DNA of 32,000 nucleotides, taken from Candidatus Baldrarchaeum yapensis (GTDB lineage Archaea > Asgardarchaeota > Baldrarchaeia > Baldrarchaeales > Baldrarchaeaceae). The notes under the pieces were generated by a model, which was given only the letters and a program-made list of their open reading frames with translations, was not told the origin of the DNA and ran no database searches. Positions 1-32,000 of the stretch are shown here, piece by piece (position 1 is the first letter of the stretch; each line of letters starts with the position of its first letter). The stretch spans positions 13,495 through 45,494 of the forward strand of contig JAEOSH010000014.1 in the NCBI GenBank assembly GCA_016840465.1. Reading direction: 5' to 3'. The translations under genes and the position numbers were made by a program.

Positions 1-71
1 GTGGATTTCAACTCCTCCAAGATCCTCTCTATCCGCTCAAGCCTTTCCTCGACGGACATCGCCATCACCAT
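1..71 (-). CDS. Hypothetical protein, 5' part only (runs off the left edge)
   Basis: Minus strand reads MVMAMSVEERLERIERILEELKS, a heptad-like helix. ATGs at 71, 65 and 59; TATA-like TTTATAT at 121-115. Not in the ORF track because it is truncated. Confidence 0.55.
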   Translation of the reverse strand, partial: MVMAMSVEERLERIERILEELKS

Positions 72-111
72 TTCTTCGACACCGACAACATCAAATAGAA
101 GGACATCCTGA

Positions 112-143
112 GGGATATAAAATTTTCTGATGATCATCAGAAA
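112..143 (-). promoter_or_regulatory. TATA box with an abutting perfect 20-bp palindrome (putative operator)
   Basis: TTTCTGATGATCATCAGAAA at 124-143 is its own reverse complement and lies directly upstream of minus-strand TTTATAT (121-115), at the BRE position. Confidence 0.55.
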
Positions 144-397
144 CAACAATCTGACAGTCTGCTCCCGCGGGTTCTGTCATGTTTTCAGTCTTTCCATCAG
201 CAGGTCAACGTACCGCTCCGGTTGTGCCTCCCTTTCTATTATTAAAACTCCGAATAAGTCCCCGAACCTCGCATGAGGATCTTGGGGTCCTCGGTCTCTA
301 TAAGGAACGTCCTCTCGGCAGGCACTGCTCACGATGCTTATGAGGGAGGAGAGAAACTCGGGCGTTACTACAAGTAAAAAGTAAGGAATTGGACTGG

Positions 398-637
398 TTA
401 CGTGCATATTAGCGTTTCAGTGTGCTCTATCCCGTCGATTCGCCTGATCGCCGTGACCACCTTGTCAAGCTCCTGCATGCTCTGCACCTTTATTTTCACG
501 ATCATGTCCCAGGAGCCGTAGGTGACCCTCACCTCCTCTACGCCCCTCATGCTCTTTATTTTCTCTCTGACGTCGTGCTCCATCCCTATCGACACTATGA
601 CCAGCACGTACGCCTCTATTTCCTCACTCAAAACCAT
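398..637 (-). CDS. Stand-alone Lrp/AsnC ligand-binding (RAM) domain protein
   Basis: AYVLV...V.EVRVTYGSWDMIVKIKVQSMQELDKVVTAIRRIDGIEHTETLI is the AsnC C-terminal pattern, with no HTH. ATG 637 chosen; 661 and 664 are alternatives. Confidence 0.88.
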   Translation of the reverse strand: MVLSEEIEAYVLVIVSIGMEHDVREKIKSMRGVEEVRVTYGSWDMIVKIKVQSMQELDKVVTAIRRIDGIEHTETLICT

Positions 638-909
638 ACCCCCATATTGCAGTCCGACCATCAATTAGTACCTTATAATTAAAAACTTCCGGATGACGGC
701 GCCTTTCGAGCATCTCCATTCGCGTTGCGGCAGTTCATGCTGAAGGTATGAGAATTGCAGTGCATGGGCCTCGGAGAACTGAAGCCGAAGCCACGTGATC
801 CCTCAGCCTCTCCGGCCTCTAAAAAGATAAAGGGTCTTCCGATAAGTAAAGGTATAAATGTCTCCCCCTTTAATGGCACAGACCCGCGTGGAAACAAGGG
901 AGTAGGAAT

Positions 910-2115
910 ATGAAGTACGACGACGTTCTGCTCAGAGTGATGAGGCGGGAAGAAAGTAGGGAGATCGAGGCAAGGGAGAGAGCGAGGAAAATCGAGGAGT
1001 TTGCGGAGAGTTTGGGACTCAACGGGTTTGTTAGGGAAATGCGGAAAAATCGCACGATCCTCACAACCTACGTACAGGATTACGATGTTCAGAGGAGGCT
1101 CTACGCCTCATCTGCGCGCGACGCTAGGGGTTCAAAGGAGGGGGATGAGGAGAATCTCGCTCTCTTCAGGGATGTGCTGATGCTCCTGATGGGAGAGCAG
1201 GAACAAATTCACCCGGAGGCCGCGGAGAGGTTCAGATGGCGCCCTCCTGAGTTCTTCATAAGAAGGATGTCGTACGACGATGCCTACGTGGTAGTGATGA
1301 GGGACGAGGACTCCCCCTTCTACATATTCTCGGTGCTTCGCGCGGGTGAAACCCTCGCAACCGGGGTTCTTGATCAGGCAGATGCGTACCTGATCTTCTG
1401 GAACAGGGTTCCGCCGGAGGTCGTAATCGCATCCGCATACATCCATGTGAGGTCGCTGGTGACCGAATTGCTGGATGCAATGCCACGGGAACTTCTCACG
1501 GCCACGGGGATAAGGTCGATAGAGGTCCGTGAACACATGAAGTTTCCATACCTGAGAGTTCACTTCTCCGATGGGAAGAGCGTTGATATTGGAATAAACC
1601 TAGAGGATCTATCCTTACTGCTGAATGGAATGAGAAGAAGCGTGGCGCAGGAAATAGTATGTCGAGCGGTGACGGAGCGAGGACATGTGGAGGTTAAGGG
1701 ACAAAACTATAGGGTGGAATTCAAAAGGCGGGATCATGGCTGGCTTGTTCTCCTAACGATGCCGGGAAGGTCCGTAGAGGGAGTCTTGAACTGTAAATTC
1801 ATAGACGGGGATCTGCTGTTCTCCGCAAGTAGGGGGCTGGAGGACCTCGCGTTAGACCTAGTAGATCTACTACTAAGGGTGGGGGGAGTGATTCAGGCAA
1901 CCGACGGCACCGAAATAGAGGTGGACATTTCCGCACATGTACCCTGGTGCTTCATCAGGTTGGACATCGGCGGGATGATGCTCGAATACAAGGCCGTGGC
2001 ATCGGGTTTTGGGAGAAAGAACGTAATGAACGTGCTGAAAGAAATACTGCTCGGAAACATCACAAGATCTTCCATCCCGAAGATACTCTCGAGCCGCGGT
2101 TTTTCAAGAACCTGA
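910..2115 (+). CDS. Hypothetical protein (401 aa)
   Basis: Long ORF with ATG preceded by GGGAGTAGG, TATA-like GGTATAAAT near 852-860, and protein-like composition. No family motif recognised. Confidence 0.8.
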   Translation: MKYDDVLLRVMRREESREIEARERARKIEEFAESLGLNGFVREMRKNRTILTTYVQDYDVQRRLYASSARDARGSKEGDEENLALFRDVLMLLMGEQEQIHPEAAERFRWRPPEFFIRRMSYDDAYVVVMRDEDSPFYIFSVLRAGETLATGVLDQADAYLIFWNRVPPEVVIASAYIHVRSLVTELLDAMPRELLTATGIRSIEVREHMKFPYLRVHFSDGKSVDIGINLEDLSLLLNGMRRSVAQEIVCRAVTERGHVEVKGQNYRVEFKRRDHGWLVLLTMPGRSVEGVLNCKFIDGDLLFSASRGLEDLALDLVDLLLRVGGVIQATDGTEIEVDISAHVPWCFIRLDIGGMMLEYKAVASGFGRKNVMNVLKEILLGNITRSSIPKILSSRGFSRT

Positions 2116-2200
2116 ACCGGAGTTCTTAGGGAGCGCCGCCGCTACACTTATGTCAATAATCATGTCACATATATCATAGCGTAACTGAAGGTGTCATCTC

Positions 2201-3589
2201 ATGAGACGAAATATATTTGTGAACAGAAGACGCGAACTGGAACTTCTAGAAAACCTCTGGCGGGGCCGGAACTTCTCACTTGTCATAATTTACGGGAGAA
2301 GGCGTGTCGGAAAAACGAGATTAATATTGGAGTTCGCAAGGGGGAAGAAATGTATCTTTTATGTGGCAGTGGAGTCATCCTATGATGCAATATGCAGGGA
2401 GTTCTCGGAATGCGCTAGAAGGACGCTGGGATTTCCAGTCTCAGGAGATATTATCGAAGTACTTGATGCGGCTCCCAACTTGACAGGGGAAAAACTGCTC
2501 GTGGTGCTCGACGAGTTCCAGTACATAGTGGAGGCGGATCCAAGCTTCCCATCGCGCCTTCAGAGACTGATAGACTCCAAACTGTCGAGACAGCAGATGA
2601 TGATAATCCTGTGCGGCTCGGCTGTGTCATTCTTCGAAGAAAAACTTCTAGGATACAAAAGTCCACTCTTCGGAAGAAGAGAAGCCTCTCTAAAACTGAG
2701 CCCGCTCAGGTTCTTCCAAATACGTGAGTTCTTCCCGAATTACCGAATCGATGAGCTAATAACAGTATATGGAGCAGTAGGCGGAACCCCCGCGTACCTC
2801 CTAAAACTGGACCCCTCCAAGAGCGTCACCGACAACATACGCTCCATAATAACTCCCGGAAGCTACCTATACGACGAGGCTCTGAACATACTACGGCAGG
2901 AGGTGAGAGAGCCAAGAACATACCTGAGCATACTGGCCGCTATCGCGGAAGGAAAAAACTCTCCCGGCGAGGTCGCGTCCGCGGCGCACGTCGACGTGAG
3001 GACAATTACAAAGTACATCTATCTGCTGGAGGAACTCGACATCATCGAAAGGGTGCGCCCACTCGGCTCCAAAAAGCCCGTAAAGCTACGTTTTAGGGAC
3101 AACTACTTCAGGTTCTGGTTCAGATACGTTTACAAATTGAGATCGTTGCTGGAGACGGGCCTCGTCGAGGAAGCCCTCTCCCACATAACGGAGTCCCTCA
3201 ACCAATACCTCTCACAGGTATTTGAGGGCGTGGTCGCCGAACTAGTGCCGCTCATGTACAAGGTGGGAGCCCTGAAGACGAGACCCGTAGAGGTCGGAAC
3301 CTGGTGGTACAAGGACATGGAGATAGACCTGATCGCCCGAGACCCCGGAAAATCTTCAACATTTGTCGAGGTAAAGTGGCGTGAAATGGACCTCAAAAGC
3401 GCTATTGGCACGCTAAAGGATCTAGAACGGAAGGCCGCGCGTAGCGGACTTTCATCCCCGGAAAACGAGTACGTGCTCGTAATCAGAAGGTTAAAAGGTG
3501 AAGAAACACCAACCGAGCCGGATGAGCACCGCAGGATCCTAGATCTACAAGCAATAGAGAGAATTATCGAGGACAATAGAAGAAAATGA
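2201..3589 (+). CDS. Archaeal ATPase (COG1672-like) with wHTH and C-terminal DUF234 PD-(D/E)XK domain
   Basis: N-terminal FVNRRREL, Walker A GRRRVGKT, Walker B VVLDEFQ, ILCGS, GGTPAYL, DNYFRFWF, and C-terminal EIDLIA...FVEVKW. Confidence 0.92.
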   Translation: MRRNIFVNRRRELELLENLWRGRNFSLVIIYGRRRVGKTRLILEFARGKKCIFYVAVESSYDAICREFSECARRTLGFPVSGDIIEVLDAAPNLTGEKLLVVLDEFQYIVEADPSFPSRLQRLIDSKLSRQQMMIILCGSAVSFFEEKLLGYKSPLFGRREASLKLSPLRFFQIREFFPNYRIDELITVYGAVGGTPAYLLKLDPSKSVTDNIRSIITPGSYLYDEALNILRQEVREPRTYLSILAAIAEGKNSPGEVASAAHVDVRTITKYIYLLEELDIIERVRPLGSKKPVKLRFRDNYFRFWFRYVYKLRSLLETGLVEEALSHITESLNQYLSQVFEGVVAELVPLMYKVGALKTRPVEVGTWWYKDMEIDLIARDPGKSSTFVEVKWREMDLKSAIGTLKDLERKAARSGLSSPENEYVLVIRRLKGEETPTEPDEHRRILDLQAIERIIEDNRRK

Positions 3590-3600
3590 GAGAAAGGTAC

Positions 3601-4704
3601 CTAGGTAACCACGCTGCCGAGCGCCTCTTTCTCTATAGCCTCCCGTATCTCTATCGCTATCCTCCGCCCCATGCTGATCGGCTCACCAAAGTAAAACTTG
3701 CTGTACTGACTGCCAACGCCCGCGTAGATGTTGGTGCCCCCACCGATCCGAAACGCCACGTCCACAACGTAGATCTTCAAATCGGAAGTAACTATCGATT
3801 GAAGGGTAAACGGACCAATTATCCCGGGAGGATACAACTCCTTAGCCGCCCTCACAAACGCATCCCCCATCTCGAAAACCTTCTGGAGTTGCGACTCCCT
3901 TATCGTCGCCGGCATGTGCCCTATCTCCACATTACGCACAACCACGTCCAAGTCCATCTGGATGAACGCTGGCAACCTGACGAGCCCGTGAACGTTCGTC
4001 TGCAACCTCCTATCTATCCCGTGAAACTCAACATCGCCTCTCACAACCGAGTGGAAATAATTGAAGTTGAAATCGACACCCACCACAAACTCCTCTATCG
4101 ACGCCCTCCTCAACTCCTCCTCTTCCAGTAAACCCCTCTCCATGAAGTCCCTCGCCTTCCTCCAGAAGTCCTTCGAATTCCTCGCAATGAAGAACGCCCT
4201 CTCCACAGAACCGGCCGCCATGGCCTTCACGATGACCGGTCTGTCTATCTCATCGGGAGACTTGAAGGTCTTGGGCCTGAGAATTCCGGCAGCATCAAGT
4301 ATCTTGTAGTAGTTGACTTCCCCGTACCTCTCCTCCGCCCTCAATAACTGACGAGACCCGAAAATCGGAACGTAGAACTCCTCCTCTATGCTCTCGTACC
4401 CGACGTACACAGAAAAACTTCTGTTCGGAACGAAAATCGTGTTCAGCTTCCTCAACTTGTCCTGAACGTTCTCCCTTATAATGTCCCGGAACCTCTCCAA
4501 AACTATGACCTCGTCCGCAAGCCTCCTAAACCTGAGGTACGGAAGCTCCCTCCCCTTCTGGCAAATAACAACAGTCTTGAAACCCTCGTCCTTCGCTCCG
4601 TCCAGAACGTCGAGCGCCGAGTGGCTTCCCAGCACCCCTATGTGTATGTTCTCCCAATCGTATTCCTTCTCCACAAGGGCCGCCATCTCACGGGGGGAAA
4701 TCAT
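3601..4704 (-). CDS. purP: PurP-family ATP-grasp protein, divergent paralog
   Basis: GSHSALDVLDGAK.EGF, RESQL.KVFEMG, PPGIIGPF.LQ, GGGTN and SMGRRIA.EI are present. It has PNRSF and KAMAAGSVERAFF where the canonical enzyme has PHGSF and GAKGGRGYF. SD GAGGTGG. Confidence 0.9.
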   Translation of the reverse strand: MISPREMAALVEKEYDWENIHIGVLGSHSALDVLDGAKDEGFKTVVICQKGRELPYLRFRRLADEVIVLERFRDIIRENVQDKLRKLNTIFVPNRSFSVYVGYESIEEEFYVPIFGSRQLLRAEERYGEVNYYKILDAAGILRPKTFKSPDEIDRPVIVKAMAAGSVERAFFIARNSKDFWRKARDFMERGLLEEEELRRASIEEFVVGVDFNFNYFHSVVRGDVEFHGIDRRLQTNVHGLVRLPAFIQMDLDVVVRNVEIGHMPATIRESQLQKVFEMGDAFVRAAKELYPPGIIGPFTLQSIVTSDLKIYVVDVAFRIGGGTNIYAGVGSQYSKFYFGEPISMGRRIAIEIREAIEKEALGSVVT

Positions 4705-4713
4705 AAAACCACC

Positions 4714-5733
4714 TCACGTGAGCACCTTATCGAGCATCCCATGCTCCTCCGCCATCCTTATCTCGCGCGCAATCCTCCGGCCCATGCTCATCGGCTCATC
4801 AAAATACAGCCAACTGTAGGGGGAACCGTTGATATAAAGGTTGGTGCCCGCAACTATCCTGCCTGAAAACTCAAAAATAACAATTTCGAGATCGCTCCGG
4901 CATACTCCCTCCAGACAGAAGGGACCAATAACGCCCGGCGGCACAAGTTCCTCTGCTGCCCTTACAAATCCTTCGCCGTACTCGAACACCTTTACGAGGA
5001 GGGACTCCCGAACGACAAGAGGTATGTTTCCGACAACCGTAAAGGTGGGCTCACTCAAACTATCGGCATACGGAACGGGCACCCTTCTCAGCCCATCCAC
5101 ATCACTCTCATACCTTATATCGCACCCTAAAAGCTCTAGGCGTTTCATAACAACCGAGTTAAAGTACTGAAAATACATGGGCGTGCCAATCACAAACTCC
5201 TGAATTATGCACTCATCCGGCGAAATGCCAAGACTTTTGCACTTCGAAATAACCTCCTCCGGAGACCTCGCAAGAAAGTATCCTCGCCCACCTTTCGCCC
5301 CGTGCATCTTAACAATTACGAGCCGGTCCACCTCCTCCGGAGACCTAAAAACCCTGGGCACCTTCACACCAGATCGCTCCAGCATTCTCATCTTGAGAAA
5401 CTGATCCGCCTCCCAAATCATAAGCCGCCTGTTACCGAAGATCGGAACATCCAACCTCTCAAGACCTTCAACACCAATGTACTCAACAAAACTGCCATGC
5501 GGAACTATAACTGCGCCCTCCTCGTTTAACCTCCTGATGGCCTCATCGCTGCAAACGTCCCCCATCCCATCAATCAACACAATATCGTCAATGAAGTTCA
5601 AAAATCGAGAATACAGCGAAACTCTATCCCTAGGACACAAAACTATGGTCTTAAAGCCCTCACTCTTCGCACCCCTCAGTATCTGCAATGCACTGTGGCT
5701 CGCAATCGTCGCAATACTCCGCACTTCCCGCAT
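4714..5733 (-). CDS. purP: PurP-family formate-dependent FAICAR synthetase-like protein
   Basis: IATIASHSALQILRGAK, PHGSFVEY, FGNRRL, GAKGGRGYF, YESDVDG, GNIPLVVRESLL, GPFCLE, RIVAGTN and SMGRRIAREI. Confidence 0.92.
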   Translation of the reverse strand: MREVRSIATIASHSALQILRGAKSEGFKTIVLCPRDRVSLYSRFLNFIDDIVLIDGMGDVCSDEAIRRLNEEGAVIVPHGSFVEYIGVEGLERLDVPIFGNRRLMIWEADQFLKMRMLERSGVKVPRVFRSPEEVDRLVIVKMHGAKGGRGYFLARSPEEVISKCKSLGISPDECIIQEFVIGTPMYFQYFNSVVMKRLELLGCDIRYESDVDGLRRVPVPYADSLSEPTFTVVGNIPLVVRESLLVKVFEYGEGFVRAAEELVPPGVIGPFCLEGVCRSDLEIVIFEFSGRIVAGTNLYINGSPYSWLYFDEPMSMGRRIAREIRMAEEHGMLDKVLT

Positions 5734-6265
5734 AACTTACACCTTTTTCTTATTGCCACCGCACGCAAATTTAAACTTTTGTGATAACATACGCTCAATA
5801 ACAACACGAAAGTTGCTAAAATTATGCGTAAAAAGAAGAACACCCTTATCCTCTTTATCCTCACCTCACGACCACAGTGCCAAAAACAACAAAAGTATTG
5901 TTTCGATGCTGATAAACAATCTCCAAAGCTATTTGTCGAAAAATTGATAATTTTGAATTTTCATGCGTAATACCACTTCCAAGAAGAAATAAATAAATAG
6001 ATAATCGATTCTGTCACTTTTTATCACACTCCCAGCGTTAAAGAATTTCATCAGCACACTTGCGAAGATAAACAGTCCATATGTAATGATGTACCGCCTT
6101 AAATATTATCTAGATCATTAGCACTTAACAACGGAATTTTTCGTCAAAAATTATTAGAATAAATGAAATTGTCAAACACGTCTTCAACAAATATATGCTA
6201 AATTTATCACATATTGGTCCCTCATTTTTTATACTTTTATGTGTACTGGTTCTAGGGTGTGAGCA
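5734..6265. promoter_or_regulatory. AT-rich divergent promoter region of the purine cluster
   Basis: 532-bp visibly AT-rich gap between divergent purP and purC. TATA-like TTTAAA near 5770 and TTTTATA near 6228; exact promoters not assignable. Confidence 0.6.
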
Positions 6266-7024
6266 GTGCGCCCGAAAGTATTACAGTTGATAACTGAAGG
6301 CAAGACCAAAAAGGTGTGGGAAACCGAAAATCCCGATCTTGTCATCTTGGAATTCAAAGACGATATCACTGCGTTTGATGGAGCAAAGCATGATGTCATC
6401 AGCGGAAAAGGCGCAATAAACGCCGCAATTTCAGCCAAAATTTTCGAACATCTGAACAAAAACGGAATTCCAACACATTTTGTCGAGTTTGTGGCACCCC
6501 GCTACCACGTCGTAAGACGACTAGAAATGATACCACTCGAGGTGGTATGCCGAAACATAGCCACCGGGCACCTCGTGAAAAGACTACCCATGATAAAGGA
6601 CGGAACGCGCCTCGAGTTCCCGGTACTGGAGTTCTACCTCAAAGATGACAAACTCCACGACCCCCTCATAAACGACCACCACGTCGTCCTGCTAAAGCTG
6701 GCATCTTGGAAGGAAATAGAAGAAATGAAAAAGATAACACTCCGGGTAAATGAAGTGTTGCGCACGTTCTTCGAGGAAAGAGGGCTTATTCTCGTAGACT
6801 TCAAACTCGAGTTCGGAAGAGACCGCAATGGAAAACTCCTCGTGGGCGACGAACTGAACGGAGATGCAATGCGGATCTGGGACATGTACACCGGGAAGAT
6901 ACTCGATAAGGACGTGTACCGGAAGGGATACCCCCTCGACGAAGTGCTCGTGCGATACCGCGAATTTTACAGGAGAGTGGTGGGCGCAGACTTTCCGGGG
7001 GAGGAAGTATGCCTCGCTACATAG
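6266..7024 (+). CDS. purC: SAICAR synthetase
   Basis: EGKTKKVW, FKDDITAFDG, GIPTHF, IPLEVVCRN, DFKLEFG, GDELNGD and DKDVYR. Confidence 0.97.
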   Translation: MRPKVLQLITEGKTKKVWETENPDLVILEFKDDITAFDGAKHDVISGKGAINAAISAKIFEHLNKNGIPTHFVEFVAPRYHVVRRLEMIPLEVVCRNIATGHLVKRLPMIKDGTRLEFPVLEFYLKDDKLHDPLINDHHVVLLKLASWKEIEEMKKITLRVNEVLRTFFEERGLILVDFKLEFGRDRNGKLLVGDELNGDAMRIWDMYTGKILDKDVYRKGYPLDEVLVRYREFYRRVVGADFPGEEVCLAT

Positions 7025-7275
7025 TCGAGGTCCTCATTGAAAACAAGAAGACAATACGGGATCCCGAGGGCGAAACCATCTGCCGGGAACTCATCAATAA
7101 GGGAGGATACGACAGCATAAAGTCCGTAAGGGTCGGCAAACTCCTGAGGATGGAAGTCGAGGGATCCAGCGAGGAGGAAGTGAAGGAACTCGTGACCAGA
7201 ATGTGCAACGACCTCAGAATCTACAACCCCGTCGTCCACTCCTATAGGGTGGAAATCAGAGGGATCACACGGTGA
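7009..7275 (+). CDS. purS: FGAM synthetase subunit PurS
   Basis: DPEGETI, VRVGK and NPVVHSY; 88 aa, lying between purC and purQ with overlapping ends. Confidence 0.95.
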   Translation: MPRYIVEVLIENKKTIRDPEGETICRELINKGGYDSIKSVRVGKLLRMEVEGSSEEEVKELVTRMCNDLRIYNPVVHSYRVEIRGITR

Positions 7276-7976
7276 GAGTCGCCGTTATCCGGTTTCCCGG
7301 ATCAAACTGCGACCTGGACACAGTATTCGTCCTCAGGAAGGTAATAGGCGTGAAAGCCGACCTCGTGTGGCACAAGAACTTCAAAGGAGACTACGACGCA
7401 GTGATACTGCCAGGCGGTTTCTCGTACGGGGATTACCTGCGTGCGGGAATCATCGCGGCCCACAGCCCCGCAATGAAGTACGTCAAGGAAATGGCGCGTG
7501 AGGGACTACCGGTTCTGGGCATCTGCAATGGATTCCAAATACTGATAGAGGCGGGACTTCTCCCGGGAGCGCTGATAAGAAACACGACACTGAAGTTCAT
7601 ATGCAAATGGGTTTTCCTGAAGGTCAAAACCACGCGCACCGCCTTCTCCAACCTCATGAAAAGAGAGCAGGTTCTGAAGATGCCGATCGCGCACAACGAG
7701 GGGAGGTACTTCATAGACGAGAAGGGGCTGAGGGAACTCATGGAGAACGACCAGATAGTCTTCACATACGTTGATGGGGAGGGCAACGAGACCCCGAACG
7801 CGAACCCCAACGGTTCCGTTGCAAACATCGCCGGGGTCTGCAATCTAGAGGGAAACGTCGTAGGGCTGATGCCACACCCCGAAAGGGCCTCGGAAGCCAT
7901 CCTGAGCCCCTACGGAAGCGACGACGGAAAACTTCTGTTCCTTTCCATGAAAAACTTTCTCGAGAGGTGGATGTGA
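7272..7976 (+). CDS. purQ: FGAM synthetase glutaminase subunit PurQ
   Basis: FPGSNCD, PGGFSYGDYLRAG, GICNGFQIL (catalytic Cys), PIAHNEGRY, NPNGS and GLMPHPER. Confidence 0.97.
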   Translation: MRVAVIRFPGSNCDLDTVFVLRKVIGVKADLVWHKNFKGDYDAVILPGGFSYGDYLRAGIIAAHSPAMKYVKEMAREGLPVLGICNGFQILIEAGLLPGALIRNTTLKFICKWVFLKVKTTRTAFSNLMKREQVLKMPIAHNEGRYFIDEKGLRELMENDQIVFTYVDGEGNETPNANPNGSVANIAGVCNLEGNVVGLMPHPERASEAILSPYGSDDGKLLFLSMKNFLERWM

Positions 7977-10216
7977 TGATAGTAGAGCGGCCCGACATGC
8001 AGGTTAAGGTCAACCTCACAAGGGAGGAGCTGGAAAAGGCAAAAGAGATGCTCGGGCGGGAACCCAACATTGTCGAACTCGGAATGATAGACATCATGTG
8101 GAGCGAACACTGCTCCTACAAGTCCTCCCGGGAAGTCCTGAAAATCCTGCCTAGGGAGGGGGAACACGTAATCATAGGGCCGGGACAGGACGCCGGCGTC
8201 GTGGATATAGGAAACGGGCTCGCGGTAGTTTTCAAGATAGAATCTCACAACCACCCCTCTGCGGTGGACCCCTACAACGGAGCCGCAACCGGAGTTGGAG
8301 GAATAATAAGGGACATCCTCTGCATGGGCGCCCGCCCCATCGCCCTCGTCGACTCCCTCAGGTTCGGATTCCCCTCCAGCCCCCACGCCAGGTGGCTGTT
8401 CAGATACGTCGTTAAGGGAATCGCAGATTACGGAAACTGCACCGGGATTCCAACGGTAGCAGGTCAGGTGGAGTTTGACCCCTCCTTCGAGAGAAATTGC
8501 CTTGTCAACGTCGGCTGCGTGGGAATTGCAAGGAAAGACAGAATAATGCCAAGCGTTGCCTCAAACCCTGGGGACGTCCTCGTCCTCGTCGGGGGCTCCA
8601 CCGGAAGAGATGGAATCCACGGCGTCACCTTCGCATCCAAAACCCTCAGCGAAAAATCCGAGGAGGAGAGGTCCTCCGTACAAATAGGAGATCCCTTCAT
8701 GAAAAAACTGGTGATCGAGGCGACGCTGGAGGCCGTGGAGACGGGATATGTAAGGGGACTGAAGGATCTGGGAGGCGGAGGACTGACGTGCGCAACTTCC
8801 GAGATGGCCGCAAAGGGCGGAACCGGGGTGGAAATAGAACTTTCTAAGGTCCACCTCAGAGAGGAGGGAATGACCCCCTACGAGATAATGCTGAGCGAGT
8901 CGCAGGAGCGCATGCTCTTCGTTGTAGATCCAAAAGGTCTCGATAAAGTACTGTCGGTGTTCGAAAAGTACGAGATTCCGTACTCAATAATAGGAAGAGT
9001 CACCGACACCAGAGAGGTCGTCGTCAAACTGAACGGAAAAGTGGTGGCGCGGGTTCCGGCAAAGCTACTTGCCGAAGCCCCCCTTGCAAAGCGCACATCT
9101 AAAAAGCCAGCATACGTCGAGAAGTTGCGTGACATACCACCTCCGCCAATGCCGGAAAACCTCGAAGAAACCCTTCCTCAACTCCTCTCATCACCTAACA
9201 TTGCAAGTAAGGAGTGGGTATACCAGCAGTACGACCACGAGGTCGGAATAAGAACCGTAGTAAAGCCGGGACAGGCAGATGCAGCCGTCCTCAGAATCAT
9301 AGAGGAAGATGGAGGAAACAGGGGAATCGCAATAAAGGCTGACTGCAACTCGAGGCATATGTATCTGGATCCGTTCAACGGCGCCGCCGGTGCTCTGGCA
9401 GAATGCTGCAGGAATATAGTTGCAGTTGGAGGAAAACCACTGGCCTTTGTCGACTGCGCAAACTTTGGCAACCCCGAAAAACCCGAAATATTCTGGCAGT
9501 TCGAAATGGCAATCAAGGGTCTCGCATACATGGCCCGAGGTCTGGGAATACCATGCGTGGGCGGAAATGTCAGCTTCTACAATGAAGATGAAACCACAGG
9601 GAGGGCGGTGAAACCGAGCACCGAGGTCCTAGCAATCGGGCTGGTTGAGGACCTCAAACACGTGACAACAATGGCATTCAAATCTGCGGGAGACGTAATC
9701 GTCGTGGTGGGTAAGACCTTCAGAGAGGTGGGCGGATCGGAATACTACTACATAGTCCACGGGATAGAGGGAGGAAAAGTACCCGCTGCCGATCCGAATA
9801 GGGAGAAGTCCTCCATGAACGCCGTTTTGGAGGGAATAAGGCGCGGATACGTCACCGCTGCTCATGACATTTCGAGAGGGGGATTTGCGGTCGCGCTCGC
9901 AGAAATGGCAATCCAAGGAGGAAGAGGAGCGGAGGTCTTCTTGGACAATATGCCGCGGGAACCCATGCGCATCGACGAACTCCTCTACTCGGAGAGCAAC
10001 GCAAGATTCATCATCACGGTCGAGGAAAAAAACCTCGATAACTTCATATCACTATGCCGCAACACCGGCGCACCCTTCGGGATAATTGGAAGGGTTTCGA
10101 GAAGTAACAGGCTCATTCTCAGGTACGAGAGCCTTGTTCTCGAGTATGATGTCCACCACCTGGAGAAAGCTTGGAAGATGCCAATATGGGAGTACATGGA
10201 GGGGCTGCGCTCGTGA
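7976..10216 (+). CDS. purL: FGAM synthetase subunit PurL (small form)
   Basis: MWSEHCSYKSS, ESHNHPS, GRDGIHG, DLGGGGL, SESQERM, QYDHEV, GGNVSFYN and HDISRGG. ATG 7976 follows SD GAGGTG; GTG 7967 is an alternative. Confidence 0.97.
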   Translation: MIVERPDMQVKVNLTREELEKAKEMLGREPNIVELGMIDIMWSEHCSYKSSREVLKILPREGEHVIIGPGQDAGVVDIGNGLAVVFKIESHNHPSAVDPYNGAATGVGGIIRDILCMGARPIALVDSLRFGFPSSPHARWLFRYVVKGIADYGNCTGIPTVAGQVEFDPSFERNCLVNVGCVGIARKDRIMPSVASNPGDVLVLVGGSTGRDGIHGVTFASKTLSEKSEEERSSVQIGDPFMKKLVIEATLEAVETGYVRGLKDLGGGGLTCATSEMAAKGGTGVEIELSKVHLREEGMTPYEIMLSESQERMLFVVDPKGLDKVLSVFEKYEIPYSIIGRVTDTREVVVKLNGKVVARVPAKLLAEAPLAKRTSKKPAYVEKLRDIPPPPMPENLEETLPQLLSSPNIASKEWVYQQYDHEVGIRTVVKPGQADAAVLRIIEEDGGNRGIAIKADCNSRHMYLDPFNGAAGALAECCRNIVAVGGKPLAFVDCANFGNPEKPEIFWQFEMAIKGLAYMARGLGIPCVGGNVSFYNEDETTGRAVKPSTEVLAIGLVEDLKHVTTMAFKSAGDVIVVVGKTFREVGGSEYYYIVHGIEGGKVPAADPNREKSSMNAVLEGIRRGYVTAAHDISRGGFAVALAEMAIQGGRGAEVFLDNMPREPMRIDELLYSESNARFIITVEEKNLDNFISLCRNTGAPFGIIGRVSRSNRLILRYESLVLEYDVHHLEKAWKMPIWEYMEGLRS

Positions 10217-11646
10217 TTTCTAAATGCATGGAGAAATGCGGCGTCATAGGAGTATATTCTAGGAACGCCGGAGACTCTCAGTGTGCCAGGAGAATATATG
10301 AGGGGCTCGTCGCACTGCAACATAGGGGGCAGGAGAGCGCGGGAATCTACATGTTTAGCGGAGATGGGAGGATAGCGGGGATCAAGGGATCGGGGCTCGT
10401 CACGGAGGTATTCAGCGCCAAGAGCCTAGAGTTGCTAAAGGGATCAGTGGGAATAGGACACGTCAGATATAGCACAACGGGTACCGGAACCACCGATGAA
10501 ATCCAACCGTTCTTCGTGAGAGAGGGAAGGTTCTCATTCGCCCTCGCGTTCAACGGGACGATTACGAACTTTGCAGAAGTGCGGAAGTGGCTCAGAAATC
10601 AAGGATTTTACTTCAAAACCAACACGGACACCGAGGTGCTTGCAAAAACAATAGCGTTCTATCTCTCCGAAGAGGGCTATGACTACTTCGCGGCACTCGA
10701 AAGAACCATGGAGGCGCTGGACGGGGCTTTCTCGGTAGTGCTTATCAACGAGAAGGGAGAGATGCTGGGGATGAGAGATCCCAGGGGATTCAAACCTCTG
10801 TGCCTCGGAGCAACATCGGATCCAGAAATGTACATCTTAGCTTCCGAGAGCGTCGCAATAGACGCCCTGCATGGTTTCCTCCTCGGCGACGTCTACCCAG
10901 GTGAGATTATCAGAATATCGGACGGCGTTGTCGAACGAAAAGTTGCGTGCAAGTCAGAAAAACACTCCCACTGCATGTTCGAGTACGTCTACTTTGCAAG
11001 GGAAGACTCCATAATCGAGGGGATCCATGTATACAATGTCAGGTGGAGACTAGGAGCTATACTCTCAGAACTGTATCCCACCGACGCAGACTACGTAATA
11101 CCCGTTCCGGACACGGGAATAGTCCCCGCCATAGGATTCTCCCAAGCCTCAGGAATTCCGCTGGCTTACGGCCTCGTGAGGAACAAGTACGTTGGGCGCA
11201 CGTTCATAATGCCACAGCAACAGATGAGGGAGGGAGCGGTCCGGGTAAAACTCGGGGTCATAAGATCAGTGGTTTCGGGGAAAAGGATGGTGGTCGTCGA
11301 TGACAGCATCGTCAGGGGAACCACCTCCAAGTTCATCGTAGAACTCCTGAAAAGCTTCAACGCGGCAAAGGTGCACCTCAGAATCTGCTGCCCGCCCATA
11401 GTCTCCCCGTGCTACATGGGAATAGACTTCCCATCCCATAAGGAACTCATAGCATCCAAGATGGACGTGGAAGGTGTCAGGAGGTTCATAGGAGCCGATT
11501 CCCTTGGCTACATGACAATAGACGGGCTTGTCCGCGGAATCGGACTTCCAAAGGGAGAGTTGTGTTTGGCGTGCCTCACCGGGGAATACCCGCTAAAGCG
11601 CCCGGAGGATGTCGACAAGCTGGAGGAGATATTCAAGAGGGGGTGA
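10213..11646 (+). CDS. purF: Amidophosphoribosyltransferase (canonical)
   Basis: Propeptide then CGVIG (Ntn Cys1), LQHRGQE, GHVRYST, FNG, DPRGFKPL, CMFEYVYF, VDDSIVRGTT, PCYMGID and CLAC. Start is GTG 10213 (4-bp overlap with purL) or ATG 10228. Confidence 0.96.
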   Translation: MISKCMEKCGVIGVYSRNAGDSQCARRIYEGLVALQHRGQESAGIYMFSGDGRIAGIKGSGLVTEVFSAKSLELLKGSVGIGHVRYSTTGTGTTDEIQPFFVREGRFSFALAFNGTITNFAEVRKWLRNQGFYFKTNTDTEVLAKTIAFYLSEEGYDYFAALERTMEALDGAFSVVLINEKGEMLGMRDPRGFKPLCLGATSDPEMYILASESVAIDALHGFLLGDVYPGEIIRISDGVVERKVACKSEKHSHCMFEYVYFAREDSIIEGIHVYNVRWRLGAILSELYPTDADYVIPVPDTGIVPAIGFSQASGIPLAYGLVRNKYVGRTFIMPQQQMREGAVRVKLGVIRSVVSGKRMVVVDDSIVRGTTSKFIVELLKSFNAAKVHLRICCPPIVSPCYMGIDFPSHKELIASKMDVEGVRRFIGADSLGYMTIDGLVRGIGLPKGELCLACLTGEYPLKRPEDVDKLEEIFKRG

Positions 11647-11650
11647 TGTT

Positions 11651-12985
11651 TTGAGCGGGATTTTCGGAATTTTCGCGTTTGATGAGATATGGCGCGTTTC
11701 CAAATTCGTATATTACGGACTCCTGGCCCTCCAAACAAGAGGCCAGGAGGTTTGTGGAATAGCGTGTGGAGGATCGGACGGAATAGTAACATGTGCAAAG
11801 AGGGGCTACGTCGATCAATCCTTCAAGGAGAATGAGTTAGAAGGAATAGGCGGATGGTACGGCATCGGCTACGTGGGCGCGGACCCCCAAAATGTACAAC
11901 CCGTGACGGTCCGCCATAACGGCATCACCGTTTCCGTCTGCTATTCCGGGAGAATATTTAACCTGCGGGAGCTCACGAAAAGGTACAATCTCCCGGAAAA
12001 GGAAAACGAAAGCATACTGTTTGCGAAGATTCTGGCATCGGAAGTTAGAAAGAGTGGTCCCATGAACGCCGCCGCGCTTCTGATGGAAGAACTTGAGGGT
12101 GTGTACACGGTGCTGGCAATAACAGACCAAAAGGAGATGGTTGCCTTCAGAGATTCACATGGCGTGAAGCCGCTGACAATCGGGAGTTATGGATTCGATT
12201 ATGGAGCAATAGCATCCGAAAGCGCAGGACTAGAAGTCATAGGCGCCGACTACAAGTCCGACATCATGCCAGGCGAGATATACCTCTTTACAAGCTACAG
12301 CATAGAAAGAGAGCAGGTGAGAGCTCCACAACCGAAATACTGCGCATTCGAGTACGTGTACTACGCCCGCCCCGACTCCATAATAAACGAGAAGTCGGTG
12401 TACGATGTAAGGGTGAAAATAGGCGAGTACCTCGCAAAGGAGAGCCCCGTTGACGTGGATGTTGTCGTAGGTGTGCCTGAAACGGCAATACCCTTCGCAA
12501 TGGCGTATTCAAATGCCACCGGAACACCCATAGCCATGGGATTCATGAGAACGGGGCGCCACACAAGAACCGCAATAAAGCCCACGTACTTCGAGAGACT
12601 CGTGGGGGTGCAGCTGAAGCTTAACCCCATAAAGAGCGTGTTCTCCGGCAAAAGGGTCCTGATAATCGACGACAGCGTCGTGAGGGGAACCACAATGAAG
12701 AACGTAATACACCTTCTCAGAAACAAGATGGGGGCCAAGGAGGTGCATGTGAGGATCGGTAGCCCCCGACTCGTGAACCCCTGCCCCTACGGAACCGAGG
12801 TCCCCACCCGCGACGAACTGATAGCCGCAAACCTGAGCGAGGAGGAGGTCGCAATAGTCACCGGCGCGGACTCCTTCAAGTGGCTCTCGATAGACTCCCT
12901 CATCAAAGCGATCGGATTTCCACGCGAGTACCTCTGCCTTAGGTGTTTTGGAGGTGATGGGGATGAAGGTCCTACTCATAGGTAG
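11651..12985 (+). CDS. purF: PurF paralog lacking the glutaminase nucleophile
   Basis: TTG start after SD GGGGTGA gives MSGIFG instead of CGxxG. LQTRGQE; the GHVRYST equivalent is degenerate. PRTase motif IDDSVVRGTT and Fe-S cysteines (CAFEYVY, PCPYG, CLRC) are retained. Confidence 0.9.
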   Translation: MSGIFGIFAFDEIWRVSKFVYYGLLALQTRGQEVCGIACGGSDGIVTCAKRGYVDQSFKENELEGIGGWYGIGYVGADPQNVQPVTVRHNGITVSVCYSGRIFNLRELTKRYNLPEKENESILFAKILASEVRKSGPMNAAALLMEELEGVYTVLAITDQKEMVAFRDSHGVKPLTIGSYGFDYGAIASESAGLEVIGADYKSDIMPGEIYLFTSYSIEREQVRAPQPKYCAFEYVYYARPDSIINEKSVYDVRVKIGEYLAKESPVDVDVVVGVPETAIPFAMAYSNATGTPIAMGFMRTGRHTRTAIKPTYFERLVGVQLKLNPIKSVFSGKRVLIIDDSVVRGTTMKNVIHLLRNKMGAKEVHVRIGSPRLVNPCPYGTEVPTRDELIAANLSEEEVAIVTGADSFKWLSIDSLIKAIGFPREYLCLRCFGGDGDEGPTHR

Positions 12986-14438
12986 TGGATCACGTGAGCA
13001 CGCAATTGCGGACGCCCTTGCCAGAAGCGTGCATGAGCCGAAGATTTTCGCAGTAATGTCAAATAGAAATCCCGGCATTATCAGGATCTGTGAGAGCACG
13101 GGAGGAGAGTACTTCATCGGAAAGATCACAGACCCCCAATTTGTCAGAGAAATAGGAGAAAGAGTATCCCCCGACTTCGCGTTCATCGGACCGGAAGAAC
13201 CCCAGTTCCATGGAGTATCCGATGCACTTGAGGAGGCGGGCATTCCGTGTGTCGGCGCAAGGGAGAAACTTAGTGAGATAGAGAGGTCGAAGGCATTCAT
13301 GAGGAGGCTCATGTGGAAGTACAGGATACCCGGAAGGCTAAGGTTCAAAGCATTCAAGAACGTGGAGGAGGCGATCGCCTACATCAAGGAGTACGCCGAA
13401 AGCATCGCACTAAAGCCGGCAAGGCAGGCGGGAGGCAAGGGAGTCAAGGTGATCGCGGACATACAGGCGTACCTCAGGAGGGAGAGGACCGAGGTCAAGG
13501 AGAAGCATGCAAAGAAGATCTACGAGGAGCACATGAAACCGTACGACGACATAGAGGACAAAATACTGATAGAGGAGAAGGTCGACGGGCCGGAGTACAC
13601 CCTCCAGTGCTTCACCGATGGAAGGACGGTGCTCCCCCTGCCCCTGGTCCAAGACAATAAGAACGCCTTCGAGATGGACATAGGGCCGGAAACCGGCGGG
13701 ATGGGGTCGATATCGGGGAAGGGCTTTCTACTACCATTCATTGAGGAGGATGAGTTCCGAGAGTCAGTGAAAATAGTGGAATCCGTGGTGAGGGCCCTAG
13801 AGAAGGAGTTCGGCATGAGATATCACGGCGTGATCTCCGGTCAGATGATGCTCACCGCCCTCTGGGGACCCACGATCATAGAATTCTATTCCCGGTTCGG
13901 AGACCCCGAGGGCGTGAACGTCCTCCCGATACTCAAAACCGACCTCGTCGAAATATCCGAGGCAGTAATCTCGGAGAAACTCCACAAGATGAAGATAGAG
14001 GTGGAGGAGAAGGCAACCGTCGTCAAGGCAATAGCCCCTCAGGGATACCCCAACAGGAGAGATCTCGCAAAGGGGCACCCGATAGCCGTGGACGAAAGGG
14101 CAATAGAGGAGCAGGGAGCAAGGGTCTTCTACGGCTCCGTGAACGTCGATAACGGAAGGTTGATAACTGGTGGCTCACGCGCCGTGGAGATATTCGCATG
14201 CGCCGAAACAATAGAGGAGGCGAGCAAGATCGTGGATAAATGCGTTAAGTACGTTAGATGCCTGGACGGATGGGGGCTCTTCTACAGAAGTGACATAGGC
14301 TCGAGCACCCTCCTGCACAGGAGAATGGAACTCGCAGAGCTGGTGAGGAACGTCTACCGCTACAGGAGGTCCAAGGGCATCATCGGGATCAAGATAGACT
14401 GGATTCCCGGAGTTGGAAAAATAGTGTACGAGAGCTGA
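12963..14438 (+). CDS. purD: Phosphoribosylamine--glycine ligase (GAR synthetase), long archaeal form
   Basis: KVLLIGSGSREHAI, GPEEP, SKAFMR, GGKGVKV, IEEKVDGPE, GPETGGMG, RFGDPE and GGSRA. ATG 12963 follows SD GGAGGTGA. Confidence 0.96.
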   Translation: MKVLLIGSGSREHAIADALARSVHEPKIFAVMSNRNPGIIRICESTGGEYFIGKITDPQFVREIGERVSPDFAFIGPEEPQFHGVSDALEEAGIPCVGAREKLSEIERSKAFMRRLMWKYRIPGRLRFKAFKNVEEAIAYIKEYAESIALKPARQAGGKGVKVIADIQAYLRRERTEVKEKHAKKIYEEHMKPYDDIEDKILIEEKVDGPEYTLQCFTDGRTVLPLPLVQDNKNAFEMDIGPETGGMGSISGKGFLLPFIEEDEFRESVKIVESVVRALEKEFGMRYHGVISGQMMLTALWGPTIIEFYSRFGDPEGVNVLPILKTDLVEISEAVISEKLHKMKIEVEEKATVVKAIAPQGYPNRRDLAKGHPIAVDERAIEEQGARVFYGSVNVDNGRLITGGSRAVEIFACAETIEEASKIVDKCVKYVRCLDGWGLFYRSDIGSSTLLHRRMELAELVRNVYRYRRSKGIIGIKIDWIPGVGKIVYES

Positions 14439-14449
14439 GGTGCGTGGCA

Positions 14450-15532
14450 ATGGCTAAGGATAGGGTTAGGGTTGCAGCGATCCAGATATACATGCACGGG
14501 GTCCCGAGCGAGGAGAGGTGGAGAAAGCACATCCACTGGATGAATGAGGCGGTGAGGCTCGGTGCGGACCTCATATGCACGACGGAGTTTTTCCTGGGAG
14601 GCGAAACTTACTGGAGAAAGGAGAGAATAGAGTTCTTCAGGAACTTCTGCAAAGAGAATGGGGTGTACGTCGCGGCGCACTCCTACCAGAGGGTCAAGTT
14701 GGATGGAGACAAGCGGGTGACCAAGAGCAGAATAATATTCTTCGCCCCCGGTGGCGAAATCATCGGAACCTTCGACAAAGTGCATCTCTACCCCACCGAT
14801 GTCCACTTGGCACGCGCGACGCAGGGTACCGACTTCCCGGTGTTCGACACCAAAATTGGAAAAATAGGGTTTGGGGTCTGCGAAGACCTCATGATCCCGG
14901 AACACATACGATGCCTCAGGTCAAGAGGCGCCGAAATAGTGATAATCCCGAGCAGAATGCCGGGGAACTATCTCGTCTGCTGGAAGGATGTCGCAGTTGT
15001 GAGGGCAATAGAGAGCTGCGTCTACATAGTGACAATAGGGGAGGCGGGAATGCACGCGGTGGGGACCCTCGCGGTGAGCCCGCGCCTCGATAATCCAATA
15101 GTTGCCGAAATGGGTCCCCACGAGGGCGTGATGATCGCAGACCTGGATCTCGCATGGCTCAGGTCCGAGCGCAATCGGAAACCAGTACTCGATCAACTCA
15201 GGAAAAAGGAGGATGTCGAGGAACTTTCCGTGAAGACGAAGGTCCACGACTTCGTTTTTAGGCTTGAGGACTGGCAACCTGAGCTGTACATTCCGGTGTA
15301 CGCGGCGGCAAGCATCGACAAGAGGGTCAGGATGTTTTCGGAGAAGGGGATATGGGTCGAAAGGGAGGTTGTGGAGAGGTTGCTGGACACCTACAGCCGA
15401 CTGATGACTGTGGTAGCCCAAATAGAGGAGATCGCTGACGAGAACCTCAAGGTGCGGCTGCCATCGATCGCGGTAATAAAAAGCGATTTTGAATTCTTAA
15501 AACGCCTCTTAGAGGTGCTGAAGGGTGAGTGA
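14450..15532 (+). CDS. Carbon-nitrogen hydrolase (nitrilase superfamily) with C-terminal extension
   Basis: [17 protein letters not shown] (Glu), FDKVHLY (Lys), [11 protein letters not shown] (Cys), VRAIE and [18 protein letters not shown] overlaps the purD stop, and the stop codon overlaps the purE start by 8 bp. Confidence 0.9.
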
Positions 15533-15971
15533 GGAGATAGAAGTCGCAATAGTAATGGGAAGTAAAAGTGATGAGCACGTTGCCAAAAAGGCGGCTGACG
15601 CCCTTTCTGAGTTGGGGATAAAGTACGAAGTTAAGATCCTTTCCGCCCACAGAAACCCCGATGAACTGCGTGAATACATCAGAAAATGCAAAGCTAAGGT
15701 TTTCATCGCAATAGCCGGGCTTTCGGCACACCTTCCCGGATTCATAGCATCACACACCGATAAACCGGTGATAGGAGTCCCCGTTAACGTACAACTCGGC
15801 GGACTCGATGCCCTTCTTTCCATGGTCCAGATGCCCCCGGGTGTGCCAGTAGCGACCGTGGGAATAGACAATGGCAGAAACGCCGCACTTCTCGCCGCAA
15901 GAATACTCGCATTGTTCGATGAAAGGATAAAGAGAAAGTTGGAGGAGGCGAAAAGTGAGAGGAGAGGGTAG
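15525..15971 (+). CDS. purE: AIR carboxylase / N5-CAIR mutase
   Basis: [59 protein letters not shown]. Confidence 0.97.
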
Positions 15972-17037
15972 CGGGTGGACGTACGCAAAAGCGGGTGTCG
16001 ATGAAGGGAAGGTTTCCAAAGCCTTATCCGGAGTTTGGAAGATGCTCATAGAGACCTTTGATTTTAGAAAGGGAAGAAAAGCTCACCCCTTGAACGTGAT
16101 AGGGCACTACGCTGGACTATTAGATGTGGGAACGGACGTCCTGCTGGCATTGCACGTAGACGGAGTGGGCTCAAAGGTTCTAGTGGCGCAAATGCTGAAC
16201 AAATACGACACGGTGGGTATAGACCTCGTGGCGATGCACGCAAACGACCTCATATCGATAGGGGCCGAGCCGGTGGCACTCGTAGATTACCTAGCTGTTA
16301 AGGAACCCGACGAGCAACTCATCCAAGAAGTCATGAAGGGAGTCGTGGAAGGGGCAAAGATCGCGAGAATGTGCGTGATAGGAGGAGAAACGGCGGTATT
16401 GCCAGACGTAATCACCGGATACGAGAGCGGCAAGCCATTTGACCTTTCGGGGATGAGCCTGGGCGTCGTTGAGAGGGATAAGGTCATACTGGGAGATAAG
16501 GTCGAGGTGGGAGACGCCGTGATAGGGCTCGCGAGCAGTGGGATCCACTCCAACGGTCTCACACTTGCAAGGAGGGTTCTCTTCGAGGAGGCGAAAATAC
16601 CACCCTCCGCGTACATTGAGGAGTTGAGGAAAACACTAGGGGAGGAGTTACTCACTCCCACGAGGATATACGTTGACGAGGTGCTGAGCATTTTAGAAAG
16701 CGGAATAGAAGTTCACGGGCTGGCGCACATAACGGGTGGCGCGTTCACAAAGCTGAAGAGGATCTCGAGAGGAAGGGTCAGGATAAGGCTGGATAAGATG
16801 CCGGAGCCTCAGCCGATATTTAAGATGATACAGCGCCTGGGAAATGTCGAAACGGAGGAAATGTACAGGACGTTCAATATGGGAATCGGATTCGTAATAG
16901 TGGCGCCGCGGCGGGAGATTGAGAACATATCATCGGTACTGGAGGAAAAGAGAACTACATACTACGTCCTTGGCCGAGTTGAAAGCGGATCCGACATCGT
17001 CATAAGAGCGTATGATGGAACCCTCATTGTTTTCTGA
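15955..17037 (+). CDS. purM: AIR synthetase (FGAM cyclo-ligase)
   Basis: [42 protein letters not shown] and [10 protein letters not shown]. Confidence 0.97.
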
Positions 17038-17052
17038 CAATCCTCCAATATC

Positions 17053-17093
17053 CTCTTTATTTGCTTTTTACAAATAATTCGCCTTTTTGTAAA
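17053..17093. terminator. T-rich inverted repeat between convergent genes
   Basis: TTTACAAA (17067-17074) pairs with TTTGTAAA (17086-17093) amid T-tracts, just after the purM stop and opposite the 62-aa gene. Confidence 0.45.
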
Positions 17094-17142
17094 TGAGAAA
17101 AGAAATGAATGGAAGTTTTGCTAAGCAGCTCCCAATCTGTTT

Positions 17143-17331
17143 TTACCAGAATAATGGGTACACCGCTATTCCCGCTAGGATTATGAACACCACTATGACC
17201 GTTGCCGCCGCAAGTATTCTCTTCCTTCCCTTAAACGCGCTCAGGAAGCCCTGCATCCAATAAAGCAGTATGAGGAGGATGCCGCTGCACACCATCAAGA
17301 TCCATAGAGCGATGCACAGCACCAGATGCAT
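17143..17331 (-). CDS. Small two-helix membrane protein (62 aa)
   Basis: Two hydrophobic segments separated by KGRKR. ATG lies 15 bp after the stop of the upstream membrane protein, with a purine-rich leader. Confidence 0.65.
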   Translation of the reverse strand: MHLVLCIALWILMVCSGILLILLYWMQGFLSAFKGRKRILAAATVIVVFIILAGIAVYPLFW

Positions 17332-17346
17332 CCTACCACGCCTCTA

Positions 17347-19338
17347 TCAAATCTCGATGTTGGTATTGTTGAACTCCACGATCGCCCAGCGGTCCTCGAC
17401 CTTGATCGCTACTAGGTGCACCTTATCTCCCGGTTTCGTCAGCAGCAACTCGTACCACTGGGTGACGTTCAGATCCTGAGCGGTGGCTTCCACAAAGTAC
17501 GTTTCGGTGCCGCTCACGTTTTTCACGTAGAGAACCACATGCGTCTCCCCATCGCTGATGTAGCTTGTGACATTGAGCACCTCGAAGTCTCCCTCTATCC
17601 TGTTCTGATATCCCACCCCGACGGCCCTCGCTAGGACCCTCTTGTAGCCCTCTACAACCCTCGCCACGAAGTCACTGCCGTGCTCGTTCTCCTCAATTTC
17701 CGCCCAGTAGAAGTAGCTTATATTGTGCGCGTTTATCAAAACCAGCCCCTTCAGGAGGATCGTCGCCTCCTTTCTCCAGTAAATCGGAACGTACCACGTC
17801 CACACGGTCTCGTTCGTTATCGGATGCTTAACGGGGTACAGCATCCCCATGGTTGCAAAGTACTCGCCAACCGCCGGCTTCGGGAACAGAGACTCAGCGT
17901 AGTCGTGAGCAACCCTTCCACTTATGAGACCAAGCCTGCGGAAGTCGTGGAACACGATACCCTCCTTGCTGATCCTGAAGATCCCCGCAAGCGTCCTATC
18001 ATTCCCCAAGGGGTGCACGTGTATGAACGCCTCGACCCTCATGGTGTCCGGGTTTATTATGTACCTCGTGTCCTCGGACATCTCGAGGCGGTCCATCGAC
18101 GCCGGAATCGTGAGGAATCCCCGGGCGAAGAAGTCTATCGTCCCGTTCCTGTAATACTGCCCGATGTTGGAGACTATCGACTCTATCAGGTCCTCATCGC
18201 ATATCTGGGGGATCCAGTCGGGCGCATCCGCTGGCTCGTATCTCCCAACAATCCTCCCCTCACTGTCAAATACGAGAATCTCCCCGGGAACGTCATACAG
18301 GTAAGGCGTCACCTCCACCCTCATCAGGACAAGCACAATCTCCCCCTTGTCGTCAAAGGTGAAGTACGCCCTCGACGCGGTTATGCTCGTGTCCTCGAGG
18401 AAACTCTTCAGGAAAACCTCTCTCCCTCCTAGCAAAACGTTGCCCACGTAGAACCTCTTCTTTATGAGATCTGGAGGCCTGAGAGGGTCATTTGCATGCA
18501 CGACTATAAAGCCGAGTATGTAGTTCTCCGCAAAGAGGTTCGCCGGATACACCGGCGCGATCCATACGAGTTCTCCGTTCCACACAGTTATGTGAGGATC
18601 ACCCAGCTTGGCGTTGGATCCAAACTCCGAAAGATACCTGCTCATGGTGGACGCCGCGAGACCCTCGTCCACAAGCCTAACCATCGACGGCGGAACCTCG
18701 GATTTAAAGGGAGGCTCTTCCGTAACCTTCACGTAGCTGTTGAAGTGCTCCGCCTGCCAATAGGGGGGCAGTATCGAGATGCACGAGAGACAGATGACCA
18801 GCAGGAAGATCGGCGCTATGACGGTCCTTCTTCCGCCGAAGGGAATCTTAAAGAATACGTCGGGCGCGAAGAGAATCCTAAGGAATATGACAAGATAGTA
18901 GTAGATGTAGAGGGGAAGCAGCAGTAGCATTCCAATGAGCATCGCCAGTATCGCGAATATTGCAACCCCGATCGCGCCCCATATTGTGAACTCGTCCACT
19001 GCCCTCCTTTCCATCCTGAGATACCTGAGACCCTCCTCAGCGTAGCTCTGCAAAGTGTAATATCGATTGAACGTGAACCTCATCAGCGAGAGTCCGAGAA
19101 ACAATAAGAATATCGTTCTCACCAGAAGCTCCGGGTTCCCGGGAGGGGCTTCCGGCCAGAGGTACAAGGGTAGCAAAAATGCATTGATTATTCCCTCGGC
19201 AACGAGGAATAGCACAAAGAAGACCCTGCGCCATAGCTTCTCCGCGCCTGGTGGGATACCGAAAACCCTAGGAAAAGCCATGGGCAAAATGAACATGAGC
19301 ACCGCAAGGTGCGCCGCCGTGATCATAACAGTCGGCAT
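17347..19338 (-). CDS. Large membrane protein: about 6 N-terminal TM helices plus a predicted extracellular domain
   Basis: Long ORF with a hydrophobic first ~200 aa and seven N-X-S/T sequons in the C-terminal part. ATG 19338 preferred, because the ORF-track start 19482 lies inside the PrpD relic's 3' end. Confidence 0.85.
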   Translation of the reverse strand: MPTVMITAAHLAVLMFILPMAFPRVFGIPPGAEKLWRRVFFVLFLVAEGIINAFLLPLYLWPEAPPGNPELLVRTIFLLFLGLSLMRFTFNRYYTLQSYAEEGLRYLRMERRAVDEFTIWGAIGVAIFAILAMLIGMLLLLPLYIYYYLVIFLRILFAPDVFFKIPFGGRRTVIAPIFLLVICLSCISILPPYWQAEHFNSYVKVTEEPPFKSEVPPSMVRLVDEGLAASTMSRYLSEFGSNAKLGDPHITVWNGELVWIAPVYPANLFAENYILGFIVVHANDPLRPPDLIKKRFYVGNVLLGGREVFLKSFLEDTSITASRAYFTFDDKGEIVLVLMRVEVTPYLYDVPGEILVFDSEGRIVGRYEPADAPDWIPQICDEDLIESIVSNIGQYYRNGTIDFFARGFLTIPASMDRLEMSEDTRYIINPDTMRVEAFIHVHPLGNDRTLAGIFRISKEGIVFHDFRRLGLISGRVAHDYAESLFPKPAVGEYFATMGMLYPVKHPITNETVWTWYVPIYWRKEATILLKGLVLINAHNISYFYWAEIEENEHGSDFVARVVEGYKRVLARAVGVGYQNRIEGDFEVLNVTSYISDGETHVVLYVKNVSGTETYFVEATAQDLNVTQWYELLLTKPGDKVHLVAIKVEDRWAIVEFNNTNIEI

Positions 19339-19456
19339 GCCGACCCCCACCCAAAACCTGATAGCAATAACTATTAACGCTTTCCATTCGCGTCCACAAC
19401 CCACCACTACGCCGATAGTAACACTTACATCCTTCCGAGTATCAACAACGGCCCGA

Positions 19457-20406
19457 TCAACACTTGCAGAGCAGATCCACAACCTCAGAAACCGTCCTTA
19501 CTTTCTCTAGGTTCTCTATGGTCCTTATGACCTCCCTCACCCTTTCATTCCCCAACACGCCGGATGCCTCCCTCGAAAACCTCTCCTCCGCGGGATAAGG
19601 ATTCCCTGCCGCACCCACCGGAACCTCACACTCGGCCGACAGCACCTCACCGTTCCTCAGTTTCACCTTCACCCTCGCGCCGAACGGCATCTTAAGCGTT
19701 GATAGCAACAAGCCCGGCATCAACTCCACCCTCACCTTCTCCATAAGCATCCAAACATCGGAGTCAAGGGCTCTCTCAACCGTAAGATCCTGAGGACTGA
19801 CCGATCCACGAAGCAGCGCAACCGCAACGTTGAACGGTGTGTAAAAGTTCAGAGCAACGGACGACCGAAATCTCTTCACCCATTCTGGATTTGCAAAGAG
19901 ACGGGCAAGGTCATCCATAAGGAGGGTCATGAAGTGAACGTAAACAACGATCTCCTCCACCTCCTTCGGCTTTATCTTCCTCTTACGGGAGATTTCAGTC
20001 GCGCAGTCTATCACGGCGCTCACATACGCGCACCCCGGGTGCACCTTTATCGAGAGGGTGTCCGTAACCTAAGCTTCCCCTAAATCGTTGCTCAACATCG
20101 AGACAATTGCTCCATCCGCCACCAGATTGCAGAAGCCTATAGGATGCCCCAGAACGTCGGGAGCCGCCGTGAAACCCCCTCGGCAAGTCTGGCTGCCATT
20201 ACCCCCAGCATCGCCGGAACCGCCAACGTCAAAACCTTAGTATGAGGGCCCATGAAACCCCTGATCGCTATGAACGTCGCCTGGTACGCCGCAATACCTA
20301 TGGCGTTCCTAATCCTCTCTTTGTCCAATCCCAGGAGCCGAGAAGCCGCACACGCCGACCCTATCAGGTGAACGTAGTTCCAAAGCTGACCGTTGTGTAC
20401 CCCTTC
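19457..20406 (-). pseudogene. prpD: MmgE/PrpD-family (2-methylcitrate dehydratase-like) relic
   Basis: Stitched translation: HLIGSACAASRLLGLDKERIRNAIGIAA...AARLAE, then a frameshift near 20175-20180, then GFTAAPDVL...LGEA*VTDTLSIKVHPGCAY with an in-frame TAG at 20070-20072, then PFGARVKVKLRNGEVL...PVGAAGNP. The N-terminal third is absent. Confidence 0.8.
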
Positions 20407-20642
20407 TCAAGATCCAAGAGAGCACCTAATCGAACTCATAATCACGTATAAAGCACGGGAATTCTCTCGCGACCATCAACATGCTTAAATATAACACCGT
20501 TGTACAGTATTTCGGTTACTTATCTGTGTGTTTCTAACTTTTTGTGGTCATGTCGGATTTTCATGCTGTTAAGTGCCGGCAAACTGTCCCATAAACCTCT
20601 ACGTCCCTGAAGGAAAATTTCAGAAGTAAGAAGTACTATTTT

Positions 20643-21236
20643 ATGAGTGGTGACAGCGTTGAGACCTCTGAGAGTCTTGATTCAAATAATAGACTTCGAG
20701 GAGTTCCATTCGGGGCGCCTCTCGAGGAATGCAGATACGTTGAGGCGAGAGCACTAGTAGATACGGGTGCCCTTTACATGTTTGTCCCGGAGAATGTCTT
20801 AAAGGTTGACAATGGAAGCCTGACGTTCTCAAGGAGGGTTGCCGAAAATCGGCCTCCTGAGTCCTTAATAAGAGCAACTATGGGCGGAACTCTTCCGTAT
20901 CCCCTTGTAGAACTGGTAGTTTCCATGCGCGTGGGGGAGAAGGCGGTTGCCGGAACTGCGACCGCGGTCATCGCGCCAGCGGATCTGGGGAATTGGCTAT
21001 TCATCGACAACTTCAGGAGGGCGGTACAATTATGGGGGAGGGAGCGGGGCATGGATTACGGGGAGGCGGTTCAGGAGTTGTGTAGAAAGTACGAGGAGAC
21101 AATAAATAAATGTGTTGCGCAAGATGGGAATAGACTGCATAATAGGTCTGAGCACACTGGACTCTCTAGGATTAACGGTTTCCGAGGGAGAATTAAACTC
21201 TCCACCGGGGCTTTATTCTATTGTAGTGCTACATAA
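20643..21236 (+). CDS. Putative retropepsin-like (clan AA) aspartic protease
   Basis: ALVDTGA motif at 20751-20771 preceded by a beta-strand (YVEARA). The second motif is only weakly visible. Confidence 0.55.
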   Translation: MSGDSVETSESLDSNNRLRGVPFGAPLEECRYVEARALVDTGALYMFVPENVLKVDNGSLTFSRRVAENRPPESLIRATMGGTLPYPLVELVVSMRVGEKAVAGTATAVIAPADLGNWLFIDNFRRAVQLWGRERGMDYGEAVQELCRKYEETINKCVAQDGNRLHNRSEHTGLSRINGFRGRIKLSTGALFYCSAT

Positions 21237-21443
21237 GTAAGAGCACTGACACACGCCAGCGCGTAACACTGACATTTCGTCATATGGTTCTGGACAATGC
21301 GGATCCTCCCACGTTCTAACTTAATTTTTCAAAGAGTGCAGATGCGGGATAGAGTGAGTATTACAACCGCGCCCCTCCCCAGCATTCTTGCCAAAAATTT
21401 GTAAACTTCTGATGTGACACTCCTCAAACCCTACTTACCCTAC

Positions 21444-22430
21444 TTAATATTTATTTTTATTTTTCTCTGTTTTCTCCTCCTCGGGCATCAGGCCGAACGA
21501 CTTCTCGTATTTAAGCATCACTTCCTCCTTGGGCAGGTACTCCTTTTCGTACTCTAAGAACTTGGAAAGACCCCCGACCTCGAACAATTTCACAAGCGTT
21601 CCCAACGGATGCTCCTTAATTTTCTCCTCGATCTCTATCTGCGCCTGGGTACCCTTCTTTATCAACTCCTGATAGAAGTTCCAGACCGCAACTGCCTCGA
21701 CCTGCAGTGGAGTTATCGGGAACACCACGGAAACTACGCCCAGCTTCTTGCACTCCTCTATAGACAGCCTAGGCGATAAGCCGGTCGGGTGATAAGCAAC
21801 GGGCGCCTTCACCTCTTTTACAACCCTTCTGATCTCCTCCTTGCTGAGGAGAACATCCGAGCAGACGACATCTGCACCGGCGGCGACGTACGCCTTCAGC
21901 CTCTTTATCACCTCTTCAAGCCCTCCCCCTACTGCGTTCCTCGCATCGGTCCTCGCAACCAGAATTATGTTGTCATCCTCCTCCTTTATCACCCTCTTCG
22001 CCGCCTTTATCTTCCCCACCATCTCCTCTATCGATATCAGCATCTTGCCCTTGAGATGACCACACCTTTTGGGTTGCACCTGATCCTCTATATGCAGAGC
22101 GGCAACTCCCGCGCGTATGTACTCCCTGACGGTCCGCATCACGTTTATTGCGTTTCCATATCCCGTCTCTGCATCTGCAATCACCGGAAGCTTTGTGGCG
22201 GCGGTGATGCACCTTACGTTCTCCACCATTTCGGTAGCGGTGATGAGCCCAATATCTGGGAGCCCATACCTCTCCAGGGATGTGCACGCGCCCGAAACGT
22301 AGACCGCCTTGAACCCCGCCATCTCCGCCAGCTTTGCAAAGAGGGCATTGTGAGCGCCGACCACTATTAATGGGTTATGTTCACGATCTTCCAGAAGTTT
22401 TCGGAGCCTAGCACTGGGGGACAGGCGCAT
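21444..22430 (-). CDS. prpB: Isocitrate lyase/PEP mutase family lyase, methylisocitrate lyase-like
   Basis: GAHNALFAK, GFKAVYVSG, GLPDIGL, ADAETGYG, HIEDQVQPKRCGH, ARTDA and AGAD. SD GAGGTGG. Exact substrate uncertain. Confidence 0.88.
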   Translation of the reverse strand: MRLSPSARLRKLLEDREHNPLIVVGAHNALFAKLAEMAGFKAVYVSGACTSLERYGLPDIGLITATEMVENVRCITAATKLPVIADAETGYGNAINVMRTVREYIRAGVAALHIEDQVQPKRCGHLKGKMLISIEEMVGKIKAAKRVIKEEDDNIILVARTDARNAVGGGLEEVIKRLKAYVAAGADVVCSDVLLSKEEIRRVVKEVKAPVAYHPTGLSPRLSIEECKKLGVVSVVFPITPLQVEAVAVWNFYQELIKKGTQAQIEIEEKIKEHPLGTLVKLFEVGGLSKFLEYEKEYLPKEEVMLKYEKSFGLMPEEEKTEKNKNKY

Positions 22431-22524
22431 GCCACCACCTCGGCAATTATCAAAAATATGAGCGAGCCGTCTTATAAGGCTTTAATGGAGTTCTCATCGC
22501 CGAAACCCGCGCCACGAATTTCCC

Positions 22525-23949
22525 TCATTTTCGCCCTCGCAGTTCCTCAGATGGCATTTTGTGAATCTTCTCTATGACGTCTATGTACATTTTCGTGAGC
22601 GGCACCAGTTCCTCATCTGCAACCTTGTCAGGAGTGTCACACTTGTGGAACAGGTATAGAGGTCCGCTTATCAGACTGGAGATCGTTAGCCCGGCCCTCC
22701 AGAAGTCCCCCGCGTCCGTCGGAACTCCCAGAGGCGTGTTCGTCGGCAGTAATAGTATCCTCTTTATGTTGTACTTCTGCACGGCCTCCTTGAACAGGGA
22801 AACGAGGGCGGGAACGTCGCTGATGAACATTCCACGCGGCTCGACGCGCCCAGTGGGCACGGCCTTCCCCTCCTTTACGAGGTATTCCTTTGCTATGTGT
22901 TCTATTGCTATGTCCACGACTATTTTCGGAAACAGATCTTCTTTGTGCATTTCTATGAACTTCTTCTGCCCGATGCCCCCGTAAAAGTGCCCCTCCGTGA
23001 ACAGGAATATCATTGTCTTCTCCCTCTTATCCTCAGGGATGCTCGCAAAGTACTTCGCAAGCGCGAGTACAAGTGCGCACCCGGATGCATCCTCAACGGC
23101 GCTTCCAAAGGGCCCGTCATGATGAGAATGCACCAAGATGATGTCATCGCTCTTTCCGGGAAGAACCCCGTAAATGTTGTGCCCAACGGAGGAGCGCACA
23201 TCTGCCTCCAGAACCATCTTCGTGAACACCCGCCCCTTCTTCAATTCCTCCTTTATCCTATCCCCCGCATCCCTTGGAATCCACATCCCCGGCAGACGCT
23301 TAAAACTGCCGTCATACGGCGCGTAGTATGAGAACTCCTCGCCCTCGAACTCGGGATAGTCCATCAGAACCCCTATGAACCCCACCGCCCCTCCATCTCT
23401 CGCGTTCACGTAGGGCTCCGGTATCAGCGCACTGTAGTCCACCTCGGTTATCGAAGGATTCGTGATTATCCAAACCGCGGGATGCCCGGACTCCGGGGTT
23501 AGTGTTCCCTCCGGGTCGTTCACAAAGTACGCTAGAGGGGCAATCGCCGAGGGTACCAGAAAGAGAAAACGGACATCCGCCATCACAATCTTGTCCTCGA
23601 CATCAACGCCCCTGAAGTCCTTCTTCCTGCCCTCACCAACGTAGACGATCTCCGCCTCTACTCCCTCTTTCCCCGTGGGCCTCGTGTACGGCATGTAAAA
23701 GCAGGGAACCGAGAAGGAAGCGCCCGATTCGGTGCGAACCTCTAGAGACCAGCGCCGCGCCTCCCACAGCATCAAATCAATCGGGTCGCTCCTAACGTCC
23801 TCTATCCCGAACTCCTTGAGCCTCTCCTTTATGTACTCCTCGGTTTTGCGATCCCCCTCGGACCCGGGAATTCTGGGCCCGAAGGAGAACATGTCCTCGA
23901 TCCACTTCATAATCTCCTCCTTCGTGGGGACGCTCATCGCAAACACCAA
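22525..23949 (-). CDS. M28-family metallopeptidase with PA domain
   Basis: GPRIPGSEG, PA-like insert (EIVYVGEG...DVEDKIV), NIYGVLPG, HSHHD, EDASG, TDAG.F and HKCDTPD. Confidence 0.85.
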   Translation of the reverse strand: MVFAMSVPTKEEIMKWIEDMFSFGPRIPGSEGDRKTEEYIKERLKEFGIEDVRSDPIDLMLWEARRWSLEVRTESGASFSVPCFYMPYTRPTGKEGVEAEIVYVGEGRKKDFRGVDVEDKIVMADVRFLFLVPSAIAPLAYFVNDPEGTLTPESGHPAVWIITNPSITEVDYSALIPEPYVNARDGGAVGFIGVLMDYPEFEGEEFSYYAPYDGSFKRLPGMWIPRDAGDRIKEELKKGRVFTKMVLEADVRSSVGHNIYGVLPGKSDDIILVHSHHDGPFGSAVEDASGCALVLALAKYFASIPEDKREKTMIFLFTEGHFYGGIGQKKFIEMHKEDLFPKIVVDIAIEHIAKEYLVKEGKAVPTGRVEPRGMFISDVPALVSLFKEAVQKYNIKRILLLPTNTPLGVPTDAGDFWRAGLTISSLISGPLYLFHKCDTPDKVADEELVPLTKMYIDVIEKIHKMPSEELRGRK

Positions 23950-24224
23950 TCACCATTTGAGTTTTAAGGGCTCGACATGTTTTATCGGATCCCCATTATT
24001 TATACGTTCTGCAGAACTGTTTCTTCAATTTGGAAACTGTCACGCTGAAAAGGTATAGTGTGCGATCCTAAAGGCGATCTCCGCAACCGATAGACTAAGA
24101 ATGCTCTCCCTAAGCAGGAAAATTGATTGCAGGGCATCCAAATCATGGTATCGAATAAAGCCGTATATTCACCAGAGTTACCATTATATGATCAATTTAC
24201 GTGGAAATATGTGGGTGTATGTGC

Positions 24225-24506
24225 ATGCACGTGAATTTCACCATCAGGATTCCCCGTGATCTGTACGAGAGGATGAAAAGGCATCGTGAGATACGGTGGA
24301 GCGAGGTCATAAGAAGGGCGATCGAGGAGTATCTCGAAAAAATAGAGGAGATCGATATGGAGGAGGGAGAGTCGATAATCCGAAGGCTGGGCATCGATCC
24401 CGCGGACCTTGAGGTAGAACCCCCACAGGGTGAGGACGCCTATCAGAGGGAGATGAGGGAGAGGGAATGGAGAAGGCTCGAAGGCTCTACGACACGAGCG
24501 CAATAA
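24225..24506 (+). CDS. vapB: Ribbon-helix-helix antitoxin (VapB-like)
   Basis: VNFTIRIPRDLYERMKRHREIRWSEVIRRAIEEYL is an RHH pattern, followed by an acidic tail; overlaps the PIN gene. Confidence 0.85.
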   Translation: MHVNFTIRIPRDLYERMKRHREIRWSEVIRRAIEEYLEKIEEIDMEEGESIIRRLGIDPADLEVEPPQGEDAYQREMREREWRRLEGSTTRAQ

Positions 24507-24811
24507 TAGAGCTCACGAGGAGGAGTACACGCAGGCTCGACGGCTATACTACAATATTGAACGTGATCGAGTACCCTCCCGCGCTAAATACTGGGCTCAT
24601 CGTCATATACCCCAAAAGATCCGATTACGACCGCGCGCTTCTCCTCCAGTTGAAATTAAGAAAAAGAGGAAAGCCCATACCTGCTGTGGATCTCGTGGTG
24701 GCGGCGGTTGCACTGAACCGCAATCTCACCCTAGTGTCCTCAAACACACATTTCAGCTGGGTTAAGGAAATAGAGCCCGACTTTTCGTTCATGCCATTAG
24801 ACGAGACATAA
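24467..24811 (+). CDS. vapC: PIN-domain toxin
   Basis: LYDTSAII, VIEYP, LRKRGKPIPAVDLVVAAVA and LVSSNTHF. Confidence 0.87.
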   Translation: MEKARRLYDTSAIIELTRRSTRRLDGYTTILNVIEYPPALNTGLIVIYPKRSDYDRALLLQLKLRKRGKPIPAVDLVVAAVALNRNLTLVSSNTHFSWVKEIEPDFSFMPLDET

Positions 24812-24916
24812 ATGCGAGTTCTTTATATCATATGGACATAATATACCTTTATTGGCAGAGTTTTCGACCAATCGGGAACATAATGGATTGCGCCAAAATG
24901 GGAGGAATAATGTCAC

Positions 24917-25752
24917 ATGGAATCGGCGCAGGAGGTCGTCGTCCCTCTCTGGCTGGAGGCACTGGGCGCGCTCCTGATAATAATTCTTAGCTACATCGCT
25001 GCGAAGGCGATCACCAGATGGAAGTTCTCCGGTATATGGACATACGTGCAAAAATACGGTCACATGGTTGCAGATATCCGGAGAAGAAAGACGTACGACA
25101 TGCACTCCGCCGTCAAGTCCACCACAACGGTCGTGATGTTCCTCTGCATGACTATCTTCTCCCTTGCATATATATCTTCGTCCTAGTCGCCCTATATCCC
25201 GAGGCACAGGTCTACACCGTATCGTTCATCAGCGCGCTCCTTGTAATCCTGTCACCAGTGGTCCTAATCGCCGCGGCCATCCATCATGCCTATCTCTACG
25301 GCAACCCGATGTTTGCGATGTGGTGGCGCGAGTTCTTAGAAAGGGCGCTTCACAACTTAAATGTGAGATTCGAGGAAACCGGGGTCGTAAACATGCTGAG
25401 AGTTGCGTGGGAGCACGCAGAATACGTAATATGCGAATCCGGCAATCCATCGGAAAATCCAATCCTTATAAGGATAGTTCTCGTCTCCAGAGGAACCACC
25501 GTCAGAAGCTTCACGTATACGCTCCCTTACCCGCAAATAGAGGAAATCGCGGGAAGAGAAGGGCTTCTGATACGGTATCGCGGAATGTACGTAACCGCGT
25601 GCAGCATCTCATCGGAGCGGGACCTCATCAGAGCCGAGGTCTCCATCTACGTCTACGCGGAGAAAGGAATCTCGGATGAGGAAACGTGCGGCAGGGCACT
25701 CATGCTCGCTGCCGAGTTTTCAAATCTCGCCCTGAAGATGGCGAGAGCATGA
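24917..25752 (+). pseudogene. Membrane protein split by a +2 frameshift in an (AT)4 tract
   Basis: ORFs 24917-25186 and 25018-25752 join into one 277-aa frame (...TIFSLAYIFVLVALYPE...) if one AT unit is removed from ATATATAT at 25168-25175. Confidence 0.7.
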
Positions 25753-25781
25753 GGATCAAAATCCTGATGGAACACGGTAAA

Positions 25782-26257
25782 TCATAGCCCGAAAAACTCT
25801 CTTGCTTCTCTTATCGCATTCGTTATTGCCATCTCCACCGACTGGGGTCTAAAATCGGGATATGCCAGCGCAAGCGCCAGCGAAACAACTTTTGCATTGT
25901 GCGCCGACAGAGTTCTGATTACGAAACTGCACGGCAGAGGGGCTCTTTGCGGGCTCCAGTACAGCCCCTTCGAGATCTTCCGTAGCGAGGCATATTCTCA
26001 AGTGCACGTCTTCAATAACGACATAGGCGTCTCCGGTCACAAGATCCAGCAAAAACTCTCGCCCATCTTTCCTGCTCGTGATCTTGGCATAAATTCGGGA
26101 AAAATAACTCTATCGCCAAGGAGCATCTTCAGGAGCCCCTTCAACCAGTCGATATGTTCGCTCGTGAAAATCCCAAGTTGTGCAATTTCTCCGGAAAAAC
26201 CACAGGTGACAATTTCCCCTCAAGAACCTCCAGCACGCATTTGATGAGGGAATCCAT
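25782..26257 (-). pseudogene. Decayed unknown gene (about 158 aa after three indel corrections)
   Basis: Three frames stitch to MDSLIKCVLEVLEGKLSP...HIDWLKGLLKMLLGDRVIFSRIYAKITSRKDGREFLLDLVTGDAYVV...LRKISKGLYWSP...MAITNAIREAREFFGL*. Shifts are at about 26168, 26102 and 25998. Confidence 0.55.
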
Positions 26258-26711
26258 ATCCGGCCCGTAAAATTTCCTCTTCTGACCCCCTACCCTCAAT
26301 TTCCTCCTCTTTTATCGCCGTCAGGACAAGCAATGCGGAGAAAAGTAGCGTCACCACAATTGACAGTGCACTACTCCACCACAGGGAAAAGCCCACGTAC
26401 ATTAGGGATGATGCCCAAGTATCCGGGGTGTCTGATCTTGGAGTAGATCCCCGTCGTCACTATCTCCTCTATCTCGTCCGTAGTGGAGTGCGCCCCCTTG
26501 TGGTGAACGTGGGAAATTCCATGAATCACGATCCCCGAGGCAAATAGATGACGCCGACAACGATGAGCCACGGCGAAAGGGGAATCACAAGTATCGAGAA
26601 GAGGTACCCGCATATACTGGTGACCATGAGAACTGCCCACTCAAACGCTCCCCTGATGTCCGGCTTCATCAGCAGATATCTCTCGAGAAGCTTCCGACCC
26701 ACGCTCCTCAC
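26220..26711 (-). pseudogene. Isoprenylcysteine carboxyl/phospholipid methyltransferase (ICMT/PEMT) family relic
   Basis: IVTTGIYSKIRHPGYLG motif, TM segments and KEEE. Frameshifts near 26546 (-1) and 26405 (+1); the normal C-terminus is missing. Confidence 0.8.
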
Positions 26712-26964
26712 CCAGAAACTAATGGTAAGACTCCGGTAAAAGCGTTGCTGAGACTTCTAACCTGAAGATAATGACGTAAGCGAACAGATGTGGTTCCCTG
26801 TTGCAATCGTTGTAAAGGAGTTTTCAGGATTTGCAATGAGCGCTTTATCTCCTACCACCTAGAACATAAAACTCCAATATTAAACTCCAAATATTAATTT
26901 TAGGGTATAATTTATCATAATGTGAGAATTTCGCCCCATAAGTAGCGCAGACGAGTGGGAGTTC

Positions 26965-27960
26965 ATGACTCCTGTGGTAAAGGGAGTTGGACATAGAGGA
27001 GTTTCGCGGGATCAGGAAGACGGCAGAACCTCTAAAATTCACGAAGTTCAACGTGCTGATCGGGCGGAACAATACTGGGAAGACTTCCATTCTCGAAGCG
27101 TTGTATTTATTGGCGAATCCTTGGAGCGATTATCTGGCACCACTGATTGGCCGTGGAAGGCCCAATTTTATCGCGGATCTTCACGGCGGTAAGAAATCTC
27201 TGGTATACGGGTATACAGGTAGGTGCAAATTGACATATAAGGTTTTGGAACTCACAGTAACGATGGAACTCGACCAGAACTGGGTCACTGAAGTTAAGGT
27301 GAACGGGACCCGGAAGAACAGTTACAAGGAGTATTCTGAAGAATTGGCGAGATGCTTAAGGGTCGACGTGGAGTACGTACACAATTTGACCTTTTATATT
27401 CCCGGCAGTTCGTCCTTTCTCAAAACCCTATGGGGCTCCCTAATGAACGTCTGGGACTCGATAGTAAAGATGGGGATTCACAAAAGGATCGTAAAGGAGC
27501 TGATTGTGCCCACCGTTTACGATAGGTTCACGGAGATACTCATAGAGAGGGGATCCTTGAAGCTCCGCAAGGAGGTGGATGAGGAGTTAGGGCCGCTATA
27601 CATCGACATTGCGGACATCGGGGACGGTATTAAGAGGATAATCACGGCGGTGCTGGCACTCGAATACGTTAAGCCGAAGCTTGTGCTCTGGGACGACATC
27701 GAAATTGCCGCGCACCCCGGGCTCCTCGAAGCGGTACTATCCTGGTTGTCGTCAAAAGACTGGCAGGTGTTCATAGCAACGCATAGCATAGACGTTCTGA
27801 CGAGTTGCCTCATATCGCCTCTAGGGACGGGCAGGTCATAGTGCTGAGGAAGACCCGTGACGATGTTTTGCATTACAAGATCCTGTACATGGACGATCTG
27901 GAAGATTTTATCGATAGAAGCGTGGACCCTAGGAAGATAATGGACATGTTGGAGTCATGA
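26965..27960 (+). pseudogene. ABC/AAA_15-type ATPase with two frameshifts
   Basis: Walker A GRNNTGKT, IGDG, Walker B LVLWDDIE, AHP and ATHS. An extra G near 26983 separates MTPVVK from ELDIEEFRGI. A missing base near 27800 separates THSIDVL from ELPHIASRDGQVIVLRK...DPRKIMDMLES*. Confidence 0.82.
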
Positions 27961-28230
27961 AAATTGTAAGGGAAGAGGAGCGAGGAAACCGGCCAATTTC
28001 GAGACTTATTATGAAGTATCCTACTCAGAGATGTGATAAAGAATGTAAATAAAGGTCGTTTCCCCGAAAATGCGATTATATGTGATCTTTAACCTAGAAC
28101 TCCCCGTTAATGAACGTCTAATGCAAGTTTATAGGGTTGGAAATTTCACAGGCCACTGTCTTCTGAGCCTTCAAAGACATATTTTTATTGCATAATGCTC
28201 CTATTAGTAGTGCGAGAGGAGGGTGGGACG

Positions 28231-28476
28231 ATGGTTGTGAGTGTTCCGGTTGCGACCGCGGTGCCAGAGATCACGAAAACTTATGGGCGTGTGGTGAAGA
28301 TCAGGGACATATTGGAAGTCGAGGCGCCGGAACTTCTGAAGGCGATACGGGAGAAACGCATGCTGATCGCGATAAAGACGGTCAGCGGGGAGGTAAGGAG
28401 GGCGTTTCTGGAGGACGAGATAGACATCGACACGATAGACAGCATACTGGTCGTCCCGGTGGCAATTGGGGGATAA
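28231..28476 (+). CDS. Ubiquitin-like beta-grasp protein (MoaD/ThiS/SAMP family), 81 aa
   Basis: Ends DSILVVPVAIGG-stop. Internal RDILE..PEL and LIAI...G fit the MoaD/SAMP pattern. ATG follows GGAGGGTGG. Confidence 0.75.
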   Translation: MVVSVPVATAVPEITKTYGRVVKIRDILEVEAPELLKAIREKRMLIAIKTVSGEVRRAFLEDEIDIDTIDSILVVPVAIGG

Positions 28477-28648
28477 ATCAGTAAATTAATAAAATCTCCA
28501 AATCTCACAACCCATTTTTCCTATTTTTTGGTGCAAAAGCTTGTTAGACCCCTTGAGCACGCTAAAAGTGCACAGAAGATAATGATGGAAAAACTTTACT
28601 GCGGATTTCTAAGACTCCAAAAAGAGATTTTCTCCTCTTGCGAACTCT

Positions 28649-28668
28649 TGCCGTAAATGGTCACGGCA
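28649..28668 (-). terminator. Short hairpin downstream of the 103-aa gene
   Basis: TGCCGT-N8-ACGGCA lies about 10 bp past the minus-strand stop at 28679. Confidence 0.3.
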
Positions 28669-28678
28669 GTAAATCCGC

Positions 28679-28990
28679 TTATGACTCCTCGTTCTCCTCC
28701 AGTATTTCTTTCAATATCCTTATCCTTTCGTCCACGTCTCTGAGCATCTCGCAGAGTGCGCAATACGTTGCCCAGTCCGCTTCTAATTGCGGATTGATGC
28801 CACTTGATGAAAACACGTCCTCGAGGGACTCAACATCTGTGCCGTACTTCCTAGCAAGTTCGGCGAGCCCCTCAAAAAGTCCCATCCTCTCCCTCTCCAG
28901 CCTCACAATCTCGTTCCTCAGGGATTTCAGGATTTCGGCCTTTGCACGCTCCGGGTCCACACTCCCAACTTTAAGAACAATTGCAGACAT
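28679..28990 (-). CDS. Hypothetical helical protein (103 aa)
   Basis: ATG 28990 after SD GTGGTGA. Charged helices with LARKYG and ADWATY; the longer ORF-track start at 29128 is less likely. Confidence 0.7.
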   Translation of the reverse strand: MSAIVLKVGSVDPERAKAEILKSLRNEIVRLERERMGLFEGLAELARKYGTDVESLEDVFSSSGINPQLEADWATYCALCEMLRDVDERIRILKEILEENEES

Positions 28991-29260
28991 TCCATCACCA
29001 CTTTTCCCAGCATGCCTCGGCACATCGAGCAATTTTAAAGATACGGCATCTCGGTGACCTGAGAAACACCTAGCAATCTTCGATATTAAGTTTGCGGGCG
29101 TTTGGCTGTCGAGAATTTCTCCCGCCACGTTCTAGAATTAAAAAGTACATGAAAGTGGAATTGTAGCATTGTGTTATGTTGAATTTATTCATGGAATAAC
29201 TTCTCCAGTTTGCCATATTTTATAAATTCAGGCAAAAGGTATATAATTGGGTGTATAGGT

Positions 29261-29524
29261 ATGAGAGTGGCAAAAAGTAACGTTATAGTCAAAAAGATCG
29301 ATGGGGCGGGAAGGGTCCAAATACCAGCGGAGTGGAGGAAGGACTGGGGTGAGAGAGTCATCTTATTCAGAATGGACGATGATACTGTCCTCATACGGCC
29401 ACTTCGCAAAAGAATTTCATTATGTGACCTTTTCGATAGCATAGAGGTGGACATTCCACCGGAGAACTTCGAAGATGTGCATGAACTTCGGAGGAGGTTG
29501 CATGAGGAGGTTTCTGGACTCTAA
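29261..29524 (+). CDS. vapB: AbrB/MazE/SpoVT-type antitoxin
   Basis: KIDGAGRVQIPAEWRK is a swapped-hairpin motif, followed by VLIRP; overlaps the PIN gene. TTTATAAA lies at 29219-29226. Confidence 0.88.
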   Translation: MRVAKSNVIVKKIDGAGRVQIPAEWRKDWGERVILFRMDDDTVLIRPLRKRISLCDLFDSIEVDIPPENFEDVHELRRRLHEEVSGL

Positions 29525-29924
29525 TGTCTTCCTGTACGCGTATCTTAAGCCACGCAGAAAACCTCCGCAACGCGTCCTTGAAATGAAGAAGCATGCAAAG
29601 GAGATAATTAAGAGAGTGGAAAGTGGGGAAGAAGTCGTAACCTCGGTGGTTCATCTCTCCGAAATCCTGAATATCTTAGAATCACACCTTGGACTCCAGA
29701 TATCCTTACAGTTCCTAGAAACTATGCTCTCGATGAAAAACATGGAAATCGCCGAAGTTGGACGAAAAGACTACGAAGACGCCCTTATTTTGTGCAATAA
29801 GTTCAATATAAGTGCAAATGACGGAATAGCAGTGAAAATAATGCGTTCCTTGGGAATAAACGAGATTTACTCGTTCGACTCCCACTTTGATAACGTGCCC
29901 GGAATAAAGAGGATCACCAGATAG
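29502..29924 (+). CDS. vapC: PIN-domain toxin
   Basis: FLDSNVF, HLSEIL, ISANDGIA and IYSFDSHFD (all acidic positions intact). SD GGAGGTT. Confidence 0.92.
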   Translation: MRRFLDSNVFLYAYLKPRRKPPQRVLEMKKHAKEIIKRVESGEEVVTSVVHLSEILNILESHLGLQISLQFLETMLSMKNMEIAEVGRKDYEDALILCNKFNISANDGIAVKIMRSLGINEIYSFDSHFDNVPGIKRITR

Positions 29925-30118
29925 ATCCTAAGTAAAACATGAACAAGAACGTGTATAAAAATTCCATTTTCCTGAAGATTAATCCTTAATCGTCGTCAAT
30001 ATTTCATGATCTCCTTCTTGACGAAAAAAGATTTCCCCGCTGAAAAACAATAAAGAGTTTCAATGCCCTACATGGAAGTTACGAAAGCCTTTTAAGCCCC
30101 CTATTCAGTTTCACCAAT

Positions 30119-31345
30119 ATGTTCGCGATAAAGGCAAACCTCCTGTATGATGGCATCGGTAAGAAGGAAAACGTGTACATCGTCGTTGACGGAAACAAGA
30201 TAAAGGACGTGACCTCCGAGAAACCAGACGCTGAGGTGCTATACGAGGGTGTCGTCACTCCGGCGTTCATTGATGGGCACAGCCACATAGGAATGATGAG
30301 ACATGGGGAACCTAGTACGGAGGAGGAGACAAACGAGGTTGCTGACATCTTTCTTCCAACACTTGATCCCTTAGACAGCATCTACTTTGACGACAAATAC
30401 TTTCAGGACTCCGTGGAGTTCGGAGTTCTCTACTCGTGTGTAACCCCTGGAAGTGGAAACCTTATCGGCGGAAAGGCGGTCATCATCAGGAACTTCGCCA
30501 AGCTGCGTGATGAGGCTGTGGTTAGGGACTACGGGTACAAGATGGCTCTGGGGTTTAACCCGAGGTCGACGTGGGCGGAGTGGAAGGGTAAGCGGTACAA
30601 GACGAGGATGGGAGTGTACGCCCTGCTGAGGGACGAACTAACGAAGATACGCAGGAAGGTCAGGAAACTGGAGTTGGAGAAGAGGGAGAAGGTCAGGGAG
30701 TTGAGGAGGAAGCTAGAGAAGGGGGAGATAACAAAGGAGGAGTACGAGGAGATTTTAAAGGAACTCGATGAGAAGACGGAACTGGAGTTGGAGCTTCACG
30801 AGAAGGCGTTGCTCGAGGTGCTGGAGGGGAAGAAGGTTCTGAAGACGCACGTGCACAAGGAGGACGACGCCGTCTTCCTGATAAGCTTCGTCAGGGAGTT
30901 CAACGTCAAGGCAACCGCAGACCACTTGGGAGATGTTCACAGGGTAGAAACCTTCAGAAAGCTGAAGGATGCGGGGATCCCCATAGTGTACGGGCCCATA
31001 GACTCCTTCGCGTACAAGACCGAACTCAAGCATGACACCTACAAGAACGTCAAGGTGCTCATGGAGTCCGGGGCGAAGTTCACCCTCATGACCGACCACC
31101 CGGTGGTCCTGGCCCGGAACCTCTTCCTACAGCTGCGCTACTTCCTGATGTTCGGGATGAGTAAGGAGAGGGCAATATCCATAATAACGAAGGAGGCGGC
31201 GGAGATACTCAGAATAGATGACATCCTCGGAACTGTGGAGCCCGGGAAACTCGCCAGCATCGTCGTGTGGGATGACGACCCCTTTCACCTATGGTCCAAG
31301 CCCATAGCCGTAATCGCGGAGGGGAACGTCGTATTCAAGCGCTAA
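30119..31345 (+). CDS. Amidohydrolase superfamily protein
   Basis: PAFIDGHSHIG, PGSGNLIGG, KMALGFNP, THVH, TDHPV and GTVEPGKLASIVVWD. Confidence 0.92.
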   Translation: MFAIKANLLYDGIGKKENVYIVVDGNKIKDVTSEKPDAEVLYEGVVTPAFIDGHSHIGMMRHGEPSTEEETNEVADIFLPTLDPLDSIYFDDKYFQDSVEFGVLYSCVTPGSGNLIGGKAVIIRNFAKLRDEAVVRDYGYKMALGFNPRSTWAEWKGKRYKTRMGVYALLRDELTKIRRKVRKLELEKREKVRELRRKLEKGEITKEEYEEILKELDEKTELELELHEKALLEVLEGKKVLKTHVHKEDDAVFLISFVREFNVKATADHLGDVHRVETFRKLKDAGIPIVYGPIDSFAYKTELKHDTYKNVKVLMESGAKFTLMTDHPVVLARNLFLQLRYFLMFGMSKERAISIITKEAAEILRIDDILGTVEPGKLASIVVWDDDPFHLWSKPIAVIAEGNVVFKR

Positions 31346-31484
31346 ACCTTCCTCCTTATTTATTACGCATCGGTAATCGCGTATAAGTACGGCAATCCGC
31401 GCTCACGTAAGACAAAATAATAAGGTGAAGGTTTGACACTACATTACATGGTCTCTTGTTCAAGTAGTCACCGAGGGAAACCCT

Positions 31485-32000
31485 GTGAGGATATTCCGTT
31501 TTGAGGTCAAGGTCACCGCATTGGAGAGGGGTGTGCTCAACCCGTTCACCGGCCCGCAAATACAGGCCCTCCTTCTCAACATGATACGTCAGGAGGATCC
31601 ATCGACCGCGGAACGCCTCCATGAGGAGAAAGGAATAAAACCGTATGCTGTGCGTCCGCTTAGACCGTTATCTGGGAGAAAGAACGTTGTGGACGATAAG
31701 TGGTTGATAGAGGAGGGACGGAACTATTCGTTCTCCTTCTCGGCGCTGATCGAGGAGTTAGGGAAGACGCTGACCACCGCCCTCACCAAAAATCTGGAGG
31801 TGACAATCGGGAGGATAAGGTTCGCGGTCAACGAAATATCGGTGGAGAGCACCTCCATCGATGATCTCCTGAGGGACGCAACACCAGCTCGCAGAGTCCT
31901 CCTCAAGTTCCTAACACCCACCCACTTCAGAATAAGGAGCACTGGCGCCTACATGCCCTTCCCCCTCCCCCACCTCATGTACACGAACCTCGCAAACGTT
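31485..32000 (+). CDS. cas6: CRISPR-associated endoribonuclease Cas6, 5' part (runs off the right edge)
   Basis: From GTG 31485: MRIFRFEVKV...FTG...ERLHEEKGIKPYAVRPL...LKFLTPTHFR...MPFPLPHLMYTNL. This matches the Cas6 LH..KPY, F.TPT.F and P.P.P motifs. The G-rich C-terminal loop is outside the window. Confidence 0.8.
   Translation, partial: MRIFRFEVKVTALERGVLNPFTGPQIQALLLNMIRQEDPSTAERLHEEKGIKPYAVRPLRPLSGRKNVVDDKWLIEEGRNYSFSFSALIEELGKTLTTALTKNLEVTIGRIRFAVNEISVESTSIDDLLRDATPARRVLLKFLTPTHFRIRSTGAYMPFPLPHLMYTNLANV

Follow-up and report, generated by a model that had tools for sequence, protein, structure and literature searches.

Layout of the cluster

What does a nitrilase-fold enzyme do in the middle of a purine biosynthesis cluster? 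The question is raised by a divergent cluster in the window (the whole stretch of 32,000 nucleotides that was analysed) of the genome under study, an assembly of 100 contigs that is 96% complete. A PurP-like pair is encoded on the minus strand, and purC-S-Q-L-F-F'-D-X-E-M follow on the plus strand at 6266-17037, X being the nitrilase gene:

3601..4704, minus strand: PurP-like, cluster II of Brown 2011 (PurP III of Zhang); PF06849 and PF06973; PDB 2r7k, E 1e-96
4714..5733, minus strand: PurP-like, cluster Ia/Ib; 2r7k, E 1e-100; PF1517, E 6e-99
5734..6265, no strand: AT-rich divergent intergenic region, presumed to hold the promoters of both units (from the sequence)
6266..7024, plus strand: purC, SAICAR synthetase; TIGR00081, 232 bits, above cut-off
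7009..7275, plus strand: purS; TIGR00302, 68 bits, above cut-off
7272..7976, plus strand: purQ, glutaminase subunit; TIGR01737, 318 bits; triad motifs GICNG and HPER intact
7976..10216, plus strand: purL; TIGR01736, 995 bits
10228..11646, plus strand: purF, canonical glutamine-dependent amidophosphoribosyltransferase; TIGR01134, 457 bits, above cut-off
11651..12985, plus strand: purF', Cys-less PurF paralog of Brown 2011; TIGR01134, 318 bits, below cut-off
12963..14438, plus strand: purD, GAR synthetase; TIGR00877, 376 bits
14450..15532, plus strand: nitrilase-fold (CN hydrolase) enzyme, 360 aa, with a helical C-terminal extension; PF00795
15525..15971, plus strand: purE; TIGR01162, 192 bits
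15955..17037, plus strand: purM, AIR synthetase; TIGR00878, 378 bits

The whole cluster consists of open frames, with gene junctions of -23 to +11 bp. The two minus-strand genes, both with PF06849 and PF06973, are separated by 9 bp. GC content dips in the intervals across 5001-7000, around the divergent intergenic region. An assembly artefact could be ruled out for the gene order, which is identical in independent assemblies.

An earlier note on this DNA had pointed to two PurPs, a Cys-less PurF and an embedded C-N hydrolase as three co-occurring anomalies. All of these genes are real and intact, yet they do not form one system. Only the nitrilase is unusual, being present in none of 76 related loci (the HMM positive control worked); the PurP pair and PurF' are expected features of this type of cluster, so that their co-occurrence is no surprise.

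A known type of folate-independent cluster

The locus, from an Asgard archaeon, is a purine cluster of the folate-independent type known from crenarchaea, and its PurF with PurF' and PurP Ib with II have all been described before. Its crenarchaeal counterparts (Brown et al. 2011, PMC3261824; PMC6486802) share with it the tandem purF/purF', in which the second copy has no Cys, and the adjacent PurP pair with its diagnostic loop and Asn/His-258 split; in neither case was PurH or PurO found. They differ in that they carry PurT (Sulfolobales) or PurN (Thermoproteales), whereas neither was found in the genome under study, where the nitrilase occupies the slot.

PurP cluster Ia/Ib is recognized by a (K/R)GG(K/R)G P-loop and Asn at M. 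jannaschii position 258, cluster II by a longer, glycine-lacking loop and His at that position (PMC3261824). In our alignment, the 4714-5733 product has KGGRG as its P-loop and an Asn (GNIP) where position 258 falls, while the 3601-4704 product has a longer loop that ends in VERAFF without GG(K/R)G, and His in place of Asn258 (GHMP). FAICAR synthesis from formate and ATP has been demonstrated for MJ0136 only, and the P. furiosus Ib and II proteins showed none on their own. Judging from sequence, the 4714-5733 product is a candidate formate-dependent AICAR formyltransferase, and the 3601-4704 product appears linked to the two final steps of purine synthesis.

Searches of the genome, which is 96% complete, brought up none of PurN, PurU, PurH, FolD and Fhs, while the positive controls worked. 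The purine pathway thus looks folate-independent, as the earlier note had proposed, although such a pathway had already been described (PMC3261824, PMC6486802). PurO was not found either; with neither PurH nor PurO, the IMP cyclohydrolase is unassigned.

PurF' and the supply of ammonia

The canonical PurF has its Cys as residue 4 from the ATG at 10228. In the alignment, PurF' starts with MSGIFG, without Cys, and no longer has the GHVRYST and NG motifs, while IDDSVVRGTT is retained. With no N-terminal Cys and a canonical purF adjoining it, it is the paralog described by Brown 2011, who hypothesized that it is an ammonia-dependent PRPP aminotransferase. In 7 other genomes there are 48-60% identical orthologs, likewise in tandem with purF. 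Loss of the Cys is not universal in this clade, since some orthologs (G010, G039) retain it even though GHVRYST is gone.

Glutaminases built on the nitrilase fold exist. The enzyme after purD could then be a glutaminase or amidase partner that supplies PurF' with ammonia, much as a nitrilase domain does in glutamine-dependent NAD synthetase, and a built-in NH3 supply of this kind had been suggested from the co-location. If PurF' takes ammonia, such a partner would make sense, but we consider it highly improbable. PurF' occurs in 58 of the 76 related loci (27 distinct PurD groups), not one of which has a nitrilase, and also in genomes that use folate and carry PurN, PurH and FolD (G010, G039, G017). 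The nitrilase adjoins purD, not purF', and a glutaminase domain of the NAD synthetase type could be rejected at 24 bits against 479. Nor is a supplier needed: the Cys of the adjoining PurF and the triad of PurQ are both preserved, and an intact glnA lies on the purine cluster's own contig.

An apparent gap at step 3

What the earlier note had overlooked is a gap in the pathway: no GAR formyltransferase was found in this genome, and the nitrilase fills its usual slot. Besides PurN, searches of the 96%-complete assembly found no PurT, no Ftr2 and no EhaR-like HAD; the single Ftr is the canonical one, within a cdh-mtd-fwd cluster. Reports that the step-3 enzyme is missing from several archaea go back to 2011 (PMC3261824; repeated in PMC9012536), and Ftr2 with the EhaR-EhaS-EhaT trio is a candidate archaeal GAR formyltransferase (PMC3087415, PMC9012536). 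PurN or Ftr2 is present in 158 of the 177 Asgard genomes that have PurD. Six genomes of family f23, one of them closed, show the same apparent gap in the search for PurN and Ftr2, and have no such nitrilase.

The nitrilase and its family

The nitrilase gene starts 11 bp past the purD stop, and its last 8 bp overlap with purE. A bacterial-type scan, which is weak evidence here, detected no terminator-like site on the plus strand at 13900-17400. A second species (L144) keeps the purD-nitrilase junction with its 11-bp spacing, and between the two species pN of the nitrilase is 0.13 against a pS of 0.87. Codon GC3 is 0.705, compared with 0.696 for purD. A recent foreign insertion or a decaying gene is ruled out by GC3 and pN/pS, and the gene looks operonic and long resident.

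The Glu46-Lys110-Cys144 triad is intact and conserved in at least 90% of 95 rows. The structural model (pLDDT 81 overall, mostly 87-99 over residues 1-240) displays the nitrilase sandwich fold and matches carbamoylases and Nit2 (Foldseek E 1e-22); residues 251-302 are poorly modelled, and nothing informative matched the C-terminal tail (255-360). A word-based homolog search returned only the protein itself and remote relatives, whereas an exhaustive search recovered a small separate subfamily with a PSRMP motif, which has members in 7 of 301 genomes of Asgard archaea and 4 of 401 of the Thermoproteota group.

The fold and triad are common to formamidase AmiF, Nit2 omega-amidase and the Pyrococcus PH0642/PAB1449-type amidases, and structural alignment with Nit2 and the Pyrococcus enzymes gives 20-25% identity. 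However, the protein falls far under every family cut-off, belongs to its own subfamily and carries about 75 additional residues as a helical tail. The idea that it is an amidase freeing formate and NH3 from formamide finds no backing, and a formamidase can be rejected: the formamidase model (AmiF, PRK13287) scores 21.3 bits against a cut-off of 406, and formamidase is absent from the 25 PDB sequence hits, which are led by Nit2 and Pyrococcus amidases, and ranks about 22nd with the subfamily profile.

Formate could also come from another source. A deformylase acting on 5-formyl-H4MPT, formylmethanofuran or another N-formyl compound might feed PurP, as PurU feeds PurT. By default the fold catalyses hydrolysis. 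In some archaea, PurU-like genes are found clustered with pur genes and have been proposed as PurP feeders (PMC3261824), and this genome combines a PurP pair and a methanopterin C1 route with no PurU found. On these grounds a formate-releasing role is conceivable, but we think it improbable. PurP pairs are present in many genomes that do not have this nitrilase, which also speaks against the proposed coupling of the two; most formate-using archaea have no PurU (PMC3261824); and with PurT not found, step 3 would stay unexplained.

Since the nearest characterised proteins are of the Nit2 omega-amidase and deaminated-glutathione amidase types, the enzyme might instead clear a side product or stalled intermediate of purine synthesis, such as an omega-amide of glutamine turnover or a mis-formylated nucleotide. 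Relatives flanked by EhaR- and EhaT-like genes perhaps share this role, and a phosphatase-X-kinase trio would be compatible with a repair cycle. This seems rather remote to us: the genome has three further nitrilases, one of which is closer to those two families, the step-3 gap would be left unfilled, and none of the 76 related loci has such a gene.

The slot after purD

We surveyed the slot after purD in 39 distinct PurD groups. The census includes nine purD-X-purE arrangements from loci that had been fetched irrespective of the step-3 idea, and in all nine the slot holds PurT (7), PurN (1) or EhaR plus EhaT (1), that is, eight established step-3 genes and one candidate. The PurD sequences nearest to ours form a group of five rows, all of them purD-purT, although the link reaches only SH-aLRT 89 on a quick tree. 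PurF' of these five rows starts like ours, with MSG-x-x-GIFAF.

The only full-length relative of the nitrilase is P0030 (357 aa, 34%). On one side of it lies an EhaR-like HAD (hhalign 96%, E 4e-9; Atlas EhaR cluster 0.95), on the other a PfkB that is 40% identical to the PfkB of the purine cluster in genome G005. Its position between EhaR- and EhaT-like genes is that of Ftr2 in the purD-EhaR-Ftr2-EhaT array of genome G022. In a tree of nitrilases, P0030 and our nitrilase fall into a 99/95 clade that also includes non-purine members, with no supported sister pairing.

A proposed nitrilase-fold enzyme for step 3

As the nitrilase stands in the slot of a step-3 gene and no known step-3 gene was found, it may be a new kind of step-3 enzyme. 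Our tentative reading, which we favour without holding it probable, is that the gene after purD, likely an ancestral purT, was displaced in place by a nitrilase-fold Cys-thioester formyltransferase that covers step 3. We are more hesitant about its extension to a new class of GAR formyltransferase with a methanopterin- or methanofuran-bound formyl donor, one member having replaced PurT here and a relative having replaced Ftr2 in an EhaR-X-EhaT trio of another archaeon. We infer the ancestral purT, the co-transcription, and the substrate, donor and activity of the nitrilase; position and profiles point to it as the putative converter of GAR to FGAR.

In the proposed mechanism, Glu46 would activate Cys144, which would attack an N-formyl amide donor to give a formyl-thioester. 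The primary amine of GAR, fresh from PurD, would then pick up the formyl group by ping-pong transacylation, yielding FGAR without folate and without ATP. The likeliest donor would be the methanopterin C1 route, whose genes the organism carries, in the form of 5-formyl-H4MPT or formylmethanofuran; formamide is possible.

A precedent is Lnt, in which a nitrilase fold with the same Glu-Lys-Cys triad passes an acyl group to an amine by thioester ping-pong transfer (PMC5500890). Lnt, however, is a membrane enzyme for fatty acyl chains, whereas our nitrilase is soluble and not a member of that family, so the likeness is mechanistic only. Literature searches turned up no nitrilase-fold formyltransferase. 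With formate-dependent PurT and folate-dependent PurN the enzyme would share the operon slot after purD and before purE as well as the reaction, but it has neither the Formyl_trans_N fold of PurN nor the ATP-grasp sequence of PurT and would use formyl-Cys and an N-formyl amide donor instead. The Ftr2 trio likewise follows purD, in Asgard families that have neither PurN nor PurT; it differs in that the nitrilase has another fold and stands alone.

Several observations count against a step-3 role: the junction is known from two species only, the assembly is incomplete, the f23 genomes have the gap but not the nitrilase, and Ftr2, the parallel case, is itself a candidate. With its junction seen in two species, the nitrilase would leave the gap of Archaeoglobales and Methanobacteriales unexplained. 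The reach of the proposal is thus small; if true, it would nevertheless bring a new fold and chemistry into a pathway that is both ancient and central, and the nitrilase superfamily would gain a member that transfers formyl groups between small molecules.

Other members of the subfamily, examined in about 15 contexts from Asgard archaea, Thermoproteota and metagenomes, all lie away from pur genes; P0032 and one P0034 contig were too short to show any neighbours. Two genomes (G041, G057) have Ftr2 beside purD plus two subfamily nitrilases elsewhere, and another (G027) has a subfamily nitrilase but no PurD, so the subfamily at large has some other function. The gene could then be an amidase of an unrelated substrate that landed after purD, uses the operon promoter and has stayed; among the related loci, L092 has an unrelated peptidase after purD. 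Step 3 would be left to a gene absent from the assembly, to a moonlighting canonical Ftr or to the enzyme of the other genomes with this gap, and the cluster would be of an ordinary known type. We regard such a passenger as somewhat unlikely. The gene sits in exactly the slot of its relatives' purT or purN and is tightly coupled on both sides, a relative takes the Ftr2 position in an EhaR/EhaT trio, and the junction with purD has outlasted synonymous saturation between the two species.

The purine cluster

The purine cluster of the window is divergent: a PurP pair faces away from a purC to purM unit, whose internal junctions range from -23 to +11 bp.

Purine genes of the window
3601-4704, minus strand: PurP-like gene, 367 aa
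4714-5733, minus strand: PurP-like gene, 339 aa
6266-17037, plus strand: purC-purS-purQ-purL-purF-purF'-purD-X-purE-purM
14450-15532, plus strand: X, a CN hydrolase (nitrilase) of 360 aa with Glu46, Lys110 and Cys144

The PurP pair, the Cys-less PurF (PurF') and the embedded CN hydrolase described in the earlier note are confirmed, and the gene order is identical in independent assemblies. Two of these three anomalies, the PurP pair and PurF', have already been published. In each crenarchaeon studied, a Cys-less PurF' is encoded near a canonical PurF, and ammonia use by PurF' has been suggested (Brown et al. 2011, PMC3261824). In the same paper, PurP clusters Ib and II, whose copies are often adjacent, differ in the P-loop and in residue 258 (Asn or His); 61 genomes have a PurP pair (PMC6486802). 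In our alignment, the 339-aa PurP shows KGGRG and Asn and the 367-aa PurP a longer loop and His; both are ordinary members of the published clusters. The cluster is a known type carrying one unusual substitution, the nitrilase.

PurF' coexists with PurN, PurH and FolD in three genomes (G010, G039 and G017) and is therefore no marker of folate independence. Nor does Cys loss define the PurF' clade, since the orthologs in G010 and G039 (L027:11452-12801, L028:11448-12791) keep the N-terminal Cys-Gly and have lost GHVRYST. In clusters of the G010/G020/G039 type, a flavoprotein of ~460 aa follows purE (L027:14763-16142 and equivalents); a 60%-identical copy in the window's genome, G000, lies away from the purine cluster (C67:23818-25176). 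An adjacent PurP pair also occurs at G027:C1:123949-125622, in a 91% complete genome where PurF and PurD were not found. Korarchaeum has the same pattern (Brown 2011, PMC3261824), which is in keeping with the pair acting in salvage or in a late step.

The proposed formate and ammonia supply

The earlier note had joined the PurP pair, PurF' and the nitrilase into one folate-independent purine system with its own formate and ammonia supply. This hypothesis did not pass the phylogenetic profiling that the note itself had put forward. PurF' is present in 58 of 76 related purine loci and the nitrilase in none, using a profile that scores the window's own protein at 227 bits (positive control). PurP pairs are common in genomes with no member of the nitrilase subfamily, and just 7 of 301 Asgard genomes had one; this bears also on a PurU-like deformylase feeding PurP, a role for X that we consider improbable even in a genome where PurU was not found. 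The nitrogen route is conventional, as PurF has its Cys, PurQ its triad motifs, and glnA scores above the cut-off on the same contig. Ammonia supply by X to the Cys-less PurF' is very improbable. On the formamidase model X reaches 21 bits against a cut-off of 406; NAD synthetase was likewise rejected (24 bits, cut-off 479). The model of X shows a nitrilase fold with a helical tail, and among solved structures Pyrococcus amidases and Nit2 come closest to it.

The interpretation is partly supported: folate independence stands, while the three-gene system, the ammonia arm and the formamidase fell. Searches of the G000 assembly (96% complete, 100 contigs) detected none of PurN/PurU, PurH, FolD and Fhs, and the positive controls worked. 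A search for PurO was negative too, a feature that G000 shares with crenarchaea. Genes present in G000 include purB and guaA, along with cdhA, a canonical ftr and mtd in a methanopterin C1 cluster.

The gap at step 3

The real gap in the G000 pathway is step 3 (GAR to FGAR), whose enzyme has been reported missing in several archaea (PMC9012536). PurT and an EhaR-like HAD were not found in G000, and its single Ftr is the canonical one within the C1 cluster. In six PurN-less Asgard genomes (G015, G025, G035, G022, G041 and G057), an Ftr paralog (Ftr2) lies directly after or near purD, often accompanied by an EhaR-like HAD and an EhaT-like PfkB.

Ftr2, EhaR or EhaT-like genes right after purD
L156:6554-7582, minus strand
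L037:6688-7746, minus strand
L207:1788-4798, plus strand
L036:5429-7454, minus strand

Such purD-adjacent genes occur in the PurN-less Asgard families f3, f13 and f15. Ftr2 was found in 4/4 genomes of f3, 3/3 of f13, 3/5 of f15, 3/3 of f20 and 11/11 of f27, all with zero PurN, and also in 36/68 of f9, a family mostly with PurN. As a lead, Ftr2 is a candidate for the missing GAR formyltransferase. Among 177 PurD-bearing genomes, 131 have PurN, 27 Ftr2 only and 19 neither, at the thresholds used and with related genomes not independent. Several of these 19 are incomplete, two inspected f19 genomes have purT directly after purD (the PurT search covered 41 genomes), and six f23 genomes stay unexplained. 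Six of 7 f23 genomes, including a closed one, carry PurD while lacking PurN as well as any Ftr2 above E 1e-60, and purD stands alone at L234 and L235 (G212, G088). Judged on PurN and Ftr2, this family is another possible step-3 gap.

The nitrilase in the step-3 slot

Across 39 distinct PurD groups, the gene after purD is purE (13), PurT (9), PurN or glyA-folD-purN (2), Ftr2 or EhaR (9, with 7 loci of this class fetched because of the Ftr2 lead), purS (2), or another gene or a contig end (4). In loci fetched without regard to this idea, all nine arrangements with an insert between purD and purE hold PurT (7), PurN (1) or EhaR and EhaT (1). The window nitrilase occupies this step-3 slot. In a quick PurD tree G000 stands beside five rows, all purD-purT (SH-aLRT 89, under the starred level), which suggests that purT was replaced in place by the nitrilase. 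A second species, on a 598-bp metagenome contig, has the same purD-nitrilase junction and spacing; compared with G000, its PurD is 86% and its nitrilase 64% identical, with pN 0.13 versus pS 0.87. Together with a codon GC3 matching the neighbours, this indicates that the nitrilase is old in the slot and under purifying selection.

The sole full-length relative of X is P0030 (357 aa, 34%), which is flanked by an EhaR-like HAD and a PfkB, the position of Ftr2 in the G022 trio. The PfkB neighbour recurs and is 40% identical to one in the G005 purine cluster.

Loci with nitrilase P0030 flanked by an EhaR-like HAD and PfkB
L142:6947-10051 (JGI Ga0366834_1005944)
L219 (GCA_030616615.1)

It is possible, and our tentative reading, that X is a ping-pong transformylase for GAR. 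An N-formyl amide would donate its formyl group to Cys144, which would hand it on to GAR at the primary amine; judging from gene content, 5-formyl-H4MPT or formylmethanofuran would be the likeliest donors. That an enzyme of this fold can transfer an acyl group from a thioester to an amine is known from Lnt (PMC5500890); the literature searches turned up no nitrilase-fold formyltransferase. However, the G000 assembly is incomplete, and f23 shows the same gap without a nitrilase. Also counting against a step-3 role, some 15 other subfamily contexts hold no pur genes, in G041 and G057 Ftr2 lies beside purD and two subfamily nitrilases lie at other sites, and one subfamily nitrilase occurs in G027, where PurD was not found. 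In a careful tree the clade that holds X and the P0030 group (99/95) includes non-purine members as well, and the sister of X is not separated. These contexts would suit a passenger amidase, a reading only a little less likely than the transformylase, against which stands the conservation of the gene in the slot; a repair enzyme, with Nit2 among the solved relatives, is quite improbable. If X does formylate GAR, the transformylase would be a new enzyme class for step 3, though in a narrow lineage.

Other observations

G000 is probably an Asgard archaeon, as genomes of its phylum resemble loci named Freyarchaeota and Jordarchaeia in cluster layout. No de novo purine genes were detected in the four order-mates of G000, and its purine cluster may have been acquired sideways. 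The window contig (C72) has 50.8% G+C, compared with 42-49% in the other large contigs. A second PurE-like gene (C61:39990-40412, 36% identical) is possibly LarB-like. A PrpB/PEP-mutase-like gene and, close to it, an isolated C-terminal part of MmgE/PrpD (195 aa) lie at 19457-22430 of the window; several assemblies seem to lack the N-terminal part. G000 contains four nitrilases and two genes resembling GlyA. One of the latter overlaps a second nitrilase, of a more typical kind, at L150:5929-7913 (C84).

Follow-up and report, generated by a model that had tools for sequence, protein, structure and literature searches.

PurF catalyses the committed step of purine synthesis, and the relative that lies closest to the gene analysed here is a second, Cys-less PurF cluster of the Crenarchaeota, named PurF', that was described by Brown, Hoopes, White and Sarisky (2011, Biol Direct 6:63; PMC3261824). 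The genes of this cluster lie beside purF and other pur genes, their products form a separate phylogenetic cluster in which many members carry an Ala or Val instead of the N-terminal Cys, and an NH3-dependent PRPP aminotransferase activity was proposed for them. The functional model is provided by E. coli PurF, in which, as cited by Brown et al. (their ref. 22), the replacement of Cys1 by Ser or Ala abolished the use of glutamine and left the NH3-dependent synthesis of phosphoribosylamine (PRA); however, those mutants are engineered single changes in a cluster-free enzyme, whereas in PurF' the whole glutamine pocket has been remodelled and has long been under selection. A search of the literature after 2011, which included the Sulfolobus locus tags, yielded no assay, structure or interaction of PurF'. 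The other obvious point of reference is the B. subtilis-type [4Fe-4S] PurF (1AO0, 1GPH; Arabidopsis 6LBP; TIGR01134; EC 2.4.2.14), which has the same two-domain fold and shares with PurF' the four Cys ligands, the PRPP loop, the YxxRPDS motif and the flexible-loop Arg. In contrast to that enzyme, PurF' lacks Cys1, Arg73, Tyr74, Thr76 and Asn101 as well as the C-terminal tail that follows CxxCFxGxYP, has an invariant Ala at the position of the loop Phe (the equivalent of E. coli F334), and reads VPET instead of VPDS.

The window, a stretch of 32,000 nucleotides from the Asgard archaeon Candidatus Baldrarchaeum yapensis, holds two consecutive purF-type genes in the order purL-purF-purF'-purD-(nitrilase)-purE-purM (Table 1), and these are the only two full-length genes of this type in the genome. 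As in the Crenarchaeota, the second gene thus lies beside purF and other pur genes and belongs to a separate cluster: PurF' and PurF were reciprocally monophyletic with 100% support (FastTree, 142 rows; IQ-TREE, 88 rows), and the window protein was placed inside the PurF' side of the tree, together with PurF' of Acidianus (Sulfolobales). The crenarchaeal tandem purF pairs of unsettled function, which the earlier note on this DNA had mentioned, correspond to the PurF' cluster that Brown et al. described (2011, PMC3261824). Judged by its sequence, the window gene is a typical representative of a family already known and not a new system. It reads as an ancient paralog of the [4Fe-4S] glutamine PRPP amidotransferase; what is new is that the family is also present in Asgard archaea. 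Compared to PurF' of the Crenarchaeota, the window protein has Ser at positions 1 and 101, QTRG instead of QHRG and a glutamine loop that is 6 residues shorter, features which it has in common with a small clade that includes proteins of the Njordarchaeales.

Table 1. Coordinates of the purF' gene, its sequence motifs and neighbouring features within the window
Feature	Position	Strand	Remark
Canonical purF	10228..11646	+	TIGR01134 457 bits (cut-off 350)
SD-like GAGGGGGTGAT / GGGGGTGAT	11637..11647	+	Within purF 3' end, 3-4 nt before purF' TTG
purF'	11651..12985	+	444 aa, TTG start; Cys-less PurF paralog
Ser2	11654..11656	+	Equivalent of the Cys1 nucleophile; N-terminal once Met is removed
ALQTRGQE	11726..11749	+	Arg26/Gly27 motif kept; QxRGQE near-invariant in family
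Truncated glutamine loop GIGYVGADPQNVQP	11861..11902	+	Arg73/Tyr74/Thr76 equivalents deleted
CYSGRIFN	11939..11962	+	Oxyanion-hole Asn101 replaced by Ser; Gly102 kept
KYCAFEYVYYARPDS	12335..12379	+	First putative Fe-S ligand C231 and YxxRPDS nucleotide-site motif
PRTase flexible loop GFMRTGRHTRTAIKPTYFERLVGVQLKLNPI	12539..12631	+	PurF'-specific signature, almost invariant
PRPP-binding loop IIDDSVVRGTT (residues 338-348)	12662..12694	+	Motif alignment
Remaining putative Fe-S ligands C378 (NPCPYG), C429/C432 (CLRC)	12776..12955	+
purD (GAR synthetase)	12963..14438	+	Uses PRA; likely ATG 12963
CN-hydrolase (nitrilase-family amidase) gene	14444-15532		Same operon as purF'

The canonical purF reading frame is open from 10171, and the likely start at ATG 10228 would give MEK|CGVIG, i.e. 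a 3-residue propeptide before Cys1; its product has the full set of PurF motifs (CGVIG, QHRGQE, GHVRYST, FNG, DDSIVRGTT and four Cys). The purF' gene is free of frameshifts and internal stops and begins 4 nt past the purF stop (TGA 11644-11646), just as the earlier note had it, and this spacing implies that translation of the two genes would be coupled. Its frame is open from 11597, the upstream in-frame stop being at 11594-11596, and the peptide encoded between that stop and the TTG, SARRMSTSWRRYSRGGDV, contains no Cys, so there is no alternative start that restores Cys1, a way out that the earlier note had considered. At the other end, the likely ATG of purD overlaps the purF' 3' end by 23 nt and is preceded by a GGAGGTGAT SD inside purF'.

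Pfam recognizes a GATase_7 and a Pribosyltran domain in PurF', and TIGR01134 matches over its full length with 317.7 bits, below the cut-off of 350 that is passed by PurF (457 bits), with which it shares 36% identity. The AF2 model (pLDDT 90.5) has the PurF fold, with Foldseek TM values of 0.86-0.89 to 1AO0/6LBP. Pfam, NCBIfam, the PDB alignments and AF2/Foldseek all confirm the architecture of a class II/Ntn GATase joined to a type I PRTase.

The two halves have fared very differently. Translation and alignment bear out the replacement of Cys1 by Ser that had been read from the sequence (MSGIFG), as the N-terminus is M-SGIFGIF in PurF' and CGVIGVY in the upstream PurF. The change from QHRG to QTRG is equally real (ALQTRGQE stands for ALQHRGQE), with Arg26 and Gly27 kept. 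The degeneracy of the GHVRYST and NG elements comes down to a deletion and a substitution: GIGYVGADP-QNVQP takes the place of GIGHVRYSTTGTGTTDEIQP of PurF, a 6-residue deletion by which Arg73, Tyr74 and Thr76 are gone, and CYSGR takes the place of AFNGT, by which Asn101 has become Ser. The counterpart of Asp127 is either a Glu or ambiguous, so that of Arg73, Asn101, Gly102 and Asp127 only Gly102 is retained. Given the absence of Cys1, of the Arg73/Tyr74/Thr76 loop and of Asn101, the glutaminase site is dead, and the Ntn domain is predicted to be a folded scaffold that is unable to bind or hydrolyse glutamine.

In the C-terminal half the alignment to B. subtilis PurF upholds that IDDSVVRGTT and four Fe-S cysteines are kept. 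Residues C231, C378, C429 and C432 align to C236, C382, C437 and C440 of the B. subtilis enzyme, are invariant in 51 diverse PurF' sequences and are the putative cluster ligands; within the PRPP-binding loop D340, D341, S342, R345, G346 and T348 are invariant in the same set. The RTAIKP of the flexible loop aligns to RTFIMP with the basic residues kept, and this loop is better conserved in PurF' than in PurF. Residues 301-320 of it form the sole low-pLDDT stretch of the AF2 model, as would be expected of a mobile loop.

The same division holds for the family: the glutaminase residues are lost clade-wide, and the 51 sequences show no variation in DDSxVRGTT, in the four Cys or at the Arg/Lys positions of the loop. 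Residue 1 is Ser, Ala, Gly, Thr, Val or Pro, or Cys in two subclades, all of them small and compatible with removal of Met, and this variability among orthologs implies that Ser has not been conserved as a substitute nucleophile. The identity of residue 101 covaries with that of residue 1 (Asp where residue 1 is Ala, Gly or Pro, Ser where it is Ser, Asn where it is Cys), and the Ser1/Ser101 combination occurs in 23 sequences, including that of the window. A single origin of the latter state was not rejected (AU test, p = 0.095), which means that one event may account for the covariation, and the idea that independent origins would betray a catalytic Ser was dropped. Members of the Ser1 clade have not conserved Asp127. 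Two subclades retain Cys1, Asn101-Gly102 and Asp127 and lack Arg73. The dead Ntn domain has its own invariants, which include G3, W14, QxRGQE, RDxxGxKPL and GSxGFDxG.

Since dS is saturated between the window gene and all available relatives (identity up to 60%), omega was taken from closer family pairs, and per-domain identity was used for the window protein instead of dN/dS. For close PurF' pairs omega was 0.045-0.10 in the N-terminal half and 0.016-0.17 in the C-terminal half (Cys-less pairs included), compared to 0.04-0.17 for PurF and 0.065-0.098 for PurD. Purifying selection on both halves is as strong as in PurF; the relaxed selection that the earlier note had considered is not seen in these pairs (0.02-0.17). 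When the proteins of this genome are compared with those of distant ones, the PRTase half shows 63-72% identity for PurF' and 55-59% for PurF, and against the most distant genome these values are 56% and 46%. The PRTase half of PurF' is thus more conserved than that of PurF.

Every one of the 201 Thermoproteota genomes that has a PurF'-like best match also has a second PurF-type match, whereas around 60 have PurF only. The same holds for 41 Asgard genomes, where PurF' was never found without PurF, and so a PurF'-only genome was not seen among the about 240 genomes searched. The order purF-purF'-purD recurs in all related loci that show the three genes (about 22), which span Asgard archaea, Nitrososphaeria, Bathyarchaeia, Methanomethylicia, Nezhaarchaeales, Sulfolobales and Theionarchaea. 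All but one of 25 related loci have a purF/purF' junction of -22 to +24 nt, and purF' adjoins purD wherever both are visible, even in two divergent Thermoproteota genomes where it lies 7-16 kb from purF. A search for longer proteins recovered no fusion of PurF' with PurF or PurD: apparent open frames of 943-994 aa resolved into a purF' gene and a purD gene, and the sole longer match, of 1665 aa, was an unrelated fusion of NACHT type that involves a canonical PurF. The link to the nitrilase, by analogy to the CN-hydrolase glutaminase domain of NAD synthetase a conceivable NH3 donor, fails as a general one, as no homolog was present in 27 related purF' loci. A local role of the nitrilase in this genome is compatible with that absence.

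An intact and strongly constrained PRTase domain, together with the flexible loop and the Fe-S ligands, makes the conversion of PRPP and NH3 to PRA without glutamine the most likely activity, as Brown et al. proposed. We therefore favour, with a probability of roughly 0.55, that PurF' is a glutaminase-dead, PRTase-competent enzyme that forms PRA with NH3, probably in cooperation with PurF and PurD. Its gene would be translated from a message that also carries purF immediately before it and purD immediately after it. Considering this shared message and the fact that PurF' was not seen without purF in the genomes searched, we infer that it associates physically with PurF, PurD or both instead of acting as a free-standing isozyme; the lack of fusions and the two genomes with separated genes speak against such a complex. 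Of the interpretations offered in the earlier note, that of a PurF paralog with a dead glutaminase and an intact PRTase stands, and two of its three functional readings, the NH3-dependent isozyme and the subunit of a PurF heteromer, both fit the sequence data. A bolder version, which we consider rather improbable, makes PurF' the obligate partner and main PRTase of a complex of PurF, PurF' and PurD in which the highly unstable PRA is formed and passed on. The dead Ntn domain would then be a docking or NH3-entry module sealed by the covarying pair of residues 1 and 101, and the Cys-bearing PurF' of Jord- and Freyarchaeia would be surviving intermediates of the specialisation. If true, its role as the main PRTase would explain why the PRTase half evolves more slowly than in PurF.

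Canonical PurF itself is able to use NH3, and a separate NH3 enzyme consequently adds no new chemistry unless its affinity for NH3 or its regulation differs. Furthermore, in known PurFs (structures of B. subtilis and E. coli) feedback nucleotides bind at the PRTase catalytic site, so a subunit that only senses nucleotides and regulates would be equally expected to have an invariant PRPP loop. It is accordingly possible, though we would not bet on it, that PurF' is a catalytically silent subunit of a PurF hetero-tetramer which makes no PRA and tunes stability or feedback inhibition via purine nucleotides bound at the conserved PRTase/allosteric sites. Paralogs that lost an activity and are kept beside the active enzyme have precedents in HisZ with HisG, the PRPP-synthetase-associated proteins and the trypanosomatid prozymes, and such a role would suit the tight junction kept across phyla, the frequent occurrence of PurF without PurF', with the reverse not seen in the genomes searched, and an Ntn domain that has many invariants and an omega of 0.05-0.10 despite being dead, as in a structural part or interface. 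Against it stand the lack of a PurF-PurF' fusion, the invariance of all residue classes for PRTase chemistry, with a flexible loop more conserved than that of PurF itself, and the fact that a need for an Fe-S cluster and a catalytic loop together is not obvious in a silent subunit. Unlike the HisZ-type paralogs, PurF' has a PRTase site that looks catalytically complete.

The same active-site evidence would serve an NH3-dependent isozyme that has no contact with PurF and is used when ammonium is plentiful, the adjacency being a relic of tandem duplication. Brown et al. (2011, PMC3261824) put forward this view, and the two genomes with a distance of 7-16 kb are in line with it, but alternative isozymes are normally regulated separately, which is hard to reconcile with a 4-nt spacer, a junction older than the divergence of the lineages that carry it, and about 240 genomes without a single PurF'-only case; we regard it as distinctly unlikely. 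Even less probable is a repurposing of the domains, in which Ser1 has become an Ntn nucleophile for a different amide, or the Ntn domain is a PurO-like cyclohydrolase, as the earlier note had also suggested, or NH3 is replaced by another nucleophile in the PRTase reaction, with the embedded nitrilase supplying substrate or NH3. The co-occurrence of Ser1 and Ser101, the subclades that hold Cys1, Asn101-Gly102 and Asp127 in the absence of Arg73, and the CN-hydrolase gene in the operon could be read in this way; yet residue 1 is Ala, Gly, Pro, Val or Thr in orthologs, leaving no conserved nucleophile, the single Ser/Ser origin stands unrejected, Asp127 varies within the Ser1 clade, the PRTase half is the most constrained and the nitrilase is absent from the 27 related purF' loci. 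That PurF' would be a decaying, functionless duplicate, as its degenerate glutaminase motifs might suggest, is next to impossible given an intact frame, low omega in both halves, and dozens of invariant residues in a family kept across several archaeal phyla.

A glutaminase-dead second copy under strong selection accompanies PurF in most purine-making TACK archaea and several Asgard lineages. Databases label both genes 'amidophosphoribosyltransferase', and knowing the function of PurF' would fix this systematic mis-annotation and reveal how NH3 and the labile PRA are dealt with in these archaea. Some Asgard genomes have a single, low-scoring PurF; these proteins, which were considered as Cys-bearing PurF', actually represent a third, divergent canonical type.

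Earlier, the gene directly downstream of purF had been noted as a second PurF with a dead glutaminase site and intact PRPP and Fe-S motifs, and this description was borne out when the encoded PurF' was aligned to the neighbouring PurF (36% identity) and to B. subtilis PurF (1AO0). Ser takes the place of Cys1, QHRGQE reads QTRGQE, so that Arg26 and Gly27 are retained, GYVGADP stands in for the GHVRYST glutamine loop, with six residues deleted, and YSG for FNG. The IIDDSVVRGTT motif, the flexible loop and the four cysteines that match the B. subtilis cluster ligands are all present. On the canonical PurF profile (TIGR01134, cut-off 350 bits) the protein scored 317.7 bits, versus 457 for the neighbouring PurF; these two are the only full-length purF-type genes of the genome. 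The AlphaFold2 model (pLDDT 90.5, pTM 0.89) superposed on 1AO0, 1GPH and 6LBP with TM values of 0.85-0.89. Its N-domain is confident throughout (each 10-residue block averages at least 88), and uncertainty is confined to the flexible loop (301-320) and the final residues.

The start codon lies 4 nt past the purF stop, as the earlier note had it, and is preceded by the SD-like GAGGGGGTGAT. Upstream, the open frame extends back to 11597 and encodes no Cys; therefore no alternative start restores an N-terminal Cys and the N-terminus is M-SGIFGIF for any start choice. The purD ATG overlaps the 3' end of purF' by 23 nt and is preceded by a perfect GGAGGTGAT (12940-12965, +), an arrangement in which purF, purF' and purD appear to be translationally chained. 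The CN-hydrolase gene between purD and purE encodes a C-terminal extension of about 120 amino acids; all 27 related pur loci lacked a homologue of it, which makes the gene specific to the operon of this lineage.

Coordinates of the purine operon of the window and of PurF-type genes in comparison loci
Feature	Locus	Position	Strand	Remark
purL	window	7967-10216	+	
purF	window	10171/10228-11646	+	stop TGA 11644-11646
purF'	window	11651-12985	+	TTG start at 11651
covarying residue 2 of PurF'	window	11654-11656		
covarying residue 99 of PurF'	window	11945-11947		
purD	window	12948/12963-14438	+	likely ATG 12963
CN-hydrolase	window	14444-15532	+	PF00795 at residues 9-241
purE	window	15525-15971	+	
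purM	window	15955-17037	+	
purF' after purD	L106	1195-2343	+	
purF' after purD	L107	1210-2355	+	
PurF', apparently split	L053	9836-11304	+	two overlapping ORFs
PurF' with in-frame TAA	G052:C85	17550-18821		
Cys-bearing PurF'	L014	7314-8747	+	
Cys-bearing PurF'	L015	7341-8747	+	
Cys-bearing PurF'	L016	7391-8737	+	
Cys-bearing PurF'	L017	7355-8740	+	
Cys-bearing PurF'	L024	9872-11329	+	Candidatus Jordarchaeum
third PurF type	L007	5992-7392	+	sole PurF-type gene
third PurF type	L008	5929-7326	-	sole PurF-type gene
third PurF type	L009	4450-5850	-	sole PurF-type gene
third PurF type	L010	5926-7329	-	sole PurF-type gene
third PurF type	L011	5890-7332	-	sole PurF-type gene
third PurF type	L013	5962-7419	+	sole PurF-type gene
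Cys-less gene outside PurF'	L021	7623-9038	-	177-192 bits (TIGR01134)
Cys-less gene outside PurF'	L022	7479-8900	-	177-192 bits (TIGR01134)

A protein-collection search recovered thousands of relatives, the best 120 of which are described here. These were of similar length, shared 45-61% identity, carried 'amidophosphoribosyltransferase' as sole annotation and came from Nezhaarchaeales, Bathyarchaeia, Hecatellales, Nitrososphaeria/Thaumarchaeota, Thermoprotei, Freyarchaeota and Methanofastidiosia. Trees made with FastTree (142 rows) and IQ-TREE (88 rows) placed the window protein and its relatives in one clade, distinct with 100% support from the canonical PurFs that these genomes encode. The sister clade of the window protein includes a protein bearing the name Njordarchaeales, and the same-phylum genome set includes close relatives of Candidatus Jordarchaeum; both are in keeping with an Asgard host. 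The clade is the PurF' cluster of Brown, Hoopes, White and Sarisky (2011; PMC3261824), who reported one PurF and one PurF' per purine-making Crenarchaeon, the latter without N-terminal Cys (often Ala or Val) and encoded near purF and other pur genes. They judged PurF' 'unlikely to be a functional amidotransferase' and proposed for testing that it is possibly an ammonia-dependent PRPP aminotransferase (PMC3261824); a literature search for later experimental work on PurF' found none. As their PurF' was limited to Crenarchaeota (PMC3261824), the Asgard occurrence widens the range of the family. All four features that define PurF' are present in the window gene, which shares the PRPP-loop and Fe-S ligands with canonical, [4Fe-4S] PurF but lacks Cys1 and the glutamine-binding residues and stays below the model cut-off. 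The appropriate annotation is PurF' (Cys-less PurF paralog) and not glutamine amidophosphoribosyltransferase. It is an Asgard addition to a kind described in 2011, and the question of PurF' function is family-wide rather than specific to the window.

Among 41 Asgard genomes PurF' was present in eight, only directly downstream of canonical purF; other genomes carried solely PurF, or a third type that is divergent and has Cys. Within a sample of 201 Thermoproteota genomes (completeness at least 90%), 142 had a PurF-type gene. Where the best match was PurF'-like, there was a second match in every case. In around 60 genomes there was one match only, at about 280 bits. The top-scoring three of these were canonical PurF, as were, by score and ORF length, all single matches among those listed; the three inspected had Cys after a propeptide (3/3) and purD directly after (2/3). 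Therefore, no PurF'-only genome was seen among the 41 Asgard and 201 Thermoproteota genomes searched. The order purF, purF', purD held wherever all three were visible (27 loci, seven or more archaeal classes) and in four further loci, with a purF/purF' junction of -22 to +24 nt in 24 of 25 loci and a 2.7-kb gap in one. At L106 and L107, from divergent GC-rich Thermoproteota, purF' follows purD and purF lies 7-16 kb off beside purL, and purF'-purD is therefore the most constant link. The PurF' of these two loci is shortened (about 382 amino acids; MSAGLLAIYSF.., RGD for RGQE), and one match was reported with an internal TAG. The apparently split gene of L053 (a Bathyarchaeota MAG) and the interrupted one of G052 represent either sporadic pseudogenization or faulty assembly.

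Conservation was measured on 51 diverse PurF' sequences (alignment A1) and by clade-by-clade consensus of 146 PurF' against 29 PurF. Conservation is extreme in the C-terminal half: there is no variation at D340, D341, S342, R345, G346, T348 and the four Cys, and hardly any in GVPETAIPFA and the loop GF..TGR..RTAIKPTQFERLVGVQLKLNP. The flexible loop is more conserved than that of PurF. Two changes are specific to PurF', Ala for the loop Phe and VPET for VPDS. Arg73, Tyr74 and Thr76 are gone from the N-terminal half of all PurF' examined, which keeps many invariant positions (G3, W14, Q28, R30, G31, RDxxGxKPL, GSxGFDxG). Omega (Nei-Gojobori, close pairs within the family, including Val1 or Pro1 members) was 0.045-0.10 for the N-terminal and 0.016-0.17 for the C-terminal half, compared to 0.04-0.17 for PurF and 0.065-0.098 for PurD. 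Since dS was saturated for the window gene, per-domain identity to distant genomes was used instead. The PRTase half of the window PurF' showed 63-72% identity versus 55-59% for PurF in the same genome pairs, and 56% versus 46% against Acidianus, the most distant genome; the N-terminal halves were alike (39-51% and 42-53%). Therefore, the relaxed selection that the earlier note had named as counter-evidence was not found, and a decaying duplicate is excluded by these data.

Brown et al. (PMC3261824) cite E. coli PurF Cys1 mutants, whose behaviour matches PRPP + NH3 -> PRA. The PRTase site of PurF' is complete and under stronger constraint than the rest of the protein, which argues for catalysis of this PurF half-reaction by PurF', the isozyme function suggested earlier. 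A silent regulatory subunit is a plausible alternative: feedback nucleotides occupy the PRTase site in known PurFs, so a nucleotide sensor would be expected to conserve that site too. For a catalytic PurF', joint action with PurF and/or PurD is favoured, because PurF' was never seen by itself in the genomes searched, the coupling of its gene to purF and purD is long conserved, and PRA is so short-lived that its hand-over from PurF to PurD has been proposed. In prokaryotes, genes that stay adjacent over long evolutionary times are known to point to physical interaction of their products.

Residue 1 of PurF' is S, A, G, T, V, P, or Cys after a propeptide of 4-5 residues; given this variety, a family-wide Ntn hydrolase or PurO-like role is excluded. 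Small residues permit removal of the initiator Met by Met aminopeptidase, which covers all non-Cys types. We infer that a free small N-terminus would be needed to fill the buried Ntn site, Ser1 probably being one of several tolerated fillers rather than a nucleophile conserved in place of Cys. Covariation was seen between residues 1 and 101 (Ala/Asp and Pro/Asp in 30 sequences each, Ser/Ser in 23, Cys/Asn in about 17, Gly/Asp in 16), which suggests that the N-terminal amine or side chain is structurally paired with residue 101, plugging the dead active site. Sequences with Ser/Ser fall into two separate parts of the tree, but the AU test did not reject one common origin (p = 0.095).

The Jord/Freyarchaeia-type PurF' downstream of purF retains Cys after its propeptide (..KERCGVFGIYAFD..) and keeps Asn101-Gly102 and Asp127, with Arg73, Tyr74 and Thr76 missing; P0021, P0033 and P0046 form another small Cys-bearing subclade. 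Such proteins could represent intermediates, or they could be amidotransferases whose amide donor has changed. In the Asgard genomes G040 and G011, another Cys-less PurF-like gene adjoins canonical purF (MGGLFGVFS.., about 472 amino acids); it falls outside the PurF' clade, so the nucleophile may have been lost independently. Several Asgard genomes have the third PurF type (MCGVLGI..HRGQDASG..GSTRYPT) as their sole PurF-type gene. Its TIGR01134 scores of 320-340 bits fall short of the 350-bit cut-off, and automatic annotation may therefore fail to label it purF.

Follow-up and report, generated by a model that had tools for sequence, protein, structure and literature searches.

A predicted nitrilase-fold amidase encoded between purD and purE in the purine operon of an Asgard archaeon

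In the purine operon of an Asgard archaeon a gene for a predicted thiol amidase of the nitrilase family is located between purD and purE. The window, i.e., the whole stretch of 32,000 nucleotides that was analysed, derives from an Asgard bin of 2.27 Mb (100 contigs, 96% complete), and the initial annotation, which had pointed to a nitrilase-family gene at this position, was confirmed. We know of no textbook de novo purine step that uses a nitrilase-fold enzyme, and for this reason a conserved enzyme of this kind within a pur operon would be new. The case described here is narrower and represents a lineage-specific insertion; its interest lies in the slot which the amidase occupies, namely that of purT or purN, in a genome without detectable PurN or PurT. 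Our tentative interpretation is that of an accessory amidase which supplies formate or formyl groups to the purine pathway, in a role similar to that of PurU with a different fold.

The amidase gene and its product

The elements of the gene and of the encoded protein are as follows:

14437-14442, + strand: Shine-Dalgarno-like GAGGTG, overlapping the purD stop, 7 nt 5' of the amidase ATG (from the sequence; layout repeated in contig L021)
14450-15532, + strand: amidase ORF, PF00795, 360 aa, stop included in the coordinates
14450-15205, + strand: catalytic alpha-beta-beta-alpha core, residues 1-252 (alignments, codon positions, pLDDT ~95)
14585-14587, + strand: Glu46 (column conserved in 93 of 94 homologs)
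14777-14779, + strand: Lys110 (column conserved in 92 of 94 homologs)
14798-14800, + strand: Asp117, replacing the second Glu (alignment)
14879-14881, + strand: Cys144 (column conserved in 93 of 94 homologs)
14879-14887, + strand: Cys144-Glu145-Asp146 (alignment, codon positions)
15206-15289, + strand: linker up to the end motif WQPELY, residues 275-280 (alignment)
15290-15529, + strand: 80-residue C-terminal helical tail (AlphaFold2 secondary structure)
15525-15532, + strand: amidase stop and purE GTG start overlapping by 8 nt (from the sequence)

The tight coupling of the amidase to both neighbors, which had been claimed before, was borne out by the junction sequences. The ribosome binding site indeed overlaps the purD stop codon (TGA, 14436-14438) upstream of the ATG at 14450, and the purE GTG start at 15525 precedes the end of the amidase stop codon (15530-15532), which yields the described overlap of 8 bp. 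A second GAGGTG at 15512-15517 is located 7 nt 5' of the purE GTG. The ATG at 14450 as start codon is backed by the ortholog on contig L021, where the layout of stop, ribosome binding site and ATG is identical and the spacer is 1 nt shorter. Moreover, a strain variant carries a 1-nt deletion at 14443 in the spacer between purD and the amidase, and the spacer is therefore non-coding.

The CN_hydrolase profile PF00795 matched residues 7-239 of the 360-aa protein with 94.6 bits at a cut-off of 23.2. An AlphaFold2 model based on 94 homologs reached a mean pLDDT of 88, with about 95 across residues 1-250, and its best Foldseek matches were CN hydrolases throughout (E about 1e-21), including D-carbamoylase, N-carbamoylputrescine amidohydrolase, NitFhit, Nit2 and a nitrilase and an amidase from Pyrococcus. 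The modeled core and these structural matches both correspond to the alpha-beta-beta-alpha sandwich fold. ESM Atlas searches by feature and by shape returned generic CN hydrolases only. Best sequence matches among solved structures were the P. abyssi nitrilase, mouse Nit2 and PH0642.

None of the curated NCBIfam equivalogs came near its cut-off with the amidase, and the protein could be assigned neither to NF033621 (Nit1, deaminated-glutathione amidase; 55.5 bits versus 355) nor to NF040852 (archaeal nitrilase; 54.8 versus 500), TIGR03381 (N-carbamoylputrescine amidase; 43.5 versus 410) or NF009803 (formamidase AmiF; 21.2 versus 406). The NAD synthetase model NF010588 (NadE) scored 24 bits versus 479; the amidase consists of a single domain and the helical tail.

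The catalytic triad Glu46-Lys110-Cys144, which had been described as intact, was found in alignment columns kept by at least 92 of the 94 homologs. In the C-E-E-K tetrad the second glutamate, located in the loop at Lys+7, is replaced by Asp117; the alignment places this Asp opposite Glu120 of the P. abyssi enzyme and opposite the Glu of the PWEP motif in the closest clade. Mutations of the second Glu that inactivated an amidase reportedly included a change to Asp. This residue is described as essential in several characterized members of the superfamily in PMC6946656, which cites Soriano-Maldonado 2011 and Weber 2013. Further near-invariant positions are altered: TTE replaces LPE at the catalytic Glu, CED replaces CYD and ES replaces EN. 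The resulting Cys-Glu-Asp motif is presumably reminiscent of the glutaminase domains of NadE. In the alignment, a basic WRKER stretch (residues 55-59), which is specific for the lineage, is found in the segment after Glu46.

The helical extension after WQPELY (RRPxLY in relatives) had been estimated at about 65 residues; it is present in the model, but comprises 80. Predicted helices cover residues 277-299, 305-328, 331-336 and 338-359, with a pLDDT of 57-82 compared to about 95 in the core. The tail could be aligned in part with just one homolog, the 357-aa protein P0007, and had neither a Pfam match nor a paralog in its own genome. Neither the tail nor any other part of the amidase showed similarity to PurT or PurN (best E > 1), and a remnant of purT or purN was rejected on this basis.

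Pur operon and pathway inventory

The following pur genes surround the amidase:

3601-4704 and 4714-5733, - strand: two purP, formate- and ATP-dependent formyl ligase family (PF06973 and PF06849)
6266-7024, + strand: purC
7009-7275, + strand: purS, named by size and position only
7272-7976, + strand: purQ
7967-10216, + strand: purL
10171-11646, + strand: purF1, Cys nucleophile is Cys23 of the ORF as listed (TIGR01134, 457 bits)
11609-12985, + strand: purF2 (PurF'), Ser16 at the position of the Cys nucleophile (TIGR01134, 317 bits, under the cut-off of 350)
12948-14438, + strand: purD, long form, 496 aa (TIGR00877, 376 bits; orthologs 62-71% identical in five Asgard families)
15525-15971, + strand: purE, SAHR and AHLPG motifs, class I type (TIGR01162, 191.8 bits)
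15955-17037, + strand: purM (TIGR00878, 378 bits)

On the + strand, neighboring genes from purC to purM overlap or are separated by no more than 11 nt, and between purD and purM this strand showed no terminator-like sites. The two purP genes upstream of the operon on the opposite strand are the only copies in the whole genome. Outside the operon, neither the 711-codon ORF at 17347-19482 (- strand), which is convergent with purM, matched Pfam or NCBIfam, nor did the 401-codon ORF at 910-2115 (+ strand) match Pfam. An ORF at 19457-20044 (- strand) contains only the C-terminal domain of MmgE/PrpD and lies near a gene of the PEP-mutase/isocitrate-lyase family (21444-22430, - strand); it could be a split or truncated gene of the methylcitrate type.

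The gene order purF1-purF2-purD and the long PurD (62-71% identity) are common to five other Asgard families. The additional C-terminal stretch of about 40 residues is kept in families f4, f8, f10, f18, and f19; the remaining Asgard PurD proteins comprise about 440 aa and are about 40% identical to the long form. No purD was found in four relatives of the genome from the same order. The position downstream of purD differs between the operons:

Family f8: purE directly after purD, gap of about 30 nt
Family f18: purE directly after purD, gap of about 135 nt
Family f10: purN-purE-purM directly after purD
Family f19: purT directly after purD
This genome: amidase after purD, followed by purE-purM

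At the 15 related Asgard loci compared the amidase was absent from the junction of purD and purE. PurF2 next to purF1 is conserved across six Asgard families (the window and loci L023-L037) with a variable N-terminal nucleophile: families f8 and f18 have Cys at this position, f19 shares Ser with this genome, f4 has Val and f10 has Ala. The PurF2 of the window had been described as lacking the Cys, and this holds true: Ser16 is found at the position of the nucleophile, and in the Ser-type proteins of this genome and f19 the oxyanion Asn is also replaced by Ser. In the PurF2 tree this genome is placed beside f19 (support 94/91), which also has two PurP genes. Tree and slot contents together therefore indicate that the closest operon type differs from the one described here by purT versus the amidase. 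A search of two f19 genomes (G042 and G058) with the amidase gave distant matches only.

PF00551 had no match in the genome, so neither PurN nor PurU is encoded. PurT was detected neither by its model nor by tblastn with the f19 protein, and PurK, PurH1, and PurO were without a match in the genome. It further contains no MGS/PurH2 domain other than that of carbamoyl-phosphate synthase, and no FdhA scored above the model cut-off. As PurN, PurT, PurU, and PurH1 are missing, both formylations must use formate or some other source. A hidden divergent PurT among the ATP-grasp proteins of the genome was considered and rejected, since the candidates were assigned to other families. One is carbamoyl-phosphate synthase and one is an ATP-grasp_3 protein with a hydantoinase-A-like partner; the two others we take to be an ATP-grasp_5 protein of the acyl-CoA synthetase type and, as read from its translation, a LysX/RimK-like ligase.

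PurN and PurT are also absent from five other Asgard genomes with purD (G015, G005, G212, G122, and G239), three of which are closed as single contigs; searches of G015 and G005 with the amidase gave distant matches only. Because other Asgard genomes share this gap without the amidase, it does not single out the enzyme. The same applies to the missing IMP cyclohydrolase and PurK, which were rejected as an explanation of the amidase because these gaps are common to relatives without it: PurO and a PurH2/MGS domain outside carbamoyl-phosphate synthase are absent in f19, G005, and G015 as well, and PurK is absent in this genome (G000), G010, G039, and G005, despite the class I motifs of purE.

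The lack of an archaeal GAR formyltransferase is a recognized gap (PMC3261824), which still existed in PMC9012536, and the several Asgard genomes without PurN and PurT extend it into the Asgard archaea. The formylation of GAR in archaea without PurN and PurT as well as the source of formate for PurP and PurT in combination with methanopterin have been open questions at least since 2011 (PMC3261824), and were so still in 2022 (PMC9012536). The formate for PurT comes from PurU in E. coli, and purU of haloarchaea is found in clusters with pur genes; in archaea with methanopterin PurU cannot serve as a source of formate (PMC3261824).

Orthologs, homologs and selection

Searching 5.8 billion proteins by a word index returned the amidase itself, one protein with 34% identity and one very distant match. 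When 1.84 billion cluster representatives were searched exhaustively with HMMER, four proteins below 1e-30 were identified, three of which are 37-42% identical; the fourth is a fragment of 88 aa with 66% identity. This fragment is encoded on contig L021 (ENA, 598 bp) and represents the sole ortholog beyond the amidase's own population. The first 312 nt of L021 encode the C-terminus of a PurD which is 86% identical to that of the window, followed by the stop codon, the ribosome binding site, the ATG and the N-terminus of the amidase, which shares 66-73% identity with the amidase of the window. Nucleotide identity amounts to 73-77%, and the GC content is 44% in L021, 51% in the whole window and 54% in its purD and amidase genes. 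L021 thus belongs to another species carrying the same junction of purD and the amidase. Neither the whole protein nor an alignment of the two N-termini as query revealed further orthologs in genome or metagenome contigs. A 291-bp contig from the hydrothermal-vent run X4, which is about 84% identical to positions 14840-15039 of the window, may represent a third relative at a greater distance.

Between L021 and the window dN was 0.13 for the amidase and 0.07 for purD, with saturated synonymous sites. The two orthologs hardly differ in the loop that follows the catalytic Glu, and this is their most conserved part. In a strain with about 95% identity from a hydrothermal-vent run, six synonymous and three non-synonymous changes were found within codons 254-302. 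The amidase gene is under purifying selection. DNA of the window occurs in metagenomes of hydrothermal vents and sediments.

Homologs outside the lineage are at most 42% identical (34-42% for the best full-length matches), and none is linked to pur genes. In the phylogenetic tree the amidase groups with the long-branched proteins P0007, P0010, and P0012 (support 98/97); this group is nested in a clade of 14 members (100/100) including Asgard proteins from families f15 and f17. The amidase belongs to a small uncharacterized archaeal clade. Genes neighboring the homologs encode an ABC transporter together with a Ras-like GTPase, an SPFH protein with an RsmB methyltransferase, a thiolase, a HAD-like protein with a PfkB kinase and a GlcD/GlcF-like pair, a gamma-glutamyltranspeptidase and an enolase. 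purD was found in none of the five f15 genomes and not in the single f17 genome. As the homologs of the clade are located away from pur genes and purD was not found in f15 and f17, the ancestral role of the clade was not in purine synthesis. Within the genome of the window three other, ordinary CN hydrolases are encoded, which are 25-34% identical in partial alignments, and the pur-linked amidase is not a recent internal duplicate.

The initial annotation had called for a comparison of the homologs' gene neighborhoods. Linkage to pur genes recurs in L021 and thereby within the narrow lineage, but with no other homolog, and recurrence across independent lineages was not observed. Because it is restricted to this lineage, the linkage largely corresponds to a one-off insertion.

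Two further observations concern the homologs. P0007 is encoded in a tight run of five genes on an archaeal metagenome contig (L019/L020, 6947-12840), consisting of a HAD-like protein, the CN hydrolase, a PfkB kinase, an FAD_binding_4 protein and a Fer4_8/CCG protein, which may form an uncharacterized pathway. Many of the next-best matches, such as P0014, P0017, P0019, P0020, P0023, and P0025, comprise 530-690 aa with two tandem CN-hydrolase domains. A NadE-like ancestry via these long proteins was rejected, since they are tandem double CN hydrolases and not NAD synthetases.

Possible functions and comparison with known systems

Based on the fold, the triad and the operon we infer a substrate, a product and a link to purine synthesis as follows. 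The gene of the predicted thiol amidase would have entered the operon between purD and purE in just one lineage of Asgard archaea (Baldrarchaeia-like), and the enzyme would be made together with those of the pathway. Attack of Cys144 on the carbonyl group of a small amide, presumably of the N-formyl or formamide type, would form a thioester, from which water would then free the acid. Formate and an amine or ammonia would thereby be delivered to a pathway relying on formate-using ATP-grasp ligases, i.e., the two PurP. With AmiF, the superfamily includes a member that is able to release formate. We favor formate supply, with due caution, because the pathway is formate-dependent, PurU is lacking, FdhA is not found above the cut-off and the coupling is tight in two species. 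On the other hand, a specific similarity to formamidase is missing, with NF009803 far below its cut-off, and the second catalytic Glu is replaced by Asp117. Moreover, the linkage to pur genes is limited to one narrow lineage, the nearest Asgard homologs occur in f15 and f17, where purD was not found, and f19 runs the same formate-type pathway, with distant amidase matches only in the two genomes searched.

A serious rival, which we consider just as likely as formate supply, is a general-purpose Nit-like or aliphatic amidase which, following a lineage-specific insertion, uses the pur promoter and has no purine-specific role; it could serve in detoxification, in the salvage of nitrogen or in metabolite repair of a generic kind. 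In this case the gene would merely illustrate that an operon can tolerate unrelated inserts. The restriction of pur-linked relatives to its own population and a 598-bp contig points in this direction, as do the neighbors of the 34-42% full-length matches (ABC transporters, Ras-like GTPase, thiolase, enolase, gamma-glutamyltranspeptidase, PfkB kinase), the related operons with purE directly after purD and the best model and structure matches, which are Nit1, Nit2 and archaeal nitrilase/amidase. However, the insert between two essential coupled genes was kept in two species with saturated synonymous sites and has its own coupling signals on both sides. In addition, the genome already possesses three ordinary CN hydrolases elsewhere, and the surroundings of the active site are remodeled (TTE, CED, ES and the conserved WRKER loop).

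The amidase might instead be a functional replacement of PurT, i.e., an ATP-independent GAR transformylase working via a formyl-thioester, or a counterpart of PurU in organisms with methanopterin; we regard this as rather improbable. For example, a formyl group bound to methanofuran or methanopterin could serve as donor. If true, either role would provide the first handle on the long-missing archaeal GAR formylation. In a direct replacement, which is likewise doubtful and marginally more so, a formyl-thioester formed at Cys144 from an N-formyl or formamide donor would be transferred to the glycine amine of GAR without ATP. By analogy, such chemistry would be akin to the acyl transfer by amidases and apolipoprotein N-acyltransferase, and genuine N-acyl transferases do exist in the superfamily. 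The slot after purD, which contains purT in the sister type f19 and purN in f10, is consistent with this reading, as is the failure to detect PurN and PurT in a genome that is 96% complete; a phosphate could be bound by the WRKER loop beside the catalytic Glu, and the archaeal gap in GAR formylation is a recognized one (PMC3261824; PMC9012536). It is opposed by the five other Asgard genomes with purD and without PurN and PurT, of which G015 and G005 gave distant amidase matches only. Furthermore, any formyl donor is hypothetical, the gene is confined to one lineage, and the bin may simply miss purT.

The remaining explanations rank behind formate supply and the general-purpose amidase. A repair function in a hot habitat, where N-carbamoylated or wrongly acylated amines of PRA, GAR or AIR would be hydrolyzed to the free intermediate, is unlikely. 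It would agree with D-carbamoylase and N-carbamoylputrescine amidohydrolase among the closest structural matches, with the metabolite-repair enzymes Nit1 and Nit2 among the closest sequence models and with the occurrence of the DNA in metagenomes of hydrothermal vents and sediments, but the scores for these families are far below the cut-offs, and the amidase is absent from related thermophilic lineages that have the same operon. The proposal of the initial annotation that ammonia is supplied to the Cys-less PurF2 became disfavored and is now very unlikely. According to this proposal a stand-alone glutaminase of the nitrilase type would feed NH3 to PurF2, as in glutamine-dependent NAD synthetase. 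The replacement of both the Cys nucleophile and the oxyanion Asn by Ser would suit such a role, and PurF' was considered possibly ammonia-dependent by Brown et al. (PMC3261824). However, f19 has the same Ser-type PurF2 and f4 and f10 have the Val and Ala types, and at the Asgard loci examined no such amidase accompanies purD; Crenarchaeota likewise have a Cys-less PurF' (PMC3261824), PurF1 keeps its Cys, and the NadE model scored low (24 bits versus 479). A catalytically crippled scaffold or regulator, which after the loss of the second Glu and the addition of the helical tail would bind pathway enzymes, is the least probable reading: Asp117 replaces a residue whose mutation reportedly inactivated an amidase (Weber 2013, as cited in PMC6946656) and the 80-residue tail is shared in part with P0007 only, but Glu46, Lys110, and Cys144 are all kept, and it is in the active-site loop that the two orthologs agree best.

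Among known systems, the P. abyssi nitrilase (3ivz, E 1.7e-14) and the P. horikoshii amidase PH0642 (1j31 and 6ypa, E 2.5e-12) share fold and triad with the amidase and are likewise archaeal; they are thermophilic and about 24% identical to it. Unlike the amidase, they comprise 262 aa without a helical tail, keep the second Glu and are encoded outside pur operons. Nit1 and Nit2 (omega-amidase) are the top NCBIfam and PDB matches (NF033621; 2w1v, E 2e-13) with the same triad and hydrolyze amides of small molecules, whereas the amidase scores far below the cut-off. AmiF, a fellow of the superfamily which releases formate and NH3, serves as model for the favored mechanism, although membership of the amidase is not supported. 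The analogy to PurU is functional only and concerns a pur-encoded hydrolase feeding a formate-dependent formyl ligase (PMC3261824); its fold (PF00551) is unrelated. PurT in f19 and PurN in f10 share the position after purD with the amidase, but differ in fold and chemistry and have no sequence similarity to it. The glutaminase domain of NadE shows that the fold can act as ammonia donor, whereas the amidase lacks a fused synthetase domain, and Lnt (apolipoprotein N-acyltransferase) shows the fold as N-acyl transferase; the amidase is without a membrane domain, its CN-hydrolase domain beginning at residue 7. A literature search retrieved no paper that connects a CN hydrolase with purD and purE. 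Fold and chemistry of the amidase are thus already known; new are its C-terminal tail, the Asp in place of the second Glu and its context within a pur operon.
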